DNA from: Mobula hypostoma
Taxonomy: Eukaryota
Direction of reading: 5' to 3'
DNA length: 64,000 nucleotides
NCBI RefSeq assembly: GCF_963921235.1
Contig: NC_086097.1
Span: 112,408,001 to 112,472,000 of the forward strand
Within the stretch, counting starts at the first letter, position 1. Each line of letters starts with the position of its first letter. Both the position numbers and the translations under genes were made by a program. A model generated the notes under the pieces. It was not told where the DNA came from and ran no database searches. It saw nothing but the letters and a program-made list of their open reading frames with translations. Below are positions 1 to 64,000 of this stretch, piece after piece.

Positions 1-1904
1 ACATTCATGGTCGACCCTGAATGATGGAAGCTCCCCAAAGGCTATGCAAATTGAGGGCCAACATCAGTTCTAAACTGATTTAGATTGTGAGAGATCATTG
101 AGAAGTATCAACAATTGAAGACTCACTCTTCAAAACTATATTTCTATGCATTCTTCCTGATTCCCAAAAATACCATGAGTCAACATTTGTCCTCATTTTT
201 ACCTCCATCTCCACCTTCATCCCAAGTGACTGGAATTCACTGTTATTTGGCAAGAAATGACGCAATGCTCGCTAACAATTCATCCCATGTTCAATGTGGC
301 TCAAGCACTTTACAGCCATACATTAGTGTCAAAGAAATTGCTCCGTCACCCTGTTACACGCTACATTCCACCCACAGGTATTGTCACTCACAGATACTTG
401 GACTTAATGAGGGATCTGAAAGGTGCAATGTGACTCTTCACTTAGGGGCAGGTGGCACATCTCAGACTTGTACAGATTTCCCTACGTTCCTTTGGGGTAT
501 TTCCTTCAGATCCTTCACCAATATTTTAAGTTAATTATAAGTGATTTTAGGTAACTGATTTTGTAATTTTAGAATAAAAATATTCACTTTTAATAACTAA
601 TGTATCTGTGAATATCAGACATTTAAAACCTATTAATACCTTTCAGAGTCAGCACATTGGTTGGCAGTAGTTTTTATTTATCAATGCTTTGATGTATGTC
701 TAAGGATGGGCTATCCTCACTGTTTCGCTGGAGACCCTTTGCCATGGATAGCATGCTGACAGAAGCAGGGATGCTTTTGTACAGTATGATAGGCTCTCTG
801 CATCTGGCCAGGAATGGGACTGACACTGCTGTCTCCAAGCAGGGGTCCCTGCAATGCCTCTCAAGATCTTACACATTTCAACGAAGCACCTTCTCATCCT
901 TCTAAATCGCAGCAGATGCAAACAAAAATCTTATAGATTAGTTAATTAACACAATTAAAATCCTACAGCTGCCAAAATGTGTTTTGAACTCACATATTTA
1001 GATTATTATTCCAAGGTTCAAGTTTACAATTCCAGTAATTTAACTATTATGCCAGTATTCAAAATTAATGACTGTCTTCAAAGTTAATAATCACGCAATT
1101 AAACCTATAAGCAGCACTATGGTACCATTAACTTAGGACCTTGCATTATCTGCCCAACAGTATCTACACATCCATAGAATCTGACACACTGCACTCCTGT
1201 TACCAGTGACTTGCTGAAGATCAATAACAGGGATGTCTTAACTCATGGACAAAAAAGCTTAAAGGTGGCCCTAAAACTTACCTGGAGGAAACATGAAATT
1301 TCATTGGATAATACTGGATAAATGAGTAGGATTCTAAATTAATTTATAGGCTGCTCTATTTTAAATACGGTGGGTTAAGTGAAAGGAGATGATATAATTA
1401 TTATTCTATCCAGCATTTTACATTGAAATTTATATTCAGTGAATTCCATTTGGACAAACAATTTAGTTGTGTGCAATCTCATTGGCATTCCTGATTAAAT
1501 GCACATTGTGCGTTTGGAATATTGTAATGTGACCTTAGCAAAAATAAGCTTGATTAATCTGGTGTTTTAAAATAGTCATTTAACTTTGAACTACAGTCCA
1601 ACAACTGCAATTCTGGAAAATTTACATGCTGAAGATGTTCCCATTGGCCTTTAAGATGCTGTTCTCTTGAAATGCTTGGACCAAATTTGATTTGACAATC
1701 TTTCCTAAAGCATTACCATTTAGGTCCCCTGTGATTAACCCACTGTTAAAGTGCGGATGCCATAATCAGTAATCTTCATGCCAGTACAAAGAAAACTGAC
1801 ATCTTTGCCGCACAGTAGAATCTGCTGACCGCTAACTATTTTGTGTTGCACTGCTCCCGCAAAACAAAAAAAATCATGGCACATGTCAGTGATATTATCC
1901 AGTT

Positions 1905-2280
1905 TTAGATTCATAGAGTACTACAGCACAGAAACAGGATCTCCTAGTCCATGCTGTACCACTATTCTGCTTAGTCCCATCTACCCACACATGGACCATA
2001 GCCCACCATACCTCTTCCATGCACGTACCTTTCCAAATTGCTCTTAAACGTTGGAATCAAACTCGCATCTACCATTTCCACTGGCAGCTCATTTCACACT
2101 CTTATCATCCTCTGAATGAAGAAGATCCTACTCATGTTCCCCCTAAACATCTTACCTTTGATCTTTAACCCATGACCTCTGGTTTTAGTGCCAACCTCAG
2201 CAGAAGAAGTCTGCTTGCATTTTCCCTATCAATACCCCTCATAATTTTGTATACCTATATCAAATGTCCCCTCATTAAAC
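1905..2280 (-). mobile_element. Degraded CR1 LINE 3' end
   Basis: Reverse complement resembles the CR1 ORF2 C-terminus and 3'UTR found elsewhere in this window (e.g. 22350-22770). Confidence 0.7.
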
Positions 2281-2744
2281 CTGAGTCTAATTCTAATGCA
2301 GATTCCAAACATCCACGAGTCCCAACACAAATTTCTACAATGAGCACCTTAAAAATGAAGTAGAAGGTAGACAAGTTTAGCTGGGCCTGTACATAATGGG
2401 ATCCTGTCTTGAGCTACTAATGTCCACATGTTCTAGTTTGGGGTGGAATCTCAGTCAACCCAGGCAACGTCACTGATTTCAAACAAGGGAGAGATCCAAA
2501 GAACTCTCTCCTTGCTGGAAAACACCCTGTCAGGCAGTGTGCCAATGGCTGGCATCCTGGATAAGAGGAGGAAATGCACACTTTCAACAAAAAATGTATT
2601 CCTCATGTCCAGGGAAGATGGGGCTCTGTTCTCTTGCTGCTGGTCTCCTCAACATCCAGCTCCTCTGTGACAGCAATTAACATGTGAATATTTGAAGTCA
2701 TTTTCTTCTTTTAAATCAACTTAAAAATGTAGTGGTTTTCCTGG

Positions 2745-3660
2745 AATATAGACCACAGCAACTATAACAAAGTACAGGCACTTTAACCTTATATCCTGCT
2801 CTAAGATCAACCTAAACCTTCCATCCTATGTAGCCCGTTTTTCAACCTTTCCTGTGCTTATTTAAGAGTCTCTTAAATGTCCCTAATGCATCTGCCTCTA
2901 CCACCACCCCCGGCAGCATATTCCACACTCCCACCACATTCAGTGTAAAAAACACACCTCTAACATATCCACAGTACTTTCTTGCAATTACCTTAAGATT
3001 ATACCTCCTTGTATAAGTCATTTCTGCTCAGGGAAAAAGTCTCTGTATATCTGCTCGATCGATCACCTTATCATCTTATATACATCTATCAAGTCACCTT
3101 TCATCCTTCTTTGCTTCAAAAAGAAAAGCCCTGGCTTGCTGATTCTATCCTCATGAGACATGATCTCCAATACAGGTATCATCTTGGTAAATCACCTTGC
3201 ACCGTTTCTAAAGCATACACACCCTTCCTATAATGTGGCAACCAGAAACGAGCATAATATTCCAAGTGTGGTCTAACCAAGGTTCTATAGAGCTGCAACA
3301 TTGTTTTGAGACTCTGAACTCAATCCCCTGACTAATGAAGGCCACCTTCTTAACAACCCTATCAACTTGCACAGTAACTTTGATCTATGGACGCGGATCC
3401 CAAGATCCCTCTGTTTCTTCACACTGCTAAGAATCCTGCCATTAGCTCTGTATTCTGCCTTCAAATTCAACCTTCAAAGTGAATCATTTCACACTTTTCT
3501 GGGTTGAGTTCCACCTGCTACTTCTCAGCCCACCTCTACATCTTGTCAATGTCCTTTTGTAACCTGAGACAACCTTCTACACTATCCATAACTCTACAAA
3601 CCTTCACATCATCCGCAAACTTACTAACGCACCCTTCTACTTCCTCATTCAAGTCATTAA
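2745..3660 (-). mobile_element. Degraded CR1 LINE (RT C-terminal half plus 3'UTR)
   Basis: ORF fragments 3536..3718(-) 'INDLNEEVEGCVSKFADDVK' and 3285..3470(-) 'QRDLGIRVHRS'. Confidence 0.85.
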
Positions 3661-3709
3661 TTTGAGATGGAGTCCATGCTACAATATATGTTTTTGTATA
3701 CAAAGAAGT

Positions 3710-4250
3710 AGTGAACATTTACTGAATTATGTACATCAGCATCAGAAATTGCACAAGAAATCCAATATGCAGTATTAGGAAAATGGAAGAATTGAGATAA
3801 GGGTGGAAGTCATCAGCGACATATGGAAATTTATGCTGTTCAGATGTTTTTACTGGGGAGGACAAAATAGATTTATGGAACTACAAGTCAGGAGGAAGGT
3901 TCATAGTGACCTTTGCTATTTAGGAGATCTCATTAAAGTCTATAACATTTTCATAGCACTTGACAGTGTATGTGCATGTTGGATGTTTCGCTGAGGACCC
4001 CAGGAGCAGGGGTACAGTTTAAGGATGAAGGGTTGGTCATATAAGACTGAAGTGAGGAAAAAGTTTTGTAATTAACTACCCTGGAGCTTTTTGGAAGTTC
4101 AGTCATTATTTCATTCAAACAATTTTATTAGATTACTAGGCTTTTAACCAATTGAGAGACATGGCTAAAGTGCTGGAAAATGGCAGTGAGATGGAAAATC
4201 TAGACAAATGGTGGAACAGGTCATAAGAGCTGCTTCTGAAATTCTTTAGT
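3710..4250 (+). mobile_element. Highly degraded CR1 3' fragment
   Basis: 'GDLIKVYNI..LD' and 'aggggtacagtttaaggatgaaggg' match the CR1 C-terminal region. Confidence 0.6.
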
Positions 4251-4344
4251 GATCTTGTAGTTACCAGGTTGATATCTGACCCAATGTAGTTGACTCTAAA
4301 CTGACATTTGAAATGGCTTTGCTAGCAGCTTACTGGTATCAAAA

Positions 4345-4710
4345 GGAGGCACTGTCCTAAGATCCTGACCCTCTGGGCCATGTCATCTCCTTGCAGCTAC
4401 CATCAGGTGGGAGGTACAGAGGCCTGAAGTCCAACACCACCAGGCTCAAGACAGCTCCTTCCCTTCAACTATTCTGTTCTTGAACCAACCGGCAAAACCC
4501 AAATCACTACAGTTTAGCAACACTCTGACCACTTCGTACTAAAATTGACTTTTATTTGTTCTAATTGTGTTCCTTCTTGAAAAACTAATTTTATTTATGC
4601 TTAATTAATGTTTTTCTTGTGACTATTGCTTATACAAGTGTTTGCAATTCTGCTGTAAGCTTTTCATTTCATCTGTGCATATGACAATATACTCAGTTTG
4701 GACTGTATTA
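4345..4710 (+). mobile_element. Rex1/Babar-like (L2 group) LINE 3' end
   Basis: 'ctaccatcaggtgggaggtacagaggcctgaag' encodes an LPSGRRYRSL-type motif; T-rich 3'UTR follows. Confidence 0.65.
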
Positions 4711-4899
4711 ATGTTAGTAAGCTAAGTAAAAATTAATCTATTGAACCTGTTAGCATGTCAAAAACAGCAAGGTCCTTTACAACTCAGATAACCACGCAAA
4801 GTCCATGGTGAACAAATGAGAATTGGGGTTTATCCTAAAGACTTAATACCATGATAGTCATATACACTGAATCACACTGTGCAAACCAGTGCCAGACAC

Positions 4900-5300
4900 C
4901 TCCATCACAATCCCTGCATACGTTCTGTCCCACTTGCATTACACACCAACCTGTGATGGTGAGACAATGACAAATGGGTGAGAGGAAGTGAACCTGGCAC
5001 TCCTTAACTGTGAATCTAAACCCCGTGAGGTGTCACAAAAGATAATAGCACGTGGGCAACCATCTGCTGATTATCACCTGCTGTCCCTGCCACCCCACCA
5101 TGTCACTTCATCTCCAGCCATGTTGAAAGTAACACACTGAGTAGCAAGGGGACAAAATATGGTTCAGGTGGTATTTCAATTTATAATACCGTGGATCAAA
5201 ATGGCATGGTTTGAATGGCCAAATGAGCAGAAAGGCATGCCAGGAGCAGTACCAGGTCAAGTTACAAACACAACTTGTTAAGCTGACTATCTACTATGAC
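4900..5300 (+). mobile_element. Very old CR1/L2-group endonuclease-region fragment
   Basis: Weak resemblance to APE-domain coding sequence near 5060-5180; heavily decayed. Confidence 0.35.
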
Positions 5301-5404
5301 AGCGGTAAAAGCCTGTTGCAGAGAGAACCACAAAACGGTCTGGGGAAATTGAGTGTGAATTTAGCAGGGTACGACATGTTTAAGGACCTTTAAGTTAGAA
5401 GTGG

Positions 5405-5860
5405 ACTGAGCATTTGCAAGGATTTGCATGGAGAGCATTCTGACAGGCTGCATCACTGTCTGGTATGGAGGGGCTACTGCACAGGACTGAAAGAAGCTGC
5501 AGAAGGTTGTAAATCTAGTCAGCTCCATCCTGGGCACTAGCCTACAAAGTACCCAGGACACCTTCAGGGAGCAGTGTCTCAGAAAGGCAGCGTCCATTAT
5601 TAAGGACCTCCAGCACCCAGGGTATGCCCTTTACTCACTGTTACCATCAGGTAGGAGATACAGAAGCCTGAAGGCTCACATTCAGTGATTCAGGAACAGC
5701 TTCTTCCCCTCTGCCATCCAATTCCTAAATGGACATTGAAGCTTTGGACACTACCTCACCTTTTTTTAAATATACAGTATTTTTGTTTTTGCACATTTTT
5801 AAAAAATCTATTCATATACGTAATTGATTTACTTGTTAATTTATTATGTTTTATTTTTTT
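5405..5860 (+). mobile_element. Rex1/Babar-like LINE 3' end
   Basis: Encodes ESILTGCITVWYG...HPGYALYSLLPSGRRYRSLK...NSFFPSAI. Confidence 0.8.
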
Positions 5861-5879
5861 TTCTCCCTCCACAGTCTCC

Positions 5880-6140
5880 AAAACATTTTCAAGGAGTGAT
5901 GACTCACTAAAGGCAGCGTTCATCATTCAGGACCCCCATCACCCAGGACATGCCCTTTTCTCATCGCTGCCATCAGGAAGGAGGTACAGAAGCCTGAAGA
6001 CACACACTCAATGATTTAGGAACAGCTTCTTCCCTTCTGCCATCCAATTTCTTTATGGATATTGAACCCATGAACACTACCTCACTGGTACTGAAAAAAT
6101 TTCACAATGTACACCAGTGATATTAAGTCTGATTCTGATT
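5880..6140 (+). mobile_element. Second Rex1/Babar-like 3' end
   Basis: ORF 5685..6014 ends 'DPHHPGHALFSSLPSGRRYRSLKTHT'; tail 'ctgattctgatt'. Confidence 0.8.
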
Positions 6141-6691
6141 CATGAGGTTAATAATGTTGTTTGTAATAATAGTAGGATTATTAATGTAGTGTTGAGTGAG
6201 TAAGACCATAAATTCTGTATTATTTCTAGAACTTCCTTCCTTGAAGAGGAGAAGTTATGTATGAGTAGGATCTTGCTTAGACCAACCTGAAATATCAATT
6301 ATACTGTTTTGGAGGGGGCATAATCTTTATGAATGGCAGAATATATTTAAGTGGATTAATTGCAGGCTCTTATTCTGTATTCTTGTTTTTTTTGTCTCTT
6401 CATTAAGGATATTGACAGACTTGAGAAACTGCAAATAAAGGTTTTGAGGTTTAATAACAAAGTGGAAAGGCTACTTTCTTCGGGGAAAAGAAAACATATG
6501 CAAAACTGTTTGGGGTAAAGGTTTAAGCTGGAAATTTCTTAATAATTTTATGGATATCAGTGACATTAAAATATCCACAAAATTTCATGATAAAAACAAG
6601 TTTAATTTGATTATCTCAGGTGTGGAATGTGTGACGAGCGACACTTGGAGGTTGCCCCCAGCATATCCTGAGGCTGTTTTGGATGTTAGCA

Positions 6692-8425
6692 CATAGAAAC
6701 ATAGAAACATAGAAAATAGGTGCAGGAGTAGGCCATTCGGCCCTTCGAGCCTGCACCGCCATTTATTATGATCATGGCTGATCATCCAACTCAGAACCCC
6801 GCCCCAGCCTTCCCTCCATACCCCCTGACCCCCATAGCCACAAGGGCCATATCTAACTCCCTCTTAAATATAGCCAATGAACTGGCCTCAACTGTTTCCT
6901 GTGGCAGAGAATTCCACAGATTCACCACTCTCTGTGTGAAGAAGTTTTTCCTAATCTCGGTCCTAAAAGGCTTCCCCTCTATCCTCAAACTGTGGCCCCT
7001 CGTTCTGGACTTCCCCAACATCGGGAACAATCTTCCTGCATCTAGCCTGTCCAAACCCTTTAGGATCTTATATGTTTCAATCAGATCCCCCCTCTATCTT
7101 CTAAATTCCAGCGAGTACAAGCCCAGTTCATCCAGTCTTTCTTCATATGAAAGTCCTGCCATCCCAGGAATCAATCTGGTGAACCTTCTTTGTACTCCCT
7201 CTAAGGCAAGGATGTCTTTCCTCAGATTAGGGGACCAAAACTGCACACAATACTCCAGATGTGGTCTCACCAAGGCCTTGTACAACTGCAGTAGTACCTC
7301 CCTGCTCCTGTACTCGAATCCTCTTGCTATGAATGCCAGCATACCATTCGCCTTTTTCACCGCCTGCTGTACCTGCATGCCCACTTTCAATGACTGGTGT
7401 ATAATGACACCCAGGTCTCGTTGCACCTCCCCTTTTCCTAATTGGCCACCATTCAGATAATAATCTGTTTTCCTATTTTTGCCACCAAAGTGGATAACTT
7501 CACATTTATCCACATTAAATTGCATCTGCCATGAATTTGCCCACTCACCCAACCTATCCAAGTCACCCTGCATCCTCTTAGCATCCTCCTCACAGCTAAC
7601 ACTGCCACCCAGCTTTGTGTCATCCGCAAACTTGGAGATGCTGCATTTAATTCCCTCATCCAAGTCATTAATATATATTGTAAACAACTGGGGTCCCAGC
7701 ACTGAGCCTTGTGGTACCCCACTAGTCACCGCCTGCCATTCTGAAATGGTCCCGTTTATTCCCACTCTTTGCTTCCTGTCTGCTGACCAATTCTCCACCC
7801 ACATCAATACCTTACCCCCAATACCATGTGCTTTAAGTTTGCACACTAATCTCCTGTGTGGGACCTTGTCAAAAGCCTTTTGAAAATCCAAATATACCAC
7901 ATCCACTGGTTCTCCCCTATCCACTCTACTAGTTATATCCTCAAAAAATTCTATGAGATTCGTCAGACATGATTTTCCTTTCACAAATCCATGCTGACTT
8001 TGTCTGATCATTTCACCGCTTTCCAAATGTGCTGTTATCACATCCTTGATAACTGACTCCAGCAGTTTCCCCACCACTGACGTTAGGCTAACCGGTCTAT
8101 AATTCCCCGGTTTCTCTCTCCCTCCTTTTTTAAAAAGTGGAGTTACGTTAGCCACCCTCCAATCCTCAGGAACTAGTCCAGAATCTAATGAGTTTTGAAA
8201 AATTATCACTAATGCATCCACTATTTCTTGGACTACTTCCTTAAGCACTCTAGGATGCAGACCATCTGGCCCTGGGGATTTATCTGCCTTCAATCCCTTC
8301 AATTTACCTAACACCACTTCCCTACTAACATGTATTTCGCTCAGTTCCTCCATCTCACTGGACCCTCTGTCCCCTACTATTTCTGGAAGATTATTTATGT
8401 CCTCCTTAGTGAAGACAGAACCAAA
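6692..8425 (-). mobile_element. Young CR1 LINE, 5'-truncated (RT domain, 3'UTR, (TTTCTATG)n tail)
   Basis: ORF 7094..8353(-) 419 aa with KSPGPDG, YLDFQKAFDKV, GVPQGSVLGP and KFADD; near-identical to the copies at 25.2, 36.7, 38.7 and 41.6 kb; premature TAG at 7094-7096. Confidence 0.97.
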
Positions 8426-8453
8426 TGATTCACTTCACTATATGTTTTGATGT

Positions 8454-8808
8454 TCGTTCATTATGTGCAACATTGTACGATCTAGGCAATCATGGTCGTT
8501 CTTGGTAATTTTTGCTACAGAAGTAGCTTGCCTTCTTCTGGGCAGTGTCTTTACAAGATGGGTGACCCCAGCCATTATCAATACTGTTTGGAGGTTGTCT
8601 GCCTGGCGTCAGTGTCGCATAACCTGGTTTTGTGATCTGCACCAGCTGCTCATACGATCATCCACCACCTGCTCCCATGGTTTCTTGTGACCCTGCTTGG
8701 GGGGCTAAGGAGGTGTCACACTTTGTCCAAGGATGACTTGCTGGCTAGTGGAGGGAAGGAACACCTTACACCTCCTTTGGTAGAGACATATCTTCAAGCT
8801 GCCACCCA
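8454..8808 (-). mobile_element. Non-autonomous retroposon (RTE-like), 12-bp TSD
   Basis: TSD atgttttgatgt at 8442-8453 and 8809-8820; homologous copy in the opposite orientation at 18718-19060. The RTE assignment is inference. Confidence 0.7.
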
Positions 8809-9199
8809 ATGTTTTGATGTAATTGTAATAAATAACTGAATCTAAATATGAAGTACAACCACACCTTGTTTTTTGGTCAAAGGCTTAAACAAGGTTAGGG
8901 CTCAGAAGTCCAACTACACACACTTACTGGCCATAATATTAGGTACACTTATAGACCTGCTCGTTAATGCAAATATCTAATCAGCCAATCAAGGGCAACA
9001 ACTCAACGCATGAAAGCATGCAGACAGAGTCAAGAGGTTCAGTTGTTGTTCATGCCAAATATCAGAATGGGGAAGAAATGTGAACTAAGTGACTTCATGA
9101 AATGATTGCTGGTGCCAGACAGGATGATTTGAGTATCTCAGGAACTGCTGATCTCCTGGGAATTTCACACACAACAGTCTGTGGAGTTTACAGAGAAAG

Positions 9200-12100
9200 G
9201 TGCCAGGAGAAGTAAGGGGAGCAAGTAGTTAGAGCAGGGTTTCTCTGTGGCAATTCCCCTGAGCAACAAGAATACCCCTTTGGATACTGGGAATGACCCA
9301 TCAGGGCACAGCAGTAGCAGCCAGGCCAGTGGCACTTTTGCTGGCTCTGAGGCTCAGCAGCAAAGTGTAACGTCAGGCAGAGCGGTAGTGATAGGAGACT
9401 TGATAGTTAGGGGGACGGACAGGAGATTCTGTGGTTGAGAAAGAGTAGTCAGGATGGTGTCTTCCTCCTAAGTACTAGAGCCCAGGAACTCTCAAAGCAG
9501 CTCTAGAAGATTCTCAAATGGGAGGATGAGCAGCCGGAGGTTTTGGAGCACTTTGGTACCAATGACATCGGTAGAAAGTGGGAAAAGGTCCTGTGCAATG
9601 AATAGAGGGAGTTAGGGGAGAGGTTGGAGAGCACGACTTTCACGGCAGTAATCTCTGGATTACTCTCAGTGCTAGTCAGGGCAGGAATAGGATGATGGCA
9701 CAGATAAATGAGTAGTTGAGGAAGTGGTGCAGGGGGCAGAGTTTCAGATTCTTGATTATTGGGATATTTTCTGGGAAAGGTATGACCAGCACAAAAAAAA
9801 GATGGGATACATCTGAACCCGTTAGGGACCAATGTGCCTGTGGGAAGGTTTGCTAGTGCTATTGGGGAGGGCTTAAATTAAACTGGCAGGGGTATGAGAA
9901 GCAGAGTGATAGGGATGAGGATGGGACAGTTGGCATTGTCTGAGAGGATGGACAAGCAGACGATAGGGCAAAATTACAGTCAGTGGATTGAGGTGAAGTG
10001 TAACATGGGGGCAAAATTGAAAAGGGTGATGAATACAGGATGGAAGGTGTTATACATGAATGCACAGAGTATATGGAATAAGGTAGATGACCTTGTAGCA
10101 TGGTTAGAGATTGGCAGGTATGATGTTGTGGACATCACTGAGATGTGGCTAAATGAAGATTATATTTGGGGTCTTAACACCGAAGTATACATCCTGTATC
10201 GATAGTATAGGAAGGTAGGCAGAGAAGGGGTGGGGTGGCTCTGTTGGCAAAAAATGAAATCAAATCCTTAGAAAGAGGTGACATGGATCAAAAGATGTAG
10301 AATTCATGTGGGTAGCCTTAAGAAACTGTAAGGGTAAAAGGTCCTGATGCGAGTTATATACAGACCCCTGAACCGTAGCCAGGATGTGGGATATAAATTT
10401 CCACAGGAAATAGGAAAGGCATGTAATCAGTCATGGGGGATTTCAATATACATGTAGATTGGTAAAATCAGGTTGGTGCTGGATCCCAAGAGAAGAAATT
10501 TGTAAAATGCCTAGGAGATGGTTTTTTAGAGCAGCTTGTGGTTAAGCCCACTACGGGAACAGAAATTCTTGATTGGGTGTTGTGTAATGTACCAGATTTG
10601 ATTAGGGAGCTTCAAGTAATGGAACTCTTAGGAGGCAGTGATCATAATATGAGGGAATTTGCCAAGCTGCTTGAGAGAGAGAGAGCAAGTCGTATGTAAC
10701 AATATCACACTGGAATAAAAGGAATTACAGAGGCATGAGAGAGGACCTGGCCAAAGTTGATTAAAAGGAACACCAGCAGGGCTGACAGCAGAATAGCAAT
10801 GGTTGGAATTTCTGGGGGCACTTCGGAAAGCACTGGATAGACACATCCCAAAGATGAAGAAATATTCCAAAGGAAGGATAAGGCAACCATGGGTGACAAG
10901 GGAAGTTAAGGACAGCATAAAAGCAAAAGGGGGCCTAAAACATAGCAAAAATGGGTGGGAAGTTAGAGGATTGAAAAGCTTTTATAAACCAACAGAAGGC
11001 AATTAATAAAAAAAATCCTAAGGAGTGAAAAGATGATATATGAAGTTAAAATAGTCAGTAAGTTAAAAGAAGATACCAATTTTTTTTCTGGTCTATAAAG
11101 AGCAAAAGAGAAATGAGAATGGATATTGAACTGCTGGAAAATGACACTGGAGAGGTCGTAATGAGGGACAAAGAAATGGCAGAGGAACTTAATAGGTATT
11201 TTGTGATATTCTTCACTGTGGAAGACGGTAGCAGTATAACAGAAATTTCAGAGTGTCGGTGGGGGGGGGGTAGAAGTGAGTGTAGTTGCTATTACTAAGA
11301 AGAAGGTGCTTGAGAAGCTGAAAGGTCTGAAGGTAGATAAGTCACCTGGATCAGATGGACTACCCCCCAGGTTTCTGAAAGAGGTAGCTGGAAAAGTTTG
11401 CAGAGGCATTAGCAATGATCTTTCAAGAATTGCTAGATTTTGAAATAGTTCTGGAGGACTGGAAAATTGCAAATGTCACTCCACTCTTTAAGAAGGAAGG
11501 GAGGCAGAAGATATGAAATTAAAGGCCATTTAGCCTCACCTCAGTGGTTGGGAAGATGTTGGAGTCCATTATTAAAGATGGGGCTTCAGGGTACTTGGAA
11601 GAGCATGATAAAGTAGGCCAAAGTCAGCATGGTTTCATTACGGGGTAATCTTGACTGAAAAATCTGTTGGAATTTTTTTGAGGAAATAACAAGCAGGATA
11701 GACAAAGGAGAGTCAGTGGATGTTGTTTCCTTGGATTTTCAGAAGGCATTTGACAAGGTGTTTCACATAAGGATGCTTAACAAGATAAGAGCCCGTGGTA
11801 TTACAGAAAAGATATTAGCATTGATAGAAGATTAGTTGGTTGGCAGGAGGCAAAGAGTAGGAATAAAGGGGGCCTATTCTGGTTGGCTGCCCATGCCTAG
11901 TGGTGTTTGGCAGGGGTCAGTATTGAAACCACTTCTTTTCACATTAAATGTCAACATTTAATGTGAAATTCATATTTGGATAATGAAATTGATAGCTTTA
12001 TGGCTAGGTTTTGCAGATGATGGACAGATAAGGGGAGGGGCAATTAGTATTAAGGAGGCAGGGATTCTGCATAAAGACTTGAACAGTTTGGGAGAATGGG

Positions 12101-12929
12101 CAAATAAGTGAGAGATGGAATATATTGTAGGGAAGTGTATTGCCATGCGCTTTGGTAGAAGGAATAAAGGGGTATACTATCTTTAAATGGGGAGAAAATT
12201 CAAAAATTAGTGGTGCAGTGGAACTTGTGAGTCTTTGTGTGAGATTCCCTAAAGGTTAACTTGCAGCTTAATTGGTGAGAAGAAAGGCAAATGCAATGTT
12301 AGCATTCATTTTGAGAGGACTATAATATAAGAGCAAGGACGTGATTCTGAAGTTTTTTAAGGCATTGGTCAGACTGCACTTGGAGTATTGTGAGCAGTTT
12401 TGGGACCTTTATCTACAAAACTTGTGCTGGCATTGGAGAGGGTCCAGTGAAGGTTACGAGAATGATTCTGGGAATGAAATGGTTAATGTATGAGGAATGC
12501 TAAATGGTGCTGGGCCTGTACTCATTGAGGTTTAGTAGTATGAGGGAGAATCTCATTGAAACCTATTGAACATTGAAAGGCCTAGGTAGTGGATGTGGAA
12601 AGGAAGTTTCCTGTAGCGGGTGCATCTAGGACTAGAGTTCACAGACTCAGAATAGAGGGCTGTCCATTTATAACAGATAAGAAGGCATTTCTTTAGCCAG
12701 AGGGTGGTGAATTAGGGGGAATTAATTGCCATGGACAGTTGTTGAGGCCAAATCATTGAGTACATTTAAAGCAGAGGTTGATAGGTGCTTGGATAGTCAG
12801 CACATCAAAGGTCATGAAGAGAAGGCCAAAGAATGGGGTTGAGAGGAATAATAAATTATCCATGATGGAAATGCGGAGAAGACTTGATAGGCTGACGTAG
12901 CCTAATTCTGCTCCTATGTCTTATGGTCA
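9200..12929 (+). mobile_element. Old near-full-length CR1 (ORF1 SGNH esterase region plus ORF2 APE-RT), pseudogenised
   Basis: 'AVVIGDLIVRGTDRRFCG', GTND, DG.HLN, 'LYMNAQSIWNK', 'ITEMWL' and RT motifs, with many stops and frameshifts. Confidence 0.92.
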
Positions 12930-12960
12930 TATAAAAACATCCATTGAGCAGCAGTTCTGT

Positions 12961-13656
12961 GACAAATATCTTCTGCACAATTTGCTTTTCCACTCAACTT
13001 AGTATCATCATCAAACTTAGATACACTACATTTGGTCCCCTGTTCCAGATCGTTAATGTATGTCATGAACAGTTGCGGGCCCAGCATTGACTCCTGCACT
13101 CACCACAGATTGCCAACCAGAGTAATACCCATGTATCCCAACTCTCTGCTCTCTACTAGTTAAGCAATTCACTATCCAAGCTAATACATCACCCCCAACT
13201 CAATGCATCCTTATCTTATGGATAAGTCTTTTATGTGGCACTTTTTATCGAATGCTTTCTGGAAATCCAAGTAAATAACATCCATCTGTTCCTCTCTATC
13301 CACTGCACTCATTATATCCTCAAAGAACTCCAGTAAGTTTGCCAAACAGGACCCTCCTTTGCTGAATTCATGCTGCTTCTGCCTAATGGATCCATTTCTT
13401 TCCAGATGCCACGCTATTTCTTCTTTAATGATAGCTTCAAGCATTTCTTCAACCACAGATGTTAAACTAACTGGCCTATAGTTACCTGCCTTTTGCCTAC
13501 TTCTTTTTTTGAACAGAGGCCATCTTCCAATCTGCCCAGAGTCCAGAGAATTTTGGTAAATCATCACCAAAGCCTCTACTATAACTTCTGCTATTTCTTT
13601 TAGTACCCTGGGATGCATTCCATCAGAACTAGGGGATTTATCTATTTTCAGGTCCA
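12961..13656 (-). mobile_element. CR1 internal RT fragment
   Basis: ORFs 13211..13657(-) and 12914..13099(-) contain YLDFQKAFDK and SKFDDDTK. Confidence 0.9.
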
Positions 13657-13676
13657 CAACAGTAGTGTGCAGAACG

Positions 13677-13916
13677 GAGGGTCTTCACTCGTGTGTCATA
13701 AGAGTGCGGATTGAACTGCCAGCACAAGTGTGCATGCGAGCTCAATCTCAACATTTAGGAGAAGTTTGGATAGGTACATGGATGGTAGGGGTAATGGAGG
13801 GCTAAGGTCCCAGTGCAAGTTGATGGAAGTAGGCAGATTGAATGGCTCGGCATGGAGTAGATGGGCTAAACGGCCTGTTTTGGAGCTATAATTTTTTTAT
13901 GACTCTATGGCTCTAT
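13677..13916 (+). mobile_element. CR1 3' terminal fragment
   Basis: CR1 3'UTR ending 'tatgactctatggctctat'. Confidence 0.75.
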
Positions 13917-14224
13917 AACAGCATCTCCTAACGTAGGACATGTCAAATCTTGAAATGCAAGCAGAAAATCACAGACATACACTTAGTGGTTTCTTCTTTA
14001 GGAGGTACTTAATAAAGTGATATATCTATAAGAGTATCTCTGTAATAAGTTTAAACATTGGAAGATGCACTGAAAAACTGTTATCATGGTATCCCAATTT
14101 AAATAAAGATAATAGAAAAACTAGTTTGGCATTGAGTTTGGAATCCAAACAACTGTTGGAGAATAAGATGACACAGATATTTTAGTGGCTGAGACACTAA
14201 AGTCTGCCACCCAGCTCATCCTAC

Positions 14225-14260
14225 CTGACTCCCAGATCTCTGCTTCTGGACTATCTTCCT
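14225..14260 (-). CDS. Candidate 36-nt cassette micro-exon of an unidentified host gene (phase-1 reading EEDSPEAEIWES)
   Basis: Minus strand: long polypyrimidine tract 'ctttgttttctttccttgctgtcttcttttcatttAG', 36-nt exon, donor 'cag|GTAGGA'; lies in a repeat-free island. Confidence 0.55.
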
Positions 14261-14652
14261 CTAAATGAAAAGAAGACAGCAAGGAAAGAAAACAAAGAAT
14301 GCAAACAGAATGATGATGTATAAATAAATATAGTTGAACTATATTATAGTTCAACTATAGTTGGATTAGTATCAAATTAAAATGTCCAGCAATATAAGCA
14401 TGGCTGAAAGAGATGTTCATAGCAAAGTTGCCCATAAAAATAATTAGCCAAATACACCTCTTGCATAATTTTTACACTTTCATATAATACCAAAATGCAA
14501 TTTCTATTTATGTTGTTCTTAAATCTTCCTATAAAGTTGTTACATCTTCAGATGTCTTTTTGAGAAATAAACTTATTCTGCCATACTCATGTTGTGATCT
14601 TAAATGAAACACATGGGAATTTTAGGTCAGAAAAGAAGTTCCGGCAACTTAC

Positions 14653-14694
14653 TTATTTAAAGCATTTGTTTATAAGAATGCACAGTGTATTTTA
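14653..14694 (-). other. Candidate 42-nt stop-containing (poison or alternative C-terminal) exon
   Basis: Minus strand acceptor 'cttctcttttccccctttcaAG' and donor 'GTAAGT'; stops in all three frames (phase 1 gives VKYTVHSYKQML*). Confidence 0.35.
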
Positions 14695-14801
14695 CTTGAA
14701 AGGGGGAAAAGAGAAGCACCAACAAAAATACACTAGAAGCAATATAAGTTGTTATCTATTCAGATGAATACACTAGGAGGAAAGAATATAAAGAGGCAGA
14801 C

Positions 14802-14834
14802 CTGAATTTCTCCCCTTGGGTGATTCCAACTTTT
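14802..14834 (-). CDS. Candidate 33-nt cassette micro-exon (phase-1 reading EKLESPKGRNS)
   Basis: Minus strand acceptor 'ctttgtcctgcatttttgtgatcacAG', weak donor 'cag|GTCTGC'; YCAY cluster upstream. Confidence 0.4.
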
Positions 14835-15969
14835 CTGTGATCACAAAAATGCAGGACAAAGATAATGAGGATGAGCATGAGTGATGTTTTCAAAAGACGA
14901 AAACAAAACTGATGGAAATAGACTAATGGTGGGATTCGTCTGACACTTTTCAGAAACAAGTGCTAGTATAACTGGAATACCAAAGGGATAGATTGGCTTT
15001 GGGAATGAAAGAGACCCACAAGTAGGCAAATAAACAGAGTTTCTGTAGATGCTCAATGGGCAGCATCAACCCTTCTTATTCAAATAAAGTCAAGGTTGGT
15101 GCTGTAATAAAGGTTGTAAATTAGCAGCCATTGACACTTCTGTGTAGATTTACTTTGGTTTTGATTTATGCTATCACTCTTTTCTTTCAAATGTTTCATA
15201 TTTGCCGACTATCTTTAAACATGTGAAGCTTAAGATAAGTTTTGATTTGAAGTCTAGATGTTAATGTAGCAGTAGGAAACTGAAGTACATTTGTCCCAGA
15301 GCATATAATGACATGAAATGAGCAACCCATTAAAATATCAGCCTGATTCCCATGCTTTTATTGAAGATTAAATGTGGAAATTTATGAGGCTCACTTTTGT
15401 CTCAAGATTCTTTGAAGATCAATCTATCATTTCTAATATATGTAATGTAATTTAAAATATTACATAAGTTTGACAAAGCTAAAACAACCAATCAATGTGG
15501 CTGAAATTCTCATCTGAAACTCCATCCCTCTTTGCAAAACTATATTCCGTGATGCAGTAATTAAGTTAGTTATTATGCAACATTATGGTTAGTCTGCAAT
15601 CTGTTGTACAGATCTTTTAAAATTAATGCAGTATATATATATATATATATATAGTTAATACTGTATTAAGAAGTGATACTGTGCAACAGAGTATTCATCA
15701 TCATTTTTTAAAATATCTTTTGATATAAAAAGCACAGATTAAAAAGCTTTCGGTGATATTTGGCTCACAATTGATGAATTATTTGTTTTTAGTTTCTATT
15801 TTGAAAAAGTATTCATAACAAAAATCAAACTATATTTGTGTAATTCCTTATGGTATTGCAGGTCAACAGGTTTAATGGAAGTGAGTCGGGCTTTTAATTA
15901 TCAAGCTGTTAAGAAAGTAGTAATGAAAATTTACTTGCTGCTTTAAGTGCTGTCAGCAAACAACTTAGC

Positions 15970-16240
15970 ACTAGATTGAACTGAGCTGAAACTGAACATC
16001 CCAGGACTGTTTTGTTGACTTTGTGTTATGATGTTTTATATTCTATGCTTTTTGCTTGTTTTTTTTTTGGCCAGTTGCATGATGTGTTCTTTTCTTGCCT
16101 GATGGGGGTTTGATATTTTTCTTTGAACGGATTCCACGTTTTTTCTTTGTTTTGTGGCTGTCTGTGAGGAAGATGAATCTCGGGATTGTATACTGCATGC
16201 ATACTTCGATAATAAATATACTTTGAATCATTTGAATCCT
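15970..16240 (+). mobile_element. Non-autonomous element with a LINE-like 3' tail
   Basis: Ends 'ataataaatatactttgaatcatttga'; the same tail occurs at 47650-47755. Confidence 0.55.
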
Positions 16241-16429
16241 TAAATCAGAACTGCTGTTCTTGTATTAATCGGACAAGTTAAAGCATTGTAAGTGAACAGA
16301 TTGCCTAAGAGATCTGTAATATCATTGATGACAAAATCACATCTTCTAGCATTAGATTCCAGCTTTAATTTGTGTTCTTACCCCAATTCCCACATTAGGA
16401 TTATGCTATAGGATGGAATGGATGCAGTA

Positions 16430-16760
16430 TGGGCGTACTGTGGTACAGTAAATAGTCTCACAGTAACACAGACTCGGGTTCAGTCCCGATTTCCAAAATT
16501 GTCCGTGTGGAGTTTGCACACTCTCTCTGTGACCATTTGGATTATCTGCAGATGTTTCTGTTTTTTCCCACATCCCAAAGGCAGGCCTTTGAAAATTGCT
16601 TAGTGCGTGGGTGGTAGAATCTGAGGTGTGTTTATGTCAAAAAATGGTGTGGGGAGAAAAATTAATGGATTTAATGTAGGGTTAGTATAAATGTGTAGTT
16701 GATGGTTGGCACAGATTCAATGAGCCAACAGGTATGTTTCCTATACCTCCCTATGACTTT
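16430..16760 (+). mobile_element. tRNA-derived V-SINE-like element
   Basis: B-box-like 'gggttcagtccc', V-domain-like 'tgtggagtttgcacactctc...gtgacc', CR1-like tail. Confidence 0.7.
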
Positions 16761-18717
16761 ATGCCTCGACAATCATAAAACTATTTGAAGAATCATTCCC
16801 ATGTTGCAACATACAATCATAACACTAGGAAAATGAGATAAAGTGCTTATTATAAGTACTAGTTCTACCTTTAACCTGACTTATTAAGAATAATGGAAGT
16901 TTATTATGTTGCATTCTTCTATCCCTCTCATTTATTAAACTAAATCCACTGCACCAAAAGGATTTTGAATCAGCTTGGTTGCCCAAATAGCTACAACTCT
17001 CTAGTTGAAGAATATTTACAGAGGAGTTTTACAAGATATACCATAGGCTGATAGTAACTTAACTGTGATTTAGAGTGATGTTCATTATTGAACTGACTCA
17101 TGCTCAGTCAAATCTGCTGACTGCATTTGGCCCACATTTTTAAAAGCTTTAAAAAGCACTATCAATCGCAAACTATAGCAGTAGACCTTCAGTTATTTGC
17201 ACCTTGAAGACTTTAAATTTTTTTTTTACCAGTTATTAAACATCATAAAAATGGTAAATCTTTAATTTTACAGTATTTACCATTCTAATTGAAAGTGATT
17301 TTACATTTCATGTTAATTTTTGCTGATTAGTATGAGCAATTTTACAACACATTTCCATGCTGGTGCAGTTTCAGTATAAAGCAGCCAGGTGTCATACAGC
17401 AGAGCTGAGCAAATTGAGTTTGCTCCTTTCTGATACCATGCCTCAGTCACAGAAGAGAATCTCACTCCATTCCTTTGATCTGGATTAGTTCCCAGAGCTG
17501 GAAAACTTCCATCCAATCCACTGCTGCTTCAACAAGTCCCAACATAAATACCAACTAGACACCCTTTTTTTAGTGGTCATTGCATATTTTGAAGTTGTTA
17601 ATACACTTGCATCTTTAGTATGTTTGATAACTGAAGTTCTATTGTATTATAATGCACAACAGAATTAACCACTTTTCGAGAATATTTGGCTCTATATACC
17701 ACAGGACAAATACAAAAATAACACAAGTGCGTTCCTACCATGCCAGATTAATTAAGCACACAGTAAAAACAGTACAGGGAAACACTTATAAGCAAATGTG
17801 TTCATACTGCACAGAGTGTAAGAGTGTTCCTAACTTGGAAAAAATAACCTCTTAGAATGCTCTCTTATAAAAGTTCTTTTATCAACCTCAGCAGCATTCT
17901 ATCATATTGGCAGTCAATACAAATGATAAAAGATCTTCTTTTACAGTATTAATTTAAACATGCATCAATTTGAATTTAGTCAGTTAAAAATGAAATGTTA
18001 TCAAAGAACTGATTGTGCAATTTCCCTTTTGAAATTCCACGTAATAAAGCTTATTTTTATATTTTGTAATAGCATCGGATGCACTAATCAAATTAAGTTA
18101 CTAGTTAAAATTTAGGTTTGAACTCTACTTCAATATTCTGATCCTCTGCCTATCTCTACATCAGAAAAATGGAATATTTATAGCTTAAATTATTGTAAGA
18201 CAGTAATTTATGAACTACATAAAGGCAAATTTACATGATACACTATGTGAGGAGAACACATCACTCATACACCCAGTATAAGAAGCATGGAACCTAAATT
18301 CCATTGCTAATTACGTAGTCTCATGCTTTTCATAGTTTTAACAGCCTGACAAACCTGGCTCAGAAAGCCGCCTCTGCTTTGACCTGTTATCAACTATTGT
18401 ACCATTCAATTTCCTTTGCTGGTCTTCCCAGGTAACTTCTAGGTAAATCAAATGGAAACATAGCAGAAAATACATTTTAAATCTAAAATAAAAGGGTTAT
18501 TTACTCATTTAAAAGTTGTAAACAAAGCCATAATTTTGCAAACATATTTGTAGAAGACATGGGAAAATTTGTATTCAAAAAAAGTAAAATCAAATGTGTT
18601 TCAGTAAGTTACTCTGTTCAGACCCTACAATGATTATAAATAACACTGAAGCAAGAGAATGGTTGAAAACAAATCTACTCTTCTGTTGTAACTTTTAACT
18701 TGAATAAGAAAGTGCTT

Positions 18718-19060
18718 GGGTAGCCGGGTAGAGATATGTCTCAACCAAAGGACGTGTAAGGCACTCCTTCCCTCTGCTGGTCTGCAGGTTACCCTTGGGC
18801 AAGTTTTAGCACCTGCTTAGCACCCCCATCAGGGTCATGTGAAGCCATGGCAGCAGGAGGTGGGTGGTCGTATGAGCATCTGGTGCACATCACAAGTTCT
18901 TGTTACACATCCACTGATGCCAGGCAGACAATCTCTGAACATTATTGATAATATCTGGGGTCACCCGTCTTGTAGAGATGCTGCCCAGAAGAAGGAATAG
19001 GCAAACCACTTGTCAAGAACCATCATGGTCATGCCAGATGACATGACACCTAATTATGAT
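18718..19060 (+). mobile_element. Non-autonomous RTE-like retroposon
   Basis: Inverted homolog of 8454-8808. Confidence 0.65.
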
Positions 19061-20067
19061 AAAGGAAATGGTAGGTCTGCTGGAAAAAATGGAATTCATT
19101 ATTTTCTCCCTGCAGTGAGTCCAGAGACAAATTTGTCCAATATGTTGCCATTATAAAATTTACGTGGGCTTCTCAGACCTAAGTTTGATGCACAGTATAT
19201 GTCAATGTCAAGACTATAAACAGGCATTGTGAATTAAGGATAATTGCACAGTTCTTTACATTAGGGTTGAGTATCAGTGAACAGCCTATTAAGTGCATTG
19301 AGTAATCTATTGAGCTCTACTTAAAAAATCTGCCACTTGCAACATACTTACCATGATTATATTGGCATGCTTTTAGAGTGGGAACCTCAGGTTAGTCTTT
19401 GCAGCAACTAAAGGCAAGGTGGGGAACTCTTAAGATGATGGCAAGCACTGTATTCCCGAAACCCATAGACCCATATATATATATATATATAGGGACACCT
19501 GTTCCTATCTCAAAGAGCAATGTTACCGTGAGTTTGGGTTGACCGAGGCAGTTGCGACTGAGACGTACCTCCGAATTCAAGTCTCACAAGGGTCCCAGTT
19601 TAACCTCAAAATTATTCCAGGCAAATGTTGCTAGATATGAATATCTCAGTCCACTACTTAGCTGTGCATCAGGGTGGTCCCTGATGTATCATTTGCATGC
19701 AGAAAAGTCTCTCCACTTTTTATTTTCAAAGAGCATTTATCCCCATATAGAATTTTCTGTATTACCAATGTCCACCATGGAGATTATGATCAACTACACT
19801 CATAGATTGACTTGAGCTCCCTTCAGTACGCAGATCTCCATAGCAAAGTAATCTTTGTCCATGGGAAGGATATTGTCAAGGTCAATCTCATTGCTACTGG
19901 AAGATTATAAGACTCCTTCGTTATAAAGGAATCCACTCGGCCCAGTTTCCTGCATTGACAGCACTGCCCTGTCAATATTGAGCACCAAGAGCTTTGCAGT
20001 GGCTTCTAATTTCTATTCCTGTTGTCACTACAATGAAACCCATGGTACAAATAAGATCCAAATTTGT

Positions 20068-22778
20068 GGATGTAGGGGAGCACTTTGGTTCCAGTGATCA
20101 TAACACCATTAGTTTCAACTTAATTATAGACAAGCATAGATCTGGTCCTAGGGTTGAGGTTCTGAACTGGAAGAAGGCCAAATTTGAAGAAATGAGAAAT
20201 GATCTAAAAAACATGGATTGGGACAGGTTGTTCTCTGGCAAGGATGTGGTCGGTAAGTGGGAAGCCTTCAAAGGAGAAATTTTGAGAGTGCAGAGCTTGT
20301 ATGTTCCTGTCAGGATTAAAGGCAAAGTGAATAGGAATAAGGAACCTTGGTTCTCAAGGGATATTGCAACTCTGATAAAGAAGAAGAGAGAGTTGTATGA
20401 CATGTATAGGAAAAAGAGAATAAATAAGGTGCTTGAGGAGTATAAAAGGAGCAAGAAAATACTTAAGAAAGAAATCAGGAGGGCTAAAAGAAGACATGAG
20501 GTTGCCTTGGCAGTCAAAGTGAAGGATAATCTAAAGAGCTTTTACAGGTATATTAAGAGTAAAAGGATTGTAAGGGATAAAATTGGTCCTCTTGAAGATC
20601 AGAGTGGTCGGCTATCTGCGGACCAAAAGAAATGGGGGAGATCTTAAATGGGTTTTTTTCGTCTGTATTTACTAAGGAAACTGGCATGAAGTCTATGGAG
20701 TTAAGGGAAACAAGTAGTGAGATCATGGAAACTGTACAGATTGAAAAGGAGGAGGTGCTTGGTACCTTGAGGCAAATTAAAGTGGATAAATCCCCAGGAC
20801 CTGATGGGGTATTCTCTCGGACCTTGAAGGAGACTAGTGTTGAAATTGCAGGGGCCCTGGCAGATATATTTAAAATGTCGGTGTCTACGGGTGAGATGCC
20901 GGAGGATTGGAGAGTAGCTCATGTTGTTCCTTTGTTTAAAAAAGGATTGAAAAGTAATCCGTGAAATTACAGGCCGATAAATTTGATGTCGGTAGTAGGT
21001 AAGTTATTGGAGGGAGTACTAAGAGACAGAATCTACAAGCATTTGGATAGACAGGGACTTATTAGGGGGAGTCAACATGGCTTTGTGCGTGGTAGGTCAT
21101 GTTTGACCAATCTATTGGAGTTTTTCGAGGAGGTTACCAGGAAAGTGGATGAAGGGAAGGCAGTGGATATTGTCTACATGGACTTCAGTAAGGCCTTTGA
21201 CAAGGTCCCGCATGGGAGGTTAGTTAGGAAAATTCAGTCACTAGGTATACATGGAGAGGTGATAAATTGGATTAGACATTGGTTCAATGGAAGAAGCTAA
21301 AGAGTGGTAGTAGAGAATTGCTTCTCAGAGTGGAGGCCTGTAACTAGTGGAATGCCACAGGGATCGCATAACAGGGAGGATCTTATTGAAACATATAAAA
21401 TCCTGAAGGGATTGGACAGGCTAGATGCAGGAAGATTGTTCCTGATGTTGGGGAAGTCCAGAACGAGGGGTCACAGTCTGAGGATAAAGGGGAAGCCTTT
21501 TAGGACCGAGATTAGGAAAAACTTCTTCACACAGAGAGTGGTGAATCTGTGGAATTCTCTGTCACAGTAAACAGTTGAGGCCAGTTCATTGGCTATATTT
21601 AAGAGGGAGTTAGATATGGCCCTTGTGGCTAAAGGGATCAGGGGGTATGGAGAGAAGGCAGGTACAGGGTTCTGAGTTGGATGATCAGCCATGATCATAC
21701 TGAATTGCCGTGCAGGCTCAAAGGGCCGAATGGTCTACGCCTGCACTTATTTTCTATGTTTCTATGTTTCTATGGATCAGTGCTGGGTCCATTGTTATTT
21801 GTCATCTATATCAATGATCTGGATGATAATGTGGTAAATTGGATCAGCAACTTTGCTGATGATACAAAGATTGGAGGCGTAGTGGACAGTGAGGAAGGTT
21901 TTCAGAGCCTGCAGAGGGACTTGGACCAGCTGGAAAAATGGGCTGAAAAATGGCAGATGGAGTTTAATACAGACAAGTGTGAGGTATTGCACTTTGGAAG
22001 GACAAACCAAGGTAGAACATACAGGGTAAATGGTAGGGCACTGAGGAGTGCAGCAGAACAGAGGGTTCTGGGAATACAGATACAAAATTCCCTAAAAGTG
22101 GCGTCACAGGTAGATAGGGTCATAAAGAGAGCTTTTGGTACATTGGCCTTTATTAATCAAAGTATTGAGTATAAGAGCTGGAATGTTACGATGTGGTTGT
22201 ATAAGGCATTGGTGAGGCCGAGTCTGGAGTATTGTGTTCAGTTTTGGTCACCAAATTACAGGAAGGATATTAATAAGGTGAAAGAGTGCAGAGAAAGTTT
22301 ACAAGGATGTTGCCAGGACTTGAGAAACTGAGTTACAGAGAAAGGTGGAATAGGTTAGGACTTTATTCCCTGGAGCATAGAAGAATGAGGGGAGATTTGA
22401 TAGAGGTATATAAAATTATGATGGGTATAGATAGAGTGAATGCAAGCAGACTTTTTCCACTGAGGCAAGTGGAGAAAAAAAACCAGAGGACATGGGTTAA
22501 GGGTGAGGGGGGAAAAGTTTAAAGGGAACATTGGGGGGAGCGTCTTCACACAGAGAGTGGTGGGAGAATGGAATGAGCTGCCAGATGAGGTGGTAAATGC
22601 GGGTCCGTTTTTAACATTTAAGAATAAATTGGACAGGTACATGGATGGGAGTTGTATGGAGGGATATGGTCCGTGTGCAGGTCATTGGGACTAGGCAGAA
22701 AGTAGTTCGGCACAGCCAAGAAGGGCCAAAAGGCCTGTTTCTGTGCTGTAGTTTTTCTATGGTTTTTATGGTTTCTAT
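20068..22778 (+). mobile_element. CR1 LINE (second family), 5'-truncated, ORF2 frameshifted
   Basis: ORFs 19994..20647, 20632..20964, 20983..21300 and 21681..22331 carry SSDH, KSPGPDG, MDFSKAFDKV and FADD; tail 'tttctatggtttttatggtttctat'. Confidence 0.95.
21366..21773 (+). mobile_element. Young-type CR1 3' fragment nested in the RT of another CR1
   Basis: Splits the host motif PQG|SVLGP; ggatc duplicated at 21361-21365 and 21774-21778; (TTTCTATG)n tail. Confidence 0.9.
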
Positions 22779-24886
22779 CTGAGGAATATAGCCAGGAGAG
22801 CAGATATCAGCACAAAGAGCAGGAAAAAGACAAGAAATCACAGCAACATGATGAATGACAATGTGGCCAGAATATTTACCTGATCCTACCATCCAAATGT
22901 TAACTACCACAGAAGTAAATCCCCCATCAAGAATACCATATGGGCTTCTTGTCTACCCTATCCTGATGTATGATTGTCCATGTAGCAAAAATTAGATGAG
23001 TAAGATATTTTCACCAATGATGAAGGAGCTGAGAGAGTACAGTTTTCCTGAAAGCCATAGGAATTTTGACTGCCCACCACTGACTGTCACCAGAATGTCA
23101 TTCAAATACCCAGCAACCTTTTGTCTACTGCTTATGAATTCTGTAAACAAAAACTACAGCCACCAAAATACAGGCATTGTACATGCCTTGGATGAGAGGG
23201 TCACATTACAAGATCAAATGAAGAACATACAAGCATTTACTTATTGAATTTATTAATCAAAGCAGGTATTACCTCACAAAGATAAAATGGTGCCTTCGGG
23301 TGTTCCTACATCCATCAACATACTATCTCAATCAGTTATGAATGAATTATTACAGAATACTGATAGCCTATTGTAAATTAGCAAAAAACACTGGATTCTC
23401 ATGGTAAGTGGAGCTCTGATTACCTTTTAATTTAACCTCCGTTCTCAACAGTGATTGTGAATTCCCCCCAATGATACCTTACAAAGTTACTGGGTGGAGT
23501 TGTTCATTGCGCTCCAAAACCAAACATACTGCCTGAAGCAGTGGTGGGATACAGAAATGCTAACCTCCAAAGTGGGGACACTGTCTCATGTTCCACAATC
23601 TAAGCCTCTTACGGGGCAAGGTGGGCTAAGATTTTCTCACCGGTAGAGACCCAGACCAATACTTCTATTGCTTCAACACATCCAGTAACCCATCTGTCTG
23701 CTCGAATCCTACTCCTGTTTTCAACCGAAAGTCAGCACTCTGCTCTATCTGAGCAATAGGTTCTCTTTGTGGAAAAGCATCTTGACCCAGAGGGCATCTC
23801 CTGTCCTTGTGTAACAAATGAGTTTATCTGTGACATATCACTGTTTCTGCAGAACAACATCTCACTGTTGGTGGTATCCCCTCTGCTCATGGCTCTTGGA
23901 AAACAGCAAGTATTCTCCGTTTCTTGGAGAACAGCTATGTATTTACAGTTGGCATTAATTTGTTCTTGGAGAATGGCAATCTGCTCATGGGCAATGAAAA
24001 GATTGCCAAGCAGACAACAATTTGTTTCACAGGTGATCTTCTTTGTGCTTAGAACAGCTCAAGGAAACAATCTTTCTTGGATGGTGACAAGCTAGTCACA
24101 GCAACTGGAGGGCAACAACCTGATCACAGCCAGTGAAAGGAAGGACTGCAATGCTCCTTAAACAGGCCAATCCCTAGCTAGCACAGGGGAGCAGCTTTCG
24201 ATGAACAGGCAAGATGGACACTGTGACAAATGAAACAGATGATCCTTGGTCATTTGAGTAATTGTGGTGTGGTGTACTTGGAGAAATCAGTTTACAGGTG
24301 ACATTTCTCTTCTGCTGAAAAGCAAACTCCTTACAGGTAACACAGCTGCGCTTGATGGCAGCAATTTTCTCACTGGTGGCAACCACAGTACTCAACACTT
24401 TAGGAACAAAGCTGATCCCTGGTGACAGACAGCAGTTCTAACTGGGTTGACCTGGGCCTGCCCAGAGGCAACAAAACTACATATGGCCCTTGCTGCTGCC
24501 AACCACAGTAGATACAAGAAAATAAAGTTGTTGCCAGGCCTTAGTGCTGAAGTGAGTAGGTTAGCTGGCATGTTTTTCTAGCTTAGTCTGTCTTCCTGAA
24601 AGAGCTGGCTTTTGACATCCACTATTCTACTCGCCATCTTATCTTCTTGGTCAGGAAGTACCAAACACCTTGGTGCATATTCCTATCAGTTTTCTTATCT
24701 GAGTTCTCTTGAGTACTGACGTTTGGAACCCCACCTCTGATAGTCTGTTACATCAGCTTTCCCACAGCATCCAGTTTTCTCTCCCAGGCTACATGCCTTT
24801 TAGACATGGCTCCTTCTTGCATCTGTAAAGCCATTATCTGATAGAGTGCTGAGAAAAATAACAGTGGTATACATCATCACCAACAT

Positions 24887-25145
24887 GGGGCAGCACAGTA
24901 GCGTAGTGATTACAGTACAGGTGACCTGGGTTCAATTCCTGCCACCTTCACCCCGTGACCACGAGGGTGTTCACCAGGTGCTTCAGTTTCCTCACACATT
25001 CTGAAGACCTGCCGGTTGGAAGATTAATTGGTCATTGTAAATCGTCCTCTGATTAGGTTAGGATTAAATTAGGGATTGCTGGGTGGCGTGGCTCAAAGGA
25101 TTGGAAGGGCCTATTCCACATTATGTCTCAATAAATAAATAAATA
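24887..25145 (+). mobile_element. V-SINE-like tRNA SINE
   Basis: 'ggggcagcacagtagcgtagtg...ctgggttcaattcc' A/B boxes; (taaa)n tail. Confidence 0.75.
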
Positions 25146-25170
25146 AAGTTATCATGTTCCTTTCCTTTCT

Positions 25171-28100
25171 GGGATCCGGGATATTTCTGATCGTGTCCAA
25201 GATATCCTGAAGTGGGAGGGTGAGGAGCCAGAGGTCGTGGTACATATAGGTACCAATGACATAGGTAGGAAAAGGGATGAGGTCCTGAAAGGAGAATATA
25301 GGTAGCTAGGAAGGGAGTTGAGAAAAAGGACCGCAAAGGTAGTAATCTCGGGATTACTGCCTGTGCCATGCGACAGTGAGAGTAGGAATGCGATGAGGTG
25401 GAGGATAAATGCGTGGCTGAGGGATTGGAGCAGGGGGCAGGGATTCAAGTTTTTGGATCATTGGGACCTCCTTTGGCGCAGGCGTGACCTGTACAAAACG
25501 GACGGGTTACACCTGAATCCTAGGGGGACCAATATCCTGGCAGGGAGATTAGCGGGGGCCAGTGAGGTGACTTTAAACTAGAATGGTTGGGGGGTGGGAA
25601 TCAAATTAAAGAGGCTAGGCGTGAGGAGGTTAATTCACAACAGGGGGATGGAAACCAGTGCAGAGAGACAGAGGGGTGTAAAGTGAGGGTAGAAGCAAGA
25701 AGTACTAAGGAGAAAAGTAAAAGTGGCAGGCCGACAAGTCCAGGGCAAGCATTAAAAAGGGCCACTTTTCAACATAATTGTATAAGGGCTAAGAGAGTTG
25801 TAAAAGAGCGCCTGAAGGCTTTATGTGTCAATGCAAGGAGCATTCGTAATAAGGTGGATGAATTGAAAGTGGAGATTGTTATTAATGATTATGATGTAGT
25901 TGGGATCACAGAGACATGGCTCCAGGGTGACCAGGGATGGGAGCTCAACGTTCAGGGATATTCAATATTCAGGAGGGACAGACATGAAGGAAGGGGAGGT
26001 GGGGTGGCGTTGCTGGTTAAAGAAGAGATTAACGCAATAGAAAGGAAGGACATAAGCCGGGAAGATGTGGAATCATTATGGGTAGAGCTGCGTAACACTA
26101 AGGGCCAGTAGACGCTGGTGGGAGTTGTGTACAGGCCACCTAACAGTAGTAGTGAGGTCGGAGATGGTATTAAACAGGAAATTAGAAATGTGTGCAATAA
26201 AGGAACAGCAGTTATAATGGGTGACTTCAATCTACATGTAGATTGGGTGAACCAAATTGGTAAAGGTGCTGAGGAAGAGGATTTCTTGGAATGTATGGGG
26301 GATGGTTTTTGAACCAACATATCGAGGAACCAACTAGAGAGCAGGCTATTCTGGACTGGGTTTTGAGCAATGAGGTTAATTGGAAGGGTTAATTAGCAAT
26401 CTTGTTGTGAGAGGCCCCTTGGGTAAGAGTGACCATAATATGGTGGAATTCTTCATTAAGATGGAGAGTGACATAGTTAATTCAGAAACAAAGGTTCTGA
26501 ACTTAAAGAGGGGTAACTTTGAAGGTATGAGACGTGAATTAGCCAAGATAGACTGGCAAATGACACTTAAAGGATTGACGGTGGATATGCAATGGCAAGC
26601 ATTTAAAGGTTGCATGGATGAATTACAACAATTGTTCATCCCAGTTTGGCAAAAGAATAAATCAAGGAAGGTAGTGCACCCATGGCTGACAAGAGAAATT
26701 AGGGATAGTATCAATTCCAAAGAAGAAGCATACAAATTAGCCAGAGAAAGTGGCTCACCTGAGGACTGGGAGAAATTCAGAGTTCAGCAGAGGAGGACAA
26801 AGGGCTTAATTAGGAAGGGGAAAAAAGATTATGAGAGAAAACTGGCAGGGAACATAAAAACGGACTGTAAAAGCTTTTATAGATATGTAAAAAGGAAAAG
26901 ACTGGTAAAGACAAATGTAGGTCCCCTGCAGACAGAAACAGGTGAATTGATTATGGGGAGCAAGGACATGGCAGACCAATTGAATAATTACTTTGGTTCT
27001 GTCTTCACTAAGGAGGACATAAATAATCTTCCAGTAATAGTAGGGGACAGAGGGTCCAGTGAGATGGAGGAACTGAGCGAAATACATGTTAGTAGGGAAG
27101 TGGTGTTAGGTAAATTGAAGGGATTGAAGGCAGATAAATCCCCAGGGCCAGATGGTCTGCATCCTAGAGTGCTTAAGGAAGTAGCCCAAGAAATAGTGGA
27201 TGCATTAGTGATAATTTTTCAAAACTCGTTAGATTCTGGACTAGTTCCTGAGGATTGGAGGGTGGCTAATGTAACCCCACTTTTTAAAAAAGGAGGGAGA
27301 GAGGAACCGGGGAATTATAGACCGATTACCCTAACGTTGGTGGTGGGGAAACTGCTGGAGTCAGTTATCAAGGATGTGATAACAGCACATTTGGAAAGCG
27401 GTGAAATGATCGGACAAAGTCAGCATGGATTTGTGAAAGGAAAATCATGTCTGACGAATCTCATAGAATTTTTTGAGGATGTAACTAGTAGAGTGGATAG
27501 GGGAGAACCAGTGGATGTGGTATATTTGGATTTTCAAAAGGCTTTTGACAAGGTCCCACACAGGAGATTAGTGTGCAAACTTAAAGCACACGGTATTGGG
27601 GGTAAGGTATTGGTGTGGGTGGAGAATTGGTCAGCAGACAGGAAGCAAAGAGTGGGAATAAACGGGACCTTTTCAGAATGGCAGGCGGTGACTAGTGGGG
27701 TACCGCAAGGCTCAGTGCTGGGACCCCAGTTGTTTACAATATATATTAATGACTTGGATGAGGGAATTAAATGCAGCATCTCCAAGTTTGCGGATGATGC
27801 GAAGCTGGGTGGCAGTGTTAGCAGTGAGGAGGATGCTAAGAGGATGCAGGGTGACTTGGATAGGTTGGGTGAGTGGGCAAATTCATGGCAGATGCAATTT
27901 AATGTGGATAAATGTGAAGTTATCCACTTTGGTGGCAAAAATAGGAAAACGGATTATTATCTGAATGGTGGCTGATTAGGAAAAGGGGAGGTGCAACGAG
28001 ACCTGGGTGTCATCATACACCAGTCATTGAAAGTGGGCATGCAGGTACAGCAGGCGGTGAAAAAGGCGAATGGTATGCTGGCATTTATAGCGAGAGGATC

Positions 28101-28729
28101 CGAGTACAGGAGCAGGGAGGTACTACTGCACTTGTACAAGGCCTTGGTGAGACCACACCTGGAGTATTGTGTGCAGTTTTGGTCCCCTAATCTGAGGAAA
28201 GACATCCTTGCCATAGAGGGAGTACAAAGAAGGTTCACCAGATTGATTCCTGGGATGGCAGGACTTTCATATGAAGAAAGACTGGATGAACTGGGCTTGT
28301 ACTCGTTGGAATTTAGAAGATTGAGGGGGGATCTGATTGAAACGTATAAAATCCTAAAGGGATTGGACAGGCTAGATGCAGGAAGATTGTTCCCGATGTT
28401 GGGGAAGTCCAGAACGAGGGGTCACAGTTTGAGGATAAAGGGGAAGCTTTTTAGGATCGAGATTAGGAGGAACTTCTTCACACAGAGAGTGGTGAATCTG
28501 TGGAATTCTCTGCCACAGGAAACAGTTGAGGCCAGTTCATTGGCTATATTTAAGAGGGAGTTAGATATGGCCCTTGTGGCTATGGGGGTCAGGGGGTATG
28601 GAGGGAAGGCTGGGGCGGGGTTCTGAGTTGGATGATCAGCCATGATCATAATAAATGGCGGTGCAGGCTCGAAGGGCCGAATGGCCTACTCCTGCACCTA
28701 TTTTCTATGTTTGTATGTTTCTATGTTTC
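25171..28729 (+). mobile_element. Young CR1 LINE: ORF1 3' half (SGNH esterase) plus full-length but disrupted ORF2 (APE-RT)
   Basis: ORF1 motifs HIGTND, SGLLP, DGLHLN; ORF2 motifs NARSIRNK, ITETWL, GDFN, SDH and RT. Lesions: TAG 26109-26111, frameshifts ~26310 and ~26378, TGA 27973-27975. Confidence 0.97.
26380..27975 (+). pseudogene. CR1 ORF2 reverse transcriptase fragment (531 aa open)
   Basis: Longest ORF in the track; carries the core non-LTR RT motifs. Confidence 0.95.
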
Positions 28730-29129
28730 TTCTGCTCCTTCTTATTAACAGTTGAGACAGCAGTTGAAACTGGTAGTTTAGTACTATAGTCTGTAATGAT
28801 AAATCACAAGAAAGATGAACAGTGTGCCTTGTGCCTTTTGGCAAATGGGTCATTGTGGACATGGATAAATGACCATAAGACCATTCAGCCCATCAAAGCA
28901 ATGAATGTTGATCAGAGCTGTCAAAATGGGATGGATGAATAAAGAGTGCGAGGTTTGTGTAACTATGGCAGAGACATTGTCATATGTCATATTATTGAGG
29001 AGCTGTGGCTCTTGCCTTGATATATCTCATAAGGCCATGGTATCCTTTCCTACTCTGATCTATGTTGCATAGTGTATAGCTCAAGGAAGTCAGAATCTTT
29101 ATAACTGCAAATGTCCTTTGCAAATAGTG

Positions 29130-29390
29130 AACCCACCTTATTGATACCATCAGGGAATAGGTACAGGTGCCTGAAGATGCACACTCAACATTTTAGGAAC
29201 AGCTTCTTATCCTCTACCATCAGATTTCTAAACAGTATATGAACATTATCCCACCATTTTGCTCTCTTTGTGCACTATTTATTTATTTTTTAAATATTTC
29301 TTGTTGTAACTATACTGCTGCTGCAAAACAACAAATTTCAAGACATAGTCTATGTCAGTCATATTGAAGCTGACTTGGATTCTGATATGC
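29130..29390 (+). mobile_element. Rex1/Babar-like 3' end
   Basis: 'taccatcagggaataggtacaggtgcctgaag...ttttaggaacagcttc'. Confidence 0.65.
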
Positions 29391-29822
29391 ACGACTTCAC
29401 ACCTGACATTGCACTATTCACAAGAATTTCTAAGTCTCAGTCAGTAAACTAAAGTATTTTCCTAACTTTTGCTGTTCTCTCTTCTTCGACATTCATCGTA
29501 TCTGTTGGTGCTGTTGGCTTGACCCCTAATCACTGAAGCCCTGTCACCTCACCTGCATGGCTCACTGCTGAACATTCAAACAGCAGCTATCGAGACCTAT
29601 CGAGAGCTATTCGCTTGAAATATATAAAACAGTACAGGCCCTTCGGCCCACAATGTTGTGCTGACTTTTTAACCTACTCCAAGATCAATCTACCACTTCC
29701 CTCCCACACACACTGTATATTGAAGGACTTGTTGAACTAAAATACTCCTGGAAATTTCCACTATGATAGTAATCCCAACTATTTGCAATGACTGGCACAA
29801 AGCACACACACAACAATTTTAT

Positions 29823-30145
29823 AAAGCAACACACGCAAATTCTGGAGGAACTCAGCAGGTCATGGAAATGAATAAATGGTCCATGTTTTGGGCCAAAGCC
29901 CTTCATCAGGATTGGAAAGGAAGGGGGATGATGCCGGGGGAGGAAGGGGGAGAGGGGAAGGAGGCTAGCTGGAAGGTGATAGGTGAACCCAGGTGGGTGA
30001 GAAAAGTCAACAGCTGGAGAAGAAGGAATCAGATGGGAGAGGAAAGTGGACCATAGGAGAAAGGGACCCAGGGCAAGTGATAGGCAGGTGAGGAGAAGTA
30101 GAAGGCCAGAGTGGGAAATAGAGGAAGAGGGGAGGGATTTTTAAA
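29823..30145 (-). mobile_element. Penelope-type non-autonomous terminus with a decayed hammerhead
   Basis: Homologous to 46723-46822; the minus strand has CTGATGA-stemII-AAAA (GAAA core mutated). Confidence 0.65.
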
Positions 30146-30638
30146 ATAATTTTATAAAGCTGCGAAAAGGAATTAATGAACCTCTGGGAAGGTTTGTATA
30201 GCTGGTAAACATCCATCTCTTAGAAATTTCACATTCATTTGATGTTAAACACCAGTATTGAGGAAGATAACAAAATGGGTGTACATTAACGATGTCAGAT
30301 GATACCAGAGGAAATAGAATTTACACTGCTACTTTATACAAGACTACATGATCACACTGGCAGAAAACAAGCAGGTGAGTTGTTAAAGGTCAGCCTATTA
30401 ACTCCAGGCTGTGATATTAACCTACACGACTGAGCCACATAAATGTAAATTGTGCTTCTATCACACCAGTGTTAAAACCAATGTAATTTTAACCCGGGCT
30501 TGAAACTGGATGAGACCATCCAGTTAATCTGAAACGTCTTCCACAGTGCCCTCTATATCCATCCACTGAACCCGAAATGAATACATGTGAGCTCCTCCCC
30601 ATCATTTTCTGACCACTAGTGAGTGGTTCTTTGTTATA

Positions 30639-31047
30639 CACTCAATGGTATTTTATTAGCTACGGACACACCACTGTTGTAATGCATGGTTATTTGAGTT
30701 ACTCTTGCCTTTCAGTCAGATGACAATTCTCCTCTGACCTTTCTCATTAACAAGGCATTATTGCACACAGAACTGCTACACACTGGATGTTCTGTATGAA
30801 AATCTCAGGAGATCAGCAGTTTCAGAGATACTCAAACCACCCTGTCAGGCACCAACAATCATTCCACGGTTAAAGTCACTTATATCACATTTCTTCCTCA
30901 TTCTGATGTTTGGTCTGAACAACAACTGAACCTCTTGGCCATGTTTGCATGCTTTTATGTATTGAGTTGTTGCCACATGATTGGCTCATTACACCCTCAT
31001 TAATAAGCAGGTGTACAGGTTGTACCTAACAAAGTGGCCACTGAGTG
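30639..31047. mobile_element. Tc1/mariner-like MITE
   Basis: TIRs 'cactcaatggtattttattagctac' / 'gtacctaacaaagtggccactgagtg', flanked by TA at 30637-38 and 31048-49. Confidence 0.8.
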
Positions 31048-31169
31048 TATTGTCTTCAATTGCTGATATCTTCTCAGTGCCTTTCACACTTTTGTTCTTT
31101 TGGATAAGCAATATTTGAAATCACTGTGGCTTTTTACTGCCCAAGTTTGGGCAGGAAATCAGTTTACTA

Positions 31170-31680
31170 GAGCAGTTAGGATGTTATGTTGAAGTTGTAT
31201 AACATGTTGGTGAGGCCTAATTTGGAGTATTGTGTGCAGTTCTGGTCACCTAACTACAAAAAAGTATCAATAAGCTAAAAAGAGTACAGATAAAATTTAT
31301 GTTGCCAGGACTTGAGGAAAGGTTGAATAGGTTAGTATTTTATTTCGCAGGGTGTAGGAGATAGAGGTATTATGAGGGATATAGATAGGGTAAATGCAAG
31401 CAGACGTTTCACATTGTGGTTGGGGTGAGACTAGAATTGGAGGTCATGGGTTAAGGGTGAAAAGTGAAATGCTACAAGGGAACATGAGGGCAGTGAGACT
31501 GTGGAATGAGCTGCTGATGTAGTGGTGGATGTGGGTTCAAGTTCAACATTTAAGAGAGGTTTGGATAAGTGCATGGATGGGAGGGGTTTGGCAGCTTTTG
31601 TTCACGTGCAGGTCGATAGAACTAGCCAGAATAATAATTTGGCACAGACCAGGTTGGCCTGAGGGTCTGTTTTTGCACTG
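31170..31680 (+). mobile_element. Degraded CR1 3' end
   Basis: [17 protein letters not shown] plus 3'UTR. Confidence 0.85.
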
Positions 31681-32559
31681 ACTCAGTTTCCAGTATGATC
31701 AGGATATAATTTTCTATCCTGATAACAAGTAGAAAGGAAAATTTGTGGCACTTATTTTGCTTCCTGTTTCTTGGTTTTCCTGTGGCTCCAGATGAATATA
31801 ATACCTATGAGATGTATTCAAACCTTCAGGAGAAGCGGAGACTGCTGCAGGAGTTTCCTTTCAAGAATGATTAATGAAACGAATGCCTTTGGTGTTTTTA
31901 ACTTCAAATTCACAGGGCATTTATTATTTTGTAAAAGTGATGCCTTATTGCAGAGCAGAGTGGAACTGCTCAGTTATTTTCTCAAAGCTTATTAATGGTT
32001 CCTTTGCTCCATATCTCCACCCTTCTGAAGAGGTTGGTGTCATCTGGTATATATTCCATCTCGCTGATTGTGTATGCTGCCATACTGTCCTGCTCATCTG
32101 TAAATTGAAAATCACCATCTGCTGGCTTATATATCTCTCCGGTAGTCAACAACAGGCAATGAAAAAGAGTGCCGATTGTAAGATTCTGTGCTTCTAATTT
32201 AGGTGGTGCCTTAACTGAAGCCTCAGCCAGTTTGAGAGCAAGAAAGGATGAAATGGTGCCTTGCAGGAATGGAGAAACTTCAGATAAGTAAACAAATACA
32301 GTCTAATCGTAATCCTTTCCACACTTTGCTCATCTGGGAATGAAAAACTGAAGCTGAAATTGTTTGTGATCTGTTTTTATGCTGAATTCTGGCTATATAC
32401 TTCAAACCTGCTTTCTTCAAATGGTAGACCAAGTGGCAAGGATGAACTAAAAATAGGTCAGCAATAATTAAGTCATCCACAAGATTCCTCACAGAGTACA
32501 GTTCGCAGAACATGAAATGAGTAGGTTGATTACATACCGAACATTTACACTAATCCTAT

Positions 32560-32790
32560 GTTTGTAATGCTCTGCACATTCTTATCAAAGCTCCTCAGAT
32601 TCTACCACTCACCTATTCACTACAGTGGCCGATTACAATACCAGCATGCACACCTTCAAGATGAGGGAAGAAACTACACAGGGAGAATAAGTAAACTCCA
32701 CATGGCCGGAAACCAAGGTCAGGATTGAACCAGAATGCTGACTGCTGTGAAGCAATGGTTTTACTAGTTACACCACTGGGTTGCCTACAG
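32560..32790 (-). mobile_element. V-SINE-like fragment
   Basis: Reverse complement has 'ctggttcaatcctgacc...tgtggagtttacttattc'. Confidence 0.55.
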
Positions 32791-32861
32791 TAGCAGTGTG
32801 CAATCCATTTCTTTGAAATATTTGCTGGATGTACTCTGTGAAACCTGTAGGAAATGTAACT

Positions 32862-33350
32862 AGACATAAGACCCCAAGCTATAGGAGCAGAATTAGGTCT
32901 TTAGGCCCATTGAGTCTGCTCCACCATTCCATCATGGCTGATTTATTATTCCTCTCAATACCATTCTCCTGCCATTTCCCCATAACCTTTGACACCATTA
33001 CTAATCAAGAACCTATCACCCTCGCTATAAATATACCAATAACTTGGCCTCTATAGCCATCTATGGCAATGAATTCCAGATTCACCACCCTCCAGCTAAA
33101 TAAATTCTTCCTCATCTTGTTCTGAATGGATGTCCCTCTATTCTGAGGCTGTGCCCGACGGTCCTAGACTCCCCCACTATAGGAAACATCTTCTCCACAT
33201 TTTCTCTGTCTAGGCCTTTCAATATTTGATAGGTTTCAATGAGATCCCCCCTCCCTCATTCTTCTAAACTCCAGTGGGTAGAGGCCCAGAGCATTCAAAC
33301 GCTCCTCGTAAATGGCCTTTCATTGCTTTTATATTCTAGTCCACTTGAAT
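32862..33350 (-). mobile_element. CR1 3' end
   Basis: Matches the CR1 C-terminus/3'UTR family of 12500-12929. Confidence 0.85.
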
Positions 33351-33479
33351 TTTAAAGCAGTATTTTGATAATGCCTAGATAAATCAGTTTTGTTAGAAAT
33401 ATTCATGGGGGGGTGGTTTATTCAATACAATGAGTAAGCTCCAACACTTCTCTTCAAAATAGTGCTGTAAGATACTTTA

Positions 33480-33760
33480 CTTTATACTTTATTGTTGCCA
33501 AACAATTGATACTAGAACATACAATCATCACAGTGATATTTGATTCTGCTCTTCCCACTCCCTGGATTACAAATATTAAATATTAAAAATATTAAAAGTA
33601 GTAAAAATTAGTAAATATTAAAAATTTAGATTATAAATCATAAATAGAAAATAGAAAAAGGGAAAGTAAGGTAGTGCAAAAAAAAACGAGAGGCAGGCCC
33701 GGATAGTTGGAGGGTACGGCCCAGATCCGGGTCAGGATCCGTTCAGCAGTCTTATCACAA
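33480..33760 (-). mobile_element. L2-group LINE 3' terminus with an AT-rich low-complexity tract
   Basis: Minus strand 'gtgataagactgctgaacggatcc' (VIRLLNG) followed by UTR ending 'aataaagtataaa'. Confidence 0.55.
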
Positions 33761-34279
33761 AATGCACAAGATGCACCAAACCAAGCAAACAGGCCATCAA
33801 TTTATATCTGGGATTTAATCATTGAAAATAATATGGGTTTAGTAAGTTAATTGGCCACACAGGTGTAATAGAGCTTTGGGCCAGAAGGGCCTGATACCAT
33901 GCTGTATCTCCAAATAAAAATTAATCATAACCTGATTTGCTACTGAAACCAATGTCGAGAACCTTGGTCTGGTCAGGAGAAAGCAACCACGTTCTGTGCT
34001 CCTGCTGGAAAACACATGCTCGTGGATATAGTGGTCTACCAAAGAGATGTGATAGATGAACATCTCATTTGTGAACAAACCTGTTTTGGTCAAGGTGAAT
34101 ATTTCTGCATTTGAAAGAACAAATGGAGAATCAGCAAGTGCAATTCAAAACAGGGCCTGTGTCCTAGGGATAAAGAAGGGGGATTTTCCTGACCTGCTTG
34201 GGACAGCTGCGAGGCAAGGGGTAGTTAGATTGGTGGCAGGATAGTACTAGAGCTATAAAATTTAAAACGGTGATGTTAC

Positions 34280-34530
34280 CATAAAGCATAGGAGCAGAAT
34301 TAGGCCTACTGAGTCTGCTTCACCATTCAGTCATGGCTGATTTTATTTTTCAACCCACTTCTCCCACCTTCTCCCATAACCCTTAACCTCTTACCAACAA
34401 AGAACCTATCAATCTCTGCCTTAAATATACTCAGTGGCCTCCACAGCCTTCTGCAGCAAAGAAATCCACAGATTCACCATGGTTCTTCTGAACTCCATTA
34501 AGTATAGTTTAGGGACATCAAACATTTCCT
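34280..34530 (-). mobile_element. CR1 3'UTR fragment
   Basis: 'cataggagcagaattaggcc...' same family as 32862-33350. Confidence 0.75.
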
Positions 34531-34796
34531 GGGGTTTTCCAAATTGTTTCTGTTATATTACTTGAAAGGTGTACAATTTCTGCAATTCAGGTCTTATGTA
34601 TATGAAGACAAGTTTAAACTGCAAGAAGAAATAAAACACTTATCGAGTGTAATATCCACATACTGTATTATCCAATGATGAAGTGGATAGCAAAGAATAA
34701 GATGAAGATTTGGTGGAGAGTGGTGTACAATCTTGCACGGTAATGGTAAAATATGATTGTGCAATTTATAAACACAAGAAATTCTACAGATCATAT

Positions 34797-35075
34797 ACAC
34801 AAGGAAGTCTGCAGATGCTGAAAATCCAAAGCAACACAAGCAAAACGCTGGTGGAACTCAGCAGGTCAGGCAGCATCTATGGAAATGAATAAAGAGTCGA
34901 TGTTTTGGGCTGAGGCCCTTCATCAGGACTCCTGATGCTGGAAGTTCTGCAAATGCTGGATGTCCTGAAGAATACACACAAAGTGCTGGAGGAACTCAGC
35001 AGGTTGGGCACCATTTATGCCTTTCCATAGATGCTGCCTAACTTGCTGAGTTCCTCCAGCACTTTGTGTGTGTTA
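34797..35075. mobile_element. Compound Penelope-type termini forming short palindromes
   Basis: 34797-34935 is a PLE tail with a decayed minus-strand hammerhead; 34974-35071 is a hairpin (acacacaaagtgctggaggaactcagc ... gctgagttcctccagcactttgtgtgt). Confidence 0.7.
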
Positions 35076-35079
35076 CTGT

Positions 35080-35755
35080 TTGTGAAATTAATTTTACTTT
35101 ATTTCGAAAGGTAGATGAACTGTAATACCAACCTATGATGACTACACCTAGACCATCTTTGTTTAATTTGCACCACATTTCTTCAAAGAATGGTTGTATG
35201 GGAAAATACATTATCATTTTTGCAATGGGAATGAAAATTCCATTGAGCGTTAGGTTGGCACATGCTGAAAGGATCCCTGGTTGAATTTTGGAGTGACATG
35301 AAATGAACCCCAAGTGGTTGTCAGGGCCATTTGCATTAGGAAAAAAATGATTTCTAACTGGATAATGCTGAAATAAACAGCATTATGCAAATGGGTTTTT
35401 GGAGCAGAGGGAACATGTTGCACAAGACACTGTGTAGAGTTTATGTGCATTTGGAATGAGTACATTAATCTTCAGTGCAGAAGGCAAACGGATTATTTGA
35501 ACACTGCCTGGCTATGCTCTCAGTGACGCACATGCACCAGTGAAAAAACAGAGCTGATTGCTAACCTATTTCAACCACTTAAAAACCTTTCCTGGTAGCG
35601 GTAGAAGAGAAAAACATGACATCCATAAATAAAGATAATAAAAAGTGTACACAGTCATCCATCATCATTCCAGGTACTCTGATAATTGAACATGCTATAT
35701 AAATTAGTATTACAGTTCATCTACCTCACAAACTATAGTAAAATAAATTGCACAA
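35080..35755 (-). other. Long-range inverted repeat (arms 35080-35136 and 35699-35755), putative intronic RNA duplex
   Basis: 20-bp perfect core (35109-35128 / 35707-35726); 52 of 57 ungapped positions pair in minus-strand RNA, 5 of them G-U. Confidence 0.7.
35566..35591 (-). CDS. Candidate 26-nt alternative exon encoding a short C-terminus (G/R)KVFKWLK*
   Basis: Minus strand acceptor 'tgtttttctcttctaccgctaccAG', donor 'tag|GTTAGC', downstream TGCATG at ~35531-35536; enclosed by a long RNA duplex. Confidence 0.45.
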
Positions 35756-36710
35756 TGCATCTTAAGCAAAGCATATGCAATCATCATCATCATGAGCCTG
35801 CATAAAAGGGATCATTTTTGCATATTCAGCTATTAAAAAGATTAAATTGCACAGCTGCACGGAACAAAAACACTTTAAAGATCTAATGTTTTTCTCCTCA
35901 CTTCGCTAGAGTGCTGACACCAATTGAATCACTCATTGCAGCAATCAATCACCATTAGGACTGAGGGTTCCACTCTGAAGCTGATCTTTTTTTCAACAAA
36001 AAGGGCATAAGCCTAAAACAGCATTTGGTATAAAATTTTACAAAACAAAGATTGCACAATAATACAAAACCATCATGTTAACGATTTACTTCACAGACAA
36101 TTTTAAAATGTTAAAATTCTATAAAAGTGCTCACATAGACTGACTCTAACTTGTTTTGTTTAAAGTTCCTTTATAGGTGATTATAGTCATTTACTTATCT
36201 ATTCATGATCATAAAAACCGTATTTTCTGGAAATATCAGCAAATTTAATATAATACTTTGCTAAATCTGAAAATACAATGTTCTTTGATTATGTAAACTG
36301 TAAAAATAGAAAATGAAACTGACTCTTTAAAATAAGTAGATTAGTTGTGCAAGGACTGCTGGGGAAAAGAGCTGATTTTATTCAAAGATATATTAATTAG
36401 TTCATTAACAATATCTTTGAATCAACACTGGATAAATGATAGTGATCATGAAAGTATCTGGTAAATGAAAAATGTTTGTATTTTTGTACTTTACAAGAAT
36501 CATACCAAAGTAAAAGCATGACAGTGAAATGCTGGAGGTGTACAATAGAGTGATCCAAACCTGATGGAAACAGAAAGCCAGGATTTTTTCATGTTTCTTT
36601 TCAATATTTGTTCAATGGTCAATGAATACTATTAAGGATAGATGTCCTTTCTTGATATTTTGTCTAGAAATAGAAGAAATACTAGCTTTTTCTTTTAAAT
36701 GCTGATATAT

Positions 36711-37204
36711 AGGTTCACCAGATTGATTCCTGGGATGGCAGGACTTTCATATGAAGAAGGACTGGATGAACTGGGCTTGTACTCGTTGGAATTTAGAAGA
36801 TTGAGGGGGGATCTGATTGAAACGTATAAAATCCTAAAGGGATTGGACAGGCTAGATGCAGGAAGATTGTTCCCGATGTTGGGGAAGTCCAGAATGAGGG
36901 GTCACAGTTTGAGGATAAAGGGGAAGCCTTTTAGGATCGAGATTAGGAGGAACTTCTTCACACAGAGAGTGGTGAATCTGTGGAATTCTCTGCCATAGGA
37001 AACAGTTGAGGCCAGTTCATTGGCTATATTTAAGAGGGAGTTAGATATGGCCCTTGTGGCTACGGGGACCAGGGGGTATGGAGGGAAGGCTGGTGCAGGG
37101 TTCTGAGTTGGATGATCAGCCATGATCATAATAGATGGCGGTGCAGGCTCGAAGGGCCGAATGGCCTACTCCTGCACCTATTTTCTATGTTTCTATGTTT
37201 CTAT
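36711..37204 (+). mobile_element. Young CR1 3' fragment
   Basis: Near-identical to 28231-28729; (TTTCTATG)n tail. Confidence 0.97.
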
Positions 37205-37869
37205 TTTAGTTTTTATATTTTCCGATAATTTTCCTTATTTTGACATTACGCTATGTAAATATAGGTCCTCTGTGCAATACATTAAATGTTGTTCATACAA
37301 AATCTTGTCAGTAATTCAGCTAGCAAGGGTATAGTTATTAGAACATCTTACATCAAAAATCTCACCTTAATGTTATATAGATTATGTACAGTACATAATC
37401 TACAGATTCAGAATAGAGTCAATGTAAATTCTGTCTTTATTATCAATTGCAGTGAGCCACACAATGACACTTGTGTGGAAATTTTGGAAGGAAAACTTAT
37501 TACAATAGAAATTTCCCTGTGCTCACAACAGACACATGGGATGGGACTTTAATTTTTGTTGATCTGGATTCTTCAACTCTTATTCCTAAGGCAACAACAT
37601 CCTCACTGACAGACCTGTACGGTGCCAAGGTCAAATGCTCATAATTACCCTCCTATGGGGAGAACAAGCCATACCTCTAAACAGGTGAATTAAACTTTGA
37701 CATCCAAATAATCACCTCTCTTCCTGTCACCTCTCCCACCTCTCTGGCTCAGCTCTTGCCAAGCCTACCAAAAACCATGAATCATTGGAAATGTTCAAAA
37801 TCAATTAAAAATCAAGTAATTCAAAAGATACAATCACTAAAAGTTGAAAAAAAAACAAACATCAACTAA

Positions 37870-38035
37870 ACGTGAGAAAGTTTGCAGATGCTATAAATGT
37901 AAAGCATGAGACAATGAAGAGCCTCAGCCCGAAACATTGACTGTTTACACTTTTCCATAGACGGTGCCTGACCTACTAAGTTCCTCCAGCATTTTGTATG
38001 TGTTCCTTTGGATTTCCAGCATCTGTCATGTCTAT
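37870..38035 (+). mobile_element. Penelope-type terminus, decayed
   Basis: 'atgaagagcctcagcccgaaacattgactg...gttcctccagcattttgtatgtg...ttccagcatctg'. Confidence 0.6.
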
Positions 38036-38687
38036 GATACTACTGTGATACTACTACTACTAAGGAAGTCTCCTCAAGGGATGCCCAGCCTGAAGAAGTT
38101 AAGTCACCCAAAAAGACATTAATGGACTTAGATAGGTACAAAAATACAAAACACTGTTTAATCTGCACAAGTATGAGGTGATTCATTTGGGGAAAGCAGA
38201 AAAGGTAAGTGGAAAACTATAAAGAGATCTTGGAGTACAAGTGAATTTCACTACACAGGAGCCAAGACAGAGAGAGTGGTAAAGTTTAAAAGGCAAGTCT
38301 TGGGGCTTGCTTGGGAGTTTCACTTTGTAGCACACTATAAAAGAGGTACCGTAAGTTTGCAAATTGATACTTAACAGTTGATTGACTAATTAGCCAATAA
38401 AAATAAGGTAGAGTCAAAAAGAGCAGCCATTTTTTGAGTGACCATTCTAGGAGTGGAGAGTTGAGGCTTTGGAGTGACTTAAAGGAGGCAAGATTGTAAA
38501 TTGCTACTTATTAGTTGATTGGCTCATTAGCTAATCAACAACAATCAATAAAAAAAAACAAACAAACACTACAACTATGAACTGTGAATTGCGTCTATAT
38601 GATTCTCCACCAGAAAGAGTCGAGGTATTCAAGTTTTTCAGGTGTCTGGTTTGATGAAAGACTTACTTGGAGGGTTCATATAGACAA

Positions 38688-40310
38688 AACATAGAAACAT
38701 AGAAACATAGAAAATAAGTGCAGGAGTAGGCCATTCGGCCCTTCGAGCCTGCACCGCCATTTATTATGATCATGGCTGATCATCCAACTCAGAACCCCGC
38801 CCCAGCCTTCCCTCCATACCCCCTGACCCCTGTAGCCACAAGGGCCATATCTAACTCCCTCTTAAACATAGCCAATGAACTGGCCTCAACAGTTTCCTGT
38901 GGCAGAGAATTCCACAGATTCACCACTCTCTGTGTGAAGAAGTTTTTCCTAATCTCGGTCCTAAAAGGCTTCCCCTCTATCCTCAAACTGTGACCCCTCG
39001 TTCTGGACTTCCCCAACATCGGGAACAATCTTCCTGCATCTAGCCTGTCCAAACCCTTTAGGATATTATATGTTTCAATCAGATCCCCCCTCTATCTTCT
39101 AAATTCCAACGAGTACAAGCCCAGTTCATCCAGTCTTTCTTCATATGAAAGTCCTGCCATCCCAGGAATCAATCTGGTGAACCTTCTTTGTACTCCCTCT
39201 AAGGCAAGAATGTCTTTCCTCAGATTAGGGGACCAAAACTGCACACAATACTCCAGGTGTGGTCTCACCAAGGCCTTGTACAACTGCAGTAGTACCTCCC
39301 TGCTCCTGTACTAGAATCCTCTTGCTATAAATGCCAGCATACCATTCGCCTTTTTCACCGCCTGCTGTACCTGCATGCCCACTTTCAATGACTGGTGTAT
39401 AATGACACCCAGGTCTCGTTGCACCTCCCCTTTTCCTAATCGGCCACCATTCAGATAATAATCTATTTTCCTATTTTTGCCACCAAAATGGATAACTTCA
39501 CATTTATCCACATTAAATTGCATCTGCCATGAATTTGCCCACTCACCCAACCTATCCAAGTCACCCTGCATCCTCTTAGCATCCTCCTCACTGCTAACAC
39601 TGCCACCCAGCTTCGTGTCATCCGCAAACTTGGAGATGCTGCATTTAATTCCCTCATCCAAGTCATTAATATATATTGTAAACAACTGGGGTCCCAGCAC
39701 TGAGCCTTGCGGTACCCCACTAGTCACTGCCTGCCATTCTGAAAAGGTCCCGTTTATTCCCATTCTTTGCTTCCTGTCTGCTAACCAATTCTCCACCCAC
39801 ACCAATACCTTACCCCCAATACCGTGTGCTTTAAGTTTGCACACTAATCTCCTGTGTGGGACCTTGTCAAAAGCCTTTTGAAAATCCAAATATACAACAT
39901 CCACTGGTTCTCCCCTATCCACTCTACTAGTTATATCCTCAAAAAATTCTATGAGATTCGTCAGACATGATTTTCCTTTCACAAATCCATGCTGACTTTG
40001 TCCGATCATTTCACCGCTTTCCAAATGTGCTGTTATCACATCCTTGATAACTGACTCCAGCAGTTTCTCCACCACCGACGTTAGGCTAACCGGTCTATAA
40101 TTCCCCGGTTTCTCTCTCCCTCCTTTTTTAAAAAGTGGGGTGACATTAGCCACCCTCCAATTCTCAGGAACTAGTCCAGAATCTAACGAGTTTTGAAAAA
40201 TTATCACTAATGCATCCACTATTTCTTGGGCTACTTCCTTAAGCACTCTGGGATGCAGACCATCTGGCCCTGGGGATTTATCTGCCTTCAATTCCTTCAA
40301 TTTACCTAAC
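38688..40310 (-). mobile_element. Young CR1, 5'-truncated, inserted in the Nimb element
   Basis: ORF 39311..40312(-) RT; tail (catagaaa)n at 38690-38713; same TAG as the 6.7-kb copy, here at 39092-39094. Confidence 0.97.
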
Positions 40311-40766
40311 AATTGGAAAGTGTGAGAAAATTTTAAATATTATGAGAAGTATTGCTGGATGCGACTGGGGAGCAAGGTGGGAAACTATGTACTTAATATA
40401 TCTAGCTATGATTAGATCAGTTATAGATTATGGTTGTATTGTTTATGGTTCCGCTGCTATGGCAGTGCTTGGAAAACTAGACACTGTGCAGTCCAAAGCA
40501 CTTAGACTCTGTTGTGGAGCTTTTAGAACAACATCAGTCCCAGCATTATGTGTGGAGATGGGAGTTAAGACGAATTTAAGACAAATTCAGTTGGACCTGC
40601 AGTATTGGGTAAAACTAAATGGATTCAGTCACAGCTGTCCATCAAAGTGTCTTTTGCAGGGGAAGTCGGAGCACCAAAGTAAAATTAAAAGATACCCATT
40701 TTTAGATTTGGTTAATAACTGGGCTGTGAAATTGAAACTGACTGAGGAAGACATAGTTGACCAAAT

Positions 40767-41387
40767 TTGCTTGCCACCCATCCCTTTTTGGCTCTTTCCA
40801 GAACCAGAAGCAGACCTATTCCTCCTTTTTCAGCTTCAGGGAAGCATGCAATTTCATCAGCGTTGATCACAAATGAATATTTAAATAATAAATGGGAATC
40901 TTATCTGAAGATTTTTACTGATGGCTCAGTGGACCCAGAGAGCAGTAGGGCAGGATTTGGGATGTATGTGCCTCAACTTGGAGTTAATATTGGTCACCGG
41001 GTTTCAGATGGTGTTTCTGTCTTTGCAACAGAATTATTAGCAATCCTCTGGGCCTTATGGTGGATAGAAGACTCTCGACCACGTAGGGTTATCATCTGTT
41101 CGGATTCTGCTGCTGCCTTCAAGTCTATAAAAGGGAGTAAATCAAAAGCTCGTCCTGACATAGTTATTGAGATTCTCTTAGTGTTGTTTAGAGTAGGGAA
41201 GATGGGTTGTGCAGTTAGACTTTCATGGATATCTGGGCATGCTGGGGTGGAGGGAAATGAAATTGTGGATGGCATTGCAAAGTCTTTCTTACCGAGCAGG
41301 CAAGTAGAAATTAGAGTTCCCCTAGGCAGAGCAGAATTGAGAAGTAGGATTAAAAAAGGTATAGAGAAGAAGTGGCAGGAGGATTGA
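40767..41387 (+). pseudogene. RNase H domain of the I/Nimb-clade ORF2
   Basis: Catalytic D-E-D-D residues in KIFTDGS, ATEL, CSDS and GNEIVD; frameshifted from ORF 40342..40866. Confidence 0.88.
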
Positions 41388-41609
41388 AAAAATGAATAAA
41401 GGGGCAAGCATTATTTTTCTAGTCACCCACTAGTTAAAAAGGTCGCAGACTGTTACCTTTTAAGTCGTAGAGATATGGTGAAATTAACAAGACTTAGGTT
41501 GGGGCATTGGGGGCTAAACTATTATTTAAAGATAATAGGAAAACATCCTACTGGATTATGTGACTGTGGTAGTCCAGAGACAGTGCAGCATGTTTTGCTG
41601 AGCTGTAAT

Positions 41610-42253
41610 CATAGAAACATAGAAACATAGAAAATAGGTGCAGGAGTAGGCCATTCGGCCCTTCGAGCCTGCACCGCCATTTATTATGATCATGGCTGAT
41701 CATCCAACTCAGAACCCAGCCTTCCCTCCATACCCCCTGACCCCTGTAGCCACAAGGGCCATATCTAACTCCCTCTTAAACATAGCCAATGAACTGGCCT
41801 CAACAGTTTGCTGTGGCAGAGAATTCCACAGATTCACCACCCTCTGTGTGAAGAAGTTTTTCCTAATCTCGGTCCTAAAAGGCTTCCCCTCTATCCTCAA
41901 ACTGTGACCCCTCGTTCTGGACCTCCCCAACATCGGGAACAATCTTCCCGCATCTAGCCTGTCCAATCCCTTTAGGATCTTATACGTTTCAATCAGTTCC
42001 CCCCTCAATCTTCTAAATTCCAACGAGTACAAGCCCAGTTCATCCAGTCTTTCTTCATATGAAAGACCTGCCATCCCAGGAATCAATCTGGTGAACCTTC
42101 TTTGTACTCCCTCTATGGCAAAGATGTCTTTCCTCAGATTAGGGGACCAAAACTGCACACAATACTCCAGGTGTGGTCTCACCAAGGCCTTGTACAACTG
42201 CAGTAGTACCTCCCTGCTCCTGTACTCGAATCCTCTCGCTATAAATGCCAGCA
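41610..42253 (-). mobile_element. Young CR1 3' fragment inserted in the Nimb element
   Basis: ORF 41709..42254(-) is open to the natural stop; tail (catagaaa)n. Confidence 0.97.
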
Positions 42254-43714
42254 TTGTTCAAGAGGCTATCTGGCTTAAATTTATTTTGGTTTTCTATTAA
42301 ATCTTTGTTTGGCCATCAAGAGAATCAACATCTAATTGAAGAGTCTATCATTCAGTTTATACGTGAGACTAGGTTGTATTCGAGAATTTGAGTTCCTTGA
42401 TGTTCTATAATTAATTATATATCCTGCGGAGGGCTGTAATACGCCTAGATGCGTCTAAACAGCCGGAAATAGAAGAAGAACACTACAACTATTTTTTTCT
42501 GACCAGTCATTGTAGGAGCAGAAAGTTGAGGCTTTGGTGTGAGGAGGCACAGGTAAACTTTTGTTTTGCTGTAATCCTTAGTATTTGATTCAGTGTAAAC
42601 TGGATAGTGTTTAGGACAGTGGATGCTTCTTCAAAATCTGAGAGTCAGATAACCTTATGGTCTCCCTGATTACTACATTTGTAGGAAGTTCACCCAGCTG
42701 CAGCTCCTGAGAAACTGCCCAGGGACTGGGAATGGAACTGGAAGTGGAATTTGAATATACTCTAGAATATCTGAGAACATAATGGGTGAGATTTTTACTG
42801 AGTTAGTCATATCCATGGCACAAGTTTCAGATAGATTGGTGACCACTTGAAAAATTAAGAGAAGTGGGCAATTAATGCAAAGTTCCACTGAGGACATTTC
42901 CTGTACTAATAGGTATATTTCTAAAGATACAAGCAAATATGATATGGGTAGAACAAGGGATGAGTTCCTGCAGATTCAGTATAGGGAGTTAAGTAAGAAG
43001 TTAAGAAGCAGGACTGAAAGGAGTAATCCACTGGTCACTACCCAGTTGCTATGTGTTAGTGAGGTCTGAAATAGAGGGATAAGCCAGTTGAGTTTGTGAT
43101 TGAGGAGCTGGTGCTGGGACACCAGACAGGACCAACATCCTTGCCGGGAAATTTGCTAATGCTGCATGGGAGAGCTTAAACTAGTACTGCAGGCTGGCGA
43201 GACTCTGAACAGGAGCAAGTCATGAGATAAAACGGTAGCCAATTGTAATTGGGTTAGACAGCTTTAGAGTACTAGCAGAGAAATGAATGCCCAGTTAAAC
43301 TGAATTTTGTTTCACCTGAAAAGGTTTAACATGCAAGGAAGCTGAGCTTGAAGTGTGGGCTGGCCCAGAGAACTGTTGTAGCCAGAAAAGAAGCATGGCT
43401 GAGAGAAGGACAGAATTAGCAATTCATTTTCCCAGGTGTAGACACTGCAGGTATGACAGTGATACAGGTAAACAGGAAGGACTGTTGCCTTTTTAATGAG
43501 GGAGAAGATAACAGCAGAGGTTAGAGACACATCCTTGTGAGATCATCCAATGTGCTTCCAAGAACTTGGAACTAGAACTTGGTAACAAGGGAGGATCGCT
43601 CTGGTAGACCCCACCACACCTGAATAGTCATGGAAACTTGAGCTAGTGTGAGGAGAAAATGGTCATAATTGTAAAAATAAGAGATGCATTAGTGGGAGAT
43701 TTTAATTTCCCCTA

Positions 43715-43995
43715 CTATTTAAAGATAGTGTGGAGAAGGCCCACCTGGTCCAACAAGCTGCAATGCCCAGCAACTCACCTATTTAACATTAGTCTAATCA
43801 CAGAACAAGCTACAATGATCAACTAACCTACTAACCAGTATATCTTTGGACTGTGGGAGGAAACCATAGCACCTGGAGGAATACCTCGAGTTCACAGAAG
43901 GAATGTACAAACTACTTACAGGCGGTGCCTGAATTGAATTCTAAACTCTGGAACACCCTGAGCTGTAAGTGTTGTGCTAACTGCTATGCTGTTGC
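43715..43995 (-). mobile_element. V-SINE-like element
   Basis: 'tctttggactgtgggaggaaaccatagcacc' is the reverse complement of the V-domain seen at 51720-51770. Confidence 0.7.
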
Positions 43996-44859
43996 CTAGA
44001 CTACACGGAGTGCTAAGAGCTTGGATGGGATGGAATTTATGAAGTGTGGCCATGAAGGTTTCCTGACTCTATATATAGAGGCCCTTAATTGAGAATTTTA
44101 GAATATTGGACCTTGAGGAACAAGATGGAACCTACAATGGAAGTGGCAGTCAGGGAGGGCTTTAGCTCTAATGACCACAATCTGATAGCTTTAAGAACAT
44201 GATGGAAAAGGGTTGGACAGATGCAGAAGTTAGGGTCCAAATCTAGAGTGGGTCTAATTTTGCAGGAATCAGGCAGAATTCAGCCGAGGTCAACTTGGAC
44301 TGAATGGCAAGTAGGAGGATTTTAGGAGTGTGGTATTAAAAGTCCAGTAGTAGCCATTTCTTTTTGAGGTGAAGGTCAAACCTGGTAAATTTAGGGAACC
44401 ATGGCTGACAAGGAATATTAAGGCTCCAGAGATTTATTTTCTGTCTTGCACTGCATTCAGATGCCTAAAACCCCGGGATTTCACCAAATGTGTTTTGGCT
44501 TTGTGGGAGGCCAGGGAAATTGCAGAGGCTCTTGTAGAGGTATTTGCTTCATTGTTGATCACTGGTCAAATTCCTAAGGATGGGAAAGTGGCTAATGTTC
44601 TTGTTTAAGAAGGGTAGCAAGCACATTTCAGGGAACTAGTAAGCCTGACATTAGTTGGGCAGGTATTGAAGGGAATTCTGAGGGACAGATCTACCAGCAT
44701 ATAGATACATTCTGATTAGAAGGGATCTGTATGACTTTGTGCAGAAGTTGTGTTTGATAAAGCTTTTTTAAGTAACTAGAATGTATGAGGGCAAGGCAGT
44801 GGATGTTGTCTATCTAGACTTTGCTAGGCTTTTAAGGTCTTATGGTTCCTTAAGCTTGT

Positions 44860-46345
44860 TATAGCTGGGGTGGTAATGGGATAAGCTACTGCTTCCTATC
44901 AAATGTTCCCAAATAGTACCTCAAATAGCCGCTGACAAGTCCAACTCCTGCCCTGCATGTGTGATTTAACTACTAAATGCAGCAAAATTTTCTACTGAAA
45001 GGAGGAGCAAAGTTGGGTTACTGACACCTTAACCAGTGATTTCAAGCAGATGGGGCAATCAGTCATGGTTAGTGGCTCATTGAGGAGAAAGAAAACTGAT
45101 CTCAAACTTCCATTGCCTTGCGGTTACATCCATTGATGGGGAAGTCTTTGAGATTAAACCCCATAGAAAAATCTGGACCTGGAGTCTCTAAGGGAGTTGT
45201 ACATTGAGTTCAACGCTGATTGGTAACTCCTGTGATTCAACCCGTGCCAAGCAGTATCAACCTCTGCCACTCCTTTGGATTCATCAGCTTTGTGGAGAGA
45301 AGGAGCCTGCAGCACTGGGTCTCCACAGGGGACTGTCTTGTCTCCCTTTCTCTTCACCATTTACACCTCGGACTTCAACTACTGCACAGAGTCTTGTCAT
45401 CTTCAGAAGTTTTCGGATGACTCTGCCATAGTTGGATGTATCAGCAAGGGAGATGAGGCTGAGCACAGGGCTACGGTAGGAAACTTTGTCACATGGTGTG
45501 AACAGAATTATCTGCAGCTTAATGTGAAAAAGACTAAGGAGCTGGTGGTAGACCTGAGGAGAGCTAAGGTACCGGTGACCCCTGTTTCCATCCAGGGTGG
45601 GCAGTGTGGAGGATTACAAATACCTGGGGATACGAATTGACAATAAACTGGACTGGTCAAAGGACACTGAGGCTGTCTACAAGAAGGGTCAGAGCCGTCT
45701 CTATTTCCTGAGGAGACTGAGGTCCTTTAACGTCTGCCGGACGATGCTGAGGATGTTCTACGAGTCTGTGGTGGCCAGTGCTATCATGTTTGCTGTTGTG
45801 TGCTGGGGCAGCAGGCTGAGAGTAGCAGACACCATCAGAATCAACAAACTCATTCATAAGGCCAGTGGTGTTGTGGGGATGGAACTGGACTCTCTCACGG
45901 TGGTGTCTGAAAAGAGGATGCTGTCTAAGTTGCATGCCATCTTGGTCAATGTCTCCCATCCACTACATAATGTACTGGGTGGGCACAGGAGTACATTCAG
46001 CCAGAGACTCATTCCACCCAGATGCAGCACAAAGCGACATAGGAAGTCATTCCTGCCTGTGGCCATCAAACTTTACAACTCCTCCCTTGAGGGGTCAGAC
46101 ACCCTGAGCCAATAGGCTGGTCCTGGACTTATTTCCTGGCATAATTTACATATTATTATTTAACTATTTATGGATCTATTACTATTTATTATTTATGGTG
46201 CAACTGTAATGAAAATGAATTTCCCCCAGGATCGATAAAGTATGACTATGACTATGCATACTCCATATCGTGTTATTCTGGCTTGCGTATCATGTAGACG
46301 GTTGGGACACAATAGCATGGTCAATCCTAACCAGTAGAGGGCCTC
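44860..46345 (+). mobile_element. RTE-like non-autonomous element, interrupted by Rex1
   Basis: Non-CR1 sequence splitting the CR1 RT between 'AFKVL' (~44840) and 'ggtctcatggtgggctggtctggaa' (~46348). Family assignment is inference. Confidence 0.5.
45308..46256 (+). mobile_element. Rex1/Babar LINE, 5'-truncated, young
   Basis: STGSPQGTVLSPFLFTIYTSDF, QKFSDDSA, YKYLG, RLYFLRRLRSF, SHPLH, SFLPVAIKLYN; (tatgac)n tail; one frameshift ~45600. Confidence 0.92.
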
Positions 46346-46784
46346 AGGGTCTCATGGTGGGCTGGTCTGGAAAACTAGGACATGTGGAATCTGCAGAGCG
46401 CTAAATGGGTAATTCAAAATTGACCCGGTGGTGATGGATCAGGGTTGTTTCTCAGAATGGCGGCCAGTAACTAGTATGCCACAGCAGTCAGTGTTCGGGC
46501 ACTTATTCTTTTACAAAGGATTGCATGCAAATCTTAAGGCTTGATCAATTCGATGATGTAATTGAATTTGGTGTTGATGATGAAGATGATCATAGTATTT
46601 ATTTGCTATCCTTGCCACCAGCTAGAAATCGCAGAGGTTTACCAGCACTATCTTAAACCAGAGTAACATCCCTTTAATTAAAAACAAAAACAACAGGAAT
46701 TCTGCAGATGCTGGAAATTCAAGCAACATACATCAAAGTTGCTGGTGAACGCAGCAGGCCAAGCAGCATCTATAGGAAGAGGCG

Positions 46785-46822
46785 CAGTCGACGTTTCAGG
46801 CCGAGACCCTTCGTCAGGACTA
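46785..46822 (-). ncRNA. Minimal type I hammerhead ribozyme motif (mirror copy)
   Basis: Exact reverse complement of 47004-47041. Confidence 0.75.
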
Positions 46823-47003
46823 ACTGGGATCCTTAGAAGGTCCAAATTGAGAGGCTTGGAATCGAATCCTAAAGCCAACTGGAGTAAGTTGGTGACGGAG
46901 GCACGTTCCAAAAAAGGATATATGGCTGTGACATCAACTTACTCCAGTTGGCTTTAGGATTCGTTTCCAAGCCTCTCAATTTGGACCTTCTGAGGATCCC
47001 AGT

Positions 47004-47041
47004 TAGTCCTGACGAAGGGTCTCGGCCTGAAACGTCGACTG
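47004..47041 (+). ncRNA. Minimal type I hammerhead ribozyme motif
   Basis: tagtc-CTGACGA-a-gggt(ctcg)gcct-GAAA-C-GTC^-gactg; helix III is replaced by palindromic ACGT, as in PLE hammerheads. Confidence 0.75.
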
Positions 47042-47184
47042 CGCCTCTTCCTATAGATGCTGCTTGGCCTGCTGCGTTCACCAGCAACTTTGATGTATGT
47101 TGCATCCCTTTAATTAATTTGTGTTAACCCCGCTTTTTCTGGCAAACGATCATCACAAGTAATAGTCTGTACCTTCCTTTTGGA

Positions 47185-47755
47185 CTTGGAGACAATTCAA
47201 TGTGACAGAACTGGGGCGAGGCGATGGGCCCGTCACCGTGAGCATGGAAAAGCATGAAAGGTCGGGCACAGGCCGATTCGAAGCCGCTGGCTCCAGGTGC
47301 CAGACGTAACTGAGCACGATGTGTGGACGGGGATTTACAGGCCGAATCAAAGTGGCGAAGTCTGGCTATCCAAGTGGCAGAACCCGTTGTTTGGACGGAG
47401 AGTTAAGCGTTGGGCCAGAATGAAGAGGTCAGGGTCTCGGGATCCGTGGGCCTATTAAGATCGCTACTCCATGACGTTTACTCGGCTCTGTACAGAACTA
47501 TGGGTCTCGGACCACCTTGTGGACTTTAGTTCACACACGTTATTTGCTTGCATTTACTGTTTGTATGTTTTTTTTGCACATTAGGTGATGAACAGTCTTT
47601 TTATTCTTCTGGATATGATGTGTTTTTTTACTCTCTACACATAGGCTTTTCATGTATGAGTTTGCCTTTGGGTTTTGTTTCCTGGCTACTTGTTAGGAGA
47701 CCAAGCTGAAGGTTGTATAATGTATACATTGATAATAAATGTATTTTGAAATTTG
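47185..47755 (+). mobile_element. CpG-rich non-autonomous element with a LINE-type tail
   Basis: CpG-rich 5' part; 3' tail 'gaaggttgtata...ataataaatgtattttgaaatttga' shared with 15970-16240. Confidence 0.5.
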
Positions 47756-47759
47756 ACCT

Positions 47760-50500
47760 ACTGGGGGAAAGCTCAGGTCTATGGCACTAGGTCTGGCCCT
47801 GTCCCTCAGAAGGGAAGAGGGAGAAGAGGAGTGCAGTAGTGATAGGGGCAGATGATGGGGCAAAATTGCAGTCAGTGGGATCGATTAAAGTTTAACAGGG
47901 GACCCAAATCTCAAAGGGTGATGGATACAGGACTGAAAGTGTTAAATTTGAATACACACAGTATACAGAATAAGGTAGATGATCTTATAAGCACAGAGAT
48001 CAGAAAATGAGATTCTGGCATCTCAGTTGTGGCAGAGGGGCTGGGGTGGAACTATTAATTTAAAAAAAATGAAATCAAATCCTTAGAAAGAGATCGGAAG
48101 ATGTAGAACCTTTCTGGGTAGAAATTGCAAGGGTAAAAGCTCCCTAATGGAGTTATATACAGGCCTCTGAACAGTAGCCAGGATGTGGGCTACAAATTAC
48201 AATGGGAGACAGCAAAGGCATGTCAAAAGGGCAATGTTGTGATAATCATGTGATGACTTTTTAGAGCAGCTCGGGGTTATGTCAACTAGGGGAACGGCAG
48301 TTTTTGATTGGGTGTTATGTAATGACCCAAATTTGATTAGGAGGCCTAAGGTAAAGGAACCCTGAGGTAGACAGTGATCATTTGATAGAATTCACCCTGT
48401 AGTTTGACAAGAAGTTAAAATTGAATGCATTAGTATTACAGTGGAGTGAAGGGAATTACAGAGGCATGAGAGAGGAGCTGGCAAAGGTTAATTTGAAGGG
48501 GAGACTAGCAGGGATGACGGCAGAAAAGTAATGATTGGTGTTTCTGGGAGAAATTCCAAAGGTGCAGGATAGTTATATTCCAAAGATGAAGTATTCTAAA
48601 GGGAGGATGAGGCAACCATGGCTAAAAAGGGAAAAGCAAGACTTCATAAAAGCAAGAGGGCATGCAATAAAGCAAAAATTAGAAGATTGGGAACCTTTTA
48701 AAGACAAGCAGAATGGCAATGAATAAGCTATAAAGAGAAAAGATGAGTATTGAAGGTAAGCTAGCCAATAATAGGATATAAAGTTCTCTTGGGCATGAGA
48801 AGTAAGAAATGAGTGGATATCAGACTGCTGGAAAATGACACTGGAATTAGTAATTGGTGACAAAGAAATGATCGAGGAACTTGAGTATTTTGTGCAGTTC
48901 TCACTGTGGACTACACTAGCAGAATGTTAGAGATTTGACTGGTAAGGGTAGAGGTGTCCTTGCTATTACTTGGGGTAAAGTGCTTGGGAAGCTGAAATGA
49001 CCAAAGGTAGATAAGTCACCTGGACCAGGTGGGCTGCCCTAACCTTCTGAGCAAGGCAACTAAAATGATTATGGTGGCATTAGCAATGATTTTTCATGAA
49101 TTACTGAATTCTGGAATGTATCCTGAGGACTGGAAAATTGCAAATGTCATCCACTCTTTCAGGGAGGGAGCGAGACAGAAGGAAATGATAGACCATCTAG
49201 CCTGAGATCAGTTGGTTGGAAAGGTGTTGGAGTCTATTAAAGATGGAGTTTCAGGGCACAAGATAAAGGCCAGTCAGCATGGTTTCCTTTAGGGAGAATC
49301 TTGCCTGACAAATCTGTTGGAATTATTTGAGGAAATAACAGGCTAGATAGACAAGGAAATCAGTGGATGTTTGTTTGGATTTTCAGAAGGTCTTTGACAA
49401 GGTGCCAAATAGGCTGCTTAAGAGCCCATGGCATTATAGGAAATGTAATAGCTTGGGTAGAAGATTGGCTGATTGGCAAGAAACAGAAGGAATAAAGGGA
49501 GCCTTTCCTGGTTGGCTGGCAGTGACTAGTAGAGTGCTTGCAGGTGTCGGTATTGAGACCATTCTTTTCATCAATGATTTAGATGAAGGAATTGATGGAT
49601 CTGGCTAAGTTTGTGAGTGATACCAAGGTAGGCGAAGGACAGGTGGTGTCTGCAGAGGGACTAGGATCGAGGGAAAAAGTGGCAGATGGCCAAAGTGGCA
49701 GATGGAATATAACGTAGGAAACTGCATGGCCATACACATTAGCGGAAGGAATAAAGGCATGGATCATTTTGTAAATGTGGAGTAAATTCAACAATCAGAT
49801 GCAAGGTGAGTTGGGAGTCTCTGTACAGGATTCCTAAAAGTTAACTTGCAATTAGAATCAGTGGTAAAGAAGGCAAATGCGATGTTGTTCATTTTGAGAA
49901 TAGAATACAAAGCAAGGATGTAATGTTGAAGTTTCATAAGCTATTGGTCAGACTGCACTTGGAGCATTTGGGGCCCCTTATCTAAAAAGGAAAGTGCAGG
50001 CATTATGGAGGTTCATGAGAATGATCACAGGAGTGAAGCGCTCAACATGTGAGGAGAGTTTGGCTCTGGGCCAGTACTAGCTTGAGTTCAGAAAAAGGAA
50101 GGGAGATCTCATTGAAAACTTTCAAATATTGTAAGGCCTAGATAGAGTGGATGTGGAGAGTATGCTTTCCTTTAGTGTGAGAACCTAGGACCAGAGAGCA
50201 CACCCTCAGAATTGAGTGATGTCCGGTTAGGACAGATGAGGAAAAATTTCTTTAGCCAGAGGGTGGTGAATCTGCGAAATTCATTGCTGCAGCTGGCTGT
50301 GGAGACCAAGTCATTGAGTATATTTAAGCAGAGGTTAATTGGTGCTTGATTAGTCAGGGCGATGAAGGTTGAGGGGATAAGGCAGGAAAATGAGTTTGAG
50401 AAGGATAATGAATCAGCCCTGATTGAATGGTGGTACAGACTCAACCAGCTGAATGGTCAGAGTTTGTCTTGGGTTTTGTGGTCTTGTGCTTTTATGGTCT
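47760..50500 (+). mobile_element. Old CR1, internally deleted (same family as 9200-12929)
   Basis: 'KYSKGRMRQPWL', 'CLDFQKVFDKVP' and 3'UTR. Confidence 0.9.
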
Positions 50501-51164
50501 TTTATTTTCACATTTACTTATCCAATTCTAATACTTTCTGAAGTACATTGTATGAAAGGTGCTCTATAAATAGTTATTATTATTTATAATGTTGCCTCCT
50601 ACCATGAATCCTGAAAGACTTTCTATCCTGCAGAAGTTAAATGTAATGATTAGATTTATTTGTCACAGATACATTGAAACATACAGTGAAGTGTGTCATT
50701 TGCATTAACAGCCAACACAATCTGAGGATTGTGCTGGGGGCTGCCTGCAAGGGTTGCCACACTTCCAGTGCCAACATAACATGTTCACCACGTTCAACAG
50801 TCCTCGTGTTGCTGGAGCCTGACATCCAGACCTGCAGACCAACCTCAGACCTCTGGATCTACCAACTGATCTCATGCCCCCGGAATGATAATCTGCATTT
50901 CATTTTCAAACACGCCACTTACAAACCAGGGGAAAACATTGGCAACACAAAATGCTGGAGGAACTCAGATCAGGCAGCAGCTATGGAGGTGCATGAATGG
51001 TAATGGTAAAGCCATATTTAATGACCATCCATTGTTGCTCTGAGATGGTGGTAATATTACAATCTCATTTAAGCTTTTCTTTGGATCGATACTTCTGCCA
51101 ACAAAAAAGGTGAAAACGGAATACTTTTCGTCACCATAACCACATTGAAGCTTGAATATTATTC

Positions 51165-51485
51165 ATAGAGCACTACACTACAAAAATAGGTCCTTCTGCA
51201 CATTTGGTCCACACAAATTGCTTTGCCTAGTCTCATCGACCTGGACCATAGTCCTCCATAACCCTCCCTTCCATGTACTTATCCAAATTTATCTTAAATG
51301 TTGCAATCGAAACTGCATCCACCGCTTCTGCTGGCAGCTTGTTCCATACTCTCACCACCCTCTGAGTGAAGAAGCTCCCCTTAAGTATTTACCTTTCACC
51401 TTTAAACTGTGACTTCTAGCTCTAGTCTCACCCAGCCTCAATGGAAAAAGCCTGCTTGGATTTATCCTATCTATGCCCCTCATTA
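51165..51485 (-). mobile_element. CR1 3' end
   Basis: Same family as 1905-2280. Confidence 0.75.
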
Positions 51486-51649
51486 AAGGCATGTTATTGA
51501 AAAAAAAAGGTCTCTACACAATTATTAGATTGCTTAATTTCCTATGTAATGCAATATTCAGATTTTTATCAAAATCCTTTGATACAATTGCTGCCATTTT
51601 GCAGTACTAATGTGTATTTCTTGCTAGAACAAATAGATTACCTGCCACT

Positions 51650-51890
51650 GGCGCACCATGGTAGCACAGCAGTCAGCGAGACATTGTCTGTGAGAAGCAT
51701 GTACATTCTTTCCGTAAGTGCGTGGGTTTCCTCCGGGTGCTCTGGTTTCCTCCCACAGTCCAAAGAGTTACTGGTTATTAGGTTAATTAGTCATTGTAAA
51801 TTAGCCTGTAATTAGCCTAGGGTTAGATAGGTGGGTTGGTGGGCCACATGTCTAGTTGGACCAGAAGGGCCTGTTCCACACTATATCTCT
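51650..51890 (+). mobile_element. V-SINE-like element
   Basis: 'gcgtgggtttcctccgggtgctctggtttcctcccacagtccaaaga'. Confidence 0.8.
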
Positions 51891-52078
51891 TTTATTTAAA
51901 AAAAACTAAAATTGCTCAGCTAGGGAAGTAAGCCTAGATATGACAAAAGTCAAACTAGCCTAGGATGAATTGGGGAATGTAATAGAACAGAGGAACCTAG
52001 GAGTACTAGTTTATTGAAGGTGGTGAAGAATGTGTTTAGCATGCTGGACTTCAGTCCAGCCATTGAGTTTAGATGTTA

Positions 52079-55067
52079 CATAGAAACATAGAAAACATAG
52101 AAAACCTACAGCACAATACAGGCCCTTCGGCCCACAAAGCTGTGCCGAACATGCCCCTACCTTAGCGCTACCTAGGCTTTACCCATAGCACTCTATTTTT
52201 CTAAGCTCCATGTAGCCATCCAGGAGTCTCTTAAAACACTCTATCATTTCCGCCTCCTCCACCGCCACTGGCAGCCTATTCAATGCACTCACCACTCTCT
52301 GTGTAAAGAGGAAAAATAAACTTACTCCTGACGTCTCCTCTGTACCTACTTCCAAGCACCTCAAAACTATGCCCTCTCATGCTAGCCATTTCAGTCCTGG
52401 GAAAAAGCCTCTGACCATCCACACGATCAATGCCTCTCATTATCTTGTACACCCCTATCAGGTCACCTCTCATCCTCCGTCGCTCCAAGGAGAAAAGGCC
52501 AAGTTCACTCAACCTATTCTCATAAGGCATGCTCCCCAGTCCAGGCAACATCCTTGTAAATCCCCTCTGCACCCTTTCTATGGTTTCTATGTCCTTCTGT
52601 CCTACGTCTGGTTGTTTGAGGCAACAAGAATTGAGCACAGTACTCCAATTGGGATCTGACCAGCTCCTATATAGCTGTAACATTACCTCTCGGTTCTTAA
52701 ACTCAATCCCACGATTGATGAAAGCCAATGCACCGTATGCCTTCTTAACCTTAGAGTCAACCTGCGCAGCAGCTTTGAGTGTCCTATGGACTCGGACCCC
52801 AAGATCCTCATGATCCTCCACACTGCCAAGAGTTTTCCTATCAATATCAATACTGTCATCATATTTGATTTACCAAAATGAACCACCTCACACTTATCTG
52901 TGTTGAACTCTATCTGCCACTTCTCAGCCCAGTTTTGCATCCTATTAATGTCCCGCTGTAATCTCTGACAGCCTTCCACACTATCCACAACACCGCCCCC
53001 CCCCCCAACCTTTGTGTCATCAGCAAATTTACTAACCCATCCCTCCACTTCCTCATGCAGGTAATTTATAAAAATCACAAAGAGTAGGGGGTCCCAGAAC
53101 AGGTCCCTAATGCTCACCACTGGTGACTGACCTCCATGCAGAATATGACTCATCGAGAACCACTCTTTGCCTTCTGCGGGCAAGCCAGTTCCAGATCCAC
53201 AAAGCAATGTCCCCTTGGATCCCATGCCTCATTACTTTCTCAATAAGCCTTGCATGGGGTACCTTATCAAATGCCTTGCTGAAATCCATCTACTGCTCTA
53301 CCATCATCAGTGTGTTTAGTCACATCCTAAAAATTCAGTCAGGCCCGTAAGGCATGACCTGCCTTTGACAAAGCCATGCTGACTATTCCTAATCATATTA
53401 TGCCTCTCCAAATGTTCATAACTCCTGCCTCTCAGGATCTTCTCCATCAACTTACCAACCACTGAAATAAGACTCACTGGACTATAATCTCCTCGGCTAT
53501 CTCTACAACATCCGCAACCCTCCAATCCTCCGGAACCTCTCCCGGCCCCATTGATGATGCAAAGATCATCGCCAGAGGCTCAGCAAACTCCTCGCTTGCT
53601 TCCCACAGCAGCCTGGGGTACATCCCGTCCGCTCCCAGTGACTTATCCAACTTGATGCTTCCAAAAGCTCCAGCACATCCTCTTTCTTAATATCTACATT
53701 CTCAAGCTTGTCATCCATACAATCTCCAAGATCCTTTTCTGTAGCGAATACTGAAGCGGAGGTACTTAATGAATACTTTGCTATTTCCTCCGGTTCCATA
53801 CACACTTTTCTATTGTCACACTTGATTGGTCCTATTTTCTCACGTCTTATCCTCTTGCTCTTCACATACTTGTAGAATGCCGTGGGGTTTTCCTTAATCC
53901 TGTCCGCCAATGCCTTCTCATGGCCCCTTCTGGCTCTCCTAATTTCATTCTTAAGCTCCTTCCTGCTAGCCTTATAATCTAGATTCCTAGCATTACCTAG
54001 TTTTTTGAACCTTTCGTAAGCTCTGTTTTTGCTTCTTGAGTAGATTTACAACAACCTTTGTACACCACGGATCTTGTACCTTTCCATGTCTTATTGGAAC
54101 ATACCTACTCAGAGCCCCATGCAAATATCCCCTGAACATTTGCCACACTTCTTCCATGCGTTTCCATGAGAACCAACTTATGCTTCCAAGTTCCTGCCTG
54201 ATAGCCTCATATTTCCCCTTACTCCAATTAAACATTTCCCTAACTTGTCTGTTCCTATCCCTCTCCAATGCTATGGTAAAGGAGATAAAATTGTGCTTGC
54301 AATTTCCAAAATGCTCTCCCACTGACAGACCAGACAGCTGACAAGGTTCATTTCCCAATACCAGATCAAGCACAGCCTCTCCTCTTGTAGGCTTATCTAC
54401 ATATTGTGTCAAGAAACCTTCCTGAACACACCTAACAAACTCTACCCAATCTAAACCCCTCACTGTAGGGAGATGCCAATCAATATTTGGGAAATTAAAA
54501 TCTCCCACCACAGCAGCCCTGTTATTATTACTCCTTTCCAGAATCTGTCTCCCTATCTGCTCCTCGATGTCCCTGTTACTGTTGGGTGGTCTATAAAAAA
54601 CACCCAGTAGAGTTATTGACCCCTTCCTATTCCTTACTTTCACCCACAGAGACTCTGTACACAACCCCTCCATGACACTATTTGTGATCAACAGTGCCAG
54701 GCCCCCACCTCCTTTCCCTCCCTCCCTGTCCTTTCAGAAACATCTATAGCCTGGCACTTGAAGTAGCCATTCCTGTCCCTGCACCATCCAAGTCTCTGTA
54801 ATGGCCACAACATCATATCTCCAAGTACTGATCCACATTCTAAGCTCATCTGCTTTATTCATGAGACTCCTTGCATTAAAATAGACACATCTCAATCCAT
54901 TGGACTGAACGCGTCCCTTCTCTATACCTGCCTATCCTTCCTTTCGCACCGTCTCCAAGCCTCCAAGCTTTCTCTATTTGTGAGCCAACCTCTCTTTCCT
55001 CCGTCACTTCAGTTCGGTTCCCACCCTCCAGCAGTTCTAGTTTAAACTCTCCCCAATAGCCTTAGCA
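52079..55067 (-). mobile_element. CR1 LINE (third family) with nearly complete, disrupted ORF2
   Basis: ORFs 53993..54691 (APE: FYRPP, GDFN), 53566..53910, 53316..53525, 53107..53289 and 52276..52821. Confidence 0.95.
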
Positions 55068-55282
55068 ATGTTGGGACATTATGTTGCAATTGTATAATTT
55101 CTTGTTGAGGCTACACTTGGAAGTTCTGTGTACAGTTTTGATCAGCATGTTACAGGAAAGACAGTTAAACTGGAAATCGTGCAGAAAAGATTTGAGCATG
55201 TGGCAGGGACTAGAGTGCCTGTTTTATAGGGAGATGTTGACTATGCTAAGTCTTTATTCTTTGGAATGTAGGAGAATGAAAA

Positions 55283-55811
55283 TATAGAAAAACATAGAAA
55301 ACCGACAGCACAGTACAGGCCCTTTGGCCCACAAAGTTGTGCTGAACATATCCCTACCTTAGAAATTACTAGGCTTACCCATAGCCCACTATTTTTCTAA
55401 GCTCCATGTACCAATCCAGAAGTCTCTTAAAAGACCCTATCGTATCCGCCTCCACCACCGTTGCTGGCAGCCCATTCCACGCACTCACCACTCTCTGAGT
55501 GAAAGAAACTTACCCCTGGCATCTCCTCTGTACCTACTCTCCAGCACCTTAAACCTGTGCCCTCTTTTGGCAACCATTTCAGCCCTGGGAAAAAGCCTCT
55601 GACTATCCACACGATCAATGCCTCTCATAATCTTATACACCTCTGTTAGGTCACCTCTCATCCTCCGTCGCTCCAAGGAGAAAAGGCCGAGTTCACTCAA
55701 CCTATTCTCATAAGGCATTCTCCCCAATCCAGGCAACATCCTTCTAAGTCTCCTCTGCACCCTTTCTATGGCTTCCACATCCTCCCTGTAGTGAGGCGAC
55801 TAGAACTGAGC
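55283..55811 (-). mobile_element. CR1 3' fragment (same family as 52079-55067)
   Basis: ORF 55485..55778(-) ERVQRR...MPYENRLSELGLFSLERRR. Confidence 0.92.
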
Positions 55812-56739
55812 AAAGAGGCATAAAGCAAACACTAACAGACTTTTCCTCAAGGGGCGTAGATTTAAGGTGGAAGGGGAAAGATATAAAATGGATCTGATGC
55901 AAAACCTTTTCATATAAATGGTGCTGTGTGTGTGTGGAACACACTACCCGAGAAAATTCAAGTAATACAGGTGTGGGGTTTAGAGGCATAACAGCTGAAC
56001 TCAGGAAACTGGAACAAATGGGTGGGCACCTTGACTAGCCTGGACTTGTTGGACCAAGGTGACCATATCCACACTGTAGTGCTATCACTATTCAAAAAAT
56101 AGTGATTGGTTAAGATGAATACAGAACATTTTCCTTCATCACCTGAAACCTGTTATTATGATAGCGAGAGGTATTAGTCTGTTTGAGGCTGGAGTACGTG
56201 CATAGTTTGGTCACCTCATGGAAAAGCTGTGATAGCACTGGGGAGAGGACAAAAATTTGATGTTGCCAGAATTGGAGATGATAATGGAGACTGAGAGCTG
56301 GGCTTGCGTCACAGGAAGAATCGAAGATTGAAGTGAGCCATATTTGAAGTTTGAAACTGTAACCTAAAAATTGTGACAGGATGTGCTGGCATGTAGAGAG
56401 TCCGGAGGAGGGTCACGAGAATGATTCCAAGATTGAAGGGGTTGGTGGAAAGTTTGGATCAGTAGGGAACATAAATTCACTGTTCGGAGGATTAGGGGGG
56501 AATAAAGGATCTAAGTGTAGAGATATTGAACTCATTTTCTGAAATTGCAGAAGAATGGAGAACAGTCACATTTTAAAGATGCCTGGAAGACCAGATAAGT
56601 AGGAATCTACAAAGTTAGTCTGAGCTCGAAAGTGAAAATAGTCTGGTTGGAAAAGAGACGGGCTGGGTGACCATTTTTGGTAGAACAGGTCTCTATGTAC
56701 TTGGTGGTTATTGGAGAGATTGTGGGATTGTGAGAGATT

Positions 56740-59500
56740 GTCTGGTTAGAGCTCAGACAAAATCAGGAAACAAAAGGTTGAGCATGGTGTGGCTAGTGTG
56801 CTGAGCTGTATATTTCAATGCAATAAGTATTGTGGAAAATGTGAATGAGCTCAGGGCATGGATCAACACCTGGAATTAAATGTAGCCTTTACTGAGACTT
56901 GGATGCAGGAGGGGCAGGACTGGCAGCTCAGTGCTCTGGGGTTCTGTTGTTTCAGAGTGGGGGAGGGATTAAAGGAGGAGGGTTGACATTACTAGTCAGG
57001 GAAAATGTCATGGCAGGATAGACTGAAAGAACTCAGCTAGTGAGGTGTTATAAGTGGAACTGAGAAATAAGAATGGTATAACCACATTAATGGGCCTATA
57101 CTATAGACCACCCGGCAGTATTAGGCATTTAGAGGAGCAAATTTGTAAAGAGGGAGCAGACTGTTGCGAGAAACCTAAGGCTGTTGTAGTTGGTGATTTT
57201 TAAGTTTCCACATTGACTAGAAACCCCATACTGTAAAAGGACTAGATGGGAAAGTGTTTGTCAAATGTGTTCAGGAAAGTTTCCTTCTTCAGTACGTAGA
57301 AATCCCAACAGGAGAGCTTGCAATACTGGATCTGCTATTAGAGAATGAGACAGGGCAGGTGACAGAAGCTTGTGTAGGGCTACACTTTGCATCCAGTGAC
57401 CACAATGCCATTAGTTTCAAAGTAAATATGCAAAGAGATAGATCTCGTCCATTGGAGAAAGGCCAACTTTGATATCAGAAATGATCTGGCAAGCGTGGAT
57501 TGGGGTAGGCTGTTTTTTGGCAAAGGTGTACTTGGTAAGTAGGAGGCCTTCAAAAGTGAAATTTTGAATATAAAGCTTGTATGTGCCTGTCAGAATAAAA
57601 TGTAAAGATAACAAGTGTAGGGAGCATTAGTTTTCAAGAGGTATTGAGGGTCTGGTTAATAGAATAAAAAGGTGCATAGCAGGTATAGGGACGTAGGAAC
57701 AAATGTAGTGCTTATGGAGTAAAAGAAATACAAGCGAACACTCCCAGGAAGGCTAAAAGAAGGCTTGAACTTGCTCTAGCAAACAAGGTGAAGGAGAATC
57801 CTAAAGGATTCTACATATGTTAAAAGCAAAAGGATTGCAAGGGGCAAAACTGGTCCACTAAAAGACCATGTGTGGATCCGTAACGTGGGGGAGATATTAA
57901 ACGCTTCTTTGCATCTGTATTTACTTTGGAGATGGATATGTTCTATAGAAGTGAGGCAAAGTGGCATCAACTTCATGGACCCTTTGCAGATTACGGAGAG
58001 GAGCAGGTGTTTGAGGCAAATTGGGGTGGATAAATCCCCAGGGCCTGAGAAGATGTTCCCTTGGACCCTACAGGAGGGAAGTGCAGAAATTGCCAGGGCT
58101 CTAGCAGAGATATTTGGTGACAGGAGAAGTACCAGAGGATTGGAGGAGAGCCTTTTTTTTTTAAAGCCAGGATATTATAGGCTGAATCTGATATCAGGTT
58201 GTGGGAAAGTTATTAGAAGGGATTCTTAAGAACTGGATATGAGTATTTGGATAGACATGGAATGATTAAGAATAGTCAGCATGGCTTCATGCATGGTAGG
58301 CCATGTCTAATCAATCTTGGTATTTTTTGAGGAAATTACCAGGAAAGTGGGTAAAGGCAAGGCATTGGATATTGTTTACATGGTTTTTCTAAAGGCATTT
58401 GACAAGTCCGGCACAGGAGGTTGGTCAAGAAGGTTCAGTTGCTCCTCATCCAGGATGGGTTAGTAATTTAGATTAGATAGACATGGCTTGTGGTAGAAGT
58501 CAGAGTACAGGAGAATGTTACCGCTCTGACTGGAGGCCTGTGACTAGTGGTATGCCACAGAGATTGGTGCTGGGTCCTTTGTCATCTATATCAACGTTCT
58601 GGATTACATGGTTAACTGGATCAACAAATTTGCAGGTGACACCAAGATTGAGTGTGTAGTGAACAGTGAGAAAGGCTATCATGGCTTTTAGAGGGATCTG
58701 TATCAGCTGGGAAAATGGGCTGAAAATGGCAGATGGAATTTAATGCAGGCAAGTGTGCGGTCTTGCACCTTTGTAGGACCAACCAGGATAGGTCTTGTAC
58801 AGTAAACAGTAGGGCACTGAGGACTGTAGTAGACCAAAGGGATCTGAGAATACAAGTCCATAATTCATTGAAGGTGGTGTCACAGGGTTATAAAGATAGC
58901 TTTTGGCACATTGGCCTTTATAAATCAAAGTAGCTGTGTTGAATGAAGAAGATGGGTGGTACGTTGAAGATGTTGGTGAGGCTTAATCTGGAGCATTGTG
59001 TGTCGTTTTGGTCACCTACCTACAGGAAAGATGTAAATAAGGTTGAAAGAGTACAGAGAAAATTTACAACAATGTTGCTAGGACTGGAGGACCTGAGTTA
59101 TAAGGAAAGACTGAATGGGTTAGGACTATTCCTTGAAACGTAGAAGATTGAGGGGAGATTTGATAGAGGTATACAAAATTGAGGGGTATAGATAGTAGCC
59201 TTTTTCCACTGAAGTTGGGTGGGACTACAACCATAGGTCATGGCTTAAGGGTGAAAGGTGAGAAGTTCAAGGGGAAAATAAGGGAAATCTCTTTCACTTG
59301 GAAGGTCATGAGATTGTAGAATGAACTGCTAGCACAAGTGGTGCATGCAAGCGTGATTTTAATGTTTAAGAGGAGTTTGACTAGGTACATGGATAGTAGG
59401 GATATGGAGGGCTATGGTCCCAGTGCGGGTTGATGGGAGTAGGAAGTTTAAATGGTTTTGGCATGGACTAAATAGACCAAAGAGTCTGTGCTGTACTTCT
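56740..59500 (+). mobile_element. Old CR1 ORF2 (APE-RT) remnant
   Basis: TETW, YYRPP, GDF, SSDHN, KSPGP and RT motifs; relative of 20068-22778. Confidence 0.9.
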
Positions 59501-60855
59501 GTTTCTGTGCTGGTCTTCTGGTTGGATATACATCTGAATCATTGTCTTTGTCGCCCCTCAGATTAATCTACTTGAATAGCAATGTACAATTTAACAAATT
59601 TCAAGCTCAAGAAATCACAGGCCCTTGCCTTGGAAAGTACTGCTTTGAACACGCCTGCCATTCAAAGAAACAACAGTTATGAGAGGCAAGTGAGAATTTG
59701 CTCTCAGATTAGTATCATCTATTTCTAACTATGATTTGTTTCCTTTCTCTTTCAATGGCACATTTGTAACACTAGCAGAATAAGTTGTCTGTTTTTGCAA
59801 CTAGTATAAGCGTATTTGTGCTTTTCATCATTGGCATAAAAGCAAACTGGCAGAACTCCAAATTATGAAAACAGCACTTTAAAGCTCCCTGTACTAATGT
59901 TTGCAAAGAAGACCACTGTTAATGACACCCTTGCATATACCTTTAACAAACCTGGGGAAAATGTGTCTAGGGTGAGTCATGATTATAGAAGCACAGCAAA
60001 CATTGGGCCGGAGAAGGGCATGAGATCTGACACCAGATGGGTCCTTTATGAAATTGGATGTGGTGATTATTTTGAAACAGGAGATTTTTAAAAGGACAAT
60101 GTGGTGATACAAGTAGCAATACTATTGGAATCATGATTCGCCATTTTGGTTTTCTGAAGTTTTACAGTTCGTCTATCAAGAAGAAACAAATCAACAGGTT
60201 GATGAAGGCCTTGACAACTAGTGGTCAAGTACAGCAGTTGCAAAATAATAACTTGCCTGTAGACCACTTACAGATGTAGTTCAAAGTGCTTTGCAATGAG
60301 ATAAAGTGACATTATGAAAATAGAGTAGATCTGAATGATGATCAACAGCCTCCAGTGATAGTTTTCCCAGATAATCTCAATTTGCTTTGACAGTGATTGC
60401 TGATAATTATGTCAGTAATATAGCAGAAAGTCTAGAAATTCACACCTTGATCCAACTGAGCTCCCTTGCATGTCATCTTTGACCTTGAAGCATTTCAACC
60501 ATCAAATTTTTTAGGGGAACTTCTAAGGTAGTTTCAATTGTTATTTTTTCTTTAATTTCCCATATAGCATGAATTTTGTAATTAACAGGTGCTTTTCTGC
60601 TTTGAACCGGAGTTAATGTCAGTATTAAAGTAGATTTTTATTTTATTGTATAAAATAGTGTAAATGATTTGATACTTCATTAGGCTGAAACTAGGTACCA
60701 ACCCAATGAAGTTGTAACAAATAGCATGCAATATACGGATCTACTAATTCTATAAACTATAGATAGCTTTGCAATCCTCTCATCTAGTCATGAATGGTGG
60801 TGGTCAATCAAACAATTGGAGGAGAAGAATCCAAAATCTTCAAACGGACTAAAAA

Positions 60856-61250
60856 CTTGTGGTTTGGAGGCTTGTCTGCCTCAATGACCCAGAGAGCTAT
60901 GTTGGTTGGAGTCAGGGCTTTGTGCTTTCCCTCTTAGTAGGATCACCCATGTCAAACAGGTCAAAGGGTAGAGGCCAAACTAAGAGTGGGCCTCCAGGTT
61001 TGGGGTTCAGCTCAGGGCTAATAGCCCCGACTGGTTTAAAAAAAAACTGTTACAGAAACAGCATTGAAGAATCCTTTTATGCCTGTGTGCAATGGTATTC
61101 CTGAGTCTCCACCCAGACTTGCTTGGCTGACAGTAGTGAAAACCGAAAGGAAGCTACTGGCATGAAGTCTTGAATACTACCAATGGCTACGGACAGATAG
61201 AGGGCCTTCATTACTGCCCTAAAACCAGTGGAGCAATGGGCAATAAGTAA
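60856..61250 (+). mobile_element. RTE-like non-autonomous element, copy 1
   Basis: Homologous to 63396-63785; (gtaa)n-like tail. Confidence 0.6.
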
Positions 61251-63395
61251 GTTAGTTTGATACTAGTTCACTTTTTGAAGATTTTCAAGCTAATAGGTAG
61301 CAGTTGTTCCATGTAATAAGATAAAAAGGCACCCAAATGATACCAGAATGATGGCAAAAATATTTGTGTAAACAACCCAAAGATTCTCCAAATAAAGTGC
61401 AAGTGACATTTCCATTTTCATCTCTGAAAGAATGAGCACAACATTTTCATTGTCCTGGGGGGGTGGGGTGGGTGGGGGAGTGGTCCATGAATCTACAGCA
61501 TTAACAAAATTTGTGTGGAATGTGCAGGAAGATTTTAGGATGCAAGTCCTTGTATAGCATGAATGAAGTGAAAATCCATAAAAAATCAATGTGCATTGTC
61601 CCCTAGCTGATCCTATGTCAACTATCTTTATTCTTTGAAGGAATCATAGAAAGTCAAATAGGCTTCAAATCCTGACAAAAGTAATCTTTTCCTTGTGAGT
61701 AATATTATTTCCATGGGATTGTGGAAGTAGCAGGTTAAGTGGGAGGATTATTTAGGAGATGGGCTTCATACAGGGAGTTTTTACGGTGCAAACCAATTAA
61801 ATTTTTGTCCAACAGTGGTTGCTTTGCTCCCTCTGCTGGATGTTCACAGGACAAACACAATGTACACACCCACAAAATTTTGTTTCAAAACTACACGACT
61901 GCATTCCTCTAATTTTAATTCAGTACTTTCCCATTATTGTTACTACTAAACATTAAAGTATCTACAAAATAGACTGAAATCTCTAGTAAATGGAAAAACT
62001 TGTGCAATACTAGCAAAGTCTTAACGCATGTTCCATATGAATGATTATGAATTTAGTGGTGTTTTAAAATATGGCTTAATTTAATCTATCTTGTCTCACT
62101 TAATACCATGTTACAAAAAATATGATTCATTATGAAATGTTACTTAATTATAATTTATGAAGGATTAAACAGCTACTCCCTTAATGTTTTTCCTGTTGAC
62201 AGCACCATGTACCCTACACTGGAAATCATCTAATGCATTGTAACTAGGCAAAAAAGTTACCTATAAAACAAATGGGGGGGGCGGGGGCTGAGATTAGAGG
62301 TGCTTTTGGTTTAGTAATGTTGGGAAACAACAGTGGTATGCGTACTATATTTTAGGAGGATTAATCTTCAAAGACTTAAAACATTCAAGTCTTCTCTGCT
62401 CTTCTGAAATCTTGCCAAATACAAAAAGGCAGCTGATATTTTTTTAGTTGAGGTACACTACTTGTGCTGTATGCATTCTCAAATTAATGCATCTAAAGCT
62501 TGAAGGATGATTAACACACTGTACAAGTTTAGAAATGTTACAATCCATTTTACATTTGATCAACACCAGAACACATTTGTAGAACCTCGGAATTCTTAAG
62601 TCATATTTTTGCTAAAGGATGATGATTATTATGTGCAATATGAAGATTGAAGTCCAGCTTTTTAAATTCAGTTGTCTGGTGCAGCTACTTCAATCTGAAA
62701 TACACATTTCTTGGATTTGTTGCACAAAAGATGATTGTGATCATATCCAGGTCAAGTCATTGCCCCCAGAATTAAATCACATTGCTCTAAGGAGCCATCA
62801 TTATTGGTTGTTCCTAGAAAAGCCAGCCTTTTGTTGTGCTTTTGTTTCTGGGGGTCCCAATACAGCATTGGGAAATCTACCAAGATGGGCTCTTCAATGG
62901 TCTTATTTTAGTTTGTCCCTGCATCCATTCACCAGAATCCTGAGCCATGGGCCATGCACTGGCAGCAGAGATCTTTGGTCAGCAAACTTATTAGAATTCA
63001 GTCCAGCGATTATACCATAAAAGGTAAGACTAGTTTGTCACATATACATCAAAGCATACAGTGAAATGTGTTGTTTGCGTCAAATCAAGTCTGGGAGGAT
63101 TGTGCTGGTTTGGTAGCCCACCTCCCCCAAGTGTTGCCATGTTTTTGGTGCCAACATGGCATGCCACAACCTAATAACTGAGTTTGATGAAGCTTGGATG
63201 ATGAGGGAAGCATTACTAAGTGAATCTGAAAGAGGTACCAACCTAGTGAAATTGTAACTCAAACAACATGCAGTATTTCGAGCTAGTGATTTCATAAACT
63301 AGAAAGCTTTGCAATCCTCTCATCTAGTCATGAATGGTGGTGGTCAATCAAACAATTGGAGGAGAAGAATCCAAAATCTTCAAACAGATTAAAAA

Positions 63396-63785
63396 CTTGT
63401 GGTTTGGAGGCTTGTATGCCTCAATGACTCAGAGAGCTATGTTGGCTGGGGTCAGGGCTTTGTGCTTTCCCTCTTAGTATGGTCATCCATGCCAAACATG
63501 TCAAAGGGTAGAGGTCAGACTAAGAGTGGTCCACTCTTAGTCTGCCCTCCAAGTTTGGTGGTTCAGCCCAGGGCTTAACAATCCTGACTGATAAAACAAA
63601 ATTGTTATGGAAACAGCAACCACTCCTTTTGCATTTGTGTTAGTATTCCTGAATCACCACCCAACACTCGCATGACTGATGGAAGTGAAAACTCTCAGGA
63701 AGCTAATGAAGGAATCCCTGAACACTGCCAGAGATGGAGGACGTTCACTGTTGCCCTAAATGCCAACAGCATAACAGGGAGTAAG
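63396..63785 (+). mobile_element. RTE-like non-autonomous element, copy 2
   Basis: Homologous to 60856-61250. Confidence 0.6.
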
Positions 63786-63849
63786 AATCAAAGAGCATCA
63801 CTGCTAACAATGGTGGTGGGGGGGGGGGGGTCAGCACACGACACAAGTT

Positions 63850-64000
63850 TGACATCATCCTTGCAACTGATAGCAGAGAAGTTTGAGTAGGTACATGGAT
63901 GGGACAGATATGGAGAGTTATGGTCCAGGTACAGGCCAATGGGAGTAAGCAGAATAATAGTTTGTCATGGACTGGATGGACTAAGGGGCCTGTTTCTGAG
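63850..64000 (+). mobile_element. CR1 3'UTR fragment
   Basis: 'gagaagtttgagtaggtacatggatggg...gggcctgtttctg'. Confidence 0.7.

Follow-up and report, generated by a model that had tools for sequence, protein, structure and literature searches.

Within the 64,000 nucleotides of Mobula hypostoma DNA analysed here (the window), two complementary arms of 57 nt enclose what reads as a 26-nt exon ending in a stop codon. This arrangement raises the question of whether the arms form a pre-mRNA structure which controls the inclusion of that exon, as a preliminary description had proposed from the letters alone, and of what such inclusion would mean for the host gene.

Host gene and candidate exon

The host was identified as RIMS2, encoded on the minus strand, by scanning 264 kb in and beside the window for exons and by a protein search. 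Among the matches listed in the protein search (120 of 3028), all the named ones are RIMS2 or hypothetical protein, and the closest proteins are from rays (97-100% over the exon). The minus strand, on which the element had first been read, is thus the sense strand of a real gene. The PxxP exon (window-equivalent positions 77382-77273) ends in phase 1 and is followed by small phase-1 exons at 76374, 70568, 68467, 18438, 14834 and 14260, and then by the SMDMEER exon. The element sits in a 50-kb phase-1 intron, running from 68423 to 18438, among the small alternative exons found between PxxP and C2B (Table 1).

Table 1 Features of the RIMS2 element and its surroundings (window positions).
Feature	Position	Strand	Basis or remark
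Host RIMS2 intron, part in window	18439..64000	-	Upstream exon ends about 4.4 kb past the window (window-equivalent 68423)
5' arm of duplex (RIMS2 pre-mRNA sense)	35699..35755	-	Core 35726-35707; pairing, fold, cross-species comparison
ACUAAU in 5' arm	35703..35708	-	Predicted fully paired; six bases without listed change in compared organisms
Most conserved block, centred on candidate exon	35521..35654		0 events in 134 nt (D, F, G, H, I); 5 changes in K
3' splice site, pyrimidine tract, 83-nt AG-free zone	35592..35676	-	Crude acceptor score 5.5 bits
Candidate 26-nt exon, phase 1, (R/G)KVFKWLK-stop (TAG)	35566..35591	-	Read from the sequence; predicted poison exon, or else the beginning of a last exon
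Weak 5' splice site GTTAGC	35560..35565	-	1.4 bits; unchanged in all comparison tables
UGCAUG, 29 nt past donor	35531..35536	-	Unchanged in all comparison tables
Second conserved block with AUUAAA (35167-35162), just before 3' arm	35137..35190	-	1 event in 54 nt; possible intronic polyadenylation signal
3' arm of duplex	35080..35136	-	Core 35128-35109; carries GU-rich stretch and AAUAAA (35103-35098)
Nearest downstream RIMS2 alternative exon, 84 nt, VTWEDQQ...	18355..18438	-	86% identity to skate isoform P0168; 17 kb from the candidate exon
RIMS2 alternative exon, 33 nt, frame-preserving	14834-14802	-	Exon scoring
RIMS2 alternative exon, 36 nt, frame-preserving	14260-14225	-	Matches skate isoform

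The acceptor, the exon, the GTTAGC donor and the downstream UGCAUG, which we take to be an RBFOX-type motif, are all present as first described, and the phase-1 reading of (G/R)KVFKWLK-stop is in the right frame, since the host intron is itself in phase 1. The splice site scores were compared with those of the neighbouring exons, which range from -0.7 to 7.4 bits for the acceptor (eight exons) and from 0.1 to 1.7 bits for the donor (four alternative exons); the length of the AG-free zone is also within the range of the neighbours. Five AG...GT candidates in the 50-kb intron reach the scores of this exon and it alone has a UGCAUG within 100 nt, the thresholds having been taken from the candidate exon itself, which makes the comparison partly circular. 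Like the frame-preserving RIMS2 exons between PxxP and C2B, the candidate belongs to this cluster, is in phase 1 and has a weak donor, and some of those exons have long AG-free zones as well. Unlike these neighbours, which measure 33-84 nt, have lengths that are multiples of 3 (in all six of the small alternative exons scored) and appear in annotated isoforms, it is 26 nt long, carries a stop and is found in no retrieved isoform.

The premature in-frame stop is followed by at least 238 codons distributed over several exons. Inclusion is therefore predicted to remove at least 238 residues, C2B presumably among them (an assignment made from general knowledge and from the Pfam annotation of the protein matches), and, judging by the sequence, is predicted to trigger nonsense-mediated decay. 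The KVFKW tail was found in 0 of the 190 retrieved proteins (181 with the PxxP motif), the protein search having listed 120 of 3028 matches. Decay targets are seldom annotated as proteins.

In the paralogue RIMS1 of the ray, no counterpart of the element was seen, matches within 200 kb reaching E 0.12 at best; the RIMS1 region is much shorter, with about 13 kb from PxxP to the matched exon. A metagenome scan with the 20-mer core of the arms returned 0 loci, and a translated search for orthologous DNA with a spurious ORF (35041-35382) gave no candidate. The one match to a degenerate exon pattern, in metagenome locus L056, was without flanking similarity and was set aside as chance.

Some other features of the gene were recorded along the way. 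The RIMS2 exons at window-equivalent 68423 and -6680 end in GC donors (AAG/GCAAGT). Some annotated ray RIMS2 isoforms include a segment, DTQSCYAG, for which there are two matching places whose flanks are nearly the same (52783-52760 and window-equivalent -3496), so the annotated exon may derive from a repeat. At 1313-1282, on the minus strand, lies a 32-nt AG...GT stretch which has a consensus donor (8.9 bits) and matches no retrieved isoform.

The inverted pair and its predicted duplex

The two arms align without gaps over all 57 positions. A recount gave the same strand asymmetry as that first noted: in minus-strand RNA 52 of the 57 positions are paired (47 Watson-Crick and 5 G-U, with 0 A-C and 5 mismatches), while in plus-strand RNA the five G-U pairs become mismatches, leaving 47 Watson-Crick pairs and 10 mismatches. 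The perfect core of 20 bp (35109-35128 with 35707-35726) was also confirmed, and compares with a best perfect inverted match of 16 in 2000 dinucleotide shuffles. The minus strand has a predicted fold energy of -192.2 kcal/mol (z -6.44), which none of 20 shuffles equalled, and the plus strand folds more weakly (-184.1 kcal/mol, z -4.66); for the isolated arm duplex the values are -57.6 (minus) and -44.2 (plus). All five mismatches sit in the outer half, which leaves an uninterrupted inner helix of 29 bp whose mean pair probability in the predicted fold is 0.99. The excess of G-U pairs has to be read with the arm ends in mind. A strand-neutral BLAST alignment of the arms ends at 52 bp and contains 3 G-U and 0 A-C pairs, the two other G-U pairs falling in the last 5 bp, outside it; the 5:0 bias therefore depends in part on the chosen ends, and its within-genome p value is 0.03 to 0.12.

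The ACUAAU of the 5' arm is presumably a QKI- or branch-point-like motif. A role as concealed branch point of the candidate exon was considered and found unlikely, as two AGs (at about 35697 and 35680) precede the acceptor. No Rfam family matched 35080-35755 at the gathering score. A palindrome made of repeat fragments (34971-35074) abuts the 3' arm, and ten sub-threshold Rfam matches, of miRNA type, all lie on it (34966-35075).

Conservation of the exon and of the arms

Part of the stretch occurs in 11 listed organisms, with no RNA data set among the listed matches, which carries no information on expression; of these organisms, C, D, F, G, H, I, J and K were compared (one run each, 8 of 24 runs, all contigs). 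The pieces compared were short and included none of the adjacent RIMS2 exons, so that splice joints could not show, and no spliced read was seen. Events were tabulated by hand for D, F, G, H and I over 35102-35735; the count leaves out changes seen in C or J alone, those lying no more than about 30 nt from either end of the stretch, five low-depth changes in F (inferred at or below 35394) and nine changes in H (inferred above 35736). The exon with 50 nt on either side of it (126 nt) accounts for 2 of the 58 events, and the remaining 508 nt for 56 (binomial p 3e-4). On these alignments, the candidate exon and its splice signals are conserved in related fishes (eight organisms compared), as the proposal of a functional exon had implied. 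The exon itself has no listed change in D, F, G, H or I, and a single V-to-L change in K. The latter has the smallest word share (0.05), and its contig covers only 35280-35654, with 15 changes, all listed; the AG, GT, TAG and UGCAUG are all unchanged there, a change at -5 of the acceptor adds a pyrimidine, and the base beside UGCAUG (35537) is changed too. The most variable part of the stretch is 35191-35300, which also has indels, and 15 events fall in 35301-35420. The AUUAAA before the 3' arm is unchanged in the comparison tables, and the AAUAAA within that arm is altered in H.

The duplex could be followed over both arms in C, D, F, H and I (K ends short of the arms, and G and J are without the left one), with 35 reportable pairs per taxon and incomplete change lists for C and F. 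Out of these pairs, 34 form in C, D and I, 33 in F and in the M. hypostoma window, and 29 in H. Four G-U pairs are common to the compared taxa, which indicates that the inverted pair is older than these lineages.

The evidence on whether pairing has been selected is divided. It is possible, though we consider it improbable, that a real exon is regulated by its own conserved flanks, and that the inverted pair is an old local duplication with little or no effect on splicing. What the arms have kept argues against this: no A-C pair occurs in any of the six taxa, and all 8 transitions at paired sites are of the G-U type on the sense strand (p 0.003), against a background of 7119 G-U to 7463 A-C (G-U share 0.488) in 442 inverted repeat alignments of RIMS2. 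The figure becomes 5 of 5 (p 0.03) without the inner extension, and 3 of 3 (p 0.12) for the transitions new to this study, which had not been seen at first reading. Nine other local inverted pairs show no such bias (31 G-U, 42 A-C), and the confinement of the mismatches to the outer half, which leaves the 29-bp helix whole, also speaks against a mere duplication. In a post hoc comparison with H set aside, the inner helix is constrained: it carries a single event over 56 nt, and a nearby block of 110 nt has 15 (p 0.004).

The rates and the breaks point the other way. The arms have 11 events in 72 nt (0.15 per nt), against 47 in 562 nt of the loop (0.08 per nt), which places them near the fastest block (0.20). 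Compensatory changes on both sides of a pair were found in none of the five other taxa, and 4 of the 11 changes at paired sites keep the pairing, where 3.8 are expected under neutrality. All 7 transversions disrupt pairing, and H accounts for 5 of them. This organism loses four pairs and has two breaks inside the core, and for four of its breaks the change tallies rule out a hidden compensating change; it has 6 changes in 72 nt of the arms and no listed change in the 126 nt around the exon. In addition, four more locally unique inverted pairs exist in the 264 kb of RIMS2. One pair of this kind, of 62 bp (window-equivalent 123625-124145), lies just upstream of a RIMS2 exon (at about 123481) and has 3 A-C against 1 G-U on the sense strand.

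The earlier claim of a selected duplex is thus upheld in one part only: the duplex is found in five other taxa and is free of A-C pairs in six, but it has no compensatory changes, its arms are no better conserved than the loop, and H breaks four of its pairs. On the sequences compared, the evidence against selection on pairing is as strong as the evidence for it.

Proposed function and alternatives

The 26-nt stop exon contrasts with its multiple-of-3 neighbours while its splice signals are within their range, which leads us to propose, tentatively and at somewhat less than even confidence, that the element is a RIMS2 poison cassette exon kept skipped by the predicted loop-out duplex. The arms would pair once the 3' arm has been transcribed, about 430 nt past the donor, and skipping would be favoured. 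Slow or blocked pairing, for example by a protein bound to ACUAAU in the 5' arm, together with an RBFOX-type protein on UGCAUG, would lead to inclusion; UGCAUG would be the likely activator, and ACUAAU a possible handle for opening the helix. The included stop would send long RIM2 mRNAs to nonsense-mediated decay or, as an alternative outcome, yield a RIM2 with PDZ, C2A and PxxP but without C2B.

Arrangements of this class are already known. BRD3 cryptic poison exon 5b and BRD2 exon 3b are looped out by conserved complementary regions, and in that study (Petrova et al. 2024, PMC10789245) compensatory minigenes and antisense oligonucleotides showed inclusion, decay and the control by pairing. 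There as here, an intronic complementary pair flanks a conserved, unannotated stop exon, and there the pairing favours skipping. The RIMS2 element differs in being known from its sequence and predicted fold, in its host (a presynaptic scaffold), its exon length of 26 nt, its long helix (29 bp unbroken) and a conservation that was seen only in the compared relatives. Among the PCCRs of Kalmykova et al. (2021, PMC8052449), as far as the available text covers them, GPR126 exon 24 (RBFOX2) and a terminal exon of FGFR1OP2 (QKI) are looped out. The RIMS2 element shares with them a looped-out exon, motifs resembling RBFOX and QKI sites within the pair or close to it, and possible links to intronic polyadenylation and ADAR; unlike it, the PCCRs were defined on human conserved intronic regions. 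RIMS2 is absent from five supplementary files of that paper (245,821 characters), which are perhaps less than the full PCCR catalogue. A poison-exon study (PMC11632617) lists, in the part available, a cryptic exon of human RIMS1 (26b, 88 nt), which likewise is a conserved cryptic exon in a RIM gene, but in a different paralogue and of a different length, and the RIMS1 region of the ray has no match to the RIMS2 element. One supplementary file of that study has 0 rows for RIMS2, the supplement of PMC11162794 as accessed does not contain the gene, and PMC13646608, in its accessible part, concerns frame-preserving RIMS2 exons. No paper describing the candidate exon or the duplex was found in the literature searched, and supplementary catalogues beyond that search may contain either.

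Since the mechanism class is known, what a looped-out poison exon in RIMS2 would add is the gene itself and a clean test case whose helix is unusually long. If real, an exon placed between PxxP and C2B, whether poison or last, would act as a dosage or domain switch for the long RIM2 isoforms. RIM2 is an organiser of vesicle release in beta cells as well as at ribbon synapses, and a congenital cone-rod synaptic disorder results when RIMS2 is lost (PMC7273530). Should the element also exist in mammals, deep-intronic disease variants could fall in it and oligonucleotides for exon skipping could be aimed at it.

The main rival of the poison-exon reading takes 35591 as the opening of an alternative last exon of about 450 nt, ending after the AUUAAA. 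The product would be a stable RIM2 that lacks C2B and has KVFKWLK as its C-terminal end, and the duplex, by covering the downstream GU-rich element, would suppress intronic polyadenylation. The weak donor and the immediate stop would suit such an exon, as would the position of the AUUAAA in the second conserved block and the GU-rich stretch after it, which is predicted to be 99% paired. The available part of PMC8052449 reports an enrichment of 3' ends inside such pairs, besides the looped-out terminal exon in FGFR1OP2, and the visible text of 10.64898/2026.01.30.702498 names a cryptic last exon of Rims2, with weak peptide support and at a position which that text does not give. However, the sequence in between includes the most variable part of the stretch, with its indels, and a coding last exon would probably be annotated, whereas none of the 190 retrieved proteins has it; that preprint on last exons also reports that such exons are poorly conserved. 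We therefore regard a last exon as unlikely. A broader proposal, which we hold to be more doubtful still, combines the two outcomes in an ancient RIMS2 switch: the 29-bp helix would both loop out the stop micro-exon and hide the polyadenylation element, and pairing, QKI-type and RBFOX-type proteins would choose between full-length, decayed and C2B-less RIM2, setting the dose of the active-zone scaffold by cell type.

It is likewise unlikely that there is no used exon at all. In that case the interior would be a regulatory element, at the DNA level or of another kind, and the 29-bp helix would be a substrate for ADAR within the intron or would influence circular RNA formation. A 25-mer of the loop (35368-35392), found elsewhere in the genome once exactly and three times with 2 mismatches, would agree with such an element. 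The accessible parts of two papers report edited sites in RIMS2 in human neurons (PMC8594476) and abundant circular RNA from RIMS2 (PMC10078954). Conservation, however, peaks on the exon and its splice signals and not on the region of the 25-mer, the changes in K spare the AG, GT, TAG and UGCAUG, and a local pair within one intron does not bracket downstream exons. Elsewhere in the intron, an inverted pair of 181 bp (46723-47103, 96%, with a 19-nt spacer), made of repeat sequence, is a possible strong editing substrate.

The preliminary description had also argued against decayed ends of a DNA transposon, and the genome contains no multicopy MITE with these arms. The 20-bp core occurs exactly twice in 3.48 Gb, with up to one mismatch allowed, and the 5' arm used as a query finds its partner as the sole match at E up to 10 (two candidates scored). 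A 721-nt stretch finds itself, its own arms and two short interior matches of 80-81% (three candidates scored); these matches, on contigs C5 and C55, span only 35334-35402, include neither arm and are not located on the contig that carries RIMS1. A live or recent MITE is excluded. That the arms are decayed terminal inverted repeats of a non-autonomous DNA transposon, perhaps of an extinct ancient family, agrees with the size, the AT-rich arms and the resemblance of other local inverted pairs in RIMS2 introns to such repeats, but it is largely refuted already and very improbable given these copy numbers, flanks in which no target-site duplication is visible by eye, and an interior better conserved than the ends.

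The copies of the loop 25-mer lie on contigs C5 (223599700-223599724), C9 (two places) and C12. It overlaps a 9-bp hairpin (35362-35386) without listed change in any compared organism, bears what we take to be octamer- and forkhead-like words, and is possibly a low-copy ancient element.

Follow-up and report, generated by a model that had tools for sequence, protein, structure and literature searches.

A young head-to-head Penelope-like element insertion with the same ORF-skipping join in both arms

The hairpin at 46667..47117 of the window (the whole 64-kb stretch of DNA that was analyzed) is, on balance, best explained as a young insertion that holds two head-to-head copies of the 3′ end of a Penelope-like element (PLE) of the Neptune type; both of these arms were likely reverse-transcribed from one short RNA that likely carried the start of the ORF pre-joined to the ribozyme, possibly through splicing. 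While the inverted layout of PLE copies is known, the occurrence of the same ORF-skipping join in both arms appears to be new, and this shared join is a natural mark of the template. The initial annotation of this DNA did not include the join, which, judging from the assembled sequence, occurs only in these two arms. The parts of the insertion are as follows, with parent coordinates counted in the sense of the parent element from the first base of helix I (window 47003), which is taken as position 0:

46667..46681, plus strand: left target site duplication (TSD), 15 bp, AT-rich; an exact repeat, with the contig of a relative leaving the match at 46681
46682..46722, minus strand: PLE tail, parent +101..+141, in the left arm only; placed by comparison with the parent, the one-sided tail being the family pattern
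46723..46823, minus strand: pLTR part of the left arm, parent 0..+100; 99-100% identical to young family copies
46785..46823, minus strand: minimal type I hammerhead with a predicted cut after 46790; mirror of the plus motif, duplex-paired in the folded prefix
46824..46827, minus strand: ORF-skipping join of the left arm, parent +407 to 0, with 4-nt ambiguity; the skipped part has GT..AG ends
46824..46931, minus strand: parent ORF 5′ segment, +300..+407 (about ORF nt 129-236); 46892-46931 is unpaired loop
46932..46934, no strand: center junction of the two 5′-truncated arms, 3 nt, untemplated or mutated; placed by comparison with the parent
46935..47002, plus strand: parent ORF 5′ segment of the right arm, +340..+407, with the same join at its end (46999-47002)
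47003..47041, plus strand: minimal type I hammerhead with a predicted cut after 47036; its 28-nt core lies at 47000-47027
47003..47102, plus strand: pLTR part of the right arm, parent 0..+99, ending at the tail-less end
47103..47117, plus strand: right TSD, an exact repeat

The 15-bp direct repeat described in the initial annotation is exact at 46667-46681 and 47103-47117, with 421 bp between its two copies, and the proposed arms (46723-46891 and 46935-47103) are indeed 169 bp long with two mismatches (46834 and 46862); the last arm base, 47103, doubles as the first base of the TSD. The lengths given for the loop (43 nt) and the tail (41 nt) are also right, but the loop has to be read differently, as the 40 surplus ORF bases of the longer arm plus three junction bases. 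The arms had moreover been taken to be non-coding in origin, and 108 nt and 68 nt of them derive from the parent ORF. As RNA, the unit folds into a single rod (-369 kcal/mol, z = -40), a stability equaled by 0 of 100 shuffles; a rod far beyond shuffles is expected for any near-perfect inverted repeat. Each strand carries a hammerhead as had been claimed (CUGACGA..GAAAC-GUC, helix I UAGUC/GACUG; 47003-47041 on plus, 46785-46823 on minus), and the cut predicted after 47036 on the plus strand was correctly placed. At the sequence level, the motif has the conserved core, short helix I, missing helix III and palindromic 15.2-16.2 positions by which the available text of Cervera and De la Pena (2014; PMC4209133) defines minimal type I hammerheads of PLEs. 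An Rfam scan of the unit gave no hammerhead match, only sub-threshold hairpin miRNA/sRNA models. The element contains 16 CpGs.

The presence of only two arm differences and an intact TSD points to a recent event, in line with the young age suggested earlier. In the related organism B, a contig matches the left flank over 432 bases (9 differences) as far as 46681 and then continues with 45 letters unlike the element, which may represent an empty site. A contig of organism A enters the PLE tail at the left junction. Joints between the left flank and the pLTR, for example 46659->46722 (organism B alone) and 46299->46689 (both organisms), were assigned to other loci, since these flank bins have raised depth. 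An assembly artefact would be an extremely improbable origin of the palindrome. Although no single contig spans the whole stretch and such structures are described as troublesome for assemblies (Craig et al., 2021, PMC8557442, available text), the exact TSD, the two arm mismatches and the family-typical ends argue against an artefact, as does a short-read contig identical to 46250-46705, which crosses the left junction and has 24 letters on its shorter side. The join is also present in a DNA run, possibly of the assembled sample and hence not independent.

No host gene was shown around the site, and the long ORFs of the 64-kb window read as retroelement fragments. For instance, at least five young LINE 3′ ends with long RT frames, 95-98% identical (6691-8425, 26992-28728, 36711-37216, 38687-40311 and 41607-42257), lie in the window and are presumably CR1-like. 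At 45579-46115, a frame of 178 aa matches Pfam ALKBH8_N and precedes a short tandem tail; we take it to be most likely a LINE 3′ end and not a host exon. In two overlapping frames at 40243-41387 one sees, by eye, what looks like the end of the RT together with the RNase H of a different non-LTR element.

The arms are 94-100% identical to the pLTR and ORF of loci L006 and L096, and a search of the same genome with the unit yielded 1,598 candidates, of which the 40 that were scored gave 55 matches. The parent is displayed by L006, L008 and L096: a tandem 3,523-bp element with an RT + GIY-YIG ORF and a hammerhead in its pLTR, whose Pfam matches (RVT_1, E 1.7e-5; GIY-YIG, E 3.5e-4) are both below the curated cut-offs. 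The arm identity to an element with these matches bears out the PLE origin that had been proposed. Between RT and EN the parent ORF reads CKRNKCYTC, a CX4CxxC linker; a zinc-finger-like CX2-5CxxC linker at this place is given as the mark of the Neptune clade in the available text of PMC8557442, and by this motif the parent is classified as a Neptune-type EN+ PLE. Its ORF appears to start about 170 nt past the ribozyme. The 28-nt ribozyme core (47000-47027) has 46,540 exact matches in the genome, against 0 for a control. Older relatives of the same hammerhead pLTR, 72-85% identical, lie elsewhere in the window (34802-35131, 37916-38025 and 29823-29911), including a decayed inverted pair at 34971-35074. 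Many copies also have an antisense frame of 130-220 codons through the pLTR (L006:1231-1818 and the matching part of L007, L008, L019 and L020), which may be due to chance.

The layout of the insertion is that of an EN+ PLE, with an inverted 5′-truncated partner, a tail at one end and a TSD. An inverted truncated copy with a one-sided 30-40-bp tail is typical of PLEs according to the accessible part of Craig et al. (2021; PMC8557442), and in the family studied here the tail is on one arm only in 31/32 inverted pairs, 26 of which have a TSD of 12-16 bp, in a sample enriched for such pairs. Among the first 30 unselected core matches in the genome, 13 have an inverted partner; by extrapolation, insertions with hammerheads on two strands should number in the thousands. 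A hairpin with two ribozymes is ordinary for PLEs, and the hammerheads on both strands, real as they are, do not represent the special ambisense design that had been suspected; with 13/30 core matches partnered in this way, they are a by-product of head-to-head integration. With canonical EN+ PLE insertions, as the available text of PMC8557442 and of Arkhipova et al. (2013; PMC3846280) describes them, the window unit shares the head-to-head arms with 3′ ends outward, the tail on one arm, the TSD, the pLTR hammerhead and the Neptune-type Cys linker. It differs from them in that both arms skip the ORF via one shared join, whereas those texts describe microhomology deletions and intron retention. 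The two arms of an insertion usually share a source, as differences at diagnostic sites amount to 10% between arms of one insertion vs 44% between insertions, and 17 of the 32 scored pairs are identical at these sites (15 differ).

How two such arms could form is suggested by in vitro work on the PLE protein Poseidon PAc of Anolis carolinensis, which cuts and extends both strands and begins reverse transcription at two internal positions, one at each end of the tail (Frangieh et al., 2024; PMC11167929, available text). PAc resembles the present case in its two 3′ ends about 40 nt apart, in the cutting and extension of both strands and in its AT-rich target, and we count as a further likeness that its RNA needs the first ~170 nt of the ORF. 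On the other hand, PAc belongs to another clade, the ORF here would start about 170 nt after the ribozyme, and the accessible portion of that report describes no ORF-skipping or rolling products.

In one of its two interpretations, the initial annotation saw the unit as a PLE-mobilised element without coding capacity, with ambisense ribozymes and a rod-like RNA of viroid or retrozyme type; a family of this kind, with hammerheads working on both strands, we now regard as very improbable. This explanation has in its favor an intact motif on both strands and the rod-shaped fold. However, the copy-number comparison of the unit with the genome, which had been suggested as a check, found a single copy and not a family, the defining join being confined to its own two arms, and this already largely refutes it. 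There is also just one motif per strand and no tandem unit, so that no unit-length RNA could be excised. In a folded transcript prefix that ends at the motif, its 39 bases all pair with the opposite arm, on either strand, and the isolated hammerhead fold reaches -5.8 kcal/mol vs -11.2 kcal/mol for an alternative, no better than shuffles. Single minimal hammerheads did not cleave in the experiments covered by the available text of Cervera and De la Pena (2014; PMC4209133), and the PAc motif required its protein (PMC11167929, available text). Both hammerheads are thus modeled as probably silent, sequestered in the duplex.

In viroids and HDV-like rod RNAs, which replicate as circles, transiently folded ribozymes cut multimers of both polarities. 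The window unit has in common with them the rod fold and a ribozyme motif in each polarity; here, however, the rod results from the perfect inverted repetition of one motif within chromosomal DNA, is bounded by a TSD and present once, and is not a circular ambisense replicon. Metazoan non-LTR retrozymes (Cervera and De la Pena, 2020, PMC7229834; Li, Clavereau and Pollet, 2026, 10.64898/2026.07.22.740005, both as far as accessible) likewise derive from PLEs, are non-coding, measure a few hundred nt per unit and contain a type I hammerhead. They differ in forming multi-copy non-autonomous families of head-to-tail tandem hammerhead units, where the window unit is an inverted single copy with one motif on each strand, and their circles are described as closed at the ribozyme cut site, while the joins found here lie elsewhere. 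The window unit is a member of the canonical PLE insertion class, neither retrozyme nor viroid-like.

In each arm, parent position +407, inside the ORF, is joined directly to position 0, skipping 3,115 bases (~3.1 kb). The join search returned the two arms as exact matches and two unrelated one-mismatch matches, vs three in the reversed control; no second independent insertion with this join is present in the assembly at one mismatch. For the ORF site itself there are 786 exact matches; in a sample of 30, the sequence continues normally in 29, and the 30th is the window element. The skipped segment ends GT..AG (L096 joint 1397->4513, CT..AC as read there) and the breakpoint has 4 nt of microhomology. 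The donor is tied for the best consensus match among the 53 GT sites examined, and the acceptor is preceded by a pyrimidine tract and a branch-point-like motif. The same spot, the 5′ end of helix I, is where the Penelope intron of D. virilis ends (PMC4209133, available text).

With such ends and plausible splice signals, the segment would qualify as SpIRE-like. Like the SpIREs of LINE-1 (PMC5860796, as far as accessible), the unit is a dead-end retroelement copy without an internal GT-AG segment; it differs in that the element class is another one, the splicing is putative, and PLEs are noted for intron retention, to which this join, if a splice, would be an exception. GT..AG ends have a chance of 0.2-0.6% per random join, and thus about 12% of arising at least once in 42 joins. 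The join did not appear in contigs of three runs guessed to be RNA and was seen only in a DNA run; contigs of this sort show presence and not absence. Two other ORF-skipping joints, landing 2 nt inside the motif and without GT donors, occur in the contig set of organism B. No sense ORF exon lies upstream of the same acceptor in any of 30 copies that start there (30 of 281 matches examined), all of which are inverted partners or truncations into host or other repeat DNA.

Two other observations on the join were set aside. A pile-up of family 5′ ends at this point in a first BLAST was a selection effect, as most unselected copies run on into the 3′ UTR. A native intron comprising the whole 3′ UTR, with its donor at the stop codon, was rejected since the family copies examined read GC there and not GT. 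Separately, older-subfamily copies (L081, L084 and L086, at ~1480-1510) have a perfect branch-point heptamer and a pyrimidine tract just before the hammerhead, which suggests a maintained splice acceptor, the best upstream donor match lying at -622.

We also searched the genome with gap patterns from an ORF anchor to the ribozyme (gaps of 10-192 nt). These gave 47 matches, which after removal of four that do not skip the ORF (L156, L159, L171 and L181) and six second hits represent 37 insertions with joins after +353. A second, control anchor at +607 gave seven matches (five joins and two unrelated), for a total of 42 insertions. Over the same gap range the +607 anchor found five joins vs 24 insertions for the +342 anchor, with similar conservation of the anchors (26/30 and 28/34 copies, mostly young), a 5-fold excess that is only a hint. 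Landings after +14, and with them the ribozyme cut site (+34), lie outside the reach of both searches, as do donors before +342.

Donors of the 37 joins lie at +361..+519, with 28 at +361..+389, and those of the second anchor at +775..+787. Landings are at -140..-100 in 22 of the 37 (10 of them at -120..-122) and at -12..+12 in eight, in addition to the five control-anchor joins. The ten at -120..-122 (L175, L182-L187, L189, L196 and L199) fall where a pyrimidine run begins, which may be a site of transcription initiation or of RT pausing, and the five control-anchor joins (L201-L205, +775..+787 to 0..+5) form a second narrow donor cluster. Junctions are blunt in 17 cases, carry extra bases in 12 and show 1-4 nt of microhomology in eight, no more than random pairs do; microhomology was measured against one young reference, which lowers the values for older copies. 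GT..AG ends are found only in the window join among the 37 that were mapped, and by eye in none of the five control-anchor joins. Since 12 other joins land within -12..+12 of the same edge without splice ends, this edge is a hotspot regardless of splicing.

Twelve of the 37 insertions repeat their own join, in both arms in eight and in tandem in six, and the unit sizes of the class range from 369 to 519 nt. In L174, L178 and L192 the join is crossed twice and the copy stops 10-77 bases later, as rolling copying predicts; later unequal crossing-over gives this pattern less easily. Not every case needs a pre-joined template, as in five two-armed insertions (L157, L162, L163, L180 and L186) the partner arm runs past the landing point without a join and the arms of L194 carry different joins. 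Several insertions end close to where the join lands. Certain joins (363/-121, 365/-121 and 389/-121) are found at 2-3 separate loci, which fits ordinary copying from joined source loci. The class is therefore probably of mixed origin, with contributions from RT jumping at pause sites, from RNAs that were joined beforehand and from secondary copying of loci that already carry a join.

For the window insertion, we propose the following course of events, beginning with the tandem 3,523-bp RT + GIY-YIG element with its pLTR hammerhead as the parent. By analogy with the in vitro work on PAc, the protein would nick both strands 15 bp apart at an AT-rich site, and cDNA would be primed at two sites of the RNA, the tail end and a point ~40 nt earlier, yielding a tailed and a tail-less arm with 3′ ends outward. 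Both arms contain the join between +407 and the hammerhead edge, break off at +300 and +340 and are fused to each other, presumably through the two truncated cDNA ends. The template would have been a pre-joined unit of ~408 nt (about 0.4-0.5 kb). As for the origin of its join at this locus, we divide the weight about evenly between a spliced or back-spliced PLE RNA and a ligated or end-jumped short RNA, the latter resembling the RNAs that would underlie the other 41 insertions with ORF-skipping joins. R2-type RTs are known to jump end to end. The product is predicted to be a dead hairpin with sequestered ribozymes, which would form dsRNA if read through, like thousands of sister insertions.

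The main rivals of this scheme are snap-back copying and a missing source locus. In the former, the join would be a single RT template jump in the first arm, and the second arm would have been copied from the cDNA by snap-back or overwritten by later gene conversion; we consider this rather unlikely. The 4-nt microhomology at the join, the identity of the arms over 100 pLTR bases and the weak pairing that closes the loop are in its favor, and self-priming has been proposed for PLE palindromic junctions (PMC3846280, available text). Nevertheless, the second arm stops exactly at the tail-less end without copying through the tail, the centre bases allow at best 2/3 terminal priming pairs, and in L157 the tail-less arm has +1..+11, which is missing from its other arm. 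Further evidence against copying of one arm from the other comes from the 15 of 32 scored family pairs whose arms differ at a diagnostic site and from private variants, which occur in one arm 116 times vs seven times in both, though many of these will be post-insertion. A snap-back product of PLE reverse transcription had been the alternative offered in the initial annotation. A reverse transcription product remains the preferred explanation, but two RT starts are favored over snap-back, as the second arm has the tail-less terminus typical of the family (31/32 pairs) and thereby matches the two in vitro RT start sites (PMC11167929, available text).

Alternatively, the join could have arisen first in DNA, as an internally deleted PLE or a short PLE nested in an ORF, and been mobilised in trans, with the source since lost, polymorphic or unassembled. 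We view this as unlikely too, if a shade less so than snap-back or conversion. Nested PLE-in-ORF insertions are known in this genome (short copies at L181:1522-1748 and L202:1679-1773 within the ORF of another same-family copy, and probably L203), some joins recur at 2-3 loci, and in run X1 the contig with the join (the L096:1397-4513 joint) has a depth of 112 vs ~15 for the unique flanks, which could mean extra, unassembled copies. However, other single-looking joints in X1 have depths of 104-125, and the value of 112 is probably due to contig averaging. No source locus is present in the assembly at one mismatch, and since most of the 37 joins are distinct, many sources would need to be missing.

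Beyond the two-start scheme with a pre-joined RNA, we tentatively suggest a broader route, which we would not yet rate as probable. PLEs here may make circular or end-rejoined RNAs of 0.37-0.52 kb that contain the ribozyme, both RT starts and the protein-binding 5′ stretch of the ORF, closed away from the ribozyme cut and, in the window unit, by back-splicing to an acceptor conserved with Drosophila Penelope. A PLE dimer would copy these RNAs round and round into both arms, so that retrozyme-like repeats could be born in a single integration, and the locus would be a spliced PLE insertion. By analogy, this route resembles the first step of the circular-template model of Cervera and De la Pena (2014; PMC4209133, available text), who proposed more-than-unit reverse transcription from ligated PLE circles. 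Their metazoan PLE hammerheads have the same minimal motif, and a splice acceptor at the 5′ end of helix I was noted for D. virilis; their circles, in contrast, are full-length and closed at the cleavage site, whereas the units here measure 0.37-0.52 kb and have heterogeneous joins.

The accessible parts of PMC4209133 and 10.64898/2026.07.22.740005 list as open questions by what means tandem and inverted PLE insertions form, whether circular RNA takes part and how PLEs give rise to the retrozymes of animals; the second of these texts suggests local tandem amplification as a route to retrozymes. In the literature covered, mainly openly accessible main texts, we found no description of joins repeated within PLE insertions; Repbase entries, for example, may hold one. 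The 42 insertions, with 12/37 repeating their own join, provide defined junction sequences and templates for RNA and in vitro work on PLEs, and pre-joined short RNAs may represent a birth step of small ribozyme-bearing, retrozyme-like repeats. Four other insertions of the class, L157 (G000:C12:82.796 Mb), L172 (C66:31.114 Mb), L174 and L192, contain 2-3 head-to-tail hammerhead units of 0.4-0.5 kb, in outline the tandem arrangement of retrozymes, and are candidate newborn retrozymes.
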